A DNA stretch of 64,000 nt from Candidatus Aquidulcis sp. (GTDB lineage Bacteria > Chloroflexota > Anaerolineae > UBA4142), in NCBI GenBank assembly GCA_020723345.1, contig DYJA01000003.1, positions 12,972 through 76,971 on the forward strand, in the 5' to 3' direction. Numbering within the stretch: position 1 is the first letter of the stretch; each line of letters starts with the position of its first letter. The translations under genes were made by a program, and so were the position numbers. Below are positions 1 to 64,000 of the stretch, one piece after another. The notes under the pieces are model-generated. The model was not told where the DNA came from and did not search any database. It was given only the letters and a program-made list of their open reading frames with translations.

Positions 1-1
1 A

Positions 2-676
2 TGGCTGGAGAAGCAAGGCGTGCTCGAACGCACGCACGGCGGCGCGATCCTCAGTCAGCATTTGAAATCGGAACCGGAATACGCCGCGCGCGCGCTCGCG
101 CACCCCGACGAAAAACGCAGCATCGGCGCGACGGCTGCCGCGCTGATCGAGGATGGCGACACGATCTTCGTCAACAGCGGCACCACGGCGACGCAAGTGA
201 TCAGCAACATTCCAAGTCGCGCCAAGGTCACCGTCGTCACGAACAACTTGACCGCCGCGCTCCAAGTCCACGAGGTCGGCTTTGAATTGATTTTGTTGGG
301 CGGTACGTTCTACCCGCGCTCGAACGCCGTCGTCGGTCATTTCGCCTCCGAAAATTTGCGCCGACTGAACGCGAACAAAACATTCATCGGCGCGGACGGC
401 ATCAGTCTCAAATTCGGTTACACCGTTCCCAGCAATCCCGAAGCGGAACTGGTGCGCCTGATGATCGAACGCACGCACGGCGCGGTCATCGTCGTCGCCG
501 ATCACAGCAAATGGGGCGTCGTGTCCAACTTCGAAGTAGCCAAGATCGACGAAGTGCAGATGCTCGTGACCGACGCGCAACTCAGTAAAATCGCGCGCGC
601 CGAACTCGAAGCGCGCAACGTCCGAATTATCGTCGCCGGAGCGGAAACGCGCAAGCGCCGCGCGCGGAGAGATTAA
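2..676 (+). CDS. DeoR-family transcriptional regulator, C-terminal effector-binding part (5' end lies outside the window)
   Basis: The frame is open to the window edge. 'LEKQGVLERTHGGA...IFVNSGTTA...TNN...FIGADGIS' matches the DeoR/GlpR C-terminal sugar-phosphate-binding domain. Confidence 0.8.
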   Translation, partial: WLEKQGVLERTHGGAILSQHLKSEPEYAARALAHPDEKRSIGATAAALIEDGDTIFVNSGTTATQVISNIPSRAKVTVVTNNLTAALQVHEVGFELILLGGTFYPRSNAVVGHFASENLRRLNANKTFIGADGISLKFGYTVPSNPEAELVRLMIERTHGAVIVVADHSKWGVVSNFEVAKIDEVQMLVTDAQLSKIARAELEARNVRIIVAGAETRKRRARRD

Positions 677-685
677 GGAGACCCA

Positions 686-2134
686 ATGCCGAAAAGTACG
701 GAAAGCACCTGGATCACAGTTTTGTCGGACGCCGAAATCGAAAAGATCAACGCGCAATCGCTCGCGCTCTTGGAAAAGACCGGTATCTTTGTGGATCACG
801 AAGGCGGACTGAAACTCCTTGCGCGCGCCGGAGCGAAAGTGGATTCTCAAACCAAGCGCGCGCGGATTCCCCGCAAACTCGTCGCGCAGTGCTTGAAAAC
901 CGTCCCCGATCATTTCACACTTGCCGCGCGCGATCCGCAAAAGGATTGTCCGCTCAAACGCGGCGGCAGACCGTACGCGCGCAACGGCGGCGGCGCGGAC
1001 TTTACGCTCGATCTGGACACCGGCGAATTTCGTCCGCTGATGCTCGCCGATCTGCGCGGCTATTACAAATTGATGGACGGACTCGACGGCATTGATTTTA
1101 TCGCGCCGGTGTTTGGTCAAGATATGCCGGTGGCGGGGCGCGATATTATGATGCTGCGCGAAGCGTTCGCCAACACGAGCAAGCACATTCACATGCGGAC
1201 GTTCAGCGGCGCGACGTTCAAGGTCATGTGCGAAATGGCGGCGATTGTCGCGGGCGGAAAAAAAGCGTTGAAGAAACGACCGCTCGTCAGTTTGCTCGAA
1301 GCGCCGGTCAGCCCGCTGAAATTTTTGGACGTGACGGTGGACGCGTTGTTTCTCTGCGGCGAGTACGGCATTCCGCTCGACGTGTGCGTGATGCCGATTG
1401 CCGGAGGCACCGGTCCGGTCACGATGGCAGGCAACGTGCAGTTGCTCAACACCGAATTTCTCGGCGGCGTTGTCATTTCGCAATTAGCGCATCCCGGCGC
1501 GCCGCTGCAATACGCGCCGCGCCCGATGGCGATGGACATGCGGACCGGCTTTAGTCTCGCCGGCGCGATTGAACTGGGAATGATGGCAGTCGCCGGCGCG
1601 CAGATGGCGCATTTCTACGATGTCCCCGTCAGTCTGCACGGTCCCTGGACGGATGCGATGCTGCACGACGGGCAGTCCACCTTCGAACGCACGTACATGA
1701 ATTTGATGGCGGCGTACGCCGGAGCGAACGTGCTCGTCGGCGCGGGCATGATGCAGCAAAGTTTGGTGACGAGTCACGAGCAACTCGTGATCGACAGCGA
1801 GATCAACAAGACGGTGATCCGCGCGCTGCAGGGTTTTTCCGCCGACGCCGGTCACCTGGCAATGCCCGCGATCGCGCGCGTGGGACCCGGCGGTAATTTC
1901 GTGCAAGACCCGCACACGCTCAAATATTTGCGCGGCGAACGTTATCGTCCCAGCCCATTGATCTTTCGCGATTCGCGCGACGCGTGGATGGCAAGCGGCG
2001 GCAAGACGTTCGAACAACGCGCGAACGACATCGCGCGCACGATCTTGAAAGAGCATCAAGTCACGCCGCTGCCGGACGACATCAGCAAGGCGCTCGATGA
2101 TCTCGTCGGCGACGCGATGAAATCGCTCAAGTAG
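686..2134 (+). CDS. MttB-superfamily (trimethylamine methyltransferase-like) corrinoid-dependent methyltransferase, non-pyrrolysine type
   Basis: 482 aa. The N-terminus 'VLSDAEIEKINAQSLALLEKTGIFVDHEGGLKLLARAGAKVD' is typical of COG5598/MttB. There is no in-frame TAG. Confidence 0.85.
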   Translation: MPKSTESTWITVLSDAEIEKINAQSLALLEKTGIFVDHEGGLKLLARAGAKVDSQTKRARIPRKLVAQCLKTVPDHFTLAARDPQKDCPLKRGGRPYARNGGGADFTLDLDTGEFRPLMLADLRGYYKLMDGLDGIDFIAPVFGQDMPVAGRDIMMLREAFANTSKHIHMRTFSGATFKVMCEMAAIVAGGKKALKKRPLVSLLEAPVSPLKFLDVTVDALFLCGEYGIPLDVCVMPIAGGTGPVTMAGNVQLLNTEFLGGVVISQLAHPGAPLQYAPRPMAMDMRTGFSLAGAIELGMMAVAGAQMAHFYDVPVSLHGPWTDAMLHDGQSTFERTYMNLMAAYAGANVLVGAGMMQQSLVTSHEQLVIDSEINKTVIRALQGFSADAGHLAMPAIARVGPGGNFVQDPHTLKYLRGERYRPSPLIFRDSRDAWMASGGKTFEQRANDIARTILKEHQVTPLPDDISKALDDLVGDAMKSLK

Positions 2135-2163
2135 CAGGCAATTTACTTGTCATGGGGAGACCT

Positions 2164-2253
2164 GTTCGTAGTTAGCGACGGAGCGAAGTTTGCGGAGTCG
2201 CGTCAGGCGGCGGACGGCACTCCGCAAACATCGCTGCGTGCCTGACTACGAAC
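2164..2253. repeat. Nested-palindrome intergenic element
   Basis: GTTCGTAGT (2164) pairs with ACTACGAAC (2245). GTTTGCGGAGT (2188) pairs with ACTCCGCAAAC (2219). Confidence 0.7.
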
Positions 2254-2303
2254 TTGACGCACCTCGAAATGACAACTCAAAGCAAAACAGAGGCATAGAA
2301 ATC

Positions 2304-2951
2304 ATGTCAACCCTACTCGAACAAATGAAAAAAGATTTGTACGACGGCAAGGCAGATAAAGTGAAAGCGGCGACGAAGAAAGCGCTCGCCGATGGAATGA
2401 CGCCGCAAGATATTCTCAACAATGGCTTGATCGCGGGCATGGACGTCGTGGGCAAAGATTTCAAAGCCGGCGATCTGTTCATCCCCGAAGTATTGTTGTC
2501 TGCCAAAGCAATGCACGCCGGACTCGAAGTGCTGCGCCCGCTTCTCGCCGGAACGCGCGGCGCGACGATGGGCAAAATCGTGATCGGCACCGTGCAAGGC
2601 GACATGCACGACATCGGCAAAAACTTGGTGAGCATGATGCTCGAAGGCGCGGGCTTTGAAATCACCGACCTGGGGATTGACACGTCGCCGACAAAGTTCG
2701 TACAAGCAGTGCGCGCACAGAACGCGCAAATCGTCGGAATGGCGGCGATGCTGACGACGACGATGCCCGTGATGAAAACGGTCATCGAAGAACTGACGAA
2801 AGCCGGATTGCGCGAGCAGGTCAAAGTACTCATCGGCGGCGCGCCGGTCACTGCGGCGTTTGCGAAACAAATCGGCGCGGACGCCTACGCGCCCGACGCG
2901 GCATCTGCCGTCGAGGTCGCGCGTCAACTGGCAGCGCGGGTAGAAACTTAG
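2304..2951 (+). CDS. Cobalamin-binding corrinoid protein (methyltransferase cognate)
   Basis: B12-binding DxHxxG motif 'GDMHDIGKN', with a helical cap domain ahead of a Rossmann-like domain. The ATG at 2304 was chosen because the upstream part of the ORF lies in a palindromic repeat. Confidence 0.9.
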   Translation: MSTLLEQMKKDLYDGKADKVKAATKKALADGMTPQDILNNGLIAGMDVVGKDFKAGDLFIPEVLLSAKAMHAGLEVLRPLLAGTRGATMGKIVIGTVQGDMHDIGKNLVSMMLEGAGFEITDLGIDTSPTKFVQAVRAQNAQIVGMAAMLTTTMPVMKTVIEELTKAGLREQVKVLIGGAPVTAAFAKQIGADAYAPDAASAVEVARQLAARVET

Positions 2952-3016
2952 GACAGAGATAAACACTGACGAACACTGATTTTCTTATCTGTGTTTATCT
3001 GCGTTCATCTGTGTCC
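2951..3016. repeat. Dispersed GGACACAGAT-type hairpin repeat, copy 1 of 3
   Basis: GGACAGAGATAAACACTGA...ATCTGTGTTTATCTGCGTTCATCTGTGTCC. Related copies at 19561-19616 and 48485-48550. Confidence 0.75.
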
Positions 3017-3058
3017 AATTATCCGATCAGGAGATGACAAATTCTTTGCGGAGGACAA

Positions 3059-3940
3059 ATGCCCTCTCTTCCACCATTCGATCAGCCGGGCAATTGGTAT
3101 AAAGGAAATCTGCACACGCACACCACGCAATCGGACGGCAAGCCGACGCCCGCCGAAAGTATGCAGTGGCACGCCGAGCACGGTTATCATTTTCTCGCGA
3201 TCACTGATCACAATCGGCTGACGAATCCATTCGACTTTCTGGCAAAGCCGCCGCTCCTCGCGATTCCCAGTCTCGAATATTCGACGCGGCGCGGCATGGT
3301 CGAATATCACGTCATCGCGTTGGACTTGAACACAATGCCGATCGCGCCCGCGCGCGATCCGCAAGACACGATCGACGCGGTGAACGCGGTCGGCGGCACG
3401 TGCTTTATCGCGCATCCGTACTGGCACGATCACACGCTCGACGATTTGATCATGTTGAGAGGTCACATCGGCATCGAGATTTTCAACACGGGCTGCTGGG
3501 TCGAGATCAACAAGGGGCACTCGCTCGTGCATTGGGATTTGTTATTGCGGCGCGGACAGACGCTGTGGGGACTCGCGACCGACGATTCGCACTTTCGCTA
3601 TCCCGATCACGGACGTGGCTGGGTGAACGTGCGCGCCGAGAAACTCGACCAGCCCTCGATCATCAACGCGCTGCGCGCCGGACAATTTTACGCGACGATG
3701 GGTCCCGAAATCTACGATGTGCAGTTGGAAGGACGCCAGGTCACCGTGCGCTGTTCGCCTGCGCGTTCGATCTTTCTGATCGGCGACATCTGGCACTGCC
3801 CAAACGCCGCGCAATCCTGGGATGGCAAACCGCTCACCGAGGCGACGTTCACCTTGCATCAGGGTCAACGCTACATCCGCGTCGAAGTCGTAGACATGGA
3901 CTATCAGTCGGCGTGGACGAATCCGTACTTCCTTCCGTGA
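3059..3940 (+). CDS. PHP-domain metal-dependent phosphoesterase (CehA/McbA-like)
   Basis: 'GNLHTHTTQSDGKPTP...HGYHFLAITDHN' is the PHP His/Asp signature. 293 aa. Confidence 0.8.
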   Translation: MPSLPPFDQPGNWYKGNLHTHTTQSDGKPTPAESMQWHAEHGYHFLAITDHNRLTNPFDFLAKPPLLAIPSLEYSTRRGMVEYHVIALDLNTMPIAPARDPQDTIDAVNAVGGTCFIAHPYWHDHTLDDLIMLRGHIGIEIFNTGCWVEINKGHSLVHWDLLLRRGQTLWGLATDDSHFRYPDHGRGWVNVRAEKLDQPSIINALRAGQFYATMGPEIYDVQLEGRQVTVRCSPARSIFLIGDIWHCPNAAQSWDGKPLTEATFTLHQGQRYIRVEVVDMDYQSAWTNPYFLP

Positions 3941-4884
3941 AAGAAATTTGCTCGAAGGCGGTTCACGTCGTCTGCTTTGGAATGATTACGCCGGTCGCGA
4001 TCCTGGTCGTTGATCAAATGCCCACGCACAACACCGGCGCGCTCATCAAAGACATGAGCGAATTTATCTTTGATGATGCCGCCATCGTCGCGTGCCTGCT
4101 CCGGCGATGGAACGTGCGGAGCGGACTGATCGGCACGACGTTGGGCGACGACGCGCGCGGGCGCAGCGTGGCGCGGCAACTCAAAGCGCTCGGCGTCGCG
4201 GGCAAAGTGCGGCTCTCGAAGAAAATCAAGACGCCACTTGAAGTAGACATTTCGGATCGCACTGGCGCACGCACGTACTTTTGGCAGCGCGAGCCGCGCG
4301 TGCTGGACACACTCGATACCGCCGACCTGTCGCTGCTGCGCGGCGCGCGCATGTTGTACGTGGACTGGTACGACGGCGACCATATCTTGCGCGCGATGGA
4401 CGCGGCAATCGCGCAGAACGTGCCGGTATTCTTGAACTTGGAACACAGCCATCGCGATCCGGACATTCTCGCGCGCTATGTTTCACGCTGCACGATCTGT
4501 CAAGCCAGCACGGATGCCGCGCAAAAACACAACCGCGACGCGCGCGCTATCGCGCGGAAGATCTTGGACGCAGGCGCGCAAACCGCGCTCATCACGCTCG
4601 CCGGAAAGGGTTGTTGGGCAGTGAATCGCAGAGAGACCTGGCGCGTGCATGCGCCGCGCGTCCAAGTTGTAGATGGCTGCGGCGCAGGCGCGACGTTTTC
4701 GACCGGCTTTATCTACGCGACGCTGCGCGGCTGGGATTTGGAACACGCGGCGCGCTTTGCGACGGCGGCAGCATCGCTCAAAGTCGCGCAGGTAGGATTG
4801 GAAATCGCGTCAGTCGCGCAAGCCAGACGTTTGGCGGCAAGACTCCAAGCAGAATGTGGGACAACCTTGCGAAGGTTGACTTGA
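3937..4884 (+). CDS. PfkB-family carbohydrate/nucleoside kinase
   Basis: 'VVDGCGAGATFSTGFIYA' is the PfkB C-terminal ATP/anion-hole motif. The GTG start overlaps the upstream stop (GTGA). The first ~180 codons of the track ORF overlap the PHP gene and were discarded. Confidence 0.75.
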   Translation: MKEICSKAVHVVCFGMITPVAILVVDQMPTHNTGALIKDMSEFIFDDAAIVACLLRRWNVRSGLIGTTLGDDARGRSVARQLKALGVAGKVRLSKKIKTPLEVDISDRTGARTYFWQREPRVLDTLDTADLSLLRGARMLYVDWYDGDHILRAMDAAIAQNVPVFLNLEHSHRDPDILARYVSRCTICQASTDAAQKHNRDARAIARKILDAGAQTALITLAGKGCWAVNRRETWRVHAPRVQVVDGCGAGATFSTGFIYATLRGWDLEHAARFATAAASLKVAQVGLEIASVAQARRLAARLQAECGTTLRRLT

Positions 4885-4944
4885 CGACGAACTTGGATTT
4901 GAGCTCAACCTTCGCAAGGGTTGGAGAGTACTGAAGGCGCGGAA

Positions 4945-5067
4945 AGCATCCTGAGCGGAGCAACGTTTTTTGTTGCGGAGTCGAAGGATGCGTCAAGGGC
5001 AAGGCGTCTTCCAATTCGCCGCATCCTTCGACTCCATTCCGCTTCGCTCCATTCCGCTCAAGATGCT
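4945..5067. repeat. Nested-palindrome element (CCTTCGAC / GCATCCTGAGCG family)
   Basis: GGAGTCGAAGGATG (4977-4990) is the exact complement of CATCCTTCGACTCC (5022-5035). The outer arms are GCATCCTGAGCGGAGC and GCTCC..CCGCTCAAGATGC. Confidence 0.7.
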
Positions 5068-5098
5068 AACTCGGCACACATTGGGAAACCATGAACAG

Positions 5099-6571
5099 AT
5101 GACTCACTTTGAACTCCTCACAGCAGAACAAGTCAACGAAATCCACGCCGCGTCGCTCGAAATACTTGAGAACGTCGGTTTGCTGGTGCGGAACGAAAAC
5201 GCACGCGCGCTTTTCGCGCGGCACGGTTGCCGCGTCGACAACGCAACAAACATCGTCAAGTTTCCGCGTGCCGTCGTCGAACAATATCGCGCGGCATTTC
5301 CGCCGACGTTCACTTTTCACGGACGCGATCCAAAATATGATCGCACCATCCCACGCGATCGACCGGTGATCGTCACCGGCAGTTCCGCGCCGGATTTGGT
5401 CGATCCGGTGACCGGGCAAGTGCGCCGCGCGTACTCGGACGACATCGCGCGCATCGCGCATCTCATCAACGCGTTGCCGGGTTACGACGTGTTTTCCATT
5501 TCCACGCTCGCCGAAGACGCGCCGCCCGGTTACCACACGATCGCGCGGCTGTACCCGTCGGTGAAGAATTGTGTCAAGCCGGTACGCTGCAACGCGTTGA
5601 ACGCCGACGACGCGGAAAAAATTCTGCGACTCGGCGCGCTCGTCGCCGGAAGCGAAACCGCGTATCGCGCGCGTCCGTTCATCACGGGACATTTTTGCCC
5701 GGTCGTTTCGCCGCTCACGATGGACGTTGACTCGACCGAGATGCTGATCTATTTCACCGCGCGGCAACTGCCTAATTACGCGACGATCGTGCCAAACGGC
5801 GGAATGTCGTCGCCGCTGACGCTGCTGGGAACGCTCGCGCAAGGCAACGCGGAATTTCTCGCGTGGGCAACGTTGGCGCAAATGGCGCATCCCGAAACGC
5901 CGCTGATCTACAGTTCGCTCTCGACGCTCGCGGATATGCGGCGCGGCAACTATGCGCCCGGCGCGATCGAAACGGGGATGTTGCACATCGCGCACGCGCA
6001 AATGGCGCGGTTTTACAACGTGCCCTCCGGCGGTTACATCGGCTTGACAAATTCCAAACTGAACGACGCGCAAGCCGGGTACGAGTGCGGCATGTCGGTC
6101 GTCGCGGGGTTGCTTGGCGGCGCGGATATGTTCAACCTGGGTGGCTTGCTCGACGCGCTGACGACGTTTGACTTTGGCAAAGCGGTGACTGACAACGAAA
6201 TCGCGTTGATGCTGAAACGATTGCAGCGCGGTTTCGAATTCAGCCGCGAAAACATGTCGCTCGATCTGATCGCCGAAGCAAAGCCGGGCGGAACGTTCAT
6301 GGACAAGCCGCAGACGCTCGATTTGATGAAGACCGCGCTCTTCTTGCCGGACATCGCGGATCGTAACGTGCGCGACCGCTGGCAGAAACAAGGCGCGCTG
6401 GACGCGCAAGCGCGCGCGCTGAAACGCGTGCGTGAGATTTTGGCGCGCGATAACCCGGCGGTCTTTTCGCCGGAGGTAGACGCGCGCGTGCGCGCCGCGT
6501 TCGCCGGATTGGTCAAAGGGGATTCCGTGCCGCTGAACAGTCAACAGTCAACAGTCAACAGTCAACGGTAA
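5099..6571 (+). CDS. Second MttB-superfamily methyltransferase, non-pyrrolysine type
   Basis: 'FELLTAEQVNEIHAASLEILENVGLLVRNENARALFARHGCRVD'. No in-frame TAG. The C-terminal 'LNSQQSTVNSQR' is encoded by (CAGTCAA)n heptamers. Confidence 0.85.
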   Translation: MTHFELLTAEQVNEIHAASLEILENVGLLVRNENARALFARHGCRVDNATNIVKFPRAVVEQYRAAFPPTFTFHGRDPKYDRTIPRDRPVIVTGSSAPDLVDPVTGQVRRAYSDDIARIAHLINALPGYDVFSISTLAEDAPPGYHTIARLYPSVKNCVKPVRCNALNADDAEKILRLGALVAGSETAYRARPFITGHFCPVVSPLTMDVDSTEMLIYFTARQLPNYATIVPNGGMSSPLTLLGTLAQGNAEFLAWATLAQMAHPETPLIYSSLSTLADMRRGNYAPGAIETGMLHIAHAQMARFYNVPSGGYIGLTNSKLNDAQAGYECGMSVVAGLLGGADMFNLGGLLDALTTFDFGKAVTDNEIALMLKRLQRGFEFSRENMSLDLIAEAKPGGTFMDKPQTLDLMKTALFLPDIADRNVRDRWQKQGALDAQARALKRVREILARDNPAVFSPEVDARVRAAFAGLVKGDSVPLNSQQSTVNSQR

Positions 6572-6610
6572 TCTGTTCACTGTTTACCATTCACTGTTCA
6601 CTGTTCACTG
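6537..6610. repeat. Heptamer-repeat hairpin: (CAGTCAA)4 then (TTCACTG)n
   Basis: Read directly. The left arm supplies the last codons and the stop of the MttB-2 gene. Confidence 0.85.
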
Positions 6611-6952
6611 ATTTGACAGTATCCCAAGAGTAGTGCTACACTAGTGCAGAGCAAGTGATTCGTGATGTCGGAGGGGCGTCATGAACGGTGCGTTTGAGAT
6701 TCGATGTGGAATCAATAAAGCACGAATCGCCACGTATTCTATGATGCGCGTTATTTCTCCGCGTGTCTATTCCGGCTCGCCCGTGATTGACAATCGGGTT
6801 GTCTCTTAAGATTAGGCAGACCATTCGTTTTGGGCTGCCTATTTTCTTTTGCGTCAGCCAGACTTGGAGAGGAGGTGAGGCAATCCGGGAAATCTCTCAT
6901 CGCATTTGACCATCTACCGATTCAATTCACATTCATTCAAAGGAGGAGAAGG

Positions 6953-8203
6953 ATGAACGTCAAACGCGTTACCTGGCTCATGTTGTTCGTGATCTTAGCG
7001 GCGGTCGTCGTGGCGTGCGCGCCAGCGCCCACCGCCACGCCAGTCCCACCGACGGCTGCACCCAAGCCGACAGCTGTGCCACCGACAGCTGCGCCGAAGC
7101 CGACCGAAGCGCCCAAACCGACTACTGCACCGACGGAAGCGCCCAAGCCGACAACCGCCGCAGATCCCAGCGCGGCAGTGATGGCAAAGTTGTACGAAGA
7201 AGCGAAGAAGGAAGCCGCGCTCTCCACGATCGCGCTGCCGGACGACTGGCTGAACTACGGGGAAATGAAAAAGACCTTCCTCGCGAAATTCGCCGGCATC
7301 AAGCACAACGATCTCGATCCTCAAGCCGGTTCGACGGATGAAATCAACGCCGTCAAAGCCAACAAAGACAATAAGGGTCCGCAAGCGCCTGACACCTTGG
7401 ACGTTGGCTTTGCGTACGGCACCCAGTTGAAGGACGAGAAACTGTGCATGAACTACAAGGTCGCGGTCTGGGACACGATTCCGAATGAATTGAAAGATCC
7501 AGAAGGTTGCTGGTATGGCGAGTATTACGGCGTCTTCTCGTTCGCGGTGAACAAAGCCGTCATCAAGAATCCGCCGCAGGATTGGATGGACTTGCTCAAA
7601 CCCGAGTACAAGAACAGCATCGCGATCGCGGGCGACCCACTCTCGTCGAACCAGGCGCAGCAAGCCGTGTATGCCGCCGCGCTCGCGAACAAGGGATCGT
7701 TGGATAACGTCGCGCCAGGGCTGGATTTCTTCAAGCAACTCGCGACCTCCGGCAACCTCGTGCCGGTCATCGGCGACCAATCGAAACTCGCCAAGGGCGA
7801 AACGCCGATTCTGATCACGTGGGATTATCTCGCGCTCGGGTACAAAGACGTCCTCAAGGGGAATCCGGAACTTGAAATCGTCGTGCCCAAGTCGTTGGTG
7901 TTCGGTGGTGTGTACATCGCCGCGATCAGCGCGTATTCACCGCGTCCCAACGCCGCGAAACTGTGGATGGAGTACCTCTACTCCGATGAGGGTCAGTTGA
8001 TCTGGCTCAAAGGGTACGGTCACCCTGTTCGCTACAACGACATGGCGAAGCGCAATGTGATCCCGGCGGACCTCGCCAAGAAACTGCCGCCCGCGGAATT
8101 GTACGCCAAAGCCATCTTCCCCAGCATCACGCAACTCTCGGCGGCTCGCAAGTACGTGGCGGACAACTGGGAAAAAGTCGTCGGCACCAAGATCGCAAAG
8201 TAA
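6953..8203 (+). CDS. ABC transporter substrate-binding lipoprotein (PotD/Fe3+-type SBP family) with a Pro/Thr/Ala-rich tether
   Basis: RBS AGGAGGAG upstream. Signal peptide plus lipobox 'AAVVVAC'. Repeated 'PPTAAPKPT' linker. SBP-like body. Confidence 0.85.
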   Translation: MNVKRVTWLMLFVILAAVVVACAPAPTATPVPPTAAPKPTAVPPTAAPKPTEAPKPTTAPTEAPKPTTAADPSAAVMAKLYEEAKKEAALSTIALPDDWLNYGEMKKTFLAKFAGIKHNDLDPQAGSTDEINAVKANKDNKGPQAPDTLDVGFAYGTQLKDEKLCMNYKVAVWDTIPNELKDPEGCWYGEYYGVFSFAVNKAVIKNPPQDWMDLLKPEYKNSIAIAGDPLSSNQAQQAVYAAALANKGSLDNVAPGLDFFKQLATSGNLVPVIGDQSKLAKGETPILITWDYLALGYKDVLKGNPELEIVVPKSLVFGGVYIAAISAYSPRPNAAKLWMEYLYSDEGQLIWLKGYGHPVRYNDMAKRNVIPADLAKKLPPAELYAKAIFPSITQLSAARKYVADNWEKVVGTKIAK

Positions 8204-8212
8204 CAATTCGTA

Positions 8213-8245
8213 AGACCTGTGAGGTCTCGGAGACCTCACAGGTCT
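8213..8245. repeat. 33-nt perfect palindrome between the SBP and permease genes
   Basis: AGACCTGTGAGGTCTC G GAGACCTCACAGGTCT. Confidence 0.8.
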
Positions 8246-8258
8246 CTCACAGGTAACC

Positions 8259-9248
8259 ATGCAAACTGCCCAAACTCTTTCGTCCAGATCCGCGCCGCCG
8301 TCGCGCAAACGCAATGTGTCTTTCGCGTGGCTCGGCGTCGTGCCGTTCTTCTTGTTTGCCGCCCTCTTTTTGATTCTTCCCTCCGGCATTCTGCTCGTCG
8401 GCGCAGTGCAAGACAAACAGGGGAACTTCACCTTGGCAAATTTCGCCGGGATGTTCAAGGGCGTGTCGCTTGGGCTCGTGGCAGCGCCCTCGCAAGCGAA
8501 CTTGTTGGGGTTGACCTTTCCGCTGCCCTTCACGGTTGACTTTCAATCGAATTCGATGATCAATGCGTACATCCTCAGCATCCAGGTCAGCGTCGTGACC
8601 GCGTTCTTGGGCGGCGTCATCGGTTTTCTGCTGGCGTATGCCGCCGTCCTTGGCGGTCTGCCGAAATTCGTTCGTTCCGCGCTGCTCACGTTCTCCGGCG
8701 TTGCGTCGTACTTTTCCGGTGTGCCGCTCGCGTTTGCCTTCATCGCCACGCTCGGTCGCCTAGGATTTGTGACCGTGCTTATTCGAAACATTTTTGGATT
8801 CGATCTCTACATGACCGGCTTTTCGGTGCTGAGTTTACTGGGCTTGGTCTTGACGTACACCTATTTTCAATTTCCGCTGATGGTGCTCGTCATCACGCCC
8901 GCGCTCGATGGATTAAAGCGCGAGTGGCGCGAAGCCTCGGAGAACCTGGGCGCGAGCGCGTTCGAGTATTGGCGTCACGTTGCGTTTCCGATCATCCTGC
9001 CGTCGCTGCTCGGCACGATGATTTTGCTTTTCGGCAATTCCTTCGGCGCGGTGGCGACGGCGTACGCGCTCACCGGCGGTAACTTTCAACTCGCGACCAT
9101 CCTCATCTTCCGGCAAATTCGCGGCGAAGTGTTGCAAGATCCCGGACTCGGCTACGCCGTGGCGGTCGGCATGATCGTGGTGATGGCGCTGTCGCTCGGG
9201 CTGTACTATTGGCTCCAGCGCAGAAGCGAACGGTGGTTACGACGATGA
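8259..9248 (+). CDS. ABC transporter permease
   Basis: Multi-TM protein. The region 'LKREWREASENLGASAFEYWRHVAFP' is an EAA-loop-like motif. Confidence 0.85.
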   Translation: MQTAQTLSSRSAPPSRKRNVSFAWLGVVPFFLFAALFLILPSGILLVGAVQDKQGNFTLANFAGMFKGVSLGLVAAPSQANLLGLTFPLPFTVDFQSNSMINAYILSIQVSVVTAFLGGVIGFLLAYAAVLGGLPKFVRSALLTFSGVASYFSGVPLAFAFIATLGRLGFVTVLIRNIFGFDLYMTGFSVLSLLGLVLTYTYFQFPLMVLVITPALDGLKREWREASENLGASAFEYWRHVAFPIILPSLLGTMILLFGNSFGAVATAYALTGGNFQLATILIFRQIRGEVLQDPGLGYAVAVGMIVVMALSLGLYYWLQRRSERWLRR

Positions 9249-10033
9249 AACGAATTCCACTTTTTCCCTGGATTCTGATCTTTCTCGGCTTTTTGTACTT
9301 TTTCTTGCCGCTGATCGGCACGCTCGATTTCTCGCTGCGGCTCGTCAAGGATCAGATCACGCTCGAAGCGTACAAAAACGTGGTGACCTCGGCGCGTTTC
9401 CAAAACACATTCACCTACTCGTTCATCATGGCGCTGTGGACGATTGTCGCCGCGACGCTCCTCGTCACGCCGACAGTTTACTGGGTGCATCTGAAATTGC
9501 CGCACCTGCGTCCGATCGTCGAATTTATCACGCTGCTCACGTACGTGGTCCCGGCGATCATCCTCGTGTTTGGCTTGATCCGGATCTACAGTCGTCCGCC
9601 GCTGTCTCTGCTGGAAAGCGAAATCGGCTCCGACTTTTTGCTCGTGATGGGTTACGTCTCGCTCGCGCTGCCCGCGATGTATCGCTCGGTGGATGCGGGC
9701 TTGCGCGCGATTGACGTGCGGACGCTCACCGAAGCCGCGCAGAGTTTAGGCGCGGGCTGGCGCACGATCCTTTTGGACGTCATCTTTCCGAACTTGCGCG
9801 TCGCGCTGCTCAGCGGCGCTTTCGTCACCTTCGCGATGGTCATCGGCGAATTTACGATTGCGACTTTTCTCGCGCGTCCCGCGTTCGGTCCGTACATGGC
9901 GAACCTGGGACAGACGCGTCCGTACGAATCCACCGCGCTCACGATCATCAGTCTCGCGCTGACGTGGGCGTGCATCGGCATGATGCAGTTGCTCGGGCGC
10001 GGCGCGCAAGGGCAGATCGCGGGCACGCGATAA
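9245..10033 (+). CDS. ABC transporter permease
   Basis: ATGA overlap with the upstream permease. 'TLTEAAQSLGAGWRTILLDVIFP' is an EAA loop. Confidence 0.85.
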   Translation: MKRIPLFPWILIFLGFLYFFLPLIGTLDFSLRLVKDQITLEAYKNVVTSARFQNTFTYSFIMALWTIVAATLLVTPTVYWVHLKLPHLRPIVEFITLLTYVVPAIILVFGLIRIYSRPPLSLLESEIGSDFLLVMGYVSLALPAMYRSVDAGLRAIDVRTLTEAAQSLGAGWRTILLDVIFPNLRVALLSGAFVTFAMVIGEFTIATFLARPAFGPYMANLGQTRPYESTALTIISLALTWACIGMMQLLGRGAQGQIAGTR

Positions 10034-10035
10034 AT

Positions 10036-10099
10036 CAGTCAACAGTGAACAGTGAACAGTAAACGGTCTACTGTTCACTGTTCACTGATCACTGTTCAC
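10036..10099. repeat. Heptamer-repeat hairpin (CAGTGAA)n / (TTCACTG)n
   Basis: CAGTCAACAGTGAACAGTGAACAGTAAAC ggtc TACTGTTCACTGTTCACTGATCACTGTTCACTG. Confidence 0.85.
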
Positions 10100-10109
10100 T
10101 GGAGTAACT

Positions 10110-11183
10110 ATGGCATTCCTCGAACTCACCAACATCAGTAAAGTATTTGGGCAAACCCCGGCAGTGCAGGATTTCAACTTGCAGGTCGAAAAGGGAGAAT
10201 TCGTTTCGTTCCTGGGACCCAGCGGCTGCGGCAAGACGACGACGCTGCGCATGATCGCGGGGTTTGAACTGCCGACGACGGGCACCGTCGTCGTCAACGG
10301 AAACGACGTGACGAACAAGCCGCCGCAAAAGCGCAACACCGGAATGGTGTTTCAGGCGTACGCGCTTTTTCCCAACATGAACGTCGCGGAGAATATCGGC
10401 TTTGGCTTGAAGATCGCGCGCAAACCCAAAGACGAAATCAAAAAACGCGTGGAAGAAGTGCTGGCGATCATCAAGATGGAAAGTTTCGGCAATCGCTATC
10501 CGTATCAGTTGTCCGGCGGTCAGCAGCAGCGCGTCGCGCTCGCGCGCGCGCTCGCGATTCAGCCGCAAGTGCTGCTGCTCGACGAGCCGCTCTCCGCGCT
10601 CGACGCAAAAATCCGCGTGTCGCTCCGCCAGGAAATCCGCGCGATCCAGCAAAAACTCGGCATCACCACAGTTTACGTGACACACGACCAGGAAGAAGCG
10701 CTGTCGCTGTCCGATCGCGTGGTCGTGATGAACAACAGCAAGATCGAACAGGTCGGCACGCCGTTCGAGATTTACAATTTCCCAAAGACCGAATTCACCG
10801 CGCAATTCGTCGGCACGCTCAATTCGATCCCGGCGACGGTGCGCCACGCCGCGAACGGCGAACTCACGGTGGACAGTCAAACACTTGTCACCGCGCAAAA
10901 GTTGGCAGGCATCGCGGACGGCGAAGCCGTCATGATCTCGATTCGCCCCGAACGAATAAGTTTTGCTTCCGAAGGTCGCAAGCCGAACGTGCTGAACATC
11001 AAAGTCGAGAACATCACGTTCCTGGGTTCGATCGTGCGGGTGCAGGTGCGCGCAGGCGAACACCTTTTCTTGATGGACACGTTCAACAACCCCTTCCTCA
11101 AACTGCCGGAGGTTGGCGATAAAGTTGAGATCACTTTCTCGAAGGAGGCGGTGTTGGTGTTGCGGCATGCCAGCCAAATTTGA
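10110..11183 (+). CDS. ABC transporter ATP-binding protein (PotA/CysA-like)
   Basis: Walker A 'GPSGCGKTT', signature 'LSGGQQQRVALARAL', Walker B 'LLLDEPLSALD'. Confidence 0.95.
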   Translation: MAFLELTNISKVFGQTPAVQDFNLQVEKGEFVSFLGPSGCGKTTTLRMIAGFELPTTGTVVVNGNDVTNKPPQKRNTGMVFQAYALFPNMNVAENIGFGLKIARKPKDEIKKRVEEVLAIIKMESFGNRYPYQLSGGQQQRVALARALAIQPQVLLLDEPLSALDAKIRVSLRQEIRAIQQKLGITTVYVTHDQEEALSLSDRVVVMNNSKIEQVGTPFEIYNFPKTEFTAQFVGTLNSIPATVRHAANGELTVDSQTLVTAQKLAGIADGEAVMISIRPERISFASEGRKPNVLNIKVENITFLGSIVRVQVRAGEHLFLMDTFNNPFLKLPEVGDKVEITFSKEAVLVLRHASQI

Positions 11184-11207
11184 CAATCGATCCGCTTTCG
11201 CTATAAT
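11180..11207 (+). promoter_or_regulatory. Sigma-70-type promoter of the his operon
   Basis: TTGACA (11180-11185), 16-nt spacer, TATAAT (11202-11207). About 150 nt upstream of hisD. Confidence 0.6.
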
Positions 11208-11358
11208 GAGGGCAGAATGTTAACCGAGAGGTTCGCCTTCAAGTATCATTTTACGAGCGGGGTGGATCGCTAGAGCGATTCGCCGATTTTGGCGTACCCG
11301 ATTCACCCCCAAGAGACAAGTCCAAATGCGGCTTGTCTTTTTTGTTTCTGAGAAGAAG

Positions 11359-12762
11359 ATGGTTGAGATCATTACTGGCATCCGAGCCGGACGCGCAAAA
11401 ATCCTGCAGCGGCGTGGGCGGCTGACCGAAACCGTTCCGCCTACGCTCGCCGACCGATTGCAGAAAACTTTTGGCGAGCCGCTGACGCCCGAGCAAGCCG
11501 TTGCGCGCATCATCGCCGACGTGCGCGCGCGCGGCGACGCGGCGCTGCGCGACTGGACGCGCCAACTCGACGGGGTCGCCCTCTCGTCGATCGCGGTGAC
11601 GCCGGACGAAATGGACGCGGCGTACGCGGAAACGCCGAGCGCGGTGCGCGACGCGCTCGCGCGCGCGGCGGCACGCATTCGCGCGTTTCACGAAAAGCAG
11701 AAACCAAAATCGTGGTTGTCAGGTAGGGGCGAAACATTCGCGCGAGTGCGTTCGCAATTCAACGAAGATGTGCGTTTCATGGAAGATAGAAATGCGGAAG
11801 ATGACTTGAATGCTTCGCCCCTACTGGGGCAACGCATCATTCCGCTCGCGCGCGTCGGCGTGTACGTGCCGGGCGGTACCGCGCCCCTGCCCTCGTCGCT
11901 GCTCATGTCTGCGATTCCCGCGCAGGTCGCGGGCGTGCGTGAGATCGTCGTCGCGACGCCGCCCACGATCGCGCCTGCGATTCTCGCGGCGGCAAAAATC
12001 GTAGGAGTCACGCGCGTCTATGCGCTGGGCGGCGCGCAGAGCATCGCCGCGCTCGCGTTCGGCGCGGAATCCGTCGCGCGCGTCGACAAGATCGTCGGCG
12101 CGGGCGGCTTGTTCACGACGATAGCGAAGCGGCAAGTGTTTGGCGCGGTCGGCATTGACGGCTTGTACGGTCCAACGGAAACGCTGCTGATCGCGGACGA
12201 TTCCGCGCATCCCGCGTGGTGCGCCGCGGATCTGCTCGCGCAAGCGGAGCACGACATACTCGCGACGAGCATTCTGGTTACCACTTCCCGGTTACTCGCT
12301 GATCAAGTCGCTCAAAATCTCGAATCTCAAATCTCCAATCTCTCCCGACGCGCAATCATCGCGCAATCTCTCGCCAGCCAGGGCGCGATCATCATCGTCG
12401 AAAATTTGGACGAGGCGATGGAGTTGGGCAACGCATTCGCGCCGGAGCACCTATGCCTGCTCGTGCGCGAACCCTGGAACTGGGTGGGCAAAGTAGAGAA
12501 CGCGGGCGGCGTGTTCGTGGGCGAGTGGACGAACGAAGCGCTCGGCGATTACGTGATCGGTCCGAGCCACGTGATGCCGACGGCGGGCACCGCGCGCTTT
12601 TCGTCGCCATTGAACGTGAACGATTTTGTGAAAATCACGAGCGTGTTCAGCGTGAGCGCGCGTGAGGCGCGTCAACTCGGCGAAACCGCGGCGACGCTCG
12701 CGGAAGCAGAGGGGCTGACCGCGCACGCGAACGCGATCAGACAACGAATGAGGAACGAATAG
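11359..12762 (+). CDS. hisD: Histidinol dehydrogenase carrying two in-frame repeat insertions
   Basis: 'VGVYVPGGTAPLPSSLLM', 'LAQAEHD' and 'APEHL' motifs. See findings for the 102-bp TIR element (11723-11824) and the (AATCTCN)4 tract (12316-12343). Confidence 0.9.
   Translation: MVEIITGIRAGRAKILQRRGRLTETVPPTLADRLQKTFGEPLTPEQAVARIIADVRARGDAALRDWTRQLDGVALSSIAVTPDEMDAAYAETPSAVRDALARAAARIRAFHEKQKPKSWLSGRGETFARVRSQFNEDVRFMEDRNAEDDLNASPLLGQRIIPLARVGVYVPGGTAPLPSSLLMSAIPAQVAGVREIVVATPPTIAPAILAAAKIVGVTRVYALGGAQSIAALAFGAESVARVDKIVGAGGLFTTIAKRQVFGAVGIDGLYGPTETLLIADDSAHPAWCAADLLAQAEHDILATSILVTTSRLLADQVAQNLESQISNLSRRAIIAQSLASQGAIIIVENLDEAMELGNAFAPEHLCLLVREPWNWVGKVENAGGVFVGEWTNEALGDYVIGPSHVMPTAGTARFSSPLNVNDFVKITSVFSVSAREARQLGETAATLAEAEGLTAHANAIRQRMRNE
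11723..11824. mobile_element. 102-bp miniature element with 17-bp terminal inverted repeats, in frame inside hisD
   Basis: GTAGGGGCGAAACATTC at 11723-11739 and GAATGCTTCGCCCCTAC at 11808-11824 are reverse complements (16/17). Length is 34 codons. Confidence 0.7.
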
Positions 12763-12990
12763 ACGAATGGCACGCGGGCAGGATGAGTCAACAACGGAGG
12801 AGCATCCAAGATGAAACAGCCACTTTCCATCGGGATCAGTTGAGACAATTCGACATCCGCTGATCGTCGCGTATTTGAAAGCGGCTCTGGCGCAGGAGCG
12901 CACGCGTAGCTAATCGAGAAGAAAAGCAATCCGGCTAGAGGTGGCCGGCGGCATAGCCAAAGTAGGCACATTCCTTGAAGGAGGGACTTG

Positions 12991-14064
12991 ATGAACGGTT
13001 TCGATGCCAGCACTTTGTTGCGGCAGGACTTGCTCAACTTTCCGCCGTACCGAATGGCGGCGGTGAAAATCGCGGACATGGATCGCGTGATCAAACTGGA
13101 CGCGAACGAGAATGCGTTTGGACCATCGCCGAAGGCGCTTGCGGGGCTTGCGGCGATGCGTCACTGGAATCGCTACGCGACCCAGGATGAACTGCGTCCC
13201 GCGATTGCGAGTTACGTCGGAGTCGATCCGGCGCACATCGTCGTCGGCAACGGCGGCGATGAACTGCTCGATCTGTTGGAGCGCGCATTTTTGAATCGCG
13301 GCGACGCGATCGTCGACCTGCCGCCTTCGTTTGAGATGTACGCCAAGTACGCGGAGGTGAATGGTGGGCGCGTGATTGCGGTGCCGCGCCGCGCCGATTT
13401 CTCGATTGACGTGGACACGCTCAAGCGCGTGGTGGCGCAAGACAAGCCCAAGATCATCTTCGTCGCGAACCCGAACAACCCAACGGGGACGCTCTTGTCG
13501 CGCGAGGAAATCGAACGCGTCCTCGCGCTGCCCGCGCTCGTCGTGCTGGACGAAGCGTACGCGGAGTTTGCGGGTGAAAGTTACGTCGACCGCGTGCCGA
13601 CCCAGCCCAATCTGTTCGTTCTGCGCTCGTTCAGCAAGTGGGCAAGTTTGGCAGGTTTGCGGATTGGCTACGGCGTCGCGCCAGTACGCATCGCGGACCA
13701 GCTTTTCCGAAACAAGTCGCCGTACAACGTGAACGCCGCGGCGATCGTCGCCGCGCAGGCGTCCTTGGAGGACAAGGAGTATTTGCTCGCCAACGTGCGC
13801 CGGGTCGTCGCCGAGCGCGAACGATTGACGGACGCGCTGACGCGCCTCGGCTATTTGCAGCCCTTCCCCAGTCGCACGAATTTCATTCTCTGCCGCGTGA
13901 AGCGATGCGATGCGCGCGGGCTGCGCGACGCATTGGCGGAACGGAACATCTTGATTCGCGCCGTTACGAATCCGCAGTTGCGCGACTGCATTCGCATCAG
14001 CGTCGGGACGCCGGAACAAAACGCGACGCTGCTGCGCGCGTTGGAAGAACTCACGCCCGCGTGA
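12991..14064 (+). CDS. hisC: Histidinol-phosphate aminotransferase (copy 1)
   Basis: 'LDANENAFGPSP', 'NPNNPTG' and PLP-lysine 'SFSKWASLAGLRIGY'. RBS GAAGGAGGG. Confidence 0.9.
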   Translation: MNGFDASTLLRQDLLNFPPYRMAAVKIADMDRVIKLDANENAFGPSPKALAGLAAMRHWNRYATQDELRPAIASYVGVDPAHIVVGNGGDELLDLLERAFLNRGDAIVDLPPSFEMYAKYAEVNGGRVIAVPRRADFSIDVDTLKRVVAQDKPKIIFVANPNNPTGTLLSREEIERVLALPALVVLDEAYAEFAGESYVDRVPTQPNLFVLRSFSKWASLAGLRIGYGVAPVRIADQLFRNKSPYNVNAAAIVAAQASLEDKEYLLANVRRVVAERERLTDALTRLGYLQPFPSRTNFILCRVKRCDARGLRDALAERNILIRAVTNPQLRDCIRISVGTPEQNATLLRALEELTPA

Positions 14065-14087
14065 GTCCATCCCAGCCAAGGATAAAT

Positions 14088-15212
14088 ATGTCGAATTTTG
14101 ATGCCACCAAATTGCTCCGCGAAGACCTGAACGATTTTCCGCCGTACTCGATGGGACACGTGCCGCTCGCGGAGTTGGACTCGCTCGTCAAGTTGGACTT
14201 GAACGAAAACACGTACGGACCGTCGCCCAAGGCGCTCGCCGCCGTCGCGCAGATGCGGCACTATCACCGCTACGTCGGACAGCAGGAATTGCGCGAGGCG
14301 ATCGCGCGCTATGTCGGCGTGGGGGTGGAACACATCGTCACCAGCAACGGCGCGGACGAGATGATCGATCTGGTGCAGCGCATGTTCCTCAATCACGGCG
14401 ACGCGATTGTGGACTGCCCTCCGTCATTCGAAATGTACGCGTTCTTCGCGCGCGTGAACGGCGCGCGGATCGTCCGTGTTCCACGGCGAGAGGATTTTTC
14501 CGTCGACGTGGATGCGGTAGAAAAAGCGATTTCAGATTTCAGATTTCAGATTTCAGATTCTGCAAACCCGACTGCGGAATCTCTCATCTCCAAGCTCCAA
14601 TCTCCAAAGTTGGTATTCCTCGCCAACCCCAACAACCCCGACGGCATGATGATCCCGCCTGCCGATGTGGAACGACTGCTCGCGCTGCCGGCGCTCCTCG
14701 TACTCGACGAGGCGTACGCGGAATTTGCTGGGCAGAGTTACGCCGCGCGCGTGCCGACCCAATCGAATTTGATCGTGCTCCGAACGTTCAGCAAGTGGGC
14801 GGGGCTGGCGAGTCTGCGGGTCGGCTACTGCATCGCGCCGCAGGCGATCGCGGCGAAAATTCTCCAATGCAAAGCGCCGGAGAATGTGAACGCGGCGGGA
14901 AACGTAGCGGCGCGCGCGTCGCTCGACGACCTTGAATATCTGCACGCGAATGTGCGCCGCATTGTCGCGGAACGCGAACGCCTGGCGGGAGAATTCGGGA
15001 AACTCGGCTTTCTCCAGCCCCTGCCCAGCCGCGCGAATTTTCTCTTCTGCCGCGTGCTCGGGCGCGACGCCAGGCAAATCCACGATGCGCTCGCCGGGCA
15101 CGGCATTTTGATCCGCGCATTCGGCGCGCCGCGCTTGCGCGAGTACATTCGCATTGCCATCGGAACGCCGGAGGAAAATGAGACCGTGTTGAAGGCGCTG
15201 AGGGAAATGTGA
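14088..15212 (+). CDS. hisC: Histidinol-phosphate aminotransferase paralog (copy 2) with an in-frame heptamer insertion
   Basis: Same motifs ('LDLNENTYGPSP', 'NPNNPDG', 'TFSKWAGLASLRVGY'). (GATTTCA)4 and AATCTCC-type heptamers at 14528-14612 encode 'SDFRFQISDS...SLISKLQSPK'. Confidence 0.85.
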   Translation: MSNFDATKLLREDLNDFPPYSMGHVPLAELDSLVKLDLNENTYGPSPKALAAVAQMRHYHRYVGQQELREAIARYVGVGVEHIVTSNGADEMIDLVQRMFLNHGDAIVDCPPSFEMYAFFARVNGARIVRVPRREDFSVDVDAVEKAISDFRFQISDSANPTAESLISKLQSPKLVFLANPNNPDGMMIPPADVERLLALPALLVLDEAYAEFAGQSYAARVPTQSNLIVLRTFSKWAGLASLRVGYCIAPQAIAAKILQCKAPENVNAAGNVAARASLDDLEYLHANVRRIVAERERLAGEFGKLGFLQPLPSRANFLFCRVLGRDARQIHDALAGHGILIRAFGAPRLREYIRIAIGTPEENETVLKALREM

Positions 15213-15247
15213 TTGGCGGAGGCGTGTTTCGCGAAAGATGAACAGAG

Positions 15248-15811
15248 ATGCAGCGTCTTCTTCTCATCAAACACGCGCTGCCGGAACTTGATTCGAGCCG
15301 ACCAGCCGCGGATTGGCATCTGAGCGAACGCGGGCGCGCGCTCAGCGAGTTGCTTGCGCGCAAACTCGCCGCGTATTCGCTCGACGTGATCGTGAGCAGT
15401 GTCGAGCCGAAAGCGATTGAGACCGCGCAGATCGTCGCGCAGCGCTTGAACAAGCCGCACGAAATCGCCGCGGGCTTGCACGAACACGACCGGCGCAACG
15501 TGCCGTTTTTGTCGCGCGTGGAAATCGACGCGCGCGTCGCGGAATTCTTCGCCAAGCCGCGCGAGTTGGTGCTTGGCAGCGAAACGGCAGACCAAGCGCA
15601 CGCGCGCTTTGCCGACGCGATCGCGCGCGTGCTGGAAAAACTTCCGCAGAAAAATATCGCCGTCGTCGCGCACGGCACGGTGATTACGCTTTTCGTCGCG
15701 CGGAAAATCGAAATGCCGTTTGAGTTTTGGAAACGACTGGGCTTGCCATCCATTGTCGTGTTGTCGCTTCCTGATTTGCAAGTGGAAGAGGTGATTGAAA
15801 ATGTCGAATGA
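15248..15811 (+). CDS. Histidine-phosphatase (PGM/HP) superfamily protein with a variant KHA N-terminal motif
   Basis: '[10 protein letters not shown]' sits where the family has RHGxT, followed by 'VVAHGTVI'. Embedded between hisC and hisB. Confidence 0.7.
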
Positions 15812-16400
15812 GCGAATCGCCACAGTCGAACGCGCGACGAAAGAAACGAACGTCCGCGTCACGCTCACCCTCGACGGCGCGGGCAACACCGACATCGCGA
15901 CGAGCGTGCCGATGCTCGATCATTTGCTTTCGCACGTCGCCGTCCACGGTTTGCTCGATCTCGAAATCCGCGCCACCGGCGATTTGCAGATCGACGCGCA
16001 TCACACGGTCGAAGACGTGGCGATTGTGCTCGGCGACGCGCTCGACCGCGCGCTCGGCGACAAGCGCGGCATCGCGCGGATGGGGCACGCGTACGTACCG
16101 ATGGACGACGCGCTCGCGTTCGTCGCGCTCGATCTGAGCGGGCGCGCGTACGCGGTGATTGACGCGTCGTTCGCCGCGCCGATGCTCGGCGCAATGCCCG
16201 CGTCGCTCGTCGCGCATTTTCTCGAAACGCTCGCGACGCACGCGCGAATGGATTTGCACGCGCGCGTGCTCTATGGGCGCGACGATCACCACAAAGCCGA
16301 AGCGCTCTTCAAGGCATTCGGGCGCGCGCTCGCGCTGGCGGCGGCGATTGACGCGCGGCGCGTCGGGGTGGCTTCGACGAAAGGAACCTTGAATTCGTAG
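15801..16400 (+). CDS. hisB: Imidazoleglycerol-phosphate dehydratase (monofunctional)
   Basis: '[12 protein letters not shown]', '[17 protein letters not shown]', '[11 protein letters not shown]', '[19 protein letters not shown]'. Confidence 0.95.
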
Positions 16401-16447
16401 TGAACAGTGAACAGTGGTCATCCGACTGTTGACTGTTCACTGTTGAC
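16399..16447. repeat. Heptamer-repeat hairpin (CAGTGAA family) between hisB and hisH
   Basis: TAGTGAACAGTGAACAGTGG...GACTGTTGACTGTTCACTGTTGAC. Confidence 0.8.
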
Positions 16448-16459
16448 TTGAGTGACAAG

Positions 16460-17074
16460 ATGATCGCAATTGTTGATTACGGCATGGGCAATTTGCGGAG
16501 CGCGTTGCGCGGCATCGAAAAAGTCGGCGGCGCGACGCGCATCATTCAATCGCCGCGCGAAATGATCGGCGCGCGCGCCATCGTTTTGCCCGGTGACGGC
16601 GCGTTCGGTCAAGCCATGGCGAATTTGCGCGCGGCGGGCTGGGTCGAACCGCTGAAACAGGCGTGCGCCGACGGCGTGCCGTTCCTGGGAATTTGCGTCG
16701 GCATGCAATTGCTTTTCGAGACGAGCGAAGAAATGGGACGACACGACGGGCTAGGCATTCTTGCGGGTGAAGTGAAACGATTCCCGTCCGGTCTCAAAGT
16801 ACCGCAAATGGGTTGGAACCAGTTACATTTCCAGCAATCGAATCCGCTGTTGCAAAATGTTCCGAACGACGGCTACGCGTACTTTGTCCACTCGTACTAC
16901 TGCGCGCCGCGCGATCCGTCCATCACACTGGCGACGACAGATTACGGAATTGATTTCGCGTCCATCGTCGGGCGCGGCAATTTGTGGGGCACGCAGTTTC
17001 ACCCGGAGAAAAGCCAGAGCGTTGGGCTAAAGATACTGGGAAATTTTGTGACGATGGTGGGACGGAACACGTAA
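16460..17074 (+). CDS. hisH: Imidazole glycerol phosphate synthase, glutamine amidotransferase subunit
   Basis: 'IAIVDYGMGNLRS', 'GICVGMQLL', 'GTQFHPEKS'. Confidence 0.95.
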   Translation: MIAIVDYGMGNLRSALRGIEKVGGATRIIQSPREMIGARAIVLPGDGAFGQAMANLRAAGWVEPLKQACADGVPFLGICVGMQLLFETSEEMGRHDGLGILAGEVKRFPSGLKVPQMGWNQLHFQQSNPLLQNVPNDGYAYFVHSYYCAPRDPSITLATTDYGIDFASIVGRGNLWGTQFHPEKSQSVGLKILGNFVTMVGRNT

Positions 17075-17128
17075 CACGAAATTCGTATTGCGTGTTGCGT
17101 GTTGCGTGAAATCCAATCTCCAATCTCT

Positions 17129-17866
17129 ATGATCATTTTCCCTGCAATTGATTTGCGTCACGGTCGCGTCGTGCGTTTGCAGCAAGGACGCGCGGACGCG
17201 GAAACAAAATACAGCGACGATCCCGTACAAGTCGCCGCGCGCTGGCAGAGCGAAGGCGCGGAGTGGCTGCACGTCGTCAACCTCGACGGCGCGTTCGGCG
17301 ATGATGCAGCAGCCAACTCTCTCGCGCTGCAAAACATTCTCGCGACCGTTTCGATTCCCGTGCAATTCGGCGGCGGACTGCGCGACATGGCAAGCATCGA
17401 GTCCGCGTTCGCGCTCGGCGTCGCGCGCGTTGTGATCGGCACAGCGGCAATCGAAAATCCGCAACTCGTGTCGGACGCGCTCGCGCGTTTCGGCGCGGCG
17501 CGCATCGTCGTCGGCATCGACGCGCGCGACGGCATGGTCGCGACGCGCGGCTGGCGCGAACAATCGCAGGTCAGCGCGCGTGATCTCGCGAAGCAAATGC
17601 GCGAGCGCGGCATCGCGCGCATCGTCTACACCGACATCGCGCGCGACGGCATGTTGCGCGGCATCGACGGGGACGCGATGGCGGAACTCGCGCGTGCGGC
17701 GAACGTGCGCGTGATCGCATCCGGCGGCGTCGCGAATTTACGCGACATCGAAGCGCTCGCGGCGCGACAAGAAATCGAAGGCGTGATTGTGGGGCAGGCG
17801 CTGTACTCAGGAACGCTGACGCTGAAAGAAGTATTCAGTGTTCAGTATTCAGTCGAGGAGGAATAA
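17129..17866 (+). CDS. hisA: ProFAR isomerase
   Basis: 'IFPAIDLRHGRVVRLQQG', 'VIASGGV', 'GVIVGQALY'. The C-terminal 'FSVQYSVEEE' is encoded by CAGTATT/CAGTGTT heptamers. Confidence 0.95.
   Translation: MIIFPAIDLRHGRVVRLQQGRADAETKYSDDPVQVAARWQSEGAEWLHVVNLDGAFGDDAAANSLALQNILATVSIPVQFGGGLRDMASIESAFALGVARVVIGTAAIENPQLVSDALARFGAARIVVGIDARDGMVATRGWREQSQVSARDLAKQMRERGIARIVYTDIARDGMLRGIDGDAMAELARAANVRVIASGGVANLRDIEALAARQEIEGVIVGQALYSGTLTLKEVFSVQYSVEEE
17831..17854. repeat. Left arm of the heptamer inverted repeat flanking the four-helix-bundle gene
   Basis: GTATTCAGTGTTCAGTATTCAGTC. It shares an exact 18-nt complement with 18306-18332. Confidence 0.8.
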
Positions 17867-18318
17867 TGAGTGAATTGGCTTTTGCGAAGGGCTTCAAGGA
17901 TTTGATCGTTTATCAGAGAGCGCGCCAACTGCAACGCGAAGTTTTCCCCCTGAGCAAGGCGTTTCCTCGTGATGAATCATTCTCGCTCACCAATCAGATC
18001 CGGCGCTCATCGCGTTCCATCGGCGCCAATATCGCGGAGGCATGGGCGAAACGGCGATACGAGCGACACTTTGTGAGCAAACTCAGCGATGCCGAAGGCG
18101 AACTGTTTGAGACACAGCACTGGATCGAAACTGCGGTGGAGTGCAAATATCTGGAATTGGTACAGGCAAAGGCGCTAAATGACAAATGCGTGGAAATCGG
18201 ACGTATGCTCGGCAGCATGATGGACAAAGCCGAACTTTTCTGCGGCGAACAATACAAAATTGTGCGAGAATCACACGTAGAATATTTCTTCGACTCAACC
18301 AACGCCACTGAACACTGA
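17866..18318 (+). CDS. Four-helix-bundle protein (23S rRNA intervening-sequence protein family) inserted in the his operon
   Basis: '[54 protein letters not shown]' is the family signature. TAATG overlap with hisA and its own RBS GAGGAGG. More AT-rich than its neighbours. Confidence 0.85.
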
Positions 18319-18332
18319 ATACTGAACACTGG
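18306..18332. repeat. Right arm of the heptamer inverted repeat flanking the four-helix-bundle gene
   Basis: CACTGAACACTGAATACTGAACACTGG. Confidence 0.8.
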
Positions 18333-18341
18333 ATACCAACT

Positions 18342-19160
18342 ATGCTTGCAAAGAGAATAATCCCCTGTCTCGACGTTCACGCGGGAAAAGTCACGCGCGG
18401 CGTCCAATTTGGTAAAGCCGAAAAAGGCGAACTGCGCAACGTCGGCGATCCCGTCGAATGTGCGCGCGTGTACGACGCGGCGGGCGCGGACGAACTCGTT
18501 TTCCTCGACATCACCGCGTCGTCCGAAAAGCGCGAAATCTTTCTGGACGTGGTGCGCGCGGTCGCGGATCAAGTTTTCATTCCGTTCGCGGTCGGCGGCG
18601 GCGTGCGCAGCGTCGAAGATTACCGCGCGATTTTGCTCGCAGGCGCGGACAAGGTCGCGATGAATACCGCGGCGGTCGAAAATCCCGCGATGATTACGGA
18701 CGCGGCGGAAAGATTTGGGGCGCAGTGTGTCGTCGTCGCGATAGACGCAAAATCGGAATTCGGAATTCAAAATTCAAAATTCGGCAATCGAAAATCGAAA
18801 ATCGAAAATCGAAAATGGCAAGTCTACACGCACGGCGCGCGCGTTCCCACCGGCAAAGATGTCGTCGAGTGGGCGCGCGAAGTGGAAGCGCGCGGCGCGG
18901 GCGAAATTTTGCTGACGAGCATCGACCGCGACGGGACGCGCGATGGATTCGAAATCGAACTGACGCGCGTGGTCGCGGACGCGGTGACGATCCCGGTGAT
19001 CGCGTCGGGCGGCGCGGGGCGCATTGAACATTTCGCCGACGCGATTATCGACGGACACGCGAGCGCGGTGCTCGCCGCGAGTTTGTTTCATTTTGGCGAA
19101 TTGACGGTCGCGCAGGTGAAGGAGTATTTGGCAAGTCGCGGTGTGGCGGTGAGAAGATGA
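18342..19160 (+). CDS. hisF: Imidazole glycerol phosphate synthase cyclase subunit with an in-frame heptamer insertion
   Basis: 'RIIPCLDV', '[11 protein letters not shown]', '[10 protein letters not shown]', 'VIASGGAG'. Positions 18749-18817 are AATTCNN/AAATCGA heptamers encoding '[21 protein letters not shown]'. Confidence 0.95.
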
Positions 19161-19218
19161 TGCGCGATGCGTGATGCGTGAGAATCGTCATCACGGGTTA
19201 CGCGGCGCGGAGGTTGGG

Positions 19219-19533
19219 ATGACAACTGAAATCAACTGGGATGCGAATGGACTCGTGCCTGCGATTGTACAAGACGAAAAGACAAAGCACGTGCTGATGC
19301 TCGCGTACATGAACGCCGAGTCGCTGGCGAAAACACTGGAAACGGGACTCGCGACCTTCTGGAGTCGGCGGCGGAAGAAATTGTGGATGAAAGGCGAAAC
19401 GTCGGGCAACTTGCAGCGCGTTCGCGAAATCAAGTACGATTGCGACGGCGATACGCTCCTGCTGCTCGTCGACCCGGCGGGACCGGCGTGCCACACCGGC
19501 GAGGTGAGTTGTTTTTATCGGAGTCTCACATAG
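19219..19533 (+). CDS. hisI: Phosphoribosyl-AMP cyclohydrolase
   Basis: 'GLVPAIVQD', 'LAYMNAESL', '[17 protein letters not shown]', 'DCDGDTLLL...CHTG'. Confidence 0.9.
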
Positions 19534-19560
19534 CGCAGCATAGCCGCAACCAAATCTTTT

Positions 19561-19616
19561 GGACACTGATAAACACTGATTTTTCTATCTGTGTTTATCT
19601 GTGTTCATCTGTGTCC
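19561..19616. repeat. Dispersed GGACACAGAT-type hairpin repeat, copy 2 of 3 (between hisI and hisE)
   Basis: GGACACTGATAAACACTGATTTTTCTATCTGTGTTTATCTGTGTTCATCTGTGTCC. Confidence 0.75.
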
Positions 19617-19660
19617 CAAGAATCTTCGCGGTCGTGATAGTTTCTGCGAAGGAATACTAT

Positions 19661-19942
19661 ATGGACAATGTACTAGATACGCTCTACGCCACCATCGAAT
19701 CGCGCAAAACGAGCGCGCCGCCCGATTCGTACACGGCAAAATTGTTCGCGGCAGGCGAAAACGAAATCGTCAAAAAAGTCGGCGAGGAAGCGATTGAAGT
19801 GATCGTCGCGGCAAAGGGGCAGAGCGACGAACGCGTCGTTTCCGAAATGGCGGATTTGATGTACCACGCGCTCGTGCTGCTCGCGTCGCGCGGCATCGCC
19901 TGGCGCGCGGTGGAAGACGAACTCGCGCGGCGGTTCAAGTAG
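19661..19942 (+). CDS. hisE: Phosphoribosyl-ATP pyrophosphatase
   Basis: 'SYTAKLF...KVGEEAIEVIVA...EMADLMYHALVLL'. Confidence 0.9.
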   Translation: MDNVLDTLYATIESRKTSAPPDSYTAKLFAAGENEIVKKVGEEAIEVIVAAKGQSDERVVSEMADLMYHALVLLASRGIAWRAVEDELARRFK

Positions 19943-19962
19943 GACAAATTTGCAAATTTGTC
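19943..19962. promoter_or_regulatory. Perfect 20-bp palindrome (candidate operator or hisE terminator stem) just upstream of the lysW promoter
   Basis: GACAAATTTGCAAATTTGTC reads the same on both strands. It ends 16 nt before the -35 box. Confidence 0.4.
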
Positions 19963-19978
19963 ATACCGCGCTCCAATA

Positions 19979-20007
19979 TTGACACTAGGCGGTGATGATG
20001 TTATATT
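19979..20007 (+). promoter_or_regulatory. Sigma-70-type promoter of the lysW cluster
   Basis: TTGACA (19979-19984), 17-nt spacer, TATATT (20002-20007). Confidence 0.6.
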
Positions 20008-20169
20008 CTGTCGCGAAAATTCTCGCTGAAATGAAATGGATGGACGACGCAACAAGCCGTTCGACGCGGGACGATCACGCCCGCGGTCTCTCAATCGCTC
20101 CACGCACGCTTTGGTTCAAACCGCCAGACTCGCACGGGTGGGAAGAATCTTGGCGCGCGTTTTCTTTTT

Positions 20170-20205
20170 CCCCTCCCACGCTGATGTGACCGGGAGGGTT
20201 TTTAA
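20170..20205 (+). terminator. Intrinsic-terminator-like hairpin in the lysW leader (candidate attenuator)
   Basis: CCCCTCCC...GGGAGGG stem followed by TTTTTAATT, about 25 nt before the lysW RBS. Confidence 0.5.
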
Positions 20206-20229
20206 TTGAAATCACACGGAGGAAAGAAC

Positions 20230-20394
20230 ATGACAGCCAATTGCCCGGAATGTGAAGCCGAAATCACACTCGCCAAGCCGATGCGCGGCGAGATCGTCGT
20301 GTGCCCCGATTGCGGCGTGGAACTCGAAGTGACGAGCGAAAATCCGCTCGCGTTCGATCTGGCGCCGCAGGAAGAAGAGGATTGGGGAGAATAA
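20230..20394 (+). CDS. lysW: Amino-group carrier protein LysW
   Basis: 54 aa. Zn-ribbon 'CPECEAEI...VCPDCGVEL' and an acidic tail ending 'EEEDWGE'. RBS GGAGGAAAG. Confidence 0.9.
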
Positions 20395-20395
20395 A

Positions 20396-21252
20396 ATGAA
20401 ACTCGCCGTTCTGTATTCGCGCGTCCGCGCCGAAGAGAAATTATTGTTCGAAGCGCTGGACGCGCGCGGCATCGCGTACGACAAGATCGACGACCGCGAA
20501 GTCATTTTTGATTTGCAAAATCCCGGCGCGTGGCGCGAGTACAGCGTCGTGCTGGAACGCTGCATCAATCACGCGCGCGCGCTCAACGCGCTCAAGATTT
20601 TGAACGATTGGCGCATCCCGACCGTCAACACGGCGTACGTCGCCAGCGTGTGCGGCGACAAACTCACCACGTCGACCGCGCTCGTGCATCACGGCGTGCC
20701 GACGACGCGCATCAAAGTCGCGTTCACCCCGGAATCCGCGCTCAAGGCAATCGAAGAACTGGGCTATCCGGTCATTCTGAAACCCGCCGTCGGATCGTGG
20801 GGACGTTTACTTTCCAAAGTGAATGATCGCGAAGCCGCCGAAGCGATTCTCGAACACAAAGAGACACTCGGTTCGTACCATCATTCGATTTTCTACATTC
20901 AGGAGTACATCCGCAAACCCGGGCGCGACATTCGCGCGTTCGTCATCGGCGATGAAACGGTCGGCGCGATCTATCGCGCGTCGGAACATTGGATCACGAA
21001 CACGGCGCGCGGCGGTCAGGCGACCGGCTGCCCGGTCACGCCGGAACTCAATCGCATTTGCGTCGCGGCGGCAAAAGCAGTCGGCGGTGGCATCGTCGGC
21101 GTAGACTTGCTCGAAGATCCGGAGCGCGGCTTGCTCGTCAACGAAGTCAACTACACGATTGAATTTCGCAACAGCATCACGACGACCGGCGTGGACATTC
21201 CGCAGCGCATTCTCGATTACGTCTTCGCCGTCGGTCGCGGCGAGATCAAAGT

Positions 21253-21259
<7 letters not shown>
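20396..21259 (+). CDS. lysX: LysX (RimK-type ATP-grasp alpha-aminoadipate-LysW ligase)
   Basis: ATP-grasp fold, '[14 protein letters not shown]', 'IYIQEYI', 'GVDLLE...LVNEVN'. Immediately after lysW. Confidence 0.85.
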
Positions 21260-22505
<1,246 letters not shown>

Positions 22506-22508
22506 AGA

Positions 22509-22600
22509 AATGACAAATGAGCAAATGACAAACGTGATGCGTGATGCGTGATGCGTGAGAATCAATTACCAATTACCAATTACCAATTTTCAAATGGCAA
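22509..22600. repeat. Three consecutive heptamer tracts (AATGACA-like, GATGCGT x3, AATTACC x3)
   Basis: GAAATGACAAATGAGCAAATGACAAAC GTGATGCGTGATGCGTGATGCGTGAG AATCAATTACCAATTACCAATTACCAATTTTC. They encode the hacA N-terminus. Confidence 0.85.
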
Positions 22601-23918
22601 GACGTTTGCCGAAAAGGCACTCGCGCGCGCGTCCGGTCAGCGCGAGGTCGTGGTCGGGCAAATCGTGGACGCGGCACCGGATGTCGCGCTGTCGCACGAC
22701 AACACCGGCGCGATTGCGAAAATTTTCCGCGCGCTCGGCGTCACCCGTGTCAAGTACCCGGAACGATTGGCGATTGCGCTCGATCACGCGGTTCCCGCGC
22801 CGACAACGCAGCACGCGCAGAACCACGCGGACGCGCGCAAGTTCGTCGAAGAGCAAGGGATCACAAATTTCTTCGAGGTCGGGCGCGGCATTTGTCACCA
22901 AGTTTTGAGCGAGGAAGCAATCGTCTTGCCGGGACAACTGATCCTCGGCGCGGACTCGCACACGACGCACTATGGCTGGATGGGCGCGTTCGGCGCGGGC
23001 GTCGGGCGCAGTGAGATGGCGGCGATCTGGGCGACCGGCGAGTTGTGGCTGCGCGTGCCGGAATCGATCAAGATAATCGTGGACGGCGAACTGCCGCGCG
23101 GCGTCACGTCGAAAGATTTGTGTCTCAAAGTGATCGGCGACCTCGGCGCGGACGGCGGACTGTACGCGTCGGTCGAATTTCACGGCGGCGCGATTTCCAA
23201 ACTGTCGCTTGAATCGCGCATGGTCATTCCGAACATGATGGCGGAGTTTGGGGTGAAGAACTCCTATTTACCCCCAGACGTGTCCGTATTCCGATGGCTC
23301 GCGCTACGCAAATTCAAAATTCAAGATTCGAAATTCGAAATTCAAGACGCGCAACTGCGCGAGGAAATTCTGAATTACGAATTACGAATTACGAATTCGG
23401 CTCTCTACCCTGACGACAACGCGACCTACGCCGCGACGTACCGCTACGACGCGGCGCAACTTGAGCCGTTCGTCGCGTGTCCGCATCGCGTCGACAATGT
23501 CAAGCCGCTGTCGCAAGTGCGCGGGACGCGCGTGCAACAGGCGTTCATCGGTACGTGTACGAACGGACGCATCGAAGATTTGGCGGCGGCAGCGGAAGTT
23601 TTGCGCGGCAAAAAAATCGCGCGCGGCACGCGCTTGCTCGTCATTCCCGCGTCGTCCCAAGTGTTGAGTGAAGCGATCGCGCGCGGGTACATTCAAACTT
23701 TCATCGACGCGGGTGGAGTGATCGGCGTGCCGGGCTGCGGTCCGTGCATGGGCAATCACATGGGCGTTCCCGCGCCGGGCGAAGTGACGATCTCGACCGC
23801 GAATCGAAACTTTCGCGGCAGGATGGGAACGCGCGAGTCGGAAGTGTATCTCGCGAGTCCGGCGGTCGTCGCCGCGAGCGCGGTGGCGGGGGTGATTGCG
23901 GATCCGCGTGAGGTGTAA
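22551..23918 (+). CDS. hacA: Homoaconitase / 3-isopropylmalate dehydratase large subunit with heptamer-encoded N-terminus and internal insertion
   Basis: '[11 protein letters not shown]', '[11 protein letters not shown]', 'GCGPCMGNH', '[12 protein letters not shown]'. Heptamers at 22536-22600 and 23309-23400. Confidence 0.9.
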
Positions 23919-24014
23919 GAACACGCTGAGACGCGCATCGACGCAGGGGCATTCTGTCCTTGCGTTTTCGTTCAACTCGGTGTAGATTATTCTCCGCTTG
24001 AACAGGAGGACGAT

Positions 24015-24230
24015 ATGCGAAACGAGTTTACAGCCGTCATCGAAAAAGATGGCAAGTGGTACATCGGATATTGCCCCGAGATTCCGGGAGCGAACGGTCA
24101 AGGGCGAACAATCGAAGAATGTCGCAAAAGTCTTGCCGAAGCGATCAAACTAATTTTGGATGATCGCCGTGCAGATGCCTTGCGCGGCGTTCCTGCGAGA
24201 GCAAGGCGCGAAATGGTCGTCGTCGCATGA
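24015..24230 (+). CDS. hicB: HicB-family antitoxin
   Basis: 'FTAVIEKDGKWYIGYCPEIPGANGQGRTIEECRKSLAEAI'. RBS AGGAGG. Confidence 0.85.
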   Translation: MRNEFTAVIEKDGKWYIGYCPEIPGANGQGRTIEECRKSLAEAIKLILDDRRADALRGVPARARREMVVVA

Positions 24231-24418
24231 AGCGCGAGGTGTTGCTGCGCCAATTGCGGAAATATGGTTGTTACTTGAAGCGCGAAGGGAAATCCCATTC
24301 GCTCTGGATCAATCCACAGACCGGCGTGGTTGAAGCGGTGCCGCGCCACACCGAAATTCCGAATCGGCTGGCAAAGAAGATTTGTCGTAACTTGACCGTG
24401 CCTGAAATTGGTGGGTAA
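24227..24418 (+). CDS. hicA: HicA-family mRNA interferase toxin
   Basis: 'LLRQLRKYGCYLKREGKSHSLWINP...VPRHTEIPNRLAKKICRNL'. ATGA overlap with hicB. Confidence 0.85.
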   Translation: MKREVLLRQLRKYGCYLKREGKSHSLWINPQTGVVEAVPRHTEIPNRLAKKICRNLTVPEIGG

Positions 24419-24449
24419 AAATCCTACTGCGCGCGATCCGCGGGGCAAC

Positions 24450-24518
24450 CTCGCGAGTCCGGTGGTAGTCGCGGCGAGCGCGGTGGCGGGCGTGATTGCG
24501 GATCCGCGAGAGGTGTGA
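24450..24518 (+). pseudogene. Duplicated 3' end of hacA (about 69 bp remnant)
   Basis: 24450-24518 aligns with 23850-23918 with about 7 mismatches. It still reads '...[22 protein letters not shown]'. Confidence 0.8.
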
Positions 24519-25324
24519 CTGTGACAATTCGTGTCTGTCTCGCGGGCGCGACCGGCTGGGCTGGCTCTGCGCTCGCGCGCGCGATCGCGCAAACGAATGA
24601 TATTGCCGTGGTCGCGGCGGTGTCGCGCACGCACGCGCGGCGCAATCTTGGCGATGTGCTCGACGAACCGCGTCTGACTTGCCCGATCTACGCGACCGCG
24701 CAAGAAGCGCTCGCGGATCCATGCGACGTTTTCTTCGATTACACAAAACCCAAAGTCGCTAAAGCAAATGTCGTAACCGCGTTGCAGCGCGGCGCGCACG
24801 TCGTCGTCGGCACATCAGGATTGACGGACGCCGATTACGCCGAGATCGCGGTAGTTGCGGAACAAAACAAACGCGGCGTGTTGGCGGTCGGAAATTTCGC
24901 GCTCGCGGTCGTCTTGATGCAAAAGTTTGCGGAGATCGCCGCAAAGTACATTCCGCAGTGGGAAATTATCGATTACGCGAGCGACGCCAAAAAAGACGCG
25001 CCGAGCGGAACGGTGCGCGAACTTGCTTTTCGATTGTCGCGCGTTCGCGCGTCCGAATTGACCGTGCCGCTGGAACAAACTCAGGGCATCGTCGAAACGC
25101 GCGGCGCGCGCGTCGCCGGATCACAAGTTCATTCGATTCGATTGACCGGATATACGATCTCCGCCGAAATCATTTTTGGCATGCCCGATCAAAAACTCAC
25201 GATCCGCCACGATGCGGGCAGCAGCGCGCAACCGTACGTGGACGGCGCGTTGTTGGCGATTCGCAAAGTCAATACATTTGTCGGTTTGCGGCGCGGGCTT
25301 GACAGTGTGCTGGACTTGGAATGA
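24515..25324 (+). CDS. DapB-like (4-hydroxy-tetrahydrodipicolinate reductase family) oxidoreductase
   Basis: 'VCLAGATGWAGSAL' dinucleotide fold, 'VVGTSGLT', 'KKDAPSGT'. The GTG start overlaps the stop of the hacA remnant. Confidence 0.7.
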   Translation: MTVTIRVCLAGATGWAGSALARAIAQTNDIAVVAAVSRTHARRNLGDVLDEPRLTCPIYATAQEALADPCDVFFDYTKPKVAKANVVTALQRGAHVVVGTSGLTDADYAEIAVVAEQNKRGVLAVGNFALAVVLMQKFAEIAAKYIPQWEIIDYASDAKKDAPSGTVRELAFRLSRVRASELTVPLEQTQGIVETRGARVAGSQVHSIRLTGYTISAEIIFGMPDQKLTIRHDAGSSAQPYVDGALLAIRKVNTFVGLRRGLDSVLDLE

Positions 25325-26226
25325 TCTACCAATTCATTACACTCACTCACACCGACGCGTGCGGCGCGCCCTACACCATCGGTCACGCGATCACTTGGGA
25401 GCCGCGACGCGTGCGGATGGAGTTGATCGCGTCGCGCGACGCGCTGGCGCGCGACACCGCCACGTCGGCAGGCGCGCCGTACTACGTCAAGATCGGTCTG
25501 GCGGATCGCGTGACGCCGTACCCAGCGTGGAGCGTTCGCACGGCGATTCAGAAATGTCCGGGCGGCATCGCGTATTTCAGCGCGGGCGAATCCGGTATGC
25601 AAGTCAATCCGCTGATCGAAAACGGGAAACTGTTGACGAAACCACAGGGTGCGCGCGCGGCGCATCAAAAAGACTGGACGCCGCTCAACGACACGTTCAC
25701 CTTTTTCCTTCAGCACGCGGACGCGCGCGCGGAGATTCGCGATCTGCGCATCGCGCAAAATCGAATTCACGCGGATGATCGCAAACACATTTCGGACGGC
25801 ACAAATGGTTTTGCCGTGCCGCGCATTTTGAAAAACGGCGCGCGCGTACCGCTGAAAAATCCGCCGCCGGGCAAAACCGCGCGCGGCGGCGAAACGCTGT
25901 ACGAACTCGGCGCGCCTGCCGCGCTCTCCGCGATCGGTTTGACGGCAGCAGGACGCGCGGTTTGGATCGGCTTGATCGGCGACACGGAAAATCCGACGGA
26001 CTGGGATCGCGTCGGAACGGAAGAGGACTTGGCGCACTATTTGCTCGACCTGGGTGTGACGGACGCGGTATTCGCCGGAGTGAGCGGCGATGTACAATAC
26101 TACGACGCGCGAACGCAAACGCTGTGCGTTGCCGCAGAGCGCCCCAAGCCGGAAGATATGCGTTGGGTGTTGATGCCAGGACAGACTGAACGCGGCTTGG
26201 CATGCATCGTCGAATTGGTGGAATAA
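25321..26226 (+). CDS. Hypothetical protein (no family confidently recognised)
   Basis: 301-aa ORF with ATGA overlap to the upstream gene. Codon usage resembles its neighbours. The antisense ORF of similar length is judged a shadow. Confidence 0.55.
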   Translation: MIYQFITLTHTDACGAPYTIGHAITWEPRRVRMELIASRDALARDTATSAGAPYYVKIGLADRVTPYPAWSVRTAIQKCPGGIAYFSAGESGMQVNPLIENGKLLTKPQGARAAHQKDWTPLNDTFTFFLQHADARAEIRDLRIAQNRIHADDRKHISDGTNGFAVPRILKNGARVPLKNPPPGKTARGGETLYELGAPAALSAIGLTAAGRAVWIGLIGDTENPTDWDRVGTEEDLAHYLLDLGVTDAVFAGVSGDVQYYDARTQTLCVAAERPKPEDMRWVLMPGQTERGLACIVELVE

Positions 26227-26786
26227 TGCCATTTCAATTTCACAAACTCGAAATCCCTGAAGTCATTCTCGTCCAGGTTTCCGGGCAACCCGACACGCGC
26301 GGCTTTTTCCGCGAAATCTATCGCCAAAGCGAATTTGCCGCGCACAGCATCCCGGCGTTCGTCCAGGACAATCACTCGCGTTCGACGCGCGGTGTGCTGC
26401 GCGGACTGCACTATCAAATGCATCCGCGCGCGCAGGGCAAATTCCTCATCGTCGCGCGCGGCGAAATTTTCGACGTGGCGGTCGATCTGCGGCGCGGTTC
26501 GCCGACGTACGCGCGCTGGGTCGCGCAAACGCTCTCCGCCGAAAACGGTTGTATGCTGTACGTCCCGCCCGGCTTCGCGCACGGCATTTGCGTGCTGAGC
26601 GACTTTGCCGACCTCGTCTACAAAGTCACCGCCGAATACGCGCCCGACTTGGAACGCGGCGTTATCTGGAACGATCCGGACATTCGCGTCGCGTGGCCCC
26701 TCGCCAATCCCAGTTTGTCGACGCGCGACGCGCAGTTGCCGTTGCTCCGCGACGCGGACAATAATTTTGTTTTCACAATGAGGTGA
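26226..26786 (+). CDS. rmlC: dTDP-4-dehydrorhamnose 3,5-epimerase
   Basis: 'DTRGFFREIY', 'QDNHSRSTRGVLRGLHYQ', 'KFLIVARGEIFDVAVDLR', 'LYVPPGFAHG'. Confidence 0.9.
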   Translation: MPFQFHKLEIPEVILVQVSGQPDTRGFFREIYRQSEFAAHSIPAFVQDNHSRSTRGVLRGLHYQMHPRAQGKFLIVARGEIFDVAVDLRRGSPTYARWVAQTLSAENGCMLYVPPGFAHGICVLSDFADLVYKVTAEYAPDLERGVIWNDPDIRVAWPLANPSLSTRDAQLPLLRDADNNFVFTMR

Positions 26787-26790
26787 AACT

Positions 26791-27180
26791 ATGCCCGACA
26801 AAACTATCGCACAAAAATTAGCGATCAAAGAAGATAGCCGCGTGTTCATCGTCAACGCGCCGCGCGGCTACAAAGCGAAACTTGGCGCGCTGCCGAAGAA
26901 CGCGCGCCTCGTCGCCGCGCTGACGAAAGAGGTGGACGTGATCCAGGTTTTCGTCGCGACGCGCAAAGAACTCGAAGCGCATCTGCCCGAATTGAAACCG
27001 TACCTTGCGCCGCACGGAATTTTGTGGATCACCTATCCCAAAGGATCGTCGAAAACAAAGACCGACATCAACCGCGACAACATTCGCGCGTACGCACGTT
27101 CGCTGGGCTTGGAAGCGGTCGCAATTTTTGCGGTGGACGACGATTGGTCGGCGCTGCGTTTGAAGACGATGGAGCACTGA
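26791..27180 (+). CDS. DUF3052-like small protein
   Basis: 129 aa, '...DVIQVFV...LWITYPKGSSK..TDINRD'. The family name is from memory. Confidence 0.6.
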   Translation: MPDKTIAQKLAIKEDSRVFIVNAPRGYKAKLGALPKNARLVAALTKEVDVIQVFVATRKELEAHLPELKPYLAPHGILWITYPKGSSKTKTDINRDNIRAYARSLGLEAVAIFAVDDDWSALRLKTMEH

Positions 27181-27908
27181 TGCCGCTCGAATTGCTCAGG
27201 TCGATCACCGGGCGCATCCTCGTCGAATCGCATCGCGGCGCGGAATTGCTCGCGCCCGCCAATTCATTGCGCGCGATCCAAATCGGACACGCGCGCGGCG
27301 CGGACTTGCTCGAAGTGGATGTGCAGTTGAGCGCGGACGGCGTCGCGTTTCTGCGCCACAATTACAATTTACCCGACGGACGACCGTGCCGCGACGTAAC
27401 CTGGGACGAACTCGCGTGCGTCGTCGTCGCAGGCGAACCACTGCCCAAGTTGGAAGACGTGCTCGCGTGGGCGCGCGACGCGGACGCGAAACTCTCGCTC
27501 GATCTCAAGACCGGCTTTACGCCCGAAGGCAAACTCGTCGCCGAAGTTTTGCGCGTGATCGAACGAACGCAGACGGCGAATCGCGTGATGCTGATCGCGT
27601 GGGATCACCACGAACTCGCGCGCGTCAAAAACGCGCATCCCGAAATCACGACGCGCGCGTTGATTCGCGGGCGACTTGTCAATTTGACCGACGCGCTCAA
27701 AGCGAGCCGCGCCGATTGCGTCAGTTTATCGTACGATCTGATTCGCCCGCGCGACGTCGAACAGGTTCACGCGCTGGGTGTCGCGATCACGCTCGCGGAA
27801 CTGTGGCAACCCGATTTCGATTTTGTCGCGCGCTCCGGCGTGGACATGGTGAGTTGGGGCGATCCGGCGGAAGCAAAGCAGAAACTAGATGATTCATCCA
27901 TTCACTGA
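27180..27908 (+). CDS. Glycerophosphodiester phosphodiesterase family protein
   Basis: 'ESHRGAELLAPANSLRAI...GADLLEVDVQLSADG'. ATGA-type overlap with the upstream gene. Confidence 0.75.
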   Translation: MPLELLRSITGRILVESHRGAELLAPANSLRAIQIGHARGADLLEVDVQLSADGVAFLRHNYNLPDGRPCRDVTWDELACVVVAGEPLPKLEDVLAWARDADAKLSLDLKTGFTPEGKLVAEVLRVIERTQTANRVMLIAWDHHELARVKNAHPEITTRALIRGRLVNLTDALKASRADCVSLSYDLIRPRDVEQVHALGVAITLAELWQPDFDFVARSGVDMVSWGDPAEAKQKLDDSSIH

Positions 27909-28686
27909 CAAAACCCGCCTGCAAGAGCAATATCGCGATGGCACGAACCTCGCGGCGCGCGCCGCGTTACACGCGCGCTTTACGACCGCGCCGCGTCCCT
28001 GGACATCCTGGGTGTTCGATCATCTCGATTTGCCGCGCGACGCGCGCGTGCTCGAAATCGGCTGCGGCACGGGCGGACTGTGGCGAAGCAACCGCGAACG
28101 CATTCCAACATCGTGGCGATTGACGCTCACCGATTTTTCGTTCGGCATGGTCGAGACGACGCGCGCGACCGACATCACCGCGAATCTCGCGCAAAGCGAT
28201 GCGCAGCAAATTCCCTTTCGCGACGCGGCGTTCGACGCGGCGATCGCGAATCACATGTTGTACCACGTGCCCGATCTGCCGCGCGCGCTCGCGGAAATTC
28301 GGCGCGTACTGAAACGCGGCGGCAAATTTATCGCGGCGACGAATGGCATCGCTCACATGCGCGAACTAGACGAACTGACCAGCCGTTTGGGGGTTCACCC
28401 GGGCAGCAACGCGCTCCAGTTCGGATTGGAAAACGGCGCACAAATTCTTGCCAGATATTTCTCATCAGTGCAACGAATTGATTTCGCCGACGCGCTAATC
28501 GTGACCGAAGCCGAACCACTCGTCGCGTATATTCTCTCGATGTTCTCGGCGCAAAAGATACGCGGCACTGAAGCTGAACAACAGTTGCGCCAAGTGATCG
28601 CCGAGCGCGTTACGCGTGATGGCGCGATCCGGATCACAAAATCGCAGGGCTTGTTCATTGCGGAAGGACAAATTTCCAATCTCTAA
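27889..28686 (+). CDS. Class I SAM-dependent methyltransferase
   Basis: Motif I 'VLEIGCGTGGLW', then 'AAIANHMLYHV' and 'LKRGGKFIAAT'. Confidence 0.85.
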   Translation: MIHPFTDKTRLQEQYRDGTNLAARAALHARFTTAPRPWTSWVFDHLDLPRDARVLEIGCGTGGLWRSNRERIPTSWRLTLTDFSFGMVETTRATDITANLAQSDAQQIPFRDAAFDAAIANHMLYHVPDLPRALAEIRRVLKRGGKFIAATNGIAHMRELDELTSRLGVHPGSNALQFGLENGAQILARYFSSVQRIDFADALIVTEAEPLVAYILSMFSAQKIRGTEAEQQLRQVIAERVTRDGAIRITKSQGLFIAEGQISNL

Positions 28687-28705
28687 TCTCCAATCTCCAA
28701 TTTCC
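28671..28705. repeat. Heptamer tract (AATYTCY)5
   Basis: AATTTCC AATCTCT AATCTCC AATCTCC AATTTCC. Confidence 0.85.
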
Positions 28706-28717
28706 CGTCAGGGCGCA

Positions 28718-29224
28718 ATGTCCGTCGTGCTGTCCGAAGATCGCCAACAGGTTCTGTTGCTGCGCCGCGAAGTTTTTATTTTGTGGGACTTGCCCGGCGG
28801 CGCAATCGAAAAAGGCGAAAGCCCGGCAGACGCGGCGGTGCGCGAAGCGCGCGAGGAATCGGGCTATCACATCGCGATTGAGCGCGCGGTCGGGCGGTAC
28901 TTGCATCAATCGGTGTACGGACGCGGCGATCAGTTGACGCACACGTTTCGCGCGCGCGTCGTCGGCGGCAAAGCGAAACATTTCGGACTGGAGACGACTG
29001 GCTTGCGCTGGTTTCCGGTGAACGCGCTGCCACGCGGCGTCGAACCGCTGCAACGCCAGATGATCGCGGACGCGCTGTCCGATGCGGCTGAGCCGGTCGA
29101 ACGACGGATTGATTTTGCGCGATGGAAACTCTATCCGGCGCGCGTCGTCTTCTTCGTGATGCGCGTACGGAATATCGCGGCGTGGCATGTTTTGAAATGG
29201 TGGCGCGGTCGAACGCGCAAGTAA
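28718..29224 (+). CDS. NUDIX hydrolase
   Basis: Nudix box 'GGAIEKGESPADAAVREAREESGY'. Confidence 0.85.
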   Translation: MSVVLSEDRQQVLLLRREVFILWDLPGGAIEKGESPADAAVREAREESGYHIAIERAVGRYLHQSVYGRGDQLTHTFRARVVGGKAKHFGLETTGLRWFPVNALPRGVEPLQRQMIADALSDAAEPVERRIDFARWKLYPARVVFFVMRVRNIAAWHVLKWWRGRTRK

Positions 29225-29225
29225 A

Positions 29226-29296
29226 GCCACAGAGAACACAGAGAGCACAGAGAAGAAGTTGTTGTTTTCTCTGTGTCCCCTGTGTCCTCTGTGGCA
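29226..29296. repeat. Heptamer-repeat hairpin (CACAGAG family) upstream of hacB
   Basis: CCACAGAGAACACAGAGAGCACAGAGAAG...TTCTCTGTGTCCCCTGTGTCCTCTGTGG. Confidence 0.8.
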
Positions 29297-29302
29297 AAAA
29301 AT

Positions 29303-29842
29303 ATGGAGCGTTTGATGAAATTCAAAGGGCGGGTTTGGAAATACGGCGACGACGTGAACACCGATGTGATTTTTCCCGGCAAGTACACGTACACGATTAC
29401 GGATCCGAAAGAGCAGGCGCAGCACGCGCTCGAAGATTTGGATCCGAATTTCGTGAGCCAAGTTCAGCCGGGCGACATCATCGTCGGCGGTAAAAATTGG
29501 GGCAACGGTTCTTCGCGCGAGCAAGCGGCGACGTGTCTGAAATATTCCGGCGTCACCGCGCTCATCGCGAAATCGTTCGCGCGCATTCACTTTCGCAACC
29601 TGGTGAACAATGGACTCGCGCCGATTGTCTGCGCGCCTGCGGTCGACGCGATCCAAAATGGCGAGACCGTCGAGATCGATCTCGACGCGCACACGATTCG
29701 CTGCGCCGCCGGCGCGTTCGATTTTCCGCCGCTCTCGCCGACGCTGTTTACGATCATCGAAACCGGCGGCTTGATTCCGATGCTGCGGCGCAAACTCGGC
29801 ACGGAACATCTGCCGATGCCGGAGATTAAGGGAGGAGAGTAG
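29303..29842 (+). CDS. hacB: Homoaconitase / 3-isopropylmalate dehydratase small subunit
   Basis: '[14 protein letters not shown]', '[14 protein letters not shown]', '[17 protein letters not shown]'. The start could also be 29315. Confidence 0.85.
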
Positions 29843-29899
29843 AGATTGGAGATTAGAGATTGCCGGTATCCAATCTCTAATCTCTAATCTCCAATCACT
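29840..29899. repeat. Heptamer-repeat hairpin (GATTRGA / TCYAATC)
   Basis: AGAGATTGGAGATTAGAGATTG ccggta TCCAATCTCTAATCTCTAATCTCCAATC. Confidence 0.85.
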
Positions 29900-31012
29900 A
29901 TGTACAAAATCGCTTGGCTGCCCGGCGACGGGATTGGAAAAGATGTAATGGACGCGGCGCGCGTGGTGCTCGACGCGTTGAAACTGGACGCGCAGTACAC
30001 GCCCGCCGACATCGGTTGGGAGTTCTGGTGTAACGAAGGGGACGCGCTGCCGCAGCGCACGATTGACACTTTGCGCGCGTCGCATTGCGCGTTCTTTGGC
30101 GCGATCACGTCCAAGCCGAAAGAAGAAGCGGACGCGGAACTCGCGCCGAACTTGCGCGGCAAGGGTTTTGTCTATCGCAGTCCGATTGTGCGTTTGCGCC
30201 AGATATTCGATCTGTACGTGAACTTACGCCCGTGCAAAGCGTATCGTGGCAATCCGCTGAATTATCGCGACGACATCAACCTCGTCGTCTTTCGCGAAAA
30301 CACGGAAGGGCTGTACGCCGGAGTCGAATTTCATCCGGTCCCGGACAACGTGCGCCGCGCGCTCGAAGAATCGTCCGGCGCGATGCGCGCGTTCAAAGAG
30401 ATCGCGTCGGACGATATGGCGATCACCGCGCGCGTCATCACGCGGCGCGGCGCGGAACGGATCGTCCGCCGCGCGTTCGAGTACGCGCAAAAACACAATT
30501 TCCCGACGGTGACGCTCGTCGAAAAGCCGAACGTGCTGCGCGAGACGAGCGGGTTGATGACGCGCGTCGCGCGCAAGGTCGCGCGCGATTTTCCCAAAAT
30601 CGAATTGTGGGAAGCGAACATCGACGCGATGATGATGTGGCTGCTGAAAAATCCGCAGCAGTACGGCGTGCTCGTGACGAGCAATCTCTTCGGCGATGTC
30701 GTCTCCGATTTGTGCGCGCAACTTGTCGGCGGGCTGGGTTTCGCGGCAAGCGGCAACATCGGCGACCAGTTCGCGGTCTTCGAACCGACGCACGGCTCCG
30801 CGCCCAAGTACGCCGGACAAAACAAGGTCAATCCAATCGCAACATTCTTCGCGGCAAAGTTGATGTTGGATTGGCTCGGCGAAACGGAAAGAGCGACGCG
30901 CCTCGAAAACGCGATTGCGACGGTGATCGCGGAAGGACGCGTGCGGACGTACGATATGGGCGGCAAAAGTACGACGATGGAAATGGCGGAAGCAGTCGCA
31001 GGCAAATTATGA
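29900..31012 (+). CDS. Homoisocitrate / isopropylmalate dehydrogenase family protein
   Basis: 'IAWLPGDGIGKDV', 'NLRPCKAY', 'VVFRENTEGLYAG', 'SNLFGDVVSDL', 'FEPTHGSAPKYAG'. Confidence 0.9.
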   Translation: MYKIAWLPGDGIGKDVMDAARVVLDALKLDAQYTPADIGWEFWCNEGDALPQRTIDTLRASHCAFFGAITSKPKEEADAELAPNLRGKGFVYRSPIVRLRQIFDLYVNLRPCKAYRGNPLNYRDDINLVVFRENTEGLYAGVEFHPVPDNVRRALEESSGAMRAFKEIASDDMAITARVITRRGAERIVRRAFEYAQKHNFPTVTLVEKPNVLRETSGLMTRVARKVARDFPKIELWEANIDAMMMWLLKNPQQYGVLVTSNLFGDVVSDLCAQLVGGLGFAASGNIGDQFAVFEPTHGSAPKYAGQNKVNPIATFFAAKLMLDWLGETERATRLENAIATVIAEGRVRTYDMGGKSTTMEMAEAVAGKL

Positions 31013-31713
31013 CGATCACCAGCGAACAACAAACCGCCGTCGCGAAAATGCTCGTGAACGCGGCGAAACAAAAAGAATTGACCTTGCGTGTCATCGGTGG
31101 GGTTGCGATTTACGCGACGTGTCCCAGCCTCGCGGCGCATCCGAAATTGCAGCGCGCGATCTTGGACGTAGATTTCGTCGCGCCGCGCGGCGATTGGAAC
31201 GCGCTCGAAGGAATTTTCGCGGCGAATGATCTGCGCGTGCGCGCCAAGGGAAAAGAGAGTTGGCTTTTCGAGAAAGATGGGCTGGTGGTCGAAGTGTGCG
31301 ATCCGAATTTCGGGTTTGCGAATTTCGCGCGGCGACTCGCGCTCGCATCGCCCACACTGCCGCCGACTGATCTGCTGCTCATCAAACTGGCGCGTCAACC
31401 GTTCGAGGAGCGCGACGTTCAAGACGCGATCGCGCTGTTGCTCGATCATCGCGTCGCGGACAACGAAGCAGAAGGGCAAATCAGTCACGCGTACATCGCG
31501 CGCTTGTGCGCGCGTGATTGGAAATTGTTCCACGCGGTCTACGACAACACACTGACACTGGAACGCGTCCTGGATCAGTACATCGAACCGGAGCCAGCGC
31601 AACTCGTCTGGCGGCGCATCGAGTCGCTGCAGAGCGATTTGGATCGGCAATCGAAATCGCTCGGCTGGATGATCAATCAATTTTTGCGGAAGCCAACGCA
31701 AGTGCCGCGATAA
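31009..31713 (+). CDS. Putative minimal nucleotidyltransferase-fold protein
   Basis: ATGA overlap with the dehydrogenase. 'RVIGGVAI' followed by 'DVDFV' resembles the G[GS]...DxD NTase signature. Only the last 234 codons of the long track ORF are used. Confidence 0.5.
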   Translation: MTITSEQQTAVAKMLVNAAKQKELTLRVIGGVAIYATCPSLAAHPKLQRAILDVDFVAPRGDWNALEGIFAANDLRVRAKGKESWLFEKDGLVVEVCDPNFGFANFARRLALASPTLPPTDLLLIKLARQPFEERDVQDAIALLLDHRVADNEAEGQISHAYIARLCARDWKLFHAVYDNTLTLERVLDQYIEPEPAQLVWRRIESLQSDLDRQSKSLGWMINQFLRKPTQVPR

Positions 31714-31756
31714 GACAGAGACCAGGTTTCTTCCTTCGGGAAACCTGGTCTCTTTT

Positions 31757-33568
31757 TTACGCGCGTCGTGCGAGCACAATCGCCAGCATGATCAGTATTG
31801 CCGCGCTGAACACAATCGTCAATCTGGTGTAATCTTCTTCCGTGCGCGCGGTGAAATCGCTGAGCGTAACCGCCGTTGGCGCGCCGGGACCGCCGCCAAT
31901 CGCGAATGGCGAGAACTCCGTCACGTCCGGCAATTCGACGTACCGGTAGCCGGTCACCGGATCCGTGCCGGTCGTGTACGCGCCGCTCCAGCGCGACCAA
32001 TATGTCCCGTTGCAGTGAAAGATCGCGATGTTGCTCAACGTGTTGCCGTTCGCTTCGTCGCCCGCGCCGCCCGCGCCATCGTAAAAGTATAGCCGCAGCG
32101 TAGCAGTGACGCCGGTCGTGTTCGTCGGCGTGAGATCGAACAGACGACGGACGGGCGCACCGCCGAGCGTCGTCGTACCGCACGCGTAATTCGTCGGCGC
32201 GATGTGCGCGGTGGTAACGAGGGTTGTGTTCCCCATATTCGATCCGCCGGTCTGCGTGAGTTGCGCGGTCGTCCGGCTTACGGCATCCAGAAAACTGAAC
32301 GTTCCTCCACCGGTGGTCACATTCTGCGCGGGCGTCGTGTGTCGCAGCGCGCCGTTGTTCGTGAGCGTGCCGTTCACCGTGATGAGGGATGTACCGGTGT
32401 CGAGCGTTGTGCCGGAGTTCGTCGTCAAGTTGTTGAAGGTTGTACTGCCGGTCAGCGTTTGCGATGTGCCGTTGAAGGTGACGGTGCCGGTACCGGACGA
32501 AAAGGTTCCGTTGTTCGTCCAGTTGCCAGAGACGCTAAAGTTGCGATTGTTGGGATTACTGAGCGATCTACCCGCGTTGATCGTGACGCTATTAAAGTTG
32601 TATGCCCCCGCGTTATTGAGCGCAGTCGTACCATCAATCGTCACAGTGGCAGTGCCGCCGTTGAACGCGCCGCCGTTACTGACGCTAAAACTAGAGCCAC
32701 ACACGGTAATGTTGTGCGATCCTGCATTCACTGTCGTGCCACCTGCGATCGAAACGCTACCGAAGGTTGTACTGCCGCTACCAGCAAGAGTGTGAGTCGT
32801 ACTGGTATTGTCAAAGGTCGTACTGATAGTCGAACTCTGGGTGAAGGTACCGTTGTTGGTGAAATCCCTTCTGATCGTCAGGTTGCCAGCATCATTGGTA
32901 ATATTAGCCCCGCTGTCTATCACGAGGTTGTAAAACGTCTTAGCGTTCGCGCCAGTGATTGAGCCGGGCGCGCCGGTAAAAGTGATCGTTCCTGTGCCTG
33001 GATTCATTGTCCCAGTACCAGTAGTTCTTGCCAAATTGTGGACAATTCCAAGCGATGAGGTTCCGAAATCAGCCGTTACACCTGAGCCGATGGCTATGGT
33101 CAAGTCATAGAACGTCGTATTTCCAGAAATAGTCTGCGTACCGCTGCTGCCATTCAATCGCACCGTGCCATTGTTGTGATTGAATGTTCCGCTGTTTATC
33201 CAGTTGCCACTCAGGTTGAAAATACCCGAAGTGGAGTTAAAAGTGGTACCGGAACCAATCGTCAAACTGCCGTTGAGATTCGTGGCACCAAGCAGCGTGA
33301 CATTGACGCCAGAACCGATTGAGACGTTTTCGGTGTAAGTCGCGGCGTAGACGTAGACCGTGCCGTTGGGATCGGTGTCATTCAAGGCAGCGGCGATTGT
33401 GGTATGGCAAGGCGAATTGCCGCCGCAGTTGCCCGCTGGGTCGGCATACGTTATTGGGGCAGCATACGCCGGAATCGGAGCGGAGAATGTCACGCCCGAT
33501 ACAATCATCACGAACACAACGACCGATGCAACTTTCCGATCCTTGTTGCGCCATTCTTGCCTTTTCAT
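31757..33568 (-). CDS. Secreted Thr/Gly/Asn-rich parallel-beta-helix-like repeat protein with a C-terminal TM anchor
   Basis: Signal peptide 'VASVVVFVMIVSGVTFSAPIPAYA'. Many 'GNWxNNGTF...GTVxFNG...TFYNL' units. The C-terminus 'PTAVTLSDFTA' is followed by a hydrophobic helix and RRA. RBS GGGGGAGGG. Confidence 0.8.
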   Translation of the reverse strand: MKRQEWRNKDRKVASVVVFVMIVSGVTFSAPIPAYAAPITYADPAGNCGGNSPCHTTIAAALNDTDPNGTVYVYAATYTENVSIGSGVNVTLLGATNLNGSLTIGSGTTFNSTSGIFNLSGNWINSGTFNHNNGTVRLNGSSGTQTISGNTTFYDLTIAIGSGVTADFGTSSLGIVHNLARTTGTGTMNPGTGTITFTGAPGSITGANAKTFYNLVIDSGANITNDAGNLTIRRDFTNNGTFTQSSTISTTFDNTSTTHTLAGSGSTTFGSVSIAGGTTVNAGSHNITVCGSSFSVSNGGAFNGGTATVTIDGTTALNNAGAYNFNSVTINAGRSLSNPNNRNFSVSGNWTNNGTFSSGTGTVTFNGTSQTLTGSTTFNNLTTNSGTTLDTGTSLITVNGTLTNNGALRHTTPAQNVTTGGGTFSFLDAVSRTTAQLTQTGGSNMGNTTLVTTAHIAPTNYACGTTTLGGAPVRRLFDLTPTNTTGVTATLRLYFYDGAGGAGDEANGNTLSNIAIFHCNGTYWSRWSGAYTTGTDPVTGYRYVELPDVTEFSPFAIGGGPGAPTAVTLSDFTARTEEDYTRLTIVFSAAILIMLAIVLARRA

Positions 33569-33619
33569 TTTTGCCCTCCCCCTGAAAACGGCACATAGAC
33601 GAACGCGGCAAACCACTCA

Positions 33620-33662
33620 GAAAACAAAAACGCCCTGGCGCGCGCAAACGCGCGTCAAGGCA
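33620..33662 (-). terminator. Terminator-like GC hairpin plus T-tract (copy A of a duplicated 43-nt module)
   Basis: Minus sense: TGCCTTGACGCGCGTTTGCGCGCGCCAGGGCGTTTTTGTTTTC. Downstream of the orthocaspase stop and about 50 nt upstream of the beta-helix gene start. Confidence 0.55.
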
Positions 33663-33817
33663 TTCGTCACCTTTCGCGATGCCAGACTAGGCGATCTTCA
33701 TTGGGCTGAAACGCCGGGCAGAGACGCGCTTCAGCGCATATTATCACACAGAACGAACACGAAAACAAGAGGGGAAAGGTAAAATTTTTTCAACCTTTCC
33801 CACCAATTTACCAGCGA

Positions 33818-34642
33818 TTACCCGACTTTGGCGCGCCGCGTCGTTGCTTGACACTCCAACTGCGGCGTCTGGGTGTAACGCCCGGCTTTCAAGTCGGCGC
33901 GCACTTTTTTCAGCAAGTCGGCGCGCGCGAGTTTGTTCTGGCACGCGCGCACTTGCTTGCAAAAAAAGTACGTGAACGCGCCGTGCCACGCGCCACCGAT
34001 GCGCGCGTCCGCGCTCGTCTGATCCGCGCGGCAACCCGCCCACAAGACGTGCTGCTTGGTCTTCTTTTTGCCGAACGATTGATAAAAGCTGCGCGCCTCG
34101 CGCTCGCTCACCATGTCGAACGATGCCAGCGACGGCGGCGGCAAATAGCGCGGCTTGCGGTCGAACAAAAAGTCAATCGCTTTCAAGCCGGTGCCGCTGT
34201 GGCACGTGTCGAGGTAGACTTCGAGCAAAACCGTCTTGGGTAACTGAACGAAGAGGTCGTGCAGTTCGTCGTCGAGGATAATGTGCTGCGGATCCCAATG
34301 ATCGCCTGCCGCAGCGAGATCGTGCGGACAGAACGCCTCGTCGTAATTGTCCGGCTCGTCGCCGCTCGTGTCCGGCGTCTGCGTGCCGTGACTCGACAGC
34401 GAAAAGATGAGATAATCGAATTTGCCGGCTTGCGCATCATTCACCATCGCGGTCAAGTTCGCCATGATGTTCGACTTGGTTGCCTGCGCGTCGGTCAGCA
34501 TAACGATGTCCGCGTTCGTAAAGCCGAGAAAGCCGGTCAGCACAGACACCATGTCGTTCACATCGTTGACGCAACCGTTCAATCCGTTGTTCGGATAATT
34601 CTTGAAATGGTTGATGCCAACGCACAATGCTTTGCGTGCCAT
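33818..34642 (-). CDS. Caspase-like peptidase C14 (orthocaspase), catalytic domain only
   Basis: 'KALCVGINHF', catalytic His in 'FSLSSHGTQ' and Cys in 'YLDTCHSGTG'. RBS GGGAGGAG. Confidence 0.85.
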   Translation of the reverse strand: MARKALCVGINHFKNYPNNGLNGCVNDVNDMVSVLTGFLGFTNADIVMLTDAQATKSNIMANLTAMVNDAQAGKFDYLIFSLSSHGTQTPDTSGDEPDNYDEAFCPHDLAAAGDHWDPQHIILDDELHDLFVQLPKTVLLEVYLDTCHSGTGLKAIDFLFDRKPRYLPPPSLASFDMVSEREARSFYQSFGKKKTKQHVLWAGCRADQTSADARIGGAWHGAFTYFFCKQVRACQNKLARADLLKKVRADLKAGRYTQTPQLECQATTRRAKVG

Positions 34643-34671
34643 TTTGCTCCTCCCTGTTTTCATCGCGCGAT

Positions 34672-34713
34672 GAAAACAAAAACGCCCTGGCGCGCGTCGC
34701 GCGCGCCAAGGCA
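34672..34713 (-). terminator. Terminator-like GC hairpin plus T-tract (copy B), overlapping a 22-nt perfect palindrome at 34656-34677
   Basis: Minus sense: TGCCTTGGCGCGCGCGACGCGCGCCAGGGCGTTTTTGTTTTC, followed by GTTTTCATCGCGCGATGAAAAC, then the RBS. Confidence 0.5.
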
Positions 34714-34794
34714 ACCATCACCCTGTCGTGAAAATCGCGACAGCAAGTTTTTCCCGGCACATTGTCGCACCGAACGGTTGAAAAAGCAAGGGGC

Positions 34795-34843
34795 ATAAAA
34801 AAGGGAGTGCCGCTTTTGATCCGCGCTGATACAAAAGCGGCAC
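34795..34843 (-). terminator. Intrinsic-terminator-like hairpin in the long leader
   Basis: Minus sense: GTGCCGCTTTTG...CAAAAGCGGCAC (12-bp stem), then TCCCTTTTTTAT. Confidence 0.5.
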
Positions 34844-34928
34844 ATCGCCAAGTGGTTGTTCCTCCCGCAGACGCCGGCGGGAGGAGACAACCTATCGAAA
34901 AGGAGGAGAAGAAGGGCATTTGGCGCGC

Positions 34929-34958
34929 AAACAAAAAACCACAGGGGAAGACTGTGGT
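34929..34958 (-). terminator. Riboswitch expression-platform terminator
   Basis: Minus sense: ACCACAGTCTTCCCCTGTGGTTTTTTGTTTG. The upstream GTCTGTGG can pair with CCACAG as an alternative structure. Confidence 0.7.
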
Positions 34959-34985
34959 TTAAGCGCGCCGATCTGCGCCACAGAC

Positions 34986-35112
34986 TTGTCCCCTTCAATG
35001 CCTACGAAGTTAGCTGACGGGTTGGAGTTGAAGGATACTCCTCTCGCTTGGCGAGATTCACCCCTCGATTGGTTCCTCCGTTCTCTCGGTGCACGAGAGA
35101 TTCGGCAGACAA
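34986..35112 (-). promoter_or_regulatory. c-di-AMP riboswitch aptamer (ydaO-yuaA/kimA class)
   Basis: The minus sense contains GAATC-hairpin-GAACGGAGGAACCAA, GAGGGGTGAATC-hairpin-GAGGAGTA and CCAACCCGTCAGCTAACTTCGTAGGC. These match the pseudo-twofold conserved blocks of the ydaO motif (GGGGUGAAUC; ACCCGUCAGCUAACCUCGUAAGC). P1 pairs TTGTC with GACAA. Confidence 0.85.
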
Positions 35113-35132
35113 TTGTTCGATTTTCTGGCTTT

Positions 35133-35161
35133 AATATACCACATTCCTGCCGATGTGTCAA
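35133..35161 (-). promoter_or_regulatory. Consensus sigma-70 promoter driving the riboswitch
   Basis: Minus sense: TTGACA (35161-35156), 17-nt spacer, TATATT (35138-35133). Confidence 0.7.
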
Positions 35162-35165
35162 GTAT

Positions 35166-35193
35166 TTGACGATTCCAAAATTGATGGTAGAAT
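35166..35193 (+). promoter_or_regulatory. Divergent extended -10 promoter giving a leaderless amidohydrolase mRNA
   Basis: TTGACG, 16-nt spacer, TGgTAGAAT. The ATG at 35201 lies 7 nt after the -10 box and there is no RBS. Confidence 0.55.
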
Positions 35194-35200
35194 CTTTGCG

Positions 35201-36097
35201 ATGATTATTGACGCGCACACACACCTTTTTTCGCCTGACGTGATCGCGGATCGCGCGCGATACACTCAACGCGATTCCTTTTTCGATTTTCTGTACCGCA
35301 ATCCCAAAGCGCGCATCGTCGGCGCGGCGGAATTGATCGCGGCGATGGACGCGGCGGGCGTCGCCAAATCCATCATCGCGGGCTGGGCTTGGCAGAGCAA
35401 CGATGTTTGCATCGAACAAAACTCGTGGCTGATCGAGATCGCGCGGCAGTACCCGGATCGTCTGCTCGCGCTCTGCACGGTGCAGCCGAATGCCGGCGAC
35501 GCGGCGATCCGCGAGTTTCGACGCTGCATCGAAAATGGAATGGCGGGCGCGGGCGAACTGAACGCGGACGGACAAGGTTTTCGATTGGACGATACCGGCT
35601 TGATGAACCTCGCGCGCGCGGCGATTGAACTGCGCGCGCCGATCATGCTGCACACGAACGAACCGGTCGGACACAATTATCCGGGCAAAGGACAATTGCC
35701 GCTCGCGGCGATCTACGCGCTCGTCAAAGCGCTGCCCGATCTGCGGCTCGTGCTCGCGCATTGGGGCGGCGGCTATCCATTCTACGAACTGATGCCCGAA
35801 GTGCGCGCCGCGTCGCGCAATATTTTTTACGATACCGCCGCGTCGCCGCTGTTGTACGCGCCGCAGATTTTTCGCACTGTCGTCAACATCGTCGGCGCGG
35901 ACAAAGTTTTGTTCGGCAGCGATTTCCCGCTGATCCTTTATCCCAAACGCCAAAAAGAACCCGACATGCAACCATTTCTGGATGAGGCGCGCGGCGTTGG
36001 TTTTTCGGCGGAAGAACGCGCAAAGATTTTGGGAGAGAACGCGGAAAGGGTGTTTGGGCAATCAGTCAATCAGGCAACCGGTCAGTTGGTCAACTAA
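35201..36097 (+). CDS. Amidohydrolase-2 family (TIM-barrel metal-dependent hydrolase)
   Basis: 'MIIDAHTHLF', 'MLHTNEPVG', 'LAHWGGG', 'FGSDFPL'. The C-terminal 'GQSVNQATGQLVN' is encoded by GTCAATC-type heptamers. Confidence 0.85.
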   Translation: MIIDAHTHLFSPDVIADRARYTQRDSFFDFLYRNPKARIVGAAELIAAMDAAGVAKSIIAGWAWQSNDVCIEQNSWLIEIARQYPDRLLALCTVQPNAGDAAIREFRRCIENGMAGAGELNADGQGFRLDDTGLMNLARAAIELRAPIMLHTNEPVGHNYPGKGQLPLAAIYALVKALPDLRLVLAHWGGGYPFYELMPEVRAASRNIFYDTAASPLLYAPQIFRTVVNIVGADKVLFGSDFPLILYPKRQKEPDMQPFLDEARGVGFSAEERAKILGENAERVFGQSVNQATGQLVN

Positions 36098-36132
36098 TTG
36101 ACTGATTGCCTGGTTGACCGATTGACCAATTC
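36058..36132. repeat. Heptamer-repeat hairpin (GTCAATC / GATTGAC family) spanning the amidohydrolase stop
   Basis: CAATCAGTCAATCAGGCAACCGGTCAGTTGGTCAAC taa TTGACTGATTGCCTGGTTGACCGATTGACCAAT. Confidence 0.85.
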
Positions 36133-36202
36133 CAAACATTGCTTTTTCCCAAAGTTTGTCGTAAGATACAGGTGCGGCGATCCCGCAGAAAGGAATGTGC
36201 GT

Positions 36203-36859
36203 ATGTTCAAGCGTTCGTCATTCCGATTCGTTTGCTTGATCGTCATCCTCAGCGCCGCGCTCGTCGGGTGCGGCGGTTCCGCGCCAACGCCCACGCGCGC
36301 GCTCGCGCCGACGATTGTCTTACCCACGATGGGCGCAACGCCAAACCTACCGCCTACCATGCCGCCTCTGCCGACGAACACACTCGCGCCCGCTCCGACG
36401 CTTGCGCCCAGCGTCAAAACCACGCCGACGCGCGCAGCCACCGTACCCGCCGGTTCGATGCGCGTCAAGATTTTCATGATCGCGCAAAACGATGCGGGCA
36501 AACTCGGCAAAAAGATCGGCTGCGATGATAGCGTCGTCGCGGTCGAGCGGATCATTCCGGTGACGAACGCGGTCTTGCGCGCGTCGCTCAACGAATTGCT
36601 CTCCGTGCGCGAGCAGAATTACGGAGAGTCGGGATTGTACAACGCGCTGTACCAGTCCACACTCAAATTAGATGATGTTTCGCTCGTCGCGGGCAGGGCG
36701 ACGATTTATCTTTCGGGCAAAGTGGTGCTGGGCGGCGTGTGCGACAATCCGCGCGTCGACGCGCAGATCAAAGAGACCGCGCTGCAATTTTCGACAGTGC
36801 GCCAAGTCAGCGTCCTGGTCAACAAAATTCCGCTCGAACAAGTTCTTTCGCTGAAGTGA
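36203..36859 (+). CDS. Lipoprotein with a GerMN-like domain
   Basis: Lipobox 'LSAALVGC', Pro/Thr linker, and 'VKIFMI...GCDDSVVAVERIIP...LNELL...GLYNAL'. Confidence 0.65.
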   Translation: MFKRSSFRFVCLIVILSAALVGCGGSAPTPTRALAPTIVLPTMGATPNLPPTMPPLPTNTLAPAPTLAPSVKTTPTRAATVPAGSMRVKIFMIAQNDAGKLGKKIGCDDSVVAVERIIPVTNAVLRASLNELLSVREQNYGESGLYNALYQSTLKLDDVSLVAGRATIYLSGKVVLGGVCDNPRVDAQIKETALQFSTVRQVSVLVNKIPLEQVLSLK

Positions 36860-36947
36860 AATTCCTATTTGTCATTTCGAGCGTAGCGAGGAATCTCAAA
36901 TCTCGAATCTCCAATTTCCAATCTCTAATCTCTAATACCCAATCTCT

Positions 36948-37598
36948 ATGCTTCTAACTCCCGTCCCTCTCATCCGTCGGCTCGAACTCGCGCTCCTTGC
37001 GCCGCAACTCGCGCGCGCAGAAATCGAAGCGGGCTGCGCGGCGGCAATCCAGTACGACTGCGTCGCCGTCTTCGTCAAACCGCACTATGTCGAAGTGGCG
37101 CGCAAAGCGTTGAAGGAGACGCGCATTTCTGTCGTCTCGGTGATCGGCTTTCCGCACGGCGGCGTGACGACCGCGACGAAGATGTACGAAACGCAAGACT
37201 TGTGCCAACGCGGCGCGGACGAACTCGCGATGATGATCAACCTCGGCGCGCTGCGCGATCACGATGATCTCGCCGTGCGGAACGACATCGCGGGCGTCGT
37301 CAAAACCGCGCGCGGCAAACCAATCACCGTGATTCTCGAAACGCCGCTGTTGACCGACGAAGAAAAAACGCGCGCAGGCAAAATCGCGGAATCCGCCAAA
37401 GCATCGTTCGTCATGACGGCGACCGGATTCGCGCCGAGCCAAATCATCGCCGCCGACGTCCAGTTGTTGCGCGCGACATGCCCCGCTTTGAAAATCCGCG
37501 CCGCCGGCGGAATCGAAACACAAAGCGCCGCGCTGGAAATGATCGGCGCGGGCGCGGAACGTGTGATCGTCAGTGATATTGAAAAGATATTGAACTGA
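36948..37598 (+). CDS. Deoxyribose-phosphate aldolase (DERA/DeoC)-fold protein lacking the catalytic residues
   Basis: Collinear with class I DERA, but 'ADELAMMIN', 'ITVILET', 'SFVMTATGF' and 'KIRAAGGI' replace the canonical 'ADEIDMVIN', 'VKVIIET', 'FVKTSTGF' and 'VKASGGI'. Confidence 0.75.
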   Translation: MLLTPVPLIRRLELALLAPQLARAEIEAGCAAAIQYDCVAVFVKPHYVEVARKALKETRISVVSVIGFPHGGVTTATKMYETQDLCQRGADELAMMINLGALRDHDDLAVRNDIAGVVKTARGKPITVILETPLLTDEEKTRAGKIAESAKASFVMTATGFAPSQIIAADVQLLRATCPALKIRAAGGIETQSAALEMIGAGAERVIVSDIEKILN

Positions 37599-37828
37599 AA
37601 CGATTTGGTTATACTCCTCCCTCCGAAATCCCCGATTGCTTTTCCGACCGCGATAGTCCTAATGGGTAATTGTCGTCGCCGCGACAATCTGTTAAAGTGA
37701 GGACAATCAACCTTGGGCTCGACGCAGAGACCAGGGCATTTTTGACCTACGCGCGTGTACCTTCCGCGTTCGTACTACTCCGGGATTTGCGCTTCTCCAA
37801 AAAGATCGTCGAGAAAAGTGAAAACACG

Positions 37829-40800
37829 ATGCGAAAGAAAAATAAGACGGCTATACAAAGTCCTGCTGCATCGCCTCAGGCGCGTCCGACAATTGGCTAT
37901 CTAGCCCGGACGCTCAACGGAGATAATGATCAAGCGCTGTGGTCTGGCATCACGGATGCGGCGCGCGCGCGCGACTTGAATCTATTCTGTTTTATGGGGC
38001 AATGCCTATTCGATCCGAGAGACTTTCAAGCGCAAGCGAACATTCTGTACGATCTGGCGAACGCGCAGAACGTGAATGGGCTGGTCAGTTGGGCGAGCGC
38101 GATTGGCACGTACGTCGACGCGGCAGCGCAGCGAACTTTCCACGCGCGTTTTCGTCCTCTCCCGGTGGTACCCATCGGCGGGACTATCGAAGGATTTCCC
38201 GGCGTGATGATCGATGGATACACCGGCATGCGCGCGGCGATCGTTCACCTCATCGAAACGCACGAATGTCGTCACATCGCTTTCATCCGTGGACCGGAGA
38301 ATCACACTCAAGCGCAAGAGCGTTATCGCGCCTACGTCGAAACCTTGGAAGCGTATGACTTGCCGTTGGACGCGCGCCTGATCACCCCACCGCAACACTG
38401 GGCGCACAAGACGGGCGTAGACGCAATTCGTCTGCTGCTGGACGAACGAAAATTGCGCCCACACGCTGACTTGGAAGCCCTCGTCGCGCCGAGTGATTTG
38501 ATCCTGGTCGGCGCACTTGAAGAATTGCGCCGACGGGGGATTCAGGTCCCTGAACAAATCGCGGCGGTGGGATTCAACAACAGTCTCCAGAGCCGAGCCA
38601 ACACGCCGCCGATCACTTCGAGCGCGTTGCCGTTTCACAAATTGGGGCATCGCGGAGTCGAGGTATTGGCGGATTCGCTGACGCGGAGCAGTCCCGTCTC
38701 CGAGCAAATGCTCGTGCCTCAACTAGTCATCCGACAGTCGTGTGGTTGTGTGGACTCGGCAATTGTCCAAGCCGCCGTGGTTGATTCGGGCAAAACTGAA
38801 CGCGTCACGTTCGAATCTTGGGTTGCTTCGCAGCGCGAGCAAGTTGCCGCGCGGCTGGCGCGCGCCGTAGATGAAAACGCCAAGGGTGTGACGGCTGGTT
38901 GGGCGGAGCGTCTCTTGGAAGCGTTCGTCGTCGATTTGAAAGACGCGGCGTCCAGTCGTTTTCTGCAAGAACTGAATGACACTCTGCGCCAGGTGATGAC
39001 GGCGGGCGGCGATGTGTCGGCATGGCACAGCGCGGTCTCGGCGCTGCGGCAGCAAGCTGCGCCCTATTTGCAAGGCGCGACATTACAGCGCGCCGAAGAC
39101 CTGTGGCACCAAGCCCGCGTGACTGTCGGCGATGTTGGGCAGCGGATGCAAACACAGAACGCGCTCCAAGCCACGGAACAAGATCGAATTTTGCGTGAGA
39201 TCGAAATTGAACTCCTGACGACACTCGACATCTCCGTGCTGATGGACGTCCTCGCCAAAAATCTGCCCCGGCTGGGAATTCCCAGTTGCTATCTCGCGTT
39301 GTACGAGAATCCGCAGCCATACAATTATCCGCAAGCCGCGCCCGAATGGTCGCGCTTGATGCTGGCATACACCGAGCAAGGTCGAATCGACTTGGAATCC
39401 GGCGGTCGCCGGTTTCGCACGCGCGCGCTGGTGCCGGAGGGACTGCTGCCCGCCAACCGGCAGTACGGTTTTGTCGTCGAACCGCTGTACTTTCAAGATC
39501 ACCAGTTGGGATTTGTATTGTTCGAGATCGGTCCGCGCGACGGCGGAATTTATGAAACGCTCCGCGCGCAACTCAGCAGCGCGTTGAAGAGCGCGCTGTT
39601 GTTACAGGAACGACAACAGGCAGACGAAGCGCTGGCGACCGAACGCAACCTACTGCACGCGCTGCTCGACACGCTCCCTGATTCGGTCTACTTCAAGGAT
39701 GCCGAATCTCGTTTCATTCGCATCAGCAAAGCCAAGGCGCTCCGAAATGGACTGGGCGATCCGGCGCACGCCATCGGCAAGAGCGATTACGACTTTATGG
39801 GCGAAGACCAAGCCCGCGCTTCACAAGCCGACGAGCAAGAGATCATGCGCACGGGCGTCCCCAAGATCAATGCAGAAAGAAAAATTAAACGACTCGATGG
39901 CTCGTACCGTTGGAGTCTGATCACCAAATTGCCGCTGCGCGATCCGGACGGCAACATCGTCGGCACGTTTGGCGTGACGCGCGATATTACCGGGCAGAAG
40001 GAAGCGGAAGAAGCGCTCAAACAAAGCCGCGCCGAAATCGCGCTGGTCACCGACAATGTCCCGGCGCTGATCGCGCACGTCGATTCAACCTTCCACTATT
40101 TGTTTGCGAATAAAGCGTACGCCGAGTGGTTCGGCATGAGTCCGGAGGAAATCGTCGGCAAACACGTGCGCGATGTCATCGGCGAACGCGCCTGGGAAAA
40201 GTCCGCCAAGTTCCTCGCCCAAGTCCTCCACGGAGAACTTGTTACATTTGAGCGCACCGCCGTCTCTCCGACAAAGCAAGAGCGCATTCAAAACGTTTCT
40301 CTAGTACCCCAATTCGATGAGCAAGGATCGGTCTCAGCGTACTTTGCCTTGATCCTGGACGTGACCGAGCGTAAACAATTGGAAGAAACCCTGGCGCAAG
40401 AACGCACGCTCTTGCGATCGATGATCGATAATGTGCCCGATCGCATGTACGCCAAAGACTTGGAGAGCCGTTTTATCATCGGCAATATATCGGTCGTCCG
40501 CCGCATGGGACTGAGCAGACCGGACGAAGTCATCGGTAAAACGGATTTCGATTTTCTGCCGCGAGAGACCGCCGCGCGCTTTCGCGCGGATGAACTTGCG
40601 ATCATGCAGTCGGGGCAGCCGATGATCAATCGCGAAGAACCACTCGAGCAAGTGGACGGCATCGTCACGCGTTGGAATCTGGCGACCAAGGTTCCGCTCC
40701 GCGATAGCCAAGGCAACATCATCGGAATCGTGGGCGTAGGGCGCGAAATCACCGAGCTCAAACGGGCGGAAAAAGAATTACGTCAGGCAAAAGAAACAGC

Positions 40801-43042
40801 GGAGCAAGCCACGCGCGCCAAGAGCGAATTCCTCGCCAACATGAGTCACGAAATTCGCACGCCGATGAACGCGATTGTCGGACTAAGCCACCTCGCGCTC
40901 AAGACCGAACTATCCGCCAAACAGCGCGATTATCTGAACAAGATTCAATCCTCCGCGCACGCCTTGCTGGGATTGCTCAACGACATTCTGGATTTTTCCA
41001 AAATCGAGGCGGGCAAACTCGAAATCGAAAAGACGCGTTTCCATTTCGATCAAGTGTTGAACACCGTGGCAAACGTGGTCACTTTCAAAGTGCAGGAAAA
41101 GGGGTTGGAAATTTTCTTTCGAACCGCGCCGGATGTGCCGATGGAATTGATCGGCGATCCGCTGCGCTTGGGGCAGGTGCTCATCAACTTGGTGGGCAAC
41201 GCGGTCAAGTTCACCGAAAAAGGCGAGATCATCGTTTCGACCGAGTTAGTCTCCCGGCAAGATTCGCAAGTTGAACTCCGCTTTGCCGTGCGCGATACCG
41301 GAATCGGAATGACCGAGGAACAGCGCGCCAAATTGTTCCAGCCGTTTATCCAAGCCGACGGTTCGATGACGCGCAAATATGGCGGCACCGGTCTGGGGCT
41401 CGCGATCAGCAAAGAGTTGGTGGAACGGATGGGTGGAACGATCGGCGTCGAAAGCACACCCGGCGTCGGCAGTACGTTTTACTTCACCGGCATCCTGGGC
41501 GCGCAACCGGAGGCGACGACCAAAAGGTACCGGCTCCCCATCGACTTGCGCGGCAAACGCGTGCTGGTCGCGGATGATAATCCAACGGCGCAGGATATTC
41601 TCAAAGCCATGCTGACAAATATGTCGTTCGACGTAACCACCGTGGCGTCGGGGCACGCGGCACTGCAAGAACTGGAGAGCCAATCCTACGATCTCGTGAT
41701 CCTCGATTGGCGCATGCCCGGCATGGACGGCATCGAAACCGCGCGGCGGATCAAAGCCCGCCTGCACGCGCTCAACGCGCCGAAGATTTTCATGGTCACG
41801 GCTTATGGACGCGAAGAAGCGATCAGTCAAGCGGACAAATTGGGTTTGGATGGTTTTCTGATCAAACCAATCAGCGATTCGATCCTCTTCGATACGGTCA
41901 TGGAAACCTTCGGGCGCGACCGGAAACGACCCGCCGATTCAGTCGGCGCAACCTGCCCGCTGCCCAAAGCAACTACGGCAGTGGCGGGCGCGCGCGTGCT
42001 CGTGGCGGAAGACAACGAGATCAACCAGCAAGTCGCGCGCGAAATTCTGGAAGGGTTTGGCTTGAACGTGGAAATCGCCAACAATGGCAGACTGGCAGCC
42101 GATACGCTGGCGGCAAACCCAGATCGCTTCGACGCCGTGCTCATGGACTTGCAAATGCCGGAGATGGATGGCTACGAAGCGACGCGCGTCATTCGCGCGC
42201 GCGCGAATGGCAAAACTTTGCCTATTATCGCGATGACCGCCCACGCGCTATCGAGCGAGCGACAACACTGTCTCGATGCCGGGATGAACGATTATGTCTC
42301 CAAACCGGTCGATCCGGATCTCTTGTTGGAAACCTTGTCGCGTTGGATCACGCCACAACCGGAGCAACTAATTATGATCCCACACACCAAACCGGAACCC
42401 GCGCCGGACGCGGCGGCGCTGCCCGAAGCGCTGCCGGGCATTCAAGTGCGCGACGCGCTCAAGCGCACGATGGGCAATCAGCAGTTGCTCGTGGAACTCC
42501 TCGGCGATTTTCGCCGCACGTACTCCGACGCGCCAGAACAAATTCGCCAACTCCTCGCGCGCGCGGATAACACCCCGGCGCGTCGCCTCGCGCATAGCGT
42601 GAAAGGCGTTGCGGCAAATCTCTCGATGCCCCAAGTGTTCGCCGCGGCGCGAGATTTGGAAGCGGCAATTCAGCAAAGCGATCAAACTCGCATCGCCGCC
42701 GAGTTGGAAAATTTGGAGCACGCGCTCAAGCCGGTGAGCGAATCCATCGCGCAACTTGTCGCCCAGCCAGCGTCCGCCGAGCCAACCCGCGCGCCGGCTC
42801 CCGCGCCGCTAGACCGCGCGCGGCTACGTCCGATCCTCGCAGAACTCGATACGCTGCTCAAGCGAAATAGTCTGAGCGCGCGCAAGCAATTTGGTCTGCT
42901 GAAAGAACAACTCAACGGCGCAGGCGGCGAAATCCAAGCGCAGATGGAACACTTGGAAACGTGCCTGGCGCGATTGGAGTTTAAGCCAGCCCAGGAACAT
43001 CTCGCCGCCATAGAAACGGCGCTCGACGCGAGGCCGGCTTGA
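37829..43042 (+). CDS. Soluble hybrid sensor histidine kinase: LacI-type periplasmic-binding-fold domain, uncharacterised region, 4 PAS, HisKA-HATPase, 2 REC, HPt
   Basis: N-terminus '[21 protein letters not shown]...VGFNNS'. H-box '[14 protein letters not shown]'. 'GGTGLGLAI'. REC '[11 protein letters not shown]' and '[11 protein letters not shown]'. HPt '[11 protein letters not shown]'. No obvious TM helix. Confidence 0.9.
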
Positions 43043-43054
43043 GCGGAGGATGGG

Positions 43055-43972
43055 ATGGACGCGCCTAAACAGACCATTCTGATCGTCGATGATACTCCGA
43101 CGAATATTGAGATTCTCAGCGAAACACTCGGCGGCACGTACGAAATTCTCTTCGCGACAAATGGACCCGAGGCGTTGAACATCGCCTTCGATCAGAGTCC
43201 CGATTTGATTTTGCTCGACGTCATGATGCCGGAAATGGATGGCTACGCGGTCTGCAAGCAACTCAAACAAGACGCGCGCACGCGCGGCATCCCCATCATT
43301 TTCGTTACCGCGCTGGATCAAGAAGACGACGAAACCAAAGGGCTGGGCTTGGGTGCGATCGACTATGTCACCAAACCCATTCGACCGGCGATTGTCCAAG
43401 CGCGCGTCCGCAATCATCTGGAACTAAAACGCTATCATGATTTTCTAGAAACTCTCTCCGCGACCGACGGCTTGACCGGCATTGCCAATCGCCGCCGGTT
43501 TGACGAATGCTTGGCAATCGAATGGCGTAGAGCGAGACGCAACCAGACTCCGTTGTCGCTCATTCTCCTGGACATCGACATGTTCAAAGCATACAACGAT
43601 CACTACGGTCATCTGGCGGGCGATGATTGCCTGCGCCAACTGGCGCGCACTCTCTCTCAATGCGCACAACGATCGTCTGACCTGGTTGCGCGATATGGCG
43701 GCGAAGAATTTGCCTGCCTCTTACCCGATACCGCCCTTGACGGCGCAGCGCAAGTCGCCGAACGAATACGAACGAACTTGAACAGTCTGAATATCCCGCA
43801 CGCATTTTCTCCGGTGGCTGATTACGTCACGGTGAGTCTCGGCGTCGCAACCATGATTCCGCTGGCAGGACAGCCGCTCTTCGATCTGATTCGACGCGCG
43901 GATGAATGTCTCTACATCGCCAAACGAAATGGACGCAACCAAATCAAGAGTGGCGCGGAAGAAGTCGTTTGA
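43055..43972 (+). CDS. Response regulator-diguanylate cyclase (REC-GGDEF, active-site GGEEF)
   Basis: 'ILLDVMMPEMDG', 'DGLTGIANRR', 'RYGGEEFACLL'. Confidence 0.9.
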   Translation: MDAPKQTILIVDDTPTNIEILSETLGGTYEILFATNGPEALNIAFDQSPDLILLDVMMPEMDGYAVCKQLKQDARTRGIPIIFVTALDQEDDETKGLGLGAIDYVTKPIRPAIVQARVRNHLELKRYHDFLETLSATDGLTGIANRRRFDECLAIEWRRARRNQTPLSLILLDIDMFKAYNDHYGHLAGDDCLRQLARTLSQCAQRSSDLVARYGGEEFACLLPDTALDGAAQVAERIRTNLNSLNIPHAFSPVADYVTVSLGVATMIPLAGQPLFDLIRRADECLYIAKRNGRNQIKSGAEEVV

Positions 43973-43994
43973 GTGCTCGCGCCGCTTCCACACA

Positions 43995-44034
43995 GACCCT
44001 TCGGGTTTCCGAAAACCTGAAGGGTCTTGTTTTG
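43995..44034 (+). terminator. Rho-independent terminator
   Basis: GACCCTTCGGGTTT/AAACCTGAAGGGTC stem (14 bp, 1 mismatch) followed by TTGTTTTG. Confidence 0.75.
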
Positions 44035-44100
44035 ATGGAACTATTTTTGCGCGGCAAGCGTCTGATAGACGACATCGAAAACAAACCAAGGAGGTTCCCA

Positions 44101-45578
44101 TGATTTCCCGCAAGTATTACCTGGTCGCGATCAGTTTTGCGTTCCTCGCGTTGCTCGCGCTGACGATTGGCTGTCAGGGCAGCAATCCACTCGGCGCGCG
44201 CAACACGCCCGCCGCGTACGCCAAGAGCGGCGGCGTCGACATCACCGTCTACAATCAAAACATGGCGCTCGTCAAAGACAAGCGCGTCCTCGCGCTGAAA
44301 GCGGGCATGAACGAAGTCCGCTTTACCGACGTCGCGTCGCAGATCGATCCGACGAGCGTGCAATTCACCTCGCTGACGGACCCGACCGGCACGCGCGTCC
44401 TCGAACAGAATTACGCATACGACATCGTCGGCTCGAAAAAGATTCTGGAAAAGTACCTCGATCAAAACATCGCGCTCGTGACCGAAGATGGATCCAAGTA
44501 CAGCGGCAAATTGCTGAGCGGTTCGGACGACATCATCCTGCAAAGCGACGACGGTCAAGTCACGACGGTGAAACTTGCGCGCGTGCGCGAATTGAAATTC
44601 CCCAACTTGCCCGGCGGTCTCATCACCAAGCCGACGCTGATCTGGCTCGTCAATTCGTCGAAGGAAGGCAACCACGATACCCAGGTCACGTACATGACGA
44701 ACGGCATCAACTGGAAAGCGAATTACGTCGTCGTCACAAACAAGGACGACACCGCGATGAACCTGAACGGCTGGGTGACGATTGACAATCAGAGCGGCGC
44801 GACGTACGAAGACGCGAACCTCAAACTCGTCGCGGGCGACGTGCGGCGCGTGACGCCGGTTCCCGCCGCGCGCGACGGCTACGCGCTTCCGACTGCACCC
44901 GCCGCCAAAGCCGCCGAAGCGCAATTCGTCCAGCAAGATATTTTCGAGTACAAACTATACTCGCTGCAACGCGCGACGACGATCCGCAATCGCGAGACCA
45001 AGCAGATCGAATTCACGAATGCGACAGGCACACCGATCACCAAACTGTTCGTCTACGACGGCGCGAAATCGCTGCGGTTCTACGGCTATCCAATCACCGA
45101 CGCGAATTACGGCAAGACGAGCGACACCAAAGTCGCGGTGATGATCGAGTTCAAGAACAGCGAGCAAAACAAACTCGGCATGCCGCTGCCGAAAGGGACG
45201 ATTCGCGTTTACAAAGCCGACGCCGACGGGAGCAATCAATTCATCGGCGAGGACAACATCGATCACACGCCGAAAGACGAAATGATTCGGCTGAACATCG
45301 GTAACGCGTTCGACGTGGTCGGCGAGCGCAAGCAGACGAATTTCACCAAGATCAGCGACCGCGTGTTCGAAGAGACGTACGAGATCAAACTGCGCAATCA
45401 CAAAAAGGAAGCGGTCGAAGTGCGTGTGGTCGAACATCTCTTCCGCTGGTCGAACTGGCAAATCCTGAAATCGAACCAGGATTACACCAAAACCGACGCG
45501 CAGACGATGGAATTCCGCGTGAACGTCAAACCCGACGGCGAGAGCGTGGTGAATTATACAGTGCGGTACTCGTGGTAA
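44101..45578 (+). CDS. DUF4139-like lipoprotein
   Basis: Lipobox 'LALTIGC'. 'DITVYNQNMALVKDKR...EVRFTDVASQIDPTSVQF...' is the DUF4140/DUF4139 pattern as recalled. Confidence 0.7.
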
Positions 45579-45582
45579 AAAT

Positions 45583-45690
45583 TCCGACCGCCGACGGCTG
45601 ACTGCTGATCGCCGCTCCTTCGACTGCGCTGCACTCCACTCAGGATGCTGCGGTCTGCGGTCGGTGGTCGGCGGTCTTTGCATTTTCCTC
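45583..45690. repeat. Composite element: heptamer arms (ACNGCYG / CGGYGGT) around a CCTTCGAC-family core
   Basis: CCGACCGCCGACGGCTGACTGCTGATCGCCG - CTCCTTCGACTGCGCTGCACTCCACTCAGGATGC - TGCGGTCTGCGGTCGGTGGTCGGCGGTC. Confidence 0.75.
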
Positions 45691-45712
45691 CAACTTCTGC
45701 TACGATACGCGC

Positions 45713-46444
45713 GTGACCACTGACGACAAAGCCATCACGCTCGGACATCCCTCCTACGTTTGGCGATTTGGACAAGACCGCCGGCTCGATTTGATTCGGC
45801 GGTACGTCGCGTTGGAAAACGCGCGCGTGCTCGATGTCGGCTGCGGCATCGGCGCGTACGTGGACAAGTTTCGCGCGTCCGGCGCGCGCGCGTTTGGCGT
45901 GGACGTAGATGCGGACAAACTCGCGGACGCGCGCCGCGAAAAGCATCTCGACTTGCTCGCGCTCTCCGTTTCTGAAGCGCTTCCCTTCCCCGACAATTCG
46001 TTCGACGCGGTGCTGCTGCACGAAGTCATCGAGCATGTCGCGGATGATCGCCAGACGATTTGCGAGGCGCACCGCGTTTGCAAACGCGGCGGGCGCGTCG
46101 TCGTCTTCGCGCCGAATCGGCTCTATCCGTTTGAGACGCACGGCGCGTATTTCGGCAAACGGTACGTCTTCGGCAACATTCCCTTCATCGGCTGGCTGCC
46201 CGATTTTCTGCGCGCCAAGTTCGCGCCGCACGTTCGCGCGTACACCGCGCGCGACATCCGCGCGCTCTTCGCCGGACTCGACGGCGCGCTGATCGCACAC
46301 ACACAAATTTATCCGGGCTACGACAAGATCGCGCGGTGGAGCGTGCTGCTAGCACGCTGTTTGCGCGGCGTGACGTACTTTCTGGAAAACACGCCGCTGC
46401 GCGCGTTTGGGTTGTCACATTTTGCAGTGTGGGCAAAGGAGTAA
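45713..46444 (+). CDS. Class I SAM-dependent methyltransferase
   Basis: 'VLDVGCGIGAYV', 'FDAVLLHEVIEHV', 'CKRGGRVVVFAPN'. GTG start. Confidence 0.8.
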   Translation: MTTDDKAITLGHPSYVWRFGQDRRLDLIRRYVALENARVLDVGCGIGAYVDKFRASGARAFGVDVDADKLADARREKHLDLLALSVSEALPFPDNSFDAVLLHEVIEHVADDRQTICEAHRVCKRGGRVVVFAPNRLYPFETHGAYFGKRYVFGNIPFIGWLPDFLRAKFAPHVRAYTARDIRALFAGLDGALIAHTQIYPGYDKIARWSVLLARCLRGVTYFLENTPLRAFGLSHFAVWAKE

Positions 46445-46497
46445 ACAGAAAGAGCTGCAGCGATGCCGGTCTCTTTGGATGTGCGTCAAACTTTTGG

Positions 46498-46624
46498 TTG
46501 AGACCGCCGTCGTTTCAAAACGACGGCTCAACGAGGTGGAAACTCGATGAATCGAGTTGATGCCAATCGGTTTCCAACCGATTTTCACCTCATTGAGACG
46601 CCGAATTCATTCGGCGGCGGTCGC
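46498..46624. repeat. String of short perfect hairpins inside a larger inverted repeat (MITE-like)
   Basis: GAGACCGCCGTCG...CGGCGGCGGTC are the outer arms. Inner hairpins: CCGTCGTTTcaaAACGACGG, AATCGGtttccaACCGATT, CCGAATtcATTCGG. Confidence 0.65.
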
Positions 46625-46703
46625 CCAAAAACTTTTCGCGGATAGCAATTTCGTTCAGATTAGGATATAATGTGGGCGAATGAAATGAAAGGAGTATGAA
46701 TCA

Positions 46704-46970
46704 ATGGAACGCGTCACATTAGAAATTCCTGACGAACTTGCCGGAGAATTACACATAGACCAAGCGCGCGTCAAAGAACTCCTCTTGCTCGGATTTTCCC
46801 AGATCAAGATTCAAGAAGCGCTCCTGTTGTACAAACGCGGCATTGTCTCCTTTGGACGCGCTGCCGAAATTGCGGGCGTCTCCGAGCGCGAACTTGTGCG
46901 ATATGCGCGAATGTACGCCATCCACCCGCGATCGGATGAAACGATGTTGCGCGAGGAGCTCGGCGCGTGA
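46704..46970 (+). CDS. UPF0175-family antitoxin-like protein
   Basis: 88 aa, '...LLYKRGIVSFGRAAEIAGVSERELV'. ATGA-type overlap with the downstream PIN-like gene. Confidence 0.7.
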   Translation: MERVTLEIPDELAGELHIDQARVKELLLLGFSQIKIQEALLLYKRGIVSFGRAAEIAGVSERELVRYARMYAIHPRSDETMLREELGA

Positions 46971-47482
46971 AGGTCGTCAGCGATGCGGGACCGTTGATCG
47001 CACTCGGCAAACTCGGAACCGTCGATTTGCCATTTCGGCTTTACGGGCAAATTCTGATTCCCCACGCCGTTTACGTCGAGGTCGTGGAGCGTGGGAATGA
47101 AATGGACGCACCGGATGCCAAACAGACTGAACTCGCCATGGCGCGTCAACAGATCGCGGTTGCGATAGTCGCCGAGCGCGACCTTTCCGATTCGGTTCGT
47201 TTCCCCGCACTTTCGCGCGCGGATCAAGAGACTCTGCACTTGGCTTTGCACGAACATGCCGATTTAGTTTTGGTCGATGATCTCTTGGCGCGACAGACCG
47301 CTAAAAATATCGGCTTGAAGATAAGGGGGACACTCGGCGTAATCGTCGAAGCATTTCGGAGAGAGTTGCTGACCCGCGACGACTGTGAGTTCTTGTTGCA
47401 AGCCATTTTGCAGGACGACGACATCTGGATTGATGCGCAATTGGTGCGACAAGCGCAACAAGAGATCAAGAAAAAGAAATGA
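46967..47482 (+). CDS. DUF3368 (PIN-like) putative toxin
   Basis: 'VVSDAGPLIALGKLG...LLVDDLLARQTAKNIGLKIRGTLGVI'. Confidence 0.7.
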   Translation: MKVVSDAGPLIALGKLGTVDLPFRLYGQILIPHAVYVEVVERGNEMDAPDAKQTELAMARQQIAVAIVAERDLSDSVRFPALSRADQETLHLALHEHADLVLVDDLLARQTAKNIGLKIRGTLGVIVEAFRRELLTRDDCEFLLQAILQDDDIWIDAQLVRQAQQEIKKKK

Positions 47483-47507
47483 CCTTATAGCACAAAGGAA
47501 AAAACAA

Positions 47508-48476
47508 ATGCAACTGCGCCGTTTAGGAAAATCGGATTTGGAAGTTTCGGCGCTTGGATTGGGCTGCTGGGCAATCGGCGGTCCCTGGACGATCAACGGC
47601 AATCCCGCCGGATGGGGCATCGTCGACGACGCGGAATCGACGCGCGCGATTCACCGCGCGCTCGATCTCGGCATCAACTTTTTCGATACCGCCGCGAACT
47701 ATGGCGCGGGTCACAGCGAGGTGATCCTGGGTCGCGCGCTTGCGTCCAAGCGCGATCAAGTTGTGATCGCGACCAAGTTTGGTCACATCGTCAACGAAGC
47801 GCAGAGAACCGTCGTCAGCGCGGACGATGCCGTGCCCCGCAATCTACGACAGGATTGCGAGAACAGTCTGCGCCGGTTGGGCACACAGTACATCGACCTC
47901 TATCAATTTCACGTTGGGGCTTTTCCGCCCGCGCAAGCCGCGCCGGTGCGCGATCTACTCGAAGAGTTGGTCGCGGCTGGAAAAATTCGCTGGTACGGCT
48001 GGAGCACGGACAATCCCGAAGGCGCGCGCGTTTTCGCGCGCGGGAAACACTGCGCGGCGATCCAGTTTCAGATGAATGTGATTCAGGACGCGCCGCAATG
48101 TTTGGCGGTCTGTGACGAATTCGATCTCGCGGCGATCATTCGCGGACCGCTGGCGCGCGGTTTCTTGACCGGCAAGTACGCTTCAAACACCGCGTTCGCG
48201 GAGAATGACAATCGAAGTACCGAGGGTTTTCAGAAAGGCGTGTCGGGACTCGTCGAAGGGCTGGGAAAGGTACGCGCGGTTTTGGCAAGCGATGGGCGCA
48301 CACTCGCGCAAGGCGCGCTCGCGTGGCTCTGGGCACGCAGCGAACGCGCGATTCCAATTCCCGGCTTTAGAACCGTCAAGCAGGTCGAGGAAAACGTCAA
48401 AGCATTAGAATTCGGCGCGCTCGCGCCAAAACAAATGCAAGAGATCGAGCGATTACTGAGGCGAACTACCGGATAA
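47508..48476 (+). CDS. Aldo/keto reductase
   Basis: 'RRLGKSDLEVSALGLGCWAIGG', 'FFDTAANYGAGHSE', 'IDLYQFH'. Confidence 0.9.
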   Translation: MQLRRLGKSDLEVSALGLGCWAIGGPWTINGNPAGWGIVDDAESTRAIHRALDLGINFFDTAANYGAGHSEVILGRALASKRDQVVIATKFGHIVNEAQRTVVSADDAVPRNLRQDCENSLRRLGTQYIDLYQFHVGAFPPAQAAPVRDLLEELVAAGKIRWYGWSTDNPEGARVFARGKHCAAIQFQMNVIQDAPQCLAVCDEFDLAAIIRGPLARGFLTGKYASNTAFAENDNRSTEGFQKGVSGLVEGLGKVRAVLASDGRTLAQGALAWLWARSERAIPIPGFRTVKQVEENVKALEFGALAPKQMQEIERLLRRTTG

Positions 48477-48484
48477 ACAAGCTT

Positions 48485-48550
48485 GGACACAGACAAACAC
48501 AGATGCACACAGATAAAAAAATCAGTGAAAATCTGTGTGCATCTGTGTCC
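48485..48550. repeat. Dispersed GGACACAGAT-type hairpin repeat, copy 3 of 3 (between convergent genes)
   Basis: GGACACAGACAAACACAGATGCACACAGAT aaaaaaatcagtgaaa ATCTGTGTGCATCTGTGTCC. Confidence 0.8.
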
Positions 48551-48566
48551 AATCCAGTGTGGCTCA

Positions 48567-51500
48567 CTAACTGATCAGACTAATCGCCCAGTACGTAAAC
48601 TCATTCCAATCACTATCCGACGAAACGAAAACGACGCGGATGGTGATTTTGTTTTTCCCTTGCGTGAACGACGCGGGGATCATAAAATCATCATCGCGCC
48701 ACCGCGCGGAATTGCGCCCGGCGCGATACCACGATCCCACGCGCGCGCCATCCACGTAAACGTCCGCGTTTTGATTCCCGATTCCGTAATTCAATCGCCG
48801 GCGCAAAATCACGCCATCGTTCGCTGGCTGAATCGTCATCGCAAATTGGCTGTATCCATTGTGCGCGCGTCCCGTGTCTCCGATAGCATCCGGATGGACG
48901 CCTTCGTACGAGTACGAAGATTCGCCGCTCCACGTCGCGTTCATAACAACATACTCGTGACTCGCCTCGCTCGCGGCGTTGCCAACGTCGAGTGTATCGG
49001 TCAAGATCGCGCGCGCGGTCGGCTGGTGATAATAGTACGCCAGCGCCCACACCTGTTCCGAAACATCGTTGACCTGACCGTGCTCAATCCCGACGGTGAG
49101 ACGGCGATTGAATGGAATCGCGTCCGCCAAGAACAAGCGGTACTGCGCGGTGCGATCGAAACTCGCGTCGTGAACGTTCGCCGCGAGTCCATGCACCGGC
49201 AGCGAAAAAGGACCGCCGCGATAGTACCAACCGCCGTTGAAAAAATCTTCGGTGCCGGTACCGTGAATCGCGGGCGAACGATTGTCGTCGATGTAAATTC
49301 GCTCGTCGCCTTCCAGGTACATTCGATTCGCTTCGCCAATAATCGACAGCACTACGCCGACGAAATGTCCCGCGCCCGCCACATCGAGAATCGTCACATC
49401 GGTGCCATCGCCGCCGGTGTGAATCTGATTGTTGAACTGGGTTTTGAAATAACCGACCTGCGCGAACGATGACGCAAACGCTTTGTGCTTGATCTCGTAC
49501 GAAATGCCATTCAGCGCGACGCCGCGCGAGTTGAACAGTTCGATCCGCGCGTGGTGTTCAAACGGCATCGGAAAATAAATGTACAGCGCGCTCGAATCGT
49601 CAATTCCCGCCGCGAGCGATTTCGCGCGGTGCGTGCTGAACTGCCCGATGCCGAAGAACGAACCGAGTGGCGCAGCAACACTTGGATTCGATTCGCGATC
49701 CCAGTAAATCCGAATCCACGTTCCGTTGAGAATATCCCAGACCGCTGACGAAGGCGTCGCGACGACACCGGGCACGCGCAACTTGATCGACGAGAACGCG
49801 CGCGGACCGTCGAGTTCGAACATCGTCCGGGTCGATCCAATATCGAGATTGATCGTACCGGTCGCGGTCAGGTTGCCTGCGTCGCTCTTTGGGTCTTGTG
49901 TAACCCGACTCCACAGCGTGCGGACAGTAGAACTATCTTCCGCGCCGGTCCACGTCTGAACGATTGTGTCCGGCGTGTAGAGGTGATAGTTGACGTTGTA
50001 GTAGAAATTCGTGCCGCGCGTTCCGTTCGCGGTGATCTTGATGCTGCGGCTGAACGACATCGGAAGATAACAGTAGTATCCGCCGCTCGACACGCCATCG
50101 TCGTCAACAAGCGGCGAAAGAAATGGCGCAGTCTCTCCGGCGAACAGCGTGTTCATCAGCATATCGACGCGCGGCGTCGTCTCGCCGTCGAAATAGAATT
50201 TGATGCGCGCGAGATCGCGGTTGAACCCGGTAACCCACAGGCGATAGATCGTGCCGGGTCCTTTGAGATCACACAAAACAAAATCGCCGTGCGCGTCGGT
50301 GTAAAGATAATTGCTGAAATCGGCATTGCCGCCAGTGCGGTCGTAACTCGATTGCCCACCGGCGAGGATGTTCGTTCGCAAAAAGGGCAATCGCTCGAAT
50401 TGTAGCATCGCCGCGAGTCCGGACTGCTCGACGGTCAACGTCACGCTCAAATCTTTTGTGACGCCGTCGCCGAAAACGACGTGCAAGTTGTACGTCGTCG
50501 TTTGCGTTGGCGTGACGACGCGCGTGCCGGATGTCGGAACGATTTCGCCATCCAACGTGACTTGCGTCGCGCTTTCTGTGTTCCACGCCAAAGTCGCCGG
50601 TGTGCCGGGCATGATCGAATTCGGCGTGACGGTGAACGTCGCAACTTTTTTCGGAACGACGGTCACGGTCGCGGCGAGATCGCGCGTCGTGCCGTCGAGC
50701 AAGACGACGCGCAGCGCGTACGTCGTCGTCTGCGTTGGCGCGACGACGCGCGAGCCGATTGGCGGTACCGTTTCGCCGTCGAGCGAGACCGCGTGCGCGT
50801 CGGTCACCGTCCATTGCAGCGTTGCCGATCCGCCGACTTCGATTGCTGACGGTGTCGCGGTAAACGATTGTGTTGCGATTGGTACTACAGTGATCGTCTG
50901 CGCGCCTTGCTGATCGTGCAGCCACAAAACTTGTTCGCGTACCAAGCCGCACCAATAATTGATCGCGCGCGCAGTTTGCAATCGAATCGCGCCAGTGATC
51001 GTGCGCGTCTCGCCGGGCGCGAGCGGCGCGCCGAGTCCCCAGCGGTACGGGTGATCCACGCCGGTTCGTCCGTCAAAGTCAACGCCGACGCGAAATGCAT
51101 CAATCGTTTCGGTGAAGCCACGCGAGCGAAACGTATCCCCTTCGTCGTACACAAAATCTGGATCGGGTCCCTGAGTTTGCAACGTCTCCAGCGAATCGTT
51201 GCGAACGGTGATGCTGACGTTGAGCAAGTTGCCCGCGCTGATCGCGGTCGGCGCGAGCGTCGCGCTCGTGATCGTGATGATGCCCGGCTTGACCGCGATT
51301 GCCTGCTCGCCTTGCCGATCTTGCAGCCACGCGATTTGTTCGCGCACGAGTCCCGCCCAGTATTTCACCGCGCGCGTCGTGCGTAACCGGATCGCGCCGG
51401 TGATCGTCGCGGTTTGTCCGGGCGCGAGCGGCGCGCCGAGTCCCCAACGAAACGGATGATCGACGCTCTGCGCGGCGCGTCCGTCGAAGTCAATCCCAAC

Positions 51501-52172
51501 GCGGAACGAACCGCGTGCCTCGGTGAAACCGCGCGAACGAAACGTGTCCCATTCTTCGTAGATGAAACCTGGTGCCTGCCCTGAGCTTGTCGAAGGGTCG
51601 GGTCCCTGGGTCGGCAGCGTCTCCGCCGAATCGTTGCGAACGGTGATGCTCACGCTGAGCAAGCCGCCGGTGTTCAGCGTCGTCGGCGCGAGCGTCGCGT
51701 GCGTGATCGTCACCGCGCCTGCCGGATTCACCGTGATCGTCTGCGCGCCTTGCCGATCTTGCAGCCACGCGATTCGCTCGCGCACGAGTCCCGCCCAGTA
51801 CTTGATCGCGCGCGCGGTTCGCAATCGGATCGCACCGGAGATGACGCGCGTCTCGCCGGGCGCGAGCGGCGCGCCGAGTCCCCAGCGGTACGGGTGGTCA
51901 ATTCCCGCGCGTCCGTCAAAGTCCACGCCGACACGAAACGCGTTCGCGATATCGGGGAAGCCGCGCGTGTAGAACGTGTCGCCGTCGTCGTAGACGAAAC
52001 CGGGCGCGGGGTCTTGCGTCGCGAGCGTCTCGGTCGAATCGTTGCGAACGGTGATGGTGACGTTCAGCAAATCGCCGGAGTTGAGCGACGTGGGAGAAAA
52101 AGTGACGTTGGTGATTTGTGGCGCGGCGGCGGGTAAAACGTCGTCGCGGTGATCGGAATGGTTGGTGGGCAT
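48567..52172 (-). CDS. Large multidomain protein: 3 tandem ~135-aa repeats, 2 Ig-like repeats, C-terminal DUF2961/GH172 domain
   Basis: Repeats 'VTI(T)VRNDS.ETL.TQ(G)PDP.FVY.EGDTF..RGF....AFRVG.DFDGR...DHP.RWGLGAPLAPG'. C-terminus 'YLEGDERIYIDD...HGTGTEDFFNGGWYY'. Confidence 0.85.
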   Translation of the reverse strand: MPTNHSDHRDDVLPAAAPQITNVTFSPTSLNSGDLLNVTITVRNDSTETLATQDPAPGFVYDDGDTFYTRGFPDIANAFRVGVDFDGRAGIDHPYRWGLGAPLAPGETRVISGAIRLRTARAIKYWAGLVRERIAWLQDRQGAQTITVNPAGAVTITHATLAPTTLNTGGLLSVSITVRNDSAETLPTQGPDPSTSSGQAPGFIYEEWDTFRSRGFTEARGSFRVGIDFDGRAAQSVDHPFRWGLGAPLAPGQTATITGAIRLRTTRAVKYWAGLVREQIAWLQDRQGEQAIAVKPGIITITSATLAPTAISAGNLLNVSITVRNDSLETLQTQGPDPDFVYDEGDTFRSRGFTETIDAFRVGVDFDGRTGVDHPYRWGLGAPLAPGETRTITGAIRLQTARAINYWCGLVREQVLWLHDQQGAQTITVVPIATQSFTATPSAIEVGGSATLQWTVTDAHAVSLDGETVPPIGSRVVAPTQTTTYALRVVLLDGTTRDLAATVTVVPKKVATFTVTPNSIMPGTPATLAWNTESATQVTLDGEIVPTSGTRVVTPTQTTTYNLHVVFGDGVTKDLSVTLTVEQSGLAAMLQFERLPFLRTNILAGGQSSYDRTGGNADFSNYLYTDAHGDFVLCDLKGPGTIYRLWVTGFNRDLARIKFYFDGETTPRVDMLMNTLFAGETAPFLSPLVDDDGVSSGGYYCYLPMSFSRSIKITANGTRGTNFYYNVNYHLYTPDTIVQTWTGAEDSSTVRTLWSRVTQDPKSDAGNLTATGTINLDIGSTRTMFELDGPRAFSSIKLRVPGVVATPSSAVWDILNGTWIRIYWDRESNPSVAAPLGSFFGIGQFSTHRAKSLAAGIDDSSALYIYFPMPFEHHARIELFNSRGVALNGISYEIKHKAFASSFAQVGYFKTQFNNQIHTGGDGTDVTILDVAGAGHFVGVVLSIIGEANRMYLEGDERIYIDDNRSPAIHGTGTEDFFNGGWYYRGGPFSLPVHGLAANVHDASFDRTAQYRLFLADAIPFNRRLTVGIEHGQVNDVSEQVWALAYYYHQPTARAILTDTLDVGNAASEASHEYVVMNATWSGESSYSYEGVHPDAIGDTGRAHNGYSQFAMTIQPANDGVILRRRLNYGIGNQNADVYVDGARVGSWYRAGRNSARWRDDDFMIPASFTQGKNKITIRVVFVSSDSDWNEFTYWAISLIS

Positions 52173-52240
52173 GGGCGGCTCCTGTGTGGTAAGAACAAGT
52201 ACGTGAAATGTATGTTTGGCGTATTGAGCGAGAAGAAGAA

Positions 52241-53407
52241 TCAGGGCTGATTGCGTCCCAGGAAATTGAGAACGGTTGCCTGGATGGTGGGAATGAGTCC
52301 ACTGATGAGGGAACTGATGAGCGGCAGGAGAGATGTTCCTACTATGGTTCTCAGCGCATCAATTCGCAGTGGCCAAATTGGGAACGTCTCGCTGATCAAT
52401 TTGTACTGTCGCTTAATTTCTTCCAAACGATCGGTCTTTGCCCTGATCGCTTCGGTAGTATTGGTCTGCGATGGAAATGAACCGTGCATGGTTTGGCGAA
52501 ATTCGCCGGCTAGTCGGCTCAATATTTCATCGCGCGCTTCCACCATGGCTCGGTGGGGCAGCCACAGCCAGCTAATGAACAACATAGGTGTCACGAATAA
52601 ATAGATCGCGCAAAAGATAAGTGCTTCTGGATACTTGGTTAGATTCCCCATGGGTAGACTCAGGATGATTACAACTGCCGCTATGCCTCCGCTTCCTGTT
52701 GAAATCAGCACACTGGATACTAACATCTGCCCTAGGATCCCATACCCACCTGCCCCGTCCGGGTCAAGTGGATTGACCTTGATCTTGAACCGGTCAAAGA
52801 ACCGCCAAGTGAAAATCAAACCGACCGATAGCTTGATTATTCCAAGCACTGCGCCATAAAATATAGGGGTATAGATTAGCAGGAATAACAATCTCACTAA
52901 AAATCTAGCCCACTCCTCCTCAAAAATCAAAGCTGGTTCGCGCGGAAGCTGCCCGAACAATCGAAATACCCAGTAGTACGCTACCCACGCCAATGCCACC
53001 GCGATCCATCGCCAATCGTTCACTGCGGCGATCAAGTCTGCCAAAAAATGATTGTACGATTTCTCGCCAGGTTGACGGCTCTCGCCTACAAGGTCTTTCG
53101 TCTCCAGTGTTGCAAACAGCCAGGCGAGGTAATCTGGAACTAACCAATACAATGCAATCGTCACAGGTATGCCGAATGTAGCCTGAACAAAAACCCTCAA
53201 TAACTCTTGCTCAACAAGGGGTTTATTGAAGAACGCGGGTATCCCTGCCGCAGAGACGAAAAACAGCAGGGCAACAATCAAAATGCCCGCACCAAGATTG
53301 ATGTGGAGTTTGTCACGCAGCAGTACGAGCAAGGGATCTTTCTTGTACAACTGTTGAGTCAGGACTTGTTGACTTGTTCGAGGGTTGTCTATTGGTTTCT
53401 CATTCAT
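52241..53407 (-). CDS. Orphan polytopic membrane protein (about 7 TM) with a C-terminal coiled region
   Basis: RBS GGAGGGAAAG. Hydrophobic segments run throughout. No recognisable family. More AT-rich than the flanks. Confidence 0.65.
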   Translation of the reverse strand: MNEKPIDNPRTSQQVLTQQLYKKDPLLVLLRDKLHINLGAGILIVALLFFVSAAGIPAFFNKPLVEQELLRVFVQATFGIPVTIALYWLVPDYLAWLFATLETKDLVGESRQPGEKSYNHFLADLIAAVNDWRWIAVALAWVAYYWVFRLFGQLPREPALIFEEEWARFLVRLLFLLIYTPIFYGAVLGIIKLSVGLIFTWRFFDRFKIKVNPLDPDGAGGYGILGQMLVSSVLISTGSGGIAAVVIILSLPMGNLTKYPEALIFCAIYLFVTPMLFISWLWLPHRAMVEARDEILSRLAGEFRQTMHGSFPSQTNTTEAIRAKTDRLEEIKRQYKLISETFPIWPLRIDALRTIVGTSLLPLISSLISGLIPTIQATVLNFLGRNQP

Positions 53408-53530
53408 GGATCTTTCCCTCCAATTCCTTTTCTGTAGGGTCACGAGCAAATCCCCGCACTCGCGAGAACCCATACTTCGCCTGACAACAAAACAACCATC
53501 GCCGACGCACGCCTGCGCGCCAACAACCGC

Positions 53531-53611
53531 GTCAACGAATGTTCAACGAATAAACGAATGAGTGCGCGGCGGCGCGATTCGTTTATTCGTTGTGCGAAGC
53601 CATTCGTTGAC
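53531..53611. promoter_or_regulatory. Nested 81-bp palindrome containing the 16-mer CAACGAATAAACGAAT in both orientations
   Basis: GTCAACGAATG...CATTCGTTGAC forms the outer arms. CAACGAATAAACGAAT (53544-53559) and its complement (53577-92) form the inner arms. Confidence 0.5.
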
Positions 53612-53801
53612 ACCGAAATGCACGCAAAAAAGCACCCGCCGCCAACGCGCTATACGCGCACGCCGGACAACAGGTGCTTTCCTTTCGTCACGCCAATTTG
53701 ATTTTTGCGCGGACTCCCAAGTTGCCAATCGTCATTTTGACTTCTAACCCTGAGCAGTGTCGGTTGCAAAGAGGGCTCGCGTCAATTTTCTAATGAAGTA
53801 C

Positions 53802-54089
53802 TCAAGGTCTGCGATAGATCTCGTGGTCGCCGATATTTCGAAAGACGAAAACTATTTCTCTTGTATCAGGGTCTTGCTCGACATGAAAGGTGAAAACGAA
53901 CTTGGAGGTAATGTGCCCTTCCCAAATGTTCGGATGTCCCTGCATTTTTCTGACGCGGAGCGAAGGATGGAACGGCGGATGTTCAGCGCCGCGCTGGAAC
54001 AATCTGAACGCCTGTCGCGCTCTGCGTTTCACCGTTTGCGGAAGTTGGGCATACGCAAGCCAAAACGGTTCGGTGGGGCGAAACTTCAT
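53802..54089 (-). CDS. RelE/ParE-superfamily toxin
   Basis: 95 aa, '...KMQGHPNIWEGHITSKFVFTFHVEQD...IVFVFRNIGDHEIY'. 4-nt overlap with the upstream antitoxin gene. Confidence 0.7.
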   Translation of the reverse strand: MKFRPTEPFWLAYAQLPQTVKRRARQAFRLFQRGAEHPPFHPSLRVRKMQGHPNIWEGHITSKFVFTFHVEQDPDTREIVFVFRNIGDHEIYRRP

Positions 54090-54412
54090 TTGGCATCGAG
54101 AAAGTCAAGCATTTTGTCTATCGTGTTAAACGTACGCACCCGCCCCGCGGCAATGGCTTGATCCGCCGCGCGCTCTTTGGCTTGCCACTCGCGAGTCCAA
54201 AAATATTCTTGTTCAGCGGCTACGCGGAGCGAGTCCAAGACGATGGCTTGCACCGAAACGCTTTTCTTTGTGCGCGACAACGCCTCTAGCGCATTCTCAA
54301 CAGATTCCCGCTGTTCTGGAGACATCTCGATTACCAAACGCGGTCGTCGCGGAATTGTAGTGTCCATGAACACACTTCGAGAGTGTCCAGGATTGGTCTT
54401 TACAACTGACAT
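54086..54412 (-). CDS. Putative antitoxin (partner of the RelE/ParE-like toxin)
   Basis: 108-aa ORF directly upstream of the toxin and overlapping it. No family recognised. Confidence 0.6.
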   Translation of the reverse strand: MSVVKTNPGHSRSVFMDTTIPRRPRLVIEMSPEQRESVENALEALSRTKKSVSVQAIVLDSLRVAAEQEYFWTREWQAKERAADQAIAAGRVRTFNTIDKMLDFLDAK

Positions 54413-54466
54413 TACTTTTCTCCTCGGCAGTCATTGTAGCACCGAACCAAACGAGTGTCAACGCGC

Positions 54467-54482
54467 AACGAATAAACGAATC
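54467..54482. promoter_or_regulatory. Third copy of the 16-mer CAACGAATAAACGAAT, in the TA operon promoter region
   Basis: Exact 16/16 match to 53544-53559. 55 nt upstream of the antitoxin start. Confidence 0.45.
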
Positions 54483-54600
54483 GCGCGCCATCATTGAACG
54501 ATGGCGGCGCGTTCTTTCAGATGACAAAAACACAAACGGCAACCACACGCGCGGCTGCCGCATTTACTCTCAGCCGCACGAACCCTGTACGGCTTGCAAT

Positions 54601-54676
54601 TGGTCGGGGCGAAAGGACTTGAACCTTCGACCTCATCGTCCCAAACGATGCGCGCTACCAACTGCGCCACGCCCCG
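54601..54676 (-). tRNA. tRNA-Pro (anticodon TGG), CCA encoded
   Basis: Reverse complement: CGGGGCG TG GCGC AGTTGGTA GCGC G CATCG TTTGGGA CGATG AGGTC GAAGG TTCAAGT CCTTT CGCCCCG A CCA. Folded by hand. Confidence 0.9.
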
Positions 54677-54739
54677 AAACTGATCGCAGTATAAGCGAAC
54701 TTGCCCGAATCGTCAAACGCGCGCGGTCGCGCTCGAAAA

Positions 54740-55060
54740 TTATCGCGCCTGTCCCGCAACGACATGCGCAACTTCTCGACGCGTCGCGCCCAAGATGATG
54801 AGCGAACGAACTAGCAGATCGAGCGACACGGAGGCGTCCCCCGCTTCAATCTTCGCAACGCGCGATTGACTGGATTTGAGCAAGCGCGCCATTTGCATCT
54901 GCGTCAGATTTTTGTGCTGACGGCGCTGACGGATGCTCTTGCTCAACGCCAATTTCAATTCGATGTAGGCGGACTCGTCCGGCGTGAGCGCGAGAAATTC
55001 GTCCACACCGCCAACCTTCCACCCTCTTTTCTCTAATCTCTGTTTTTTTGCTTTATCCAT
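54740..55060 (-). CDS. XRE-family HTH antitoxin (HigA-like)
   Basis: 'LTQMQMARLLKSSQSRVAKIEAG'. Downstream of the toxin gene and overlapping it. Confidence 0.8.
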   Translation of the reverse strand: MDKAKKQRLEKRGWKVGGVDEFLALTPDESAYIELKLALSKSIRQRRQHKNLTQMQMARLLKSSQSRVAKIEAGDASVSLDLLVRSLIILGATRREVAHVVAGQAR

Positions 55061-55391
55061 CCGAGTCGTACTCCTTCAACCTTTGCTTGCACACCGCGAC
55101 GATCTGTCGAGGTGTACGCTGGGTTTGCTTTTGAAATACCTCCAAAATGACAATGGCATCGTCGTCCATGCGATGTACAATCCGCCAGATCTTGCCCCGA
55201 TCAGTCACACGTAACTCGTAACACCGCGCGCCGATGGAAGGCATCCGGCGCGAATGCGGCATTGTCAGATGCTCGCCTTTTTGCAAGCAGCGCAAGAGAT
55301 ACCCAGCTTCGATGCGCGCCTCTGCCGAAAAAGGCGGAGTTCTGATTTGCCCGTGCAGCCAAACGAGCGGTTTATCTTGCGGCTCCATCAC
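55053..55391 (-). CDS. HigB/Gp49-like (RelE-superfamily) toxin
   Basis: '...ELRVTDRGKIWRIVHRMDDDAIVILEVFQKQTQRTP'. Toxin-first order, as in higBA. Confidence 0.75.
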   Translation of the reverse strand: MMEPQDKPLVWLHGQIRTPPFSAEARIEAGYLLRCLQKGEHLTMPHSRRMPSIGARCYELRVTDRGKIWRIVHRMDDDAIVILEVFQKQTQRTPRQIVAVCKQRLKEYDSDG

Positions 55392-55527
55392 TTTGCACCA
55401 TATATCAAAAATGACATATTGTCAAACCCCCGATCAATCGTGACCTTTTACGCCCTCTGTGCTTTTTGACTTGCAAAGCGAATTGTGCTACAAATGCGCC
55501 AATTCCTGGGAAACGGATGCCTCTGCA

Positions 55528-55899
55528 ATGAAAGAGACTGACAAGAAAAAGACGCTCTCGCCTGAAGAGCGCAAAAAACTGGAACAAGAGCGCGCGCAAA
55601 CCCAAATCGAACTGGAACGCTTGCGCGAATATCTGAAAACCGAACCGGATCCCACCGGCGATGCAGCCGACTTGGACGCGTACGAGCGCGAGAAAAACCT
55701 CGCGCTCGTCCGCCGGATGGAACAGAAACTCGAAGAGATCGATTACGCGCTGCGCGCCGCGAAGAAAGGCACCTACGGGATTTGCGAGCGCTGCGGCAAG
55801 CCAATCGATCCCGCGCGTCTCGCCGCGCTGCCGGAGACGACGCTGTGCGTCAAGTGCAAAAACGTATTGGAAAAAGCCGCGCGCCGCGCCGCGCTGTAG
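55528..55899 (+). CDS. DksA/TraR-family C4 zinc-finger protein
   Basis: Coiled-coil N-terminus and 'CERCGKPIDPARLAALPETTLCVKC'. Confidence 0.85.
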   Translation: MKETDKKKTLSPEERKKLEQERAQTQIELERLREYLKTEPDPTGDAADLDAYEREKNLALVRRMEQKLEEIDYALRAAKKGTYGICERCGKPIDPARLAALPETTLCVKCKNVLEKAARRAAL

Positions 55900-55919
55900 A
55901 ACTCGGACAGCAGATAACA

Positions 55920-55962
55920 GAAATCAGACGACAGAAAAAATCTGTCGTCTGATTTCCGTTTT
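55920..55962 (+). terminator. Rho-independent terminator (possibly bidirectional)
   Basis: GAAATCAGACGACAGA / TCTGTCGTCTGATTTC 16-bp stem, AAAAA loop, CGTTTT tail. Confidence 0.75.
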
Positions 55963-55996
55963 CATGCGCCATGCTTCACGCATCACGCATCACGTT

Positions 55997-56464
55997 TCAG
56001 ATTTCATTCAGCCGCGCGTGTCGATTCTCCCACAACTGCCGCGTCAAGCGCATCTGTCCCAAGTGTTCATTGTAATGCTCGACGACGTGCAAAATGCACC
56101 AACGTACCGTGTGCGGCTGAGGTTCGGGACGCACGGTCTCCAAATCTGCTTCGACAAGACGCGCGAGGATTTCTTCGCTTTCGCGCGTGACAGCATCGTA
56201 CAACGAACGCAACGCGGGAACATCGTCGCCGCGCGCGCGAAATTCCGCCTCGCGATCGCGGTCGATCTTGCGCTGCCCGACGACCTCGTGGATCCAGCGC
56301 CGTTCCGCGCCCAACGAGTGAAACGCGAGCGCGTACAGCGAGTTGGCGTCGTCGGGCAACGGTCGCCAGTTCAGCGCGTCCGCGCTCAAGCCGTCGAGCG
56401 TCTGCAAAAGATCGGCGCGTCGCTCGCGTAACGTCGAAATGTAATTTTGGATTTCCGGCAACAT
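55997..56464 (-). CDS. DinB-superfamily protein
   Basis: '...LNWRP...NSLYALAFHSLGAERRWI...ILHVVEHYNEHLGQM'. Confidence 0.8.
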   Translation of the reverse strand: MLPEIQNYISTLRERRADLLQTLDGLSADALNWRPLPDDANSLYALAFHSLGAERRWIHEVVGQRKIDRDREAEFRARGDDVPALRSLYDAVTRESEEILARLVEADLETVRPEPQPHTVRWCILHVVEHYNEHLGQMRLTRQLWENRHARLNEI

Positions 56465-56566
56465 AATCGCCCCCTCAATAATCATCCACGAAGAACGCAA
56501 AGGACACGAAATTTACTCTTTCCTTCGTGATCTTCGTGCCCGTCGTGGACAAATTTAATTCCAGCG

Positions 56567-57478
56567 TCACCCTACCTCGACGCGATTTTTCCCGGCGTGT
56601 TTCGCGCGCGTCAACGCGCCTTCCGCGCGACCGAGGAGCGCGAGGTTCTCCGTGAGGTCGCTGCCGGAGGTCGCCGCGACGCCGATGCTCACCGTCACAT
56701 GCAGATCGAGTTTCTCCAAGACAAAGTGATGTTCGGCAATCAACTTGCAGATTCGTTCGGCGAGCGCGCGCGCGCCCACCTCGTTGGTATGCGGCGCGAT
56801 AATCACGAAATCCTGTGTGTCATTGCGTCCAATGATTTCGGAATCGCGCGCCATCTTTAAGAGCAATTGACCTGTTTCGATCAGCACGCTATCGCCGGTC
56901 AAGATACTGTGCGTGCGATTGATTTCTTTCAGATTGTCGACATCGATCAGCAGCACCGCCAACGACGTTTTGTAGCGTCCACTCCGCCTCGCCTCGTACG
57001 CCAATTGATGCAACAGATAACGCCGATGATACAAGCGCGTGAGCGGATCGAGGATCGCCAACATCCACTCATTATCCGGCTTCATCGGCAGAACCGCCGC
57101 GATCTGATCGCCGGTGTGCCAACCCGCCGCCGCGTGCGTTTTCACTTCGGCGAGATCGAACGGCGCGGTCAGACAATCCGAAAGCGGCACGCGCGAACGC
57201 TCGATCAATTGCGCTTCCTCCGCGTTCTCCGCAAGAAAAATGATCGGTATGTTCGCGGTCGGCGTCAACGAACGCAGCGCGCGCGCGGTTTCCAGCCCGT
57301 TCAAACCGCTCAACGCGACGCCGAGAAAGATCGCGTTCGGTTTGTGATCGAGCGCGGTATCCACTGCCGCTATGCCGTTCGGCGCGGTGAAGACGCGATG
57401 CCGATCGGCGCGCAACGCCTTTTGCAGCGCGTTCACCGTCGCGCGCTTTTTCGAGACGATCAGAAATTTGCCAGCCAT
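56567..57478 (-). CDS. Degenerate receiver fused to a degenerate GGDEF domain
   Basis: The receiver has 'AIFLGVALSGLNG' (Gly at the phospho-Asp position). The GGDEF site reads 'GRNDTQDFVII'. Confidence 0.75.
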   Translation of the reverse strand: MAGKFLIVSKKRATVNALQKALRADRHRVFTAPNGIAAVDTALDHKPNAIFLGVALSGLNGLETARALRSLTPTANIPIIFLAENAEEAQLIERSRVPLSDCLTAPFDLAEVKTHAAAGWHTGDQIAAVLPMKPDNEWMLAILDPLTRLYHRRYLLHQLAYEARRSGRYKTSLAVLLIDVDNLKEINRTHSILTGDSVLIETGQLLLKMARDSEIIGRNDTQDFVIIAPHTNEVGARALAERICKLIAEHHFVLEKLDLHVTVSIGVAATSGSDLTENLALLGRAEGALTRAKHAGKNRVEVG

Positions 57479-57480
57479 GT

Positions 57481-57600
57481 TTTCCCTCTAGTCAATCAGA
57501 CGATCAGGCAATCAGTAATCAGGCAATTAGGCAGCCAAACAATCGGTCGACCGATTGACCGACTACCGATCGACCGATTGCCCGATTGCCTGATTGACCA
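57481..57600. repeat. Heptamer-repeat hairpin (AATCAGG / GATTGCC / CGATTGA family) overlapping the 3' end of the CCA-enzyme gene
   Basis: TAGTCAATCAGACGATCAGGCAATCAGTAATCAGGCAATTAGGCAG...CGACCGATTGACCGACTACCGATCGACCGATTGCCCGATTGCCTGATTGACC. Confidence 0.8.
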
Positions 57601-60226
57601 ACAGCTCTTCTTCGGCGCGCGTCGAAATTTCGCCGTCCAGCCGCGCGTCGCGCAATCGTTCGAGAATGTGACGATATTGCGGACCGGGGCGGATGCCCAT
57701 GCGTTTGAGATCGTCGCCGGTCAATTCGGGCGCGATACCGCGCACGCGCGTGCGGAACAGCGCGATGCGTTCGCGCGCGCGTTCGTCGTCAGTCGCCAAT
57801 GCAAAGAGCGCGAGCGCGTCGTCGCCATAATCCACGAGCAAACGATAGAGCGCGCTCGGCGCAAGCGCATCGACGCGTAGGCGCGGCTCGACCTCCGCGC
57901 GCAACGCGAGCAATTGCAGGATCGTTTCGATTTCCGCGTTCGGGAGCCGCAAGCGTCGGCAAAATTCAGCCGCAGCCGACGGCGTCAGATGGTACGCCAG
58001 CAAACCCAGGTACGTCACCGCCGTCGGCGTCCTGACCCTTCGACTATCGCTCAGGGGGGCGGCATCCTGAGCGATAGTCGAAGGATTTGCCGCGAAGTCG
58101 AAGGATTCTGCCGCGCGCGCTTGCTGAAACTTGCTCGCGTGCCAATCCGAAAAATCGAGCGGCGCAAAGATCGCTTTGAGCGCGCCGAGTTCGTGCGCGC
58201 GCGCCAACGCCTTTTCCGGCTCGCGCTCACGAAAGATCAGAGTGAACTCGTGGCGAATCCGTTCGCCGCTGACGCGCGTAAACATATCGAGCGCGTCGCC
58301 GATCAGGCGCGCGGTGCGCGGCTCGATCTTGAAACCGAACCGCTGCTCAAAACGCGCGGCGCGCAAAATCCGCGTCGGGTCTTCGATGAAACTCAGGTTG
58401 TGCAGAACGCGGATCAGCCCGCGCTGCAAATCCGCTTCGCCGCCGAACGGATCGAGCAATTGCCCGTACCGCTCCGGATCGAGGCAAATCGCGAGCGTGT
58501 TGATCGTAAAATCGCGGCGATGCAGGTCTTGCTTGATCGAACTCGTTTCGACTTCGGGCAACGCGGAAGGATGCGCGTAAAATTCCGTGCGCGCGGTGGA
58601 GAAATCGAGAGAGGAAAGATGAGAAATGAGAGATGAGAGTTTCCTGTCTTGCGTCTCTCCGCTTTCATCTTTCATCTCTTTCAGCATCCACTTCGCCGTG
58701 CCAAAGCGCGTGTGTCCGTGAACGCGTCCGCCGTATTTTTTTTGCAATGCCTGCGCGAGCGCAATCGCGTCGCCTTCGACGACGAGGTCGAGATCGAGAT
58801 TGGGCTGGTTGAGCAAGAGATCGCGCACAAAACCGCCGACGATGTACAAACTGAATCCCAGGTCGTGCGCGAGCTGGCTCGCATCGCGCAAGAGCGCGAG
58901 CAGTTCCGACGGCAGCCATTTCTCCAGACGCGCCGCCATTTCTTCCGCGCGCGTCGGACGCTGTTTGCCCCACGGTTTGATGAGATCGGTACGCGTGACG
59001 ATGCCGATAATGCGACTGTCTTTGACGACGGGCACCTGCCCCAAATCGCTCTCGATCATCACCGCGCGCAATTTGTCGAGCGAATCGTCCGGCGTGACCG
59101 CCGCCGGCTTTTGCATCAGGTTTTTGATCGGCGCGTTCAAGAGTTTGTGGCGCGCCGCGCGATCAATTTCGCGTCGCGTCACGACGCCGACGAGTTTGCC
59201 GCGCCGCACGACCGGAAAACCTTCGTGCCCGTAGCGATTCATCGCTTCGGCGGCTTGCGCGACCGTCGTCGTCGTCGCCAGCGTGTGCGCGCCGAATGAC
59301 ATGACGTGACGCACGAGCAGCGACGGCTTGATCGACGCGTTGAGCGATTTGATCAATTTCGATTTTGCCTGACGCAGCGTCATACCGCGAATCAGCGCGG
59401 CAGCGGCTTTGTCGTGTCCGCCGCCGCCGAACGCGGCGGCAGTCGCGGCAACGTCAATTTCCGCGCGTTCGGAACGCGCGACCAGTTGGATGTGATCGTC
59501 CATCTGCACGAGGAGAAAGAGCGCGGCGGGATCGTACATTTCGCGCAGTTGGTGCGCCAGCGTCGAAACCTCGTCGACGTAACCGGCGGCGCGCGCGGCG
59601 GCAAGCGCGATCGCGTGCCCGGCAATTTCGACGGTCTCGATTTTTTCGATGAGTTGCTGATACAATTTGTGCTGCGCGGCGGTGAGCGGCGGGTGCAGAA
59701 ATTCGTTGACGATGGCAAGCCGCGCGGCGCGTTCGAGCAGAAACGCGGCGGCGCGCGCGTCGCGCGGCGTCGTCGTGACGTAGGTGAGCGCGCCGGTATC
59801 TTCGTAAATGCCGAGCAATAACAGCGTCGCTTCAATCGGCGTGAGCGGCAATTCCTTGTCGCTGATCTGTTCGACGAAGAGCGTCGTCGTCGCCCCGGCT
59901 TCGCCGCCGGAAAACGTCATGCCGGGTTTGAGATCGCGCGTGAGTGGGTGGTGGTCGATGAAATGCATCCGCGTCTTGGGCGTGACGCCGCGCGCGGATT
60001 GAACACCCTGGCTGTCGACGACGACAATCGCGCGGAAATGTTGGCGCGGCAAATCTTCGGGACGCGCAAAGGGGAGCGCATCGGCGTAGAGCGCGCAAAA
60101 ATCGCGCACGTTGCGATTGAGGCGGCGCGGCAAAATCGGGAGCGCGTCGGGATAGATTTTCTTCGCGCCGAGCAGCGCGGCGAGCGCGTCGAAATCGGCG
60201 TTCTCGTGCGTGAGGATCGCGTCCAT
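57563..60226 (-). CDS. DHH/DHHA1-CBS-poly(A) polymerase/CCA-adding nucleotidyltransferase fusion protein with two in-frame repeat insertions
   Basis: 'HENADFDALAA', 'GGGGHDKAAAA', CBS pair, 'YIVGGFVRDLLL...DLDLVVEG', 'TARTEFY', 'RRDFTINTLA'. Insertions at 58037-58107 and 58600-58683. Confidence 0.9.
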   Translation of the reverse strand: MDAILTHENADFDALAALLGAKKIYPDALPILPRRLNRNVRDFCALYADALPFARPEDLPRQHFRAIVVVDSQGVQSARGVTPKTRMHFIDHHPLTRDLKPGMTFSGGEAGATTTLFVEQISDKELPLTPIEATLLLLGIYEDTGALTYVTTTPRDARAAAFLLERAARLAIVNEFLHPPLTAAQHKLYQQLIEKIETVEIAGHAIALAAARAAGYVDEVSTLAHQLREMYDPAALFLLVQMDDHIQLVARSERAEIDVAATAAAFGGGGHDKAAAALIRGMTLRQAKSKLIKSLNASIKPSLLVRHVMSFGAHTLATTTTVAQAAEAMNRYGHEGFPVVRRGKLVGVVTRREIDRAARHKLLNAPIKNLMQKPAAVTPDDSLDKLRAVMIESDLGQVPVVKDSRIIGIVTRTDLIKPWGKQRPTRAEEMAARLEKWLPSELLALLRDASQLAHDLGFSLYIVGGFVRDLLLNQPNLDLDLVVEGDAIALAQALQKKYGGRVHGHTRFGTAKWMLKEMKDESGETQDRKLSSLISHLSSLDFSTARTEFYAHPSALPEVETSSIKQDLHRRDFTINTLAICLDPERYGQLLDPFGGEADLQRGLIRVLHNLSFIEDPTRILRAARFEQRFGFKIEPRTARLIGDALDMFTRVSGERIRHEFTLIFREREPEKALARAHELGALKAIFAPLDFSDWHASKFQQARAAESFDFAANPSTIAQDAAPLSDSRRVRTPTAVTYLGLLAYHLTPSAAAEFCRRLRLPNAEIETILQLLALRAEVEPRLRVDALAPSALYRLLVDYGDDALALFALATDDERARERIALFRTRVRGIAPELTGDDLKRMGIRPGPQYRHILERLRDARLDGEISTRAEEELLVNQAIGQSVDR

Positions 60227-60350
60227 TGGGGAGAATTATAGCACAGTTGGGGAATCGGTCAATTAGTCAATCCGGCAATCGGAGATCGGTCAATCCGGCA
60301 ATCAGGAAGCAGAATACTGGTTGCCTGATCGCCGGATTGACTGATTGCCT

Positions 60351-60379
60351 AACAAAAACGCCCTGAACGATCAGAGCGT
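60351..60379 (-). terminator. Terminator after the tRNA cluster
   Basis: Minus sense: ACGCTCTGA TCGT TCAGGGCGT, then TTTTTGTT. Confidence 0.6.
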
Positions 60380-60387
60380 TTCGTCTG

Positions 60388-60461
60388 CCTCCCCGGCGAG
60401 GCTCGAACTCGCAACCTCAGCCTCCGCAGGGCTGCGCGCTATCCAATTGCGCTACGGGGAG
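60388..60461 (-). tRNA. tRNA-Arg (anticodon GCG), CCA not encoded
   Basis: Reverse complement: CTCCCCG TA GCGC AATTGGATA GCGC G CAGCC CTGCGGA GGCTG AGGTT GCGAG TTCGAGC CTCGC CGGGGAG G. Folded by hand. Confidence 0.85.
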
Positions 60462-60465
60462 ATAT

Positions 60466-60536
60466 CCCAGTATTCAGTGTCCAGTAAACAGTAATCAGAC
60501 TGAATACTGAACACCGAATACTGAATACTGAACGCA
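60466..60536. repeat. Heptamer-repeat hairpin (CAGTATT family) between tRNA-Arg and tRNA-Ser
   Basis: CCCAGTATTCAGTGTCCAGTAAACAGTAATCAGACTGAATACTGAACACCGAATACTGAATACTGAAC. Confidence 0.8.
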
Positions 60537-60537
60537 G

Positions 60538-60633
60538 CGGAGGGGGCGGGATTTGAACCCGCGACAGCGGCTTTTAGGACCACTGTAGTCACTTAGCAGG
60601 CGACCGCACTAGACCAAACTATGCGACCCCTCC
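60538..60633 (-). tRNA. tRNA-Ser (anticodon GCT) with a long variable arm
   Basis: The reverse complement starts GGAGGGG TC GCAT...GTGC G GTCGC CTGCTAA GTGAC. Variable arm ACAGTGG-loop-CCGCTGT, T-arm GCGGG TTCAAAT CCCGC, acceptor CCCCTCC G. Confidence 0.8.
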
Positions 60634-60635
60634 AG

Positions 60636-60722
60636 GAAATTTGGAAATTAGAAATTGGACGTTAGAAGTTGGATGGTTGCGGCGGGTCAAACTTCCAACT
60701 TCTAATTTCCAACTTCCGATTC
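60636..60722. repeat. Heptamer-repeat hairpin (GGAAATT / AAGTTGG family) between the two tRNA-Ser genes
   Basis: GGAAATTTGGAAATTAGAAATTGGACGTTAGAAGTTGGATGG...CAAACTTCCAACTTCTAATTTCCAACTTCCGATTCC. Confidence 0.8.
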
Positions 60723-60724
60723 CT

Positions 60725-60808
60725 CGGAGGAGGAAGGATTCGAACCTCCGTGGCTTGTGACCCATCCGCTTTCAAGGCGGCGCCGATAGTCCACTCCGGC
60801 ACTCCTCC
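60725..60808 (-). tRNA. tRNA-Ser (anticodon TGA)
   Basis: Reverse complement: GGAGGAG TG CCGGAGTGGACTATCGG C GCCGC CTTGAAA GCGGA, variable arm, GGAGG TTCGAAT CCTTC CTCCTCC G. Confidence 0.8.
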
Positions 60809-60845
60809 ACGTGCGGACAGAGTATAGCAGAGAGCGGCGATTGTG

Positions 60846-61541
60846 TCAAACGTGGGCTTGAAAACGATAGCCCAGATCGCGCTCGGTGTGGATGTAGCGT
60901 GGACGCCGCGCCGGGTCACCGAGTTTGCGGCGCAAGTGCGAAATGTACACTTTGAGATAGTCGCCGTCTTGCTCATAACCATCGCCCCACGCGTGGCGCA
61001 AAAGCGTTTGGCGCGGAACAACGCGATCTTTGTGCCGCACGAAATATTCAAGGATGCGCCATTCCTTGGGCGACAAGGCGACGGGCGCGCCCGCGACGCG
61101 CGCTTGTCGCGCGTCGAAATCGAGCCGCAAGTGTCCGTCGTCGTACACGCGTACACTCGGGTCTGCATGGCGACGCGTGCGCCGGAGGATCGTGCGGATC
61201 CGCGCGATCAATTCGGCGTTGTGAAAGGGCTTGGTCACGTAGTCGTCCGCGCCATCCGCCAAACGCTCGACCTTTTCTTTTTCGCTGGGCAGGCACGTCA
61301 GCATGACGACTGGGACGTCCGAAATCTCGCGTAGCCGGCGGCAGACTTCGCGTCCATCGCGGTTCGGCATCATGATGTCGAGCAGGATCAAATCGGGATG
61401 TTGCTCGTACGCGAGCCGCAAACACTCGGTACCGTCAATCGCCTGGATCACGCAAAATCCTTCCGCTTCGAGCAAGACGTTCAATACCTGCCGCAACGAT
61501 GGATCATCGTCGGCGACAAGGATCGTGTCTTTTTCTTTCAT
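60846..61541 (-). CDS. OmpR-family response regulator
   Basis: 'ILVADDDPSLR', 'LILLDIMMPNRDG', winged helix 'LSPKEWRILEYF...YIHTERDLGYRF'. Only the last 231 codons of the track ORF are used. Confidence 0.9.
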   Translation of the reverse strand: MKEKDTILVADDDPSLRQVLNVLLEAEGFCVIQAIDGTECLRLAYEQHPDLILLDIMMPNRDGREVCRRLREISDVPVVMLTCLPSEKEKVERLADGADDYVTKPFHNAELIARIRTILRRTRRHADPSVRVYDDGHLRLDFDARQARVAGAPVALSPKEWRILEYFVRHKDRVVPRQTLLRHAWGDGYEQDGDYLKVYISHLRRKLGDPARRPRYIHTERDLGYRFQAHV

Positions 61542-64000
61542 TGCGCCCTCCGCAAAGTAAAATGAAATGTCGCGCCATGCTGCGGTTCGCTCTCTACCCA
61601 AATTCGTCCGCCCATCGTCGTGACCATTTCCCTGGCGAGGGATAATCCCAAACCATGCCCATATACGCGGCGCGCGCTCGTTTGAGGCACGCGATAAAAA
61701 GGTTGAAAGATGTGATCCTGCTCCGCCGGGGGAATCCCCGCGCCGCAATCTTGTACCGAAACATCCACCCACTCCGCGTCCCGCGATTTGATCCGAATGG
61801 TGATGCGACTGCCGGCCGGAGAATAACTGACCGCGTTGTCGAGCAAATTTCGCAAGACCTGTTCGACGCGATGCGCGTCCGCAAACGCGAAGGGTTCGAC
61901 GCGTGAGGTTTGGATCCGAAAGTGATGTTTGCCGGGCGCGGTCTGGAACTGGCGGACGAGCCGGCGCGCCAAAGCGGCGACCGACAGCGGTTCCAATTGC
62001 ACCGGGCGCGGCGAAATCGTTGTGGCTTGGTGTTCCAGGAATTGATCCGCCAATCTCTTTAGTTGATTCCCTTCCGATTTGATGATCGCCCACAATTCGC
62101 CGCGCTGTTTGTCCGGGAGATTGCGGCGCTCGAAAAGTTCGAGCGCGCTGAGCACTGAACTCAGCGGCGAACGGAGTTGGTGCGTGATCATCGCCAAAAA
62201 GTTTTCGTATTCGATTTCGGCGCGTTGCTCTTTCGTCAAATCCCAGAACGCGCCGACCGCGCCGATCACATTTTCTTTCTCGTCGAGCAAGGGCGCAGAC
62301 GCTTTGGCAACCGGAATGATGCGCCCATCGCGCGTCCGCATCTTGCGTCCCTCCGGCACGTACATCGCTTGCTTGTGAAACAGCGCGGCTTCGAGCAATG
62401 ATTCGACTGGGTTCCCCGCCGCGTGATCGCCCAGCAAGTCAGCCCAGTTTTTCCCGCGCACTTCGTCGAGCGTCCAGCCCGTAATGCGTTCCGCGGCGCG
62501 GTTGAACATCACGATGTTGCCCGCCGCGTCTGTCGCGAAGAGACCGCTCAAGCCGCTGTCGAAGATCGCTTGGACTTTGCGCTGCTCGTTCAACACCCTT
62601 TGGAACAGTTGCGCGTTCTCGATGGCGTTCCCCACTTGATTCGCGATGGTTTGCAAAAGATCGCGTTCCTGGGTTGACCACTGGCGCGGTCGCGTATGCA
62701 CCACCGCCAGCGTACCGATGGCGCGCTCGTGCGTCACCAGCGGCACCACCAGCAATGCCTGGAGTCCGCGCGGCTCCATCAATTGGCACGCCAGGTCAGG
62801 TGCGGTTGGTTCTTCCCGCAAATTATTAACGATCAGCGGCGTACGCTGTTCAAGAATGGATGTTACCAATTCGCCCAAAGGGATCGGTCCCGTGATCGGC
62901 GGGCTCCCATGATTGATCCGCGCGGCTATGCGGTAGAGTTTGCCATCCCGAAACAAACTCAGGTCGACCACATCCACGCTAAAAAGTTTCTGCGTCCACT
63001 CAACCGCAATCTCGGCAATCGCTTGTGGATCGAAATTGGCGACCACTGCCGTGCTGATCTGCGCCAAGCCATCCAATTCCCGAACGCGCTGCTGGGTTTG
63101 CGCGTGCAAGCGCGCGTTGTCCAGCGCCACGCCGACTTGGTTCGCAATCGTCTGCAACAAGTTGATCTCGCGCGGCTCCCACTCATGCGGTTCAGCCCGT
63201 CCAACCGAGAGTATCCCAATCACGCGATCCCGCGCCGGCATCGGTACGGTCAAGACTGCCTGCAAGCCGAGTTGAATCAGGTGCGCGCGCAAAAGCGAAT
63301 TAGCGCTCGCGTCGTTTCGCAGATCGGACATGACAAACGGTTTACGCTCTTCGACGATGCCGCGCACGATCACATCAAATTGGATCCGGGGCATCGGATT
63401 AGTGGCAACCGCGTGATGTGTTCCGGCAACAAATCGAGCCGTTTCACCCTCAATCATTCGCACCGTGCAAGTATCCGCCTGCATCAACTGAACGGTCCGT
63501 TTGGCAATGATCTGCGCCAGCGTCTCCGGGTCAAGACTGGCAACGCACGCCGCGCTGAGTTGCGCCAAGCCGTCCAATTCCTGAACCCGTCGTTCCATCT
63601 GCGCGTACAGCCGCGCGTTCTCCAACGCGTTGCCGATTTGACTCCCGATATTCAACAACAGCGCGACATCGGACGGTTCATAACTCGTTCGCGTTTTGCT
63701 GCCGACGAAGATTATGCCGATCGGACGACCGCGCTGCAGAATCGGCACGCCGATCCCGGCGTGATAGCCCTCGACGCGGGGACCGGCGAACCCAACCCCT
63801 GTGTAATCGATCAGATCATTCAGCGCGATCGTTTGACCTTCCATCGCAATACTGCGCGTGACCGGATCATCCAAGCCGAGCCGGCTCACTTGCCGGCACA
63901 AGGCATCGGTTAAGCCACGACATGCCGCGAGGTTCAGATACGGCTGCGCTTCATCCCGCAAGTGGAGCGTCACCGACTCCATGCCGGTGATCGTGGCGAT
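61538..64000 (-). CDS. Multi-GAF/PAS sensor histidine kinase (5' end probably beyond the window)
   Basis: Repeated GAF units ('LLQTIANQVG.A..NA.L'), PAS, H-box 'ITHQLRSPLSSV', 'GHGLGLSLA'. TGA/ATG 4-nt overlap with the regulator. The frame stays open to 64000. Confidence 0.85.
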   Translation of the reverse strand: MATITGMESVTLHLRDEAQPYLNLAACRGLTDALCRQVSRLGLDDPVTRSIAMEGQTIALNDLIDYTGVGFAGPRVEGYHAGIGVPILQRGRPIGIIFVGSKTRTSYEPSDVALLLNIGSQIGNALENARLYAQMERRVQELDGLAQLSAACVASLDPETLAQIIAKRTVQLMQADTCTVRMIEGETARFVAGTHHAVATNPMPRIQFDVIVRGIVEERKPFVMSDLRNDASANSLLRAHLIQLGLQAVLTVPMPARDRVIGILSVGRAEPHEWEPREINLLQTIANQVGVALDNARLHAQTQQRVRELDGLAQISTAVVANFDPQAIAEIAVEWTQKLFSVDVVDLSLFRDGKLYRIAARINHGSPPITGPIPLGELVTSILEQRTPLIVNNLREEPTAPDLACQLMEPRGLQALLVVPLVTHERAIGTLAVVHTRPRQWSTQERDLLQTIANQVGNAIENAQLFQRVLNEQRKVQAIFDSGLSGLFATDAAGNIVMFNRAAERITGWTLDEVRGKNWADLLGDHAAGNPVESLLEAALFHKQAMYVPEGRKMRTRDGRIIPVAKASAPLLDEKENVIGAVGAFWDLTKEQRAEIEYENFLAMITHQLRSPLSSVLSALELFERRNLPDKQRGELWAIIKSEGNQLKRLADQFLEHQATTISPRPVQLEPLSVAALARRLVRQFQTAPGKHHFRIQTSRVEPFAFADAHRVEQVLRNLLDNAVSYSPAGSRITIRIKSRDAEWVDVSVQDCGAGIPPAEQDHIFQPFYRVPQTSARRVYGHGLGLSLAREMVTTMGGRIWVESEPQHGATFHFTLRRAQ

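Follow-up and report, generated by a model that had tools for sequence, protein, structure and literature searches.

The window, by which we mean the whole 64,000-nucleotide stretch of DNA that was analysed, carries hacA in a lysine gene cluster of the order lysW-lysX-HCS-hacA...hacB-HICDH, its neighbours being LysW, LysX, homocitrate synthase, Aconitase_C and Iso_dh (Table 1). hacA is an intact, working gene ending ...ADPREV-TAA; it carries the signature of its family and is placed within an alpha-aminoadipate lysine cluster, and its predicted role is that of a homoaconitase. hacB and HICDH form the far side of an interval of ~5.3 kb that splits the lysine operon. Gene content from hacA to hacB varies among loci L002–L010, L174 and L175, and the interval between hacA and NUDIX-hacB-HICDH is a variable one with alternative contents in this Anaerolineae group.

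Table 1. Features of the hacA–hacB interval and its borders (positions in the window).
Feature	Position	Strand	Remarks
hacA, homoaconitase large subunit (predicted)	22548..23918	+	PF00330, 317.9 bits; TIGR01343 hacA_fam, 507 bits (cutoff 385.7)
Left repeat copy	23850..23918	+	Working final 22 codons and TAA of hacA
hacA–hicB spacer, 96 nt	23919..24014	+	Conserved non-coding block from ~23941
hicB, predicted antitoxin, 71 aa, HicB/UPF0150-type	24015..24230	+	PF21748, 28.8 bits (cutoff 27.3)
hicA, predicted toxin, 63 aa	24227..24418	+	PF07927, 30.7 bits (cutoff 27), residues 6–55
Junction sequence	24419..24449	+	31 nt between hicA stop and orphan
Right repeat copy, orphaned hacA 3' end	24450..24518	+	22 codons and TGA, no gene body upstream
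dapB, 4-hydroxy-tetrahydrodipicolinate reductase, 267 aa	24521..25324	+	TIGR00036 equivalog, 157 bits (cutoff 122); PF01113 and PF05173
P301, Chloroflexota-restricted protein	25321..26226	+	ATG overlaps dapB stop (ATGA)
hacB, aconitase small subunit	29273..29842	+	Pfam PF00694
HICDH	29900–31012		PF00180

Downstream of hacA lie two small genes, the stop codon of the first overlapping the start of the second (ATGA), which from the HicA family match and the adjacent HicB in one operon are predicted to form a HicAB type II toxin-antitoxin pair. In the 71 aa HicB protein the only Pfam match is to the UPF0150 core (residues 11–44), with no DNA-binding domain of either the RHH or the HTH kind detected, and no NCBIfam model matched HicA. 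At E<=1e-8 there are 7984 hicB homologs, several of which are annotated as HicB family antitoxin at NCBI or JGI, and homologs of 75–83% identity are found in other phyla (KSB1, Desulfomonile, Acidobacteriota). A HicA-like match near hacA in L160 proved irrelevant, as it belongs to a different hicBA placed after hacB. From ~23941 the spacer between hacA and hicB is a non-coding block with a -35/-10-like TTGCGT...TAGATT together with AGGAGG; nearly all columns of this block are invariant in an alignment of the window with L162, L164 and L165, and it is 90.7% identical to that of L162 over 76 nt. We regard it as the putative promoter and operator of hicBA, although a simple sigma-70 scan gave no promoter call within it.

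The 3' end of hacA recurs beyond hicBA as a direct repeat at a spacing of 600 nt. The earlier note had described this repeat with about seven substitutions; the repeat is indeed present, and base-by-base comparison of the copies gives 63 identities in 69 positions, no gaps and six substitutions. The chance of at least 63 matches in 69 is 1.3e-30 at one placement and ~3e-21 across all placements in 64 kb. Similarity is lost abruptly to the left of the copies, where the sole match is a 7 nt CGCGCGA situated 20 nt upstream, and there is none to the right beyond the stop codon. The 531 bp insert between the copies encodes hicBA alone. Two further points of the earlier note stand, namely that the hicB-hicA pair is AT-richer than its surroundings (GC 0.53, against 0.60 for hacA and 0.59 for dapB) and that both flanking genes are preserved, hacA and dapB being intact. 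A repeat search found no second gene-end duplication of at least 30 nt flanking anything in the 64 kb window.

Although no gene body lies upstream of it, the orphaned copy keeps its frame and its stop codon, and five of its six differences from the working end are silent. The states that mark the orphan are GTA, GCG, GGC, CGA and TGA. The exception lies at position 14, where the orphan has T (Ala to Val) and 30 of 30 relatives have C; when the six differences are polarised with these 30 relatives this is the only change that is clearly derived, and it is in the orphan, the third-position sites varying too freely. Compared with one another, the orphan, the working end and the ends of L125/L006 differ at 5/66 positions. 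The working end differs from the orphan at 6/69 positions and, by hand count, from L162 at 9/69 and from L164 at 8/69 (for these two, 8 and 7 respectively over the first 66 nt), and the divergence of the orphan from the working end is thus no greater than that of the hacA ends of other lineages. Judged by its sequence the orphan appears young and ortholog-like.

Target-site duplications made by transposons and IS elements are short identical repeats (2–14 bp) and are accompanied by terminal inverted repeats and a transposase. The copies here are 69 nt long with six mismatches, no inverted repeats flank the 531 bp insert and only hicBA is encoded within it, and we concur with the earlier note that this is not a duplication of the transposase type. 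No transposase, integrase or hairpin site was found at the locus.

Between the hicA stop and the orphan there are 31 nt. This stretch resembles neither hacA nor the spacer that follows hicA in L162, L164 and L165, and a search for its origin in loci L001–L176 and the window gave only chance GC-rich matches. The predicted non-homologous joint lies inside 24419–24449 or at its right edge. The region 24405–24530 folds at -24.1 kcal/mol (z = -0.64 against shuffled sequences), which gives no attC hairpin of the kind that ends an integron gene cassette, and the junction region has no Rfam match; scans of the locus for hairpins, attC sites, Rfam families, promoters and terminators were negative or uninformative.

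The orphan also bears on the start of dapB. In the earlier note dapB was taken to start at a GTG that overlaps the stop of the right copy within GTGTGA, the two genes having been translationally coupled in the ancestral state. A GTG at 24515 indeed overlaps this stop. All dapB homologs, however, are ~267 aa long with the N-terminus MTIRVCLAG, and gene calls on L001 and P0121 are also 267 aa, so the start is the GTG at 24521, 2 nt past the orphan stop, and coupling by way of GTGTGA is not the preferred interpretation. Exact-protein look-ups of DapB with both start codons returned no further contig. The right copy together with dapB aligns to the hacA|dapB junction of L172 and L173, where hacA is followed by a 13 nt gap and then dapB, and this agrees with the earlier view of the right copy as a genuine hacA|dapB junction. 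What the window dapB lacks in this alignment is 11 nt comprising its own SD plus the A of ATG. The last codons of the orphan supply GAGGTG (24510–24515), 5 nt ahead of the dapB start, which can serve as a putative Shine-Dalgarno site. The orphan has probably been retained because dapB lost its own ribosome-binding site and now uses that of the hacA end, and it appears to have been co-opted in this role, as relic DNA gaining a function.

Comparison with relatives provides further insights into how the two copies came to lie together. In the closest relatives, L162/163, L164 and L165, hacA is followed by the spacer, hicB and hicA and then directly by P301, with neither a second hacA end nor dapB. 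Compared with these hicBA-bearing relatives the window-specific segment runs exactly from 24419 to ~25326 (the 31 nt, the orphan and dapB) and ends at the start of P301. Because some relatives have the hicBA-P301 version and others hacA-dapB, the window stacks two alternative versions of the interval. Identity between the window and L162 is 89.6% in hicBA and 89.4% in hacA, and between the window and L164 82.9% and 87.9% respectively; divergence of hicBA thus parallels that of hacA, which indicates that the hacA-hicBA junction is old. The pairwise identities group the loci as ((window, L162), L164/5), and L162 and L164/5 have one hicA-P301 junction in common. Scans for HacA in genomes and metagenomes (80 loci each) gave no relative above ~84% amino acid identity, so there is no near-identical empty site or donor for comparison, and hacA-dapB-P301 without hicBA was not found among the loci sampled.

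These arrangements bear directly on the model of the earlier note, in which hicBA landed in an ancestral hacA|dapB junction and its insertion duplicated 69 bp of target; the copies would then have diverged in place. This could have come about if a long staggered break was filled in, or if hicBA entered the joint of a small tandem duplication formed beforehand. Such an event would explain why direct repeats flank the insert exactly while both genes are intact, and the hacA-dapB adjacency that it presupposes is real in L172 and L173. The silent changes do not decide the matter alone: their bias has P = 0.009–0.013 if all six changes are neutral decay, but P = 0.31 if half of them fell in the constrained copy, as they would on this account, which therefore stays compatible with the pattern. 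The earlier claim that the hicBA insertion duplicated the junction is nevertheless not supported by the nearest relatives, in which the same hicBA, left junction and spacer are present without the duplicate or dapB. In addition, the hacA-hicBA junction is as old as 10–17% nucleotide divergence, yet the orphan is only 8.7% off, and mostly at silent positions; much heavier decay would be expected of non-coding remains that old. The 31 nt to the right of hicA have no counterpart in the relatives, and we know of no insertion mechanism that gives a 69 bp target duplication, which also counts against duplication on the spot. We consider this origin unlikely.

We also asked whether the structure could be a chimeric join of co-occurring strains, one with hacA-hicBA and the other with hacA-dapB. 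Related strains are present in the sample, as judged from the left 310 nt of L001 and from the breaks in Logan contigs. However, two assemblers, one giving the 191 kb NCBI MAG contig and the other the Logan assembly of run SRR13164373 (L001), agree exactly, with the same structure base for base. The longest exact run common to the copies is 17 nt, so that an assembler could not confuse them and there is no k-mer bridge from one to the other, and the joint lies in a 31 nt stretch of neither parental type. An assembly artefact is accordingly highly improbable. L001 itself switches at ~23510 from 100% identity with the window to window-unlike sequence, its left 310 nt, which is 82% identical to L002. 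This switch was considered as a recombination breakpoint and downgraded, as same-sample Logan contigs break at 24600–24627 and exact runs of 30–58 nt are common to relatives and the window there, which is enough for a graph chimera; it could be a real recombinant or a graph chimera of two co-occurring strains, and is not counted as evidence. A comparison of the window hacA with L162 and L002 in 100 nt windows gave only a weak shift after ~23490, which is unusable as a mosaic boundary.

We propose that the two 69 nt copies are probably the 3' ends of two hacA alleles, stacked by recombination (3'-end displacement) and not by duplication on the spot. The alternative versions are hacA-hicBA-P301 and hacA-dapB, from which the window arrangement hacA-hicBA-[31 nt]-hacA'(69 nt)-dapB-P301 would most simply be obtained in a single recombination event, with a homology anchor in a conserved flanking gene and, on the other side, a non-homologous joint placed at 24449/24450 or immediately to its left. 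Such an event may have been homology-facilitated illegitimate recombination of linear DNA or, equally possibly, a single crossover with a small circle bearing a hacA-end fragment. In either case hacA would be read to the stop of one complete end, whereas its counterpart would be shunted downstream, untranslated, with dapB still attached. None of the sampled donors or recipients is closer than ~80–90% nucleotide identity, so the joint is not readable against its parents.

As to direction, either an incoming hacA end with hicBA displaced the native hacA'|dapB, or an incoming hacA'-dapB was joined behind a resident hicBA. We lean slightly towards the former, which accommodates the 31 nt without need for filler DNA, and which is favoured by the tight ATGA overlap of dapB and P301, which looks long-standing, by the gene order of the more distant L008, in which dapB likewise separates hacA from P301, and by the location of the older orphan farther from hacA in L016 (see below). 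Parsimony on ((window, L162), L164/5) favours the latter.

The gene order of L008 could also be read as a sign of an ancient composite, in which the common ancestor had hacA-hicBA-hacA'-dapB-P301 and L162 and L164/5 later deleted hacA'-dapB, while gene conversion, or selection acting on the orphan, kept the copies in the window alike. Deletions are frequent in the interval (the P301 of L162, for instance, is cut down to 48 aa), and the 3' end of the orphan is plausibly selected as the ribosome-binding site of dapB. Such selection would cover ~15 nt, however, and not 69 nt at 91% identity with a bias to silent changes, and L162 and L164/5 have an identical hicA-P301 junction though L162 groups with the window, so that this history needs either two identical deletions or transfer of a deletion allele. 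We think it very improbable.

Stacking of hacA ends is not confined to the window. An intact gene followed by same-orientation orphan 3' fragments that run to a stop codon is found in the window and in two other Anaerolineae contigs, L016 and L013, or 3 of ~160 hacA loci, which indicates that orphans form occasionally and not systematically. L016 has a working hacA end and two orphans in series, of 119 nt (89.9%) and 52 nt (84.6%), both of which extend to their own stop, the more decayed being the one farther from hacA. Between them lies unrelated cargo, consisting of SnoaL, glyoxalase and a 249 aa ORF without a Pfam match, then a TumE toxin pair, which one of the orphans adjoins; three of its cargo ORFs are without a Pfam match, and the inserts are ~1.7 and ~0.8 kb long. 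L013 has one orphan of ~50 nt. The hacA position at which an orphan starts is a different one in the window, in the two orphans of L016 and in L013.

Integrative elements are well known to insert at the 3' ends of genes and to bring a substitute end with them, and recurrence of the pattern at hacA in both L016 and L013 is in keeping with site-specific integration at the hacA 3' end. Here a small integrative element bearing a mimic of that end (attP) would have given attL (the new end) and attR (the displaced native end), by an integrase that has since been lost or that acts in trans. The intact gene, the cargo and the displaced end all fit such an event, and the hacA end holds a 10 bp palindrome, GCGGATCCGC. 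Against this, there is no integrase in or beside the inserts (531 bp in the window, ~1.7 and ~0.8 kb in L016), the orphan lengths of 69, 119, 52 and ~50 nt are without a common left edge, and there is no identical core of more than 17 nt. Scans of viral contigs gave neither the hacA-end motif nor relatives of HicB, and there is no hairpin signal. Integration of this kind, whether by a lost integrase or one supplied in trans, is improbable in our view.

Returning to recombination between hacA alleles, a more speculative extension is that genes whose loss is not tolerated, for instance a toxin-antitoxin pair or an essential dapB, act as locks against replacement when they directly follow a conserved gene. 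An ordinary double-crossover exchange of alleles across the interval would kill the cell; only rare recombinants with the second joint in the last ~50–120 nt of hacA would survive, and cargo would pile up to leave a trail of orphaned hacA ends. To this may be added that the 600 bp unit of hacA end and hicBA could loop out by recombination between the copies, and that the resulting circle could re-enter any related hacA via a single crossover. If this were true, the end of a housekeeping gene would be a homology arm that moves a toxin-antitoxin cassette without an integrase. We regard the combination of locks and mobile circle as unlikely.

The locus documents gene-content turnover in a core amino acid operon of uncultured Chloroflexota at base-pair resolution. 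In the stacking model the conserved genes would be homology anchors between which cargoes (a toxin-antitoxin pair, dapB, glycosylase and others) swap, and the occasional stacking of two cargoes would leave an orphan end. Current understanding is not overturned by this finding, which does carry a caution that repeats around a cassette of mobile appearance are not necessarily a target-site duplication, nor is the cassette between them necessarily the newcomer.

The HicAB type II cassettes are a family known for horizontal mobility. As in other members, the window pair is a small overlapping two-gene operon, AT-richer than its surroundings and with an upstream control region of its own, which we take to be the putative operator region described above; unlike them, it has the antitoxin first and a HicB of just 71 aa with no recognisable DNA-binding domain. 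With integrative elements at tRNA, tmRNA and protein-gene att sites, an element-borne end restores the gene and the native end is displaced. The hacA case differs from these in having no integrase, no fixed core, variable left edges and inserts of 0.1–1.7 kb.

Parallels also come from known recombination processes. In homology-facilitated illegitimate recombination of transformable bacteria, as described in PMC5361080 and PMC3240628 after de Vries & Wackernagel 2002 and Prudhomme et al. 2002, one homologous anchor is combined with one illegitimate joint; foreign DNA may be gained in this way, and short stretches may be duplicated or deleted where the joint forms. Experimental proof of it is known only from a few competent species and from E. 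coli conjugation. C-terminal displacement at rhs loci likewise leaves an intact gene and then dissociated 3' fragments with their own downstream gene or genes (Jackson et al. 2009, PMC2935791); the mechanism proposed there has a circular intermediate that enters through a single crossover in the homologous, conserved part, so that the old end is not replaced but shunted downstream (PMC2935791). The rhs and hacA fragments have the same orientation as the gene, retain variable lengths of its conserved part and occur without an integrase, and in both systems arrays grow by successive events, L016 holding two orphans. The rhs tips, however, are divergent toxin domains and the very point of the exchange, whereas here the end is that of a housekeeping gene, is nearly identical, and has the exchanged cargo past its stop codon; the homology kept is 50–120 nt as against hundreds of nt of rhs core, and the host belongs to an uncultured part of the phylum Chloroflexota.

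[quoted passage not shown] 2017, PMC5361080), in which incoming DNA is anchored in the conserved upstream gene and joined non-homologously downstream, and the resident downstream gene is kept because its loss is costly (PMC5361080). The genes retained there are immunity genes, in contrast to dapB here or the toxin-antitoxin pair in L016, and there is no secretion system or competition context at hacA. Double-crossover replacement is thought to be commoner than stacking in those arrays, and the rarity of stacking fits the 3 of ~160 loci found here. Our reading would thus extend 3'-end displacement, known from polymorphic-toxin loci of Proteobacteria, beyond that phylum and to a gene of housekeeping function.

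A base-by-base comparison of the 3' end of the homoaconitase gene hacA (23850-23918) with 24450-24518 gives 63/69 identities and no gaps, with the similarity breaking off sharply at either side, so the repeat described in the earlier note is present. The spacing is 600 nt, a repeat search finds no other long two-copy family around the site, and the chance expectation for such a match in the 64-kb window is about 3e-21. We will refer to the left copy as the working end and to the right copy, a hacA end lacking its gene body, as the orphan. They differ by GCG>GTG (Ala>Val), GTC>GTA, GCC>GCG, GGG>GGC, CGT>CGA and TAA>TGA, and as only the first changes a residue, five of the six differences are silent in the hacA frame. 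The first 8 bp of the orphan (24450-24457) form the palindrome CTCGCGAG, containing TCGCGA, and a 10-bp palindrome, GCGGATCCGC, occurs in both ends (23898-23907 and 24498-24507). The orphan also lies within an open frame of 36-37 codons (24408-24518), whose candidate starts, TTG 24408 and GTG 24411, overlap the last hicA codons.

Genes and repeat arrays of the window
Feature	Position	Remarks
hacA, homoaconitase-family large subunit	22548-23918	PF00330; TIGR01343, 507 bits vs 385.7
hicB	24015-24230	PF21748, narrowly above gathering cutoff
hicA	24227-24418	PF07927, narrowly above gathering cutoff; ATGA overlap with hicB
dapB	3' of the orphan	TIGR00036 equivalog, 157 bits vs 122
Heptamer arrays	6536-6610, 10036-10101, 12315-12342, 14528-14559, 16424-16448, 18749-18816, 21252-21286
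Heptamer arrays, continued	22486-22588, 23310-23397, 28671-28705, 29872-29900, 36892-36946, 58607-58639, 60499-60717
Repeat copies in 1201-aa ORF, examples	50887-51061, 51292-51466, 51730-51904

The site lies in an alpha-aminoadipate lysine operon (20206-31012) of an uncultured Chloroflexota/Anaerolineae organism whose closest HacA relatives are 81-84% identical. The operon runs lysW, lysX, homocitrate synthase (HCS), hacA, about 5.3 kb of unrelated genes, hacB and homoisocitrate dehydrogenase; a bona fide dapB is located within this LysW-type lysine operon. The unrelated interval holds hicBA, dapB, P301 (the gene at 25321-26226), a dTDP-sugar epimerase, a DUF3052-like gene, GDPD, a methyltransferase and NUDIX. 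As had been claimed, hicBA is AT-richer than its flanks (GC 0.53 vs 0.58-0.60). The P301 family is small (26 matches at E<=1e-40, all given source names being Chloroflexi or Anaerolineae), and P301 has no Pfam match itself, with PF09992 found in two homologs; a dTDP-4-dehydrorhamnose 3,5-epimerase-like gene is almost always next after its homologs.

The earlier note took the GTG overlapping the orphan's stop as the start of dapB. We place the predicted start at GTG 24521, 2 nt beyond that stop, because DapB homologs are all about 267 aa with the N-terminus MTIRVCLAG, because gene calls in L001 (a Logan assembly contig from run SRR13164373 that carries the window's structure) and in the compared record P0121 agree, and because of the alignment with L172 and L173. 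In these two loci, found by the DapB search and look-ups, dapB lies directly 3' of hacA after a 13-nt spacer that includes a AAGAGGAA-type Shine-Dalgarno site and an ATG. The aligned hacA-dapB junction reads GAGGTGTGACTG followed by TGACAATT in the window and GAGGTATGACTGAAGAGGAACCATGACAATC in L173, 11 nt being missing from the window relative to L173/L172. The only Shine-Dalgarno-like sequence suitably spaced from GTG 24521 is GAGGTG (24510-24515), the final two codons of hacA, and the orphan would now provide the dapB ribosome-binding site.

Relatives were found by a HicB search and, separately, a DapB search, followed by contig look-ups. In L162/L163 (Chloroflexota MAG GCA_040753115.1 and an independent Logan assembly; HicB 94% identical to the window) and in L164 and L165 (86%), the order is hacA, a homologous spacer, hicB, hicA and directly P301, and neither a second hacA end nor dapB is present at this locus. 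L162 is overall the nearest relative (HCS 94%, hacA 87-90%, hicBA 89.6%, epimerase 88%), the window and L162 group together by pairwise identity, ((window, L162), L164/5), and L162 and L164/5 have one homologous hicA-P301 junction in common. Apart from L172 and L173, DapB homologs lie elsewhere in genomes, for example as NrdR-dapB in L167-171. Judged by these two gene orders, the window holds both alternative interval contents, hicBA and dapB; compared with the hicBA-bearing relatives, its specific segment spans 24419 to about 25326 and comprises a 31-nt unmatched stretch, the orphan and dapB. The interval after hacA varies in almost every relative examined (UDG in L002; ATP-grasp, dapB, RidA and DinB in L008; empty in L005), and truncation of the L162 P301 homolog to 48 aa by a deletion reaching the epimerase gene (2611-2717) is a further sign of frequent DNA loss from it. 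In L164 (about 500-670; L165, 1-60), hacA and the hicBA control region have some 170 nt of additional inserted DNA between them, missing in the window and L162, with G/C-rich palindromic arms, CCCTTCCCTCGCAGGGAAGGGG ... CCCCTTTCCTCGGAGGAAAGGGG, resembling a small MITE or REP element.

The earlier note held that landing of hicBA duplicated the hacA end. The right copy is indeed a hacA-dapB junction, as in L172/L173, and both flanking genes, hacA and dapB, are preserved, but the duplication by hicBA does not fit relatives that have hicBA and lack a second end, nor the ages involved. The hacA-hicBA adjacency is common to lineages 10-17% apart at the nucleotide level and is consequently old, and a non-coding relic dating from the first arrival of hicBA should be far more decayed than the orphan. 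Measured against the working end, only 6/69 positions differ in the orphan, and 9/69 and 8/69 in the hacA ends of L162 and L164 by hand count (an alternative count, restricted to the first 66 nt, gives 8 and 7); the L125/L006 ends, the orphan and the working end lie 5/66 from one another. One change in the orphan is clearly derived and non-conservative (T where 30/30 relatives have C), and the orphan is otherwise ortholog-like. The silent bias has P = 0.009-0.013 under pure neutral decay and P = 0.31 if half the changes hit the constrained copy, for which reason age and distribution outweigh the substitution pattern.

A transposon-type target duplication was rejected, as the length is wrong and inverted repeats and a transposase are absent, in keeping with the earlier remark that so long a duplication is atypical. 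Integrase att sites at the hacA end are unlikely, since neither an integrase nor a fixed core nor a hacA end in phage sequences was found, and so is an integron attC (hairpin signal absent, z = -0.64); no RNA elements were found at the junction. Against an assembly chimera, the joint falls in sequence that belongs to neither parental type, no exact run longer than 17 nt is common to the copies, and the structures from two assemblers agree. Between about 23510 and 24627 L001 matches the window at 100% identity, and upstream, where it is L002-like, identity drops to just 68-82%; this switch could be due to a real recombinant or to a graph chimera. We do not use it as evidence because contigs of that sample break at 24600-24627 and because, in the part of hacA around 23510, exact matches of 30-58 nt exist between the window and relatives.

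Among about 160 hacA loci screened, orphaned ends occur in three lineages, counting the window's own (L001), with variable left edges and no integrase at the orphan-bearing loci. Three hacA ends lie in series in L016, with unrelated cargo between them: the working end (1532-1658); SnoaL, glyoxalase and a 249-aa ORF; orphan 1 (3349-3467; 119 nt, 89.9%); a 101-aa ORF and a TumE toxin; and orphan 2 (4238-4289; 52 nt, 84.6%). Of the two orphans, decay is greater in the one farther from the working end. Both extend to their own in-frame stop and share a terminal GAGTTGT, unlike the working end. The TumE-family toxin pair occupies 3498-4231. In L013 an orphan of about 50 nt follows 96 nt beyond the hacA stop, and these 96 nt (4135-4229) are rich in GGGGAGCA-type repeats.

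The window itself has about 24 tandem arrays of 7-nt units (AACAGTC, AAAATCG, AATCTCC and GAATTAC, for example), chiefly at gene junctions, that look like cyanobacterial heptamer STRR repeats; none lies at its hicBA, orphan or dapB junctions. Two (23310-23345 and 23372-23397) are within the hacA ORF and encode an in-frame insertion, others overlie its annotated first codons (22533-22588), and L001 (100-200, equivalent to 23300-23400) has other short repeats at the same spot in hacA, of GGAGCAA/GAAATCG types. Short repeats like those in L001 and L013 seem to turn over fast and to be located at recombination-prone spots. A 1201-aa ORF on the minus strand (48567-52172) has internal repeats of about 405-440 nt, 68-83% identical.

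From sequence comparison, the likeliest reading of the repeat is a second hacA end, orphaned through homology-anchored stacking of two alleles. One parental allele would have been hacA-hicBA and the other hacA-dapB, and either a circle with a single crossover or homology-facilitated illegitimate recombination would yield the window's structure from them through a single non-homologous joint, situated at 24449/24450 or just to its left. A hacA end with hicBA may have arrived and displaced the native dapB with its own hacA end; in favour of this order, the 31-nt stretch is explicable as the donor's post-hicA sequence, dapB and P301 meet at a tight ATGA junction, L008 also has dapB between hacA and P301, and the older orphan in L016 sits farther from hacA. 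Alternatively, dapB with its hacA end may have been added behind a resident hicBA, as parsimony on ((window, L162), L164/5) would favour, and hicBA may not be the newcomer at the site. Both orders contradict a toxin-antitoxin insertion duplicating its target. Stacking of alleles would make this a fresh example of an already known recombination footprint; its setting, a Chloroflexota housekeeping operon, is new. The hacA-hicBA-orphan-dapB architecture is like that named C-terminal displacement at rhs loci, for which a circular intermediate has been invoked together with a single crossover in the conserved part (PMC2935791), and the stacked hacA ends are like the pattern in V. cholerae T6SS arrays ascribed to homology-facilitated illegitimate recombination (PMC5361080).

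Follow-up and report, generated by a model that had tools for sequence, protein, structure and literature searches.

Organization of the locus

The stretch of DNA analyzed here (the window) comprises 64,000 nt of Candidatus Aquidulcis sp. (assembly GCA_020723345.1, contig DYJA01000003.1, positions 12,972-76,971 of the forward strand), and all coordinates are positions in this window. Its minus strand carries a caspase-like gene, a long upstream leader with a c-di-AMP riboswitch and a downstream gene for a 603-aa protein. In the direction of transcription, the features are:

35133-35161, minus strand: promoter P1, TTGACA-17-TATATT with TG before the -10 hexamer
34984-35117, minus strand: c-di-AMP riboswitch aptamer, covariance-model match to Rfam RF00379
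34978-34994, minus strand: putative 5' strand of an antiterminator, AGGGGACAAGUCUGUGG, with its partner at 34957-34943, from the minimum-energy fold
34929-34960, minus strand: intrinsic terminator T1, AAACCACAG/CUGUGGUUU stem and U tract
34892-34914, minus strand: CU-rich tract CTTCTTCTCCTCCTTTTCGATAG, anti-Shine-Dalgarno-like
34854-34892, minus strand: hairpin H2, 14 pairs, 4 of them changed on both sides
34797-34849, minus strand: hairpin H3 (core stem 34843-34807) with a short U tract; candidate for a weak second terminator
34761-34789, minus strand: candidate internal promoter P2, TTGCTT-17-GACAAT, TG-extended, read from the sequence
34723-34743, minus strand: lineage-specific hairpin H4, not alignable beyond the window
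34673-34713, minus strand: H5, a repeated terminator-like hairpin, 14-bp GC-rich stem and TTTTTGTTTT
34656-34677, minus strand: 22-nt palindrome, by folding an RNA hairpin adjoining the Shine-Dalgarno sequence
34647-34654, minus strand: Shine-Dalgarno sequence GGGAGGAG, read from the sequence
33818-34642, minus strand: metacaspase-type Peptidase_C14 gene (PF00656; similarity to yeast Mca1), 274 aa
33568-31757, minus strand: gene for a 603-aa protein (T 18%, G 13%, N 10%)

The caspase-like gene and its downstream neighbor

The gene product matched PF00656 with 108 bits (E 7.7e-31, residues 3-270; cutoff 21.4 bits) and is similar to yeast Mca1 (PDB 4f6o, E 9.4e-29) and also to plant metacaspases. 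His85 (SSHGTQ) and Cys147 (DTCHSG) are invariant in an alignment of 25 homologues and align with the catalytic region of Mca1, in agreement with an earlier note on this DNA, which had described a stand-alone C14 peptidase with both residues intact. The protein shares with type I metacaspases and prokaryotic orthocaspases (Mca1/Yca1, PDB 4f6o) the p20 His/Cys dyad and a p10-like region with a GCRADQTSADA motif, but differs from them in lacking an N-terminal prodomain or accessory domain, so that its 274 residues represent the catalytic domain alone. It is predicted to be a cytoplasmic metacaspase-like protein with proteolytic activity. The caspase is unusually conserved, with 62-79% identity across bacterial phyla and archaea. 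ORF clustering of 80 loci revealed no partner gene conserved across phyla, the recurrent clusters reflecting Chlorobiaceae synteny, and therefore genomic context gives no clue to the function of the caspase. PADLOC returned a generic caspase match only (E 3.2e-14) and no defence-system context.

The 603-aa protein has a signal-like segment near its N-terminus and a hydrophobic one near its C-terminus. It gave no Pfam, NCBIfam or significant PDB match, which leaves the beta-helix fold proposed for it putative. The caspase and this giant surface protein had been proposed to form one riboswitch unit, a view that did not hold. None of the related loci examined has the 603-aa gene; in them the caspase is directly followed by a converging small ORF and leuB, and the same ORF and leuB flank the gene pair of the window. 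Between the two genes lie a terminator-like hairpin (33801-33772) and then a TTGTTT-17-GATAAT site (33768-33740). Its absence from the relatives and a promoter-like site of its own place the gene outside the riboswitch unit.

A c-di-AMP riboswitch upstream of the caspase gene

A sequence scan recovered the near-perfect promoter that had been noticed at 35161-35133, with 11 of 12 consensus matches, and both of its hexamers are unchanged in the related loci L082, L002, L099, and L100. The ydaO-class aptamer proposed at 35112-34986 was found by cmscan as a full-length match to the RF00379 model (c-di-AMP/ydaO; model positions 1-134 of 134, 88.5 bits, E 2.4e-19; gathering score 38 bits), and six orthologous full-length aptamers scored 80.7-87.3 bits. 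The core blocks GCCGAAUC, CGGAGGAACC, GGGGUGAAUC, AACCCGUCAGCUAAC, and CGUAGGC correspond to the conserved nucleotides of the two pseudo-symmetric halves, as had been suggested by comparison with ydaO/kimA; in the cmscan alignment all strongly conserved consensus positions are matched with high posterior probability, and across the orthologous aptamers the blocks are invariant or nearly so. The aptamer helices are present in every copy, although most pairs are invariant and the shallow divergence limits the covariation signal, with a clean double change in one pair only (columns 134/151, AU in five and GC in two sequences). Promoter (35161-35133), terminator (34960-34929) and gene start (34642) all lie on the strand of the gene, and this layout is kept in the relatives. 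Judged by its sequence, the aptamer is an ordinary member of the known c-di-AMP riboswitch class, and is expected to bind c-di-AMP. The diadenylate cyclase signature G[TS]RHR[AS]A did not occur in the 64-kb window in a motif search, although the window alone is uninformative on c-di-AMP synthesis by the host.

The aptamer is followed by an intrinsic terminator, as had been claimed for 34958-34929; its stem (34960-34936) has 9 bp, all of which are invariant in seven sequences, and leads into the U tract TTTGTTTG. The case for the competing antiterminator is mixed. It is the structure of lowest energy (-23.2 kcal/mol) when the segment from linker to terminator (34999-34926) is folded, it includes the previously suggested strand GTCTGTGG (34985-34978), and its strand sequence is conserved in the A3 alignment. 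However, its energy is no better than that of shuffled controls (z about -1.2), and it does not overlap the aptamer's P1 helix, both of which count against the mechanism. A candidate extension of that helix (UGUC:GACA) is invariant and therefore offers no covariation by which to assess it.

Conservation of the riboswitch-caspase link

At least six other Chloroflexi lineages have the same series of promoter, aptamer, terminator, and leader in front of orthologous caspases (74-88% identity). The unit lies upstream of the caspase in L082/L083/L089-94, L002/L084, L098, L099, and L100, and its 3' part in L097. The suggestion of the earlier note, which linked a riboswitch and its terminator platform to a stand-alone C14 peptidase and proposed to look for the pair in relatives, is thus borne out. 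Upstream neighbors vary among the relatives while the downstream leuB synteny is retained. Because the unit recurs before orthologous caspases with differing upstream neighbors, the association is, on this comparative evidence, not due to chance.

Riboswitch-bearing caspases occur on all branches of this Chloroflexi clade, which suggests an ancestral link followed by losses. Close relatives without the riboswitch (L085, L086-88, L095, L096, L003, and L004) imply that riboswitch control is dispensable. Outside the clade no riboswitch was found beside caspase orthologues, either by Rfam in 21 loci of other phyla or with the core pattern CCGNCAGCTAAC, which among 80 genome loci matched only L002; the link is therefore clade-specific.

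A conserved extension between terminator and gene

The full 496-nt leader folds much more strongly than its shuffles (z = -7.6). About 125 nt located 3' of the terminator are common to all riboswitch-bearing loci and consist of an invariant CU-rich tract and two hairpins, H2 and H3, with compensatory changes. All seven riboswitch-bearing leaders that extend over the CU tract (23 nt, pyrimidine, predicted to be unpaired, complementary to GGAGG) share it without a difference. Among its predicted partners for duplex formation, the purine strands of the aptamer rank first, ahead of the Shine-Dalgarno sequence and then the linker. The 3' arm of H2 was ruled out as a partner, since changes in this arm are matched by changes in the 5' arm of H2 and the CU tract stays constant.

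H2 and H3 are conserved RNA structures: 97% of the cells of their alignment are paired, versus about 46% in slid controls, five pairs are changed on both sides, and the joint fold reaches -53.8 kcal/mol (z = -7.7). In H3 all 19 pairs are paired throughout (100%), with one compensatory pair and one wobble change; taken as 34843-34795, it is a canonical terminator only if a bulged stem extension is allowed. A permissive scan (E up to 10) of 34550-35250 gave only RF00379 and a meaningless snoRNA match, so the extra hairpins do not belong to a known Rfam family. The extension model R1, searched against 0.98 Mb, matched only riboswitch-bearing loci. Two reading frames over this region were rejected: an antisense small ORF (63 aa as called in L089; 66 aa in the window, 34762-34962, plus strand), the frame of which is broken by indels and stops between lineages, and a long sense ORF through terminator and CU tract (112 aa, 34998-34660), a low-complexity artefact of U and CU runs with no Shine-Dalgarno sequence and an unconserved frame.

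Our best guess is that the extension forms a second control layer acting on read-through transcripts, either by sequestration of the Shine-Dalgarno sequence or as a weak second terminator. It could instead be an independent second sensor or attenuator, such as an aptamer for an unknown ligand or a protein-binding element with H3 as its terminator, so that the caspase would be switched on only when low c-di-AMP coincides with a second signal. The 23-nt tract and the H3 loop are invariant whereas neutral aptamer loops have diverged, both hairpins show covariation, H3 with its bulged extension is directly followed by 3-6 U, the extension has no Rfam match, and Na+-I/c-di-AMP and c-di-AMP doublets are already known (PMC9337991, PMC9481103). 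We nevertheless consider such a two-input leader a possibility on the unlikely side: the roughly seven lineages belong to one clade, so that shallow divergence may account for part of the invariance, H3 has no apparent alternative antiterminator and, in L099 and L100, is followed by a weak U tract, and the extension was found only together with the riboswitch, as would be expected equally of an extended expression platform.

Riboswitch-derived small RNAs are represented by SreA and EutX/Rli55. After this model, read-through past T1 might produce an RNA of about 330 nt that ends at H3, displays the CU tract and acts in trans on the Shine-Dalgarno regions of other mRNAs. The invariant, predicted unpaired pyrimidine tract complementary to GGAGG would suit this role, and H3 with its U run could form the 3' end; however, the unit is always found directly in front of the caspase, H3 is followed by a weak U tract, no target in trans was identified, and any CU tract can pair with any Shine-Dalgarno sequence. 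We therefore judge a trans-acting function to be very unlikely.

It is extremely unlikely that H3 instead encodes a leader peptide, L-[A/V]-[M/T]-CRFCISADQ[K/R]RHS..., the translation of which would modulate H3 folding as in classical attenuation. Every lineage has an open frame across H3 in which the variable positions of H3 cause synonymous or conservative changes, and GGGAGGA in the 3' arm of H2 is followed after about 9 nt by a UUG. Yet the start codon is not conserved (UUG to CUG in L099, AUG to ACG in L082 and L002), the Shine-Dalgarno-like arm is degenerate in L002 and L099, and each lineage has a different C-terminus and stop position. Of 13 third-codon positions, three vary, two of them preserving stem pairing and the third being a stem bulge.

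Lineage-specific elements next to the gene

At least three further stem-loops and a 22-nt palindrome had been noted before the ribosome-binding site of the caspase. The hairpins are present and the palindrome lies at 34677-34656, but the proposal of tandem attenuators is supported for one part of the leader only: H2 (34892-34854) and H3 (34849-34803) are conserved with compensatory changes, whereas the stem-loops at 34743-34656 are lineage-specific, and L002, L098, and L099 have neither H4 nor H5 nor the palindrome. H5 has a second copy at 33662-33620. Beyond the window it occurs in L086-88 and, with its U tract degraded, in L082, while L097 retains a remnant only. The palindrome was ruled out as a DNA operator; in L082 its pairing survives via G-U wobbles only, which favors an RNA hairpin.

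P2 matches the promoter consensus poorly and falls below the threshold of the promoter scan. P2-like sites recur in L082, L097, and the riboswitch-less L086, and are absent from L002, L098, and L099; from this recurrence, the caspase of the window may have a second, riboswitch-independent promoter. With P2 and the strong H5 with its T tract placed between riboswitch and gene, read-through from P1 may contribute little in the window. P2, H4, H5, and the palindrome are probably a later insertion in the window lineage that adds a riboswitch-independent input.

Taken further, the riboswitch might be uncoupled from the gene in the window, P1 transcripts ending at T1, H3 or H5, the caspase being transcribed from P2 only, and the riboswitch RNA persisting as a relic or a stand-alone small RNA. 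The conservation of the P2-like site, the terminator-like H5 just upstream of the ribosome-binding site and the retention of both P2 and H5 in L086-88, which have no riboswitch, point in this direction. However, besides the poor quality of P2, H5 lies downstream of it and would stop P2 transcripts too. In the window lineage, strong purifying selection acts on the segment from P1 through aptamer and T1 to the extension (83-85% DNA identity across the alignable part of the leader, about 90% in the extension, invariant core). In three of the other lineages no further promoter-like site lies between riboswitch and gene, and lineages that lack P2 have none besides P1 (in L002 and L099, P1 is the sole site on the coding strand). 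Uncoupling is thus, in our view, quite unlikely.

Discussion

We regard it as highly probable that a c-di-AMP-responsive OFF riboswitch gates, by transcription attenuation, a gene for a cytoplasmic metacaspase-like protein in a clade of Anaerolineae-type Chloroflexi. Transcription would start from P1, near position 35125. By default, the linker 34994-34978 would capture the terminator's 5' arm and loop by base pairing and so permit read-through. Upon binding of c-di-AMP, the folded aptamer would withhold the linker, the terminator stem 34960-34936 would form and the transcript would end near 34929; both the ligand binding and the coupling to the antiterminator are presumed steps. At low c-di-AMP, a condition that signals potassium or osmotic stress in other bacteria, RNA polymerase would pass through the 125-nt extension with CU tract, H2, and H3 into the caspase gene. 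The OFF polarity is assigned by analogy with characterized c-di-AMP riboswitches, in which ligand binding terminates transcription (PMC9337991).

The element shares with the c-di-AMP riboswitches of the ydaO/yuaA and kimA leaders the full-length model match, the core blocks, the promoter and the 5'-UTR position on the strand of the gene, and with characterized OFF-acting members the intrinsic-terminator expression platform (PMC7266159, PMC9337991). The described associations are with potassium and amino-acid transporters, osmoprotection and cell-wall remodelling genes (PMC7266159); unlike these, the target here is a metacaspase-type Peptidase_C14, the host belongs to the Chloroflexi, and an invariant 125-nt structured extension follows the terminator. 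Like the tandem gates Na+-I/c-di-AMP in Dehalobacter and the c-di-AMP doublets, the leader places an aptamer with its own terminator in series with terminator-like elements in one 5' UTR (PMC9337991, PMC9481103). It differs from them in that the c-di-AMP element comes first and the next element, a putative sensor, matches no known riboswitch class. The earlier note had considered the arrangement undescribed, and our literature search found no paper linking c-di-AMP riboswitches with caspases, metacaspases or orthocaspases, the gene-association tables of the original riboswitch papers being outside its scope. What is new here is the protease as a target of a c-di-AMP riboswitch and the conserved leader extension, the RNA class itself being already well known.

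The riboswitch-linked extension is a small, defined candidate for a new RNA regulatory element. It is rather doubtful that it represents a new regulatory RNA domain, be it another sensor that forms a tandem with the c-di-AMP aptamer or a module that acts post-transcriptionally and extends c-di-AMP control to the translation of read-through mRNAs. If it did, a two-layer or two-input switch would license a caspase-like protease and second-messenger stress signalling would be tied to regulated proteolysis or cell death in bacteria.

With a conserved link between c-di-AMP riboswitch and metacaspase, regulated intracellular proteolysis would join the processes that are switched on at low c-di-AMP. 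The condition under which the protease is produced becomes testable, namely induction by c-di-AMP depletion, for example by potassium limitation or osmotic upshift. For a caspase-like protein of such conservation across many bacterial and archaeal phyla, this would be the first concrete regulatory handle.

A c-di-AMP riboswitch ahead of a metacaspase gene

Rfam, the promoter and terminator scan and Pfam together confirmed the promoter, aptamer, terminator and caspase described in the earlier note, motifs and coordinates included. All these features lie on the minus strand of the window:

35161-35133, minus: promoter P1, TTGACA-17-TATATT, 11 of 12 consensus matches, TG ahead of the -10
35117-34984, minus: c-di-AMP riboswitch aptamer, full-length match to the covariance model Rfam RF00379
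34994-34978, minus: antiterminator strand AGGGGACAAGUCUGUGG between aptamer and terminator, pairing with the terminator 5' arm and loop
34960-34936, minus: 9-bp stem of the intrinsic terminator T1, then TTTGTTTG, flagged as terminator-like by the scan
34642-33818, minus: Peptidase_C14 gene (274 aa), the next ORF after the riboswitch; PF00656, E 7.7e-31

The RF00379 match, at 88.5 bits, exceeds the gathering score of 38 (E 2.4e-19, 64-kb window), and a permissive Rfam scan of the riboswitch region returned the same match and no second meaningful family; judged by its sequence, the aptamer is an ordinary class member. For 34999-34926 the fold of lowest energy is the one with the antiterminator, at -23.2 kcal/mol, yet this value does not beat those of shuffled controls (z ~ -1.2). 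On the plus strand, a promoter-like TTGACG-16-TAGAAT (35166-35193) stands back-to-back with P1 in the region 35133-35201. The divergent amidohydrolase probably starts at ATG 35201, since its Pfam match covers the listed ORF only from residue 19 onwards; its mRNA would then be nearly leaderless.

Among solved structures the caspase comes closest to yeast metacaspase Mca1 (4f6o, E 9.4e-29) and to plant metacaspases, and His85 and Cys147 are invariant in an alignment of 25 homologues. Stand-alone metacaspases of 274-276 aa, with 62-79% identity, occur across many bacterial phyla (Chloroflexi, Chlorobiaceae, Nitrospirota, Desulfobacterota, Acidobacteriota, Bacteroidales, Rhodocyclaceae) and in archaea (Methanoperedens, Methanobacterium, Methanosarcinales); the GTDB species representatives yielded 384 confirmed stretches. 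No neighbour gene conserved across phyla was found at loci L002-L081, which, together with this identity, points to horizontal transfer, with strong purifying selection on the gene.

Conservation of the riboswitch-caspase unit in Chloroflexi

Caspase relatives were gathered from genome and metagenome collections and Rfam-scanned. Aptamers of 80.7-87.3 bits lie 5' of the caspase orthologues on the same strand, so that the wiring of the riboswitch to a stand-alone C14 peptidase, as first proposed, recurs in relatives; this comparative check finds the two kept together in the Chloroflexi lineages listed here.

Related loci (numbered L002-L100 throughout), protein identity of the caspase, and leader
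L082, L083, L089-L094: 85%; aptamer upstream of caspase (Rfam)
L097: 82%; contig begins within the same leader
L098: 82%; aptamer upstream of caspase, cut by contig end (Rfam)
L002, L084: 79%; aptamer upstream of caspase (Rfam)
L099, L100: 75% and 74%; aptamer upstream of caspase (Rfam)

The promoter hexamers, aptamer, terminator and following sequence can be aligned across lineages. The upstream neighbour varies, from the divergent amidohydrolase of the window to co-directional MsrPQ-like genes in L089 and further differing ORFs in L002, L099 and L100, whereas the downstream neighbours (a small converging ORF, leuB and leuD) are constant; the promoter-riboswitch-caspase block thus behaves, in these alignments, as a single conserved unit. 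In L002 and L099, the coding strand has no promoter-like site but P1 in the stretch separating the caspase from its upstream neighbour, and the caspase mRNA can therefore hardly start elsewhere.

The Chloroflexi caspases form one clade in a neighbour-joining tree, and riboswitch-bearing members occur on every sub-branch, mixed with riboswitch-less ones (L085, L086-88, L095, L096, L003, L004). Since the leaders are homologous, the simplest history is that the association is ancestral and was lost several times. Outside this clade no riboswitch was found beside a caspase: the Rfam scan gave no aptamer at 21 other-phylum loci, and the core pattern CCGNCAGCTAAC is missing from all 80 genome loci searched except L002.

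Limits of the unit: the 603-aa gene and the segment before the RBS

The earlier note had the riboswitch control the caspase together with a 603-aa protein, proposed to be a surface beta-helix, a pairing that the comparison does not uphold. The 603-aa gene is absent at every related locus, and a terminator-like hairpin and a promoter-like site of its own separate it from the caspase; on this evidence the riboswitch unit does not include it. The hairpin (GGGAAAGGU...ACCUUUCCC, then CUCUUGUUUU; 33801-33772, minus), directly 3' of the caspase stop codon, is probably the caspase terminator, missed by the terminator scan because of its 12-nt loop. The 603-aa protein is rich in T, G and N; its N-terminus is signal-like, a hydrophobic segment lies at the C-terminal end, and it gave no family match and no significant structure match.

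The last three stem-loops of the leader, in which the note suspected possible tandem attenuators, are present; as parts of a core device they fall away, being lineage-specific additions in leaders that differ between hairpin H3 and the RBS. This spacer is only ~40 nt in L002, L098 and L099, and ~90 nt and unrelated in L100. Tandem CCAATCA-like heptamer repeats (3-4 copies) occupy it in L002 (5710-5750) and L099 (1195-1225). The window, L082 and L097 share an insertion here, with these elements in the window:

34789-34761, minus: P2, weak TG-extended promoter-like site, TTGCTT-17-GACAAT
hairpin H4
34713-34673, minus: strong hairpin H5 with TTTTTGTTTT (terminator scan)
34677-34656, minus: 22-nt palindrome

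In the window the caspase may be transcribed from P2 as well. L086-88 carry no riboswitch, yet keep a P2-like site, H5 and the palindrome upstream of the caspase; this 85%-identical orthologue (L086 2355-3178, same sequence in L087 and L088) is apparently frameshifted after ~6 codons in all three metagenome contigs. A promoter-like TTGTTT-17-GATAAT followed by a second H5 copy with T tract lies 5' of the 603-aa gene (33768-33620, minus), paralogous to the P2/H5 module of the caspase; this could be an attenuator common to both genes or a mobile cassette of promoter and leader. The palindrome hairpin reaches the first bases of the SD in the window; a DNA operator was rejected in favour of an RNA hairpin because the L082 palindrome pairs through G-U wobbles only.

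A conserved leader extension

All riboswitch-bearing leaders share ~125 nt 3' of the terminator:

34914-34892, minus: 23-nt CU tract CTTCTTCTCCTCCTTTTCGATAG, identical in every lineage
34892-34854, minus: hairpin H2, 14 pairs, 4 of 14 changed on both sides
34849-34803, minus: hairpin H3, 19 pairs, one compensatory pair and one wobble change

In the alignment of H2 and H3, sliding the partners lowers the share of paired cells from 97% to ~46%, and none of 500 shuffles reaches the observed covariation score. The joint fold reaches -53.8 kcal/mol (z = -7.7) and leaves the CU tract unpaired. R1, a covariance model built from the extension, matches 10 of 10 riboswitch-bearing loci at 129-150 bits and nothing else above 27 bits in 0.98 Mb (window and fetched loci). 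Long GC-rich inverted repeats upstream of the riboswitch-less Anaerolineae caspase of L004 (5700-5900) give a weak, spurious R1 match (27 bits, opposite strand). Small ORFs on both strands of the extension were dismissed, as neither reading frame nor start codon is kept between lineages.

The CU tract resembles, in sequence, an anti-Shine-Dalgarno element. Its best predicted partners are the aptamer purine strands (-16 to -18 kcal/mol); the caspase SD ranks second and the post-aptamer linker, with which RNAalifold pairs it, third; all partners are invariant, and covariation therefore cannot choose among them. H3, including its bulged extension, is followed directly by 3-6 U and could be a weak second terminator. 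A further reading, which we consider rather unlikely, would make the extension a regulatory domain in its own right, second to the aptamer, so that the caspase-like protease would be under two-layer control.

Other features of the window

Four tRNA genes lie on the minus strand (54604-54676 and 60388-60808), three of them clustered at 60388-60808, two of these with long variable arms. A 1790-aa plus-strand ORF (37670-43042) appears, by eye from its translation, hybrid sensor kinase-like, with periplasmic-binding-like, PAS, histidine-kinase, double-receiver and Hpt parts.

Proposed mechanism and significance

Described gene associations of c-di-AMP riboswitches comprise K+ and amino-acid transporters, cell-wall remodelling and osmotic-response genes (PMC7266159); these riboswitches are also known in tandem, as Na+-I/c-di-AMP and as c-di-AMP doublets. 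In the full-text articles that could be searched, nothing relevant joined a c-di-AMP riboswitch or ydaO with a caspase, metacaspase or orthocaspase. Within that literature the caspase is an unreported target gene of a known riboswitch class, and the conserved leader extension, which matches no Rfam family, is likewise undescribed.

A transcriptional OFF switch is the best-supported reading; experiments on other members of the class have demonstrated such control (PMC9337991). High c-di-AMP would lead to termination near 34929 and low c-di-AMP to read-through into the metacaspase gene. Ligand binding would presumably cost the antiterminator, one candidate for the coupling being an extension of the P1 helix, UGUC pairing with GACA, by which the central part of the antiterminator strand would be trapped; the leader extension would presumably play a part as well. 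These riboswitches have been tied to osmotic-stress responses (PMC7266159), and elevated c-di-AMP signals a cell not in osmotic distress (PMC9337991). Since c-di-AMP degradation under osmotic stress relieves riboswitch repression (PMC9337991), the protease would be made under osmotic stress.
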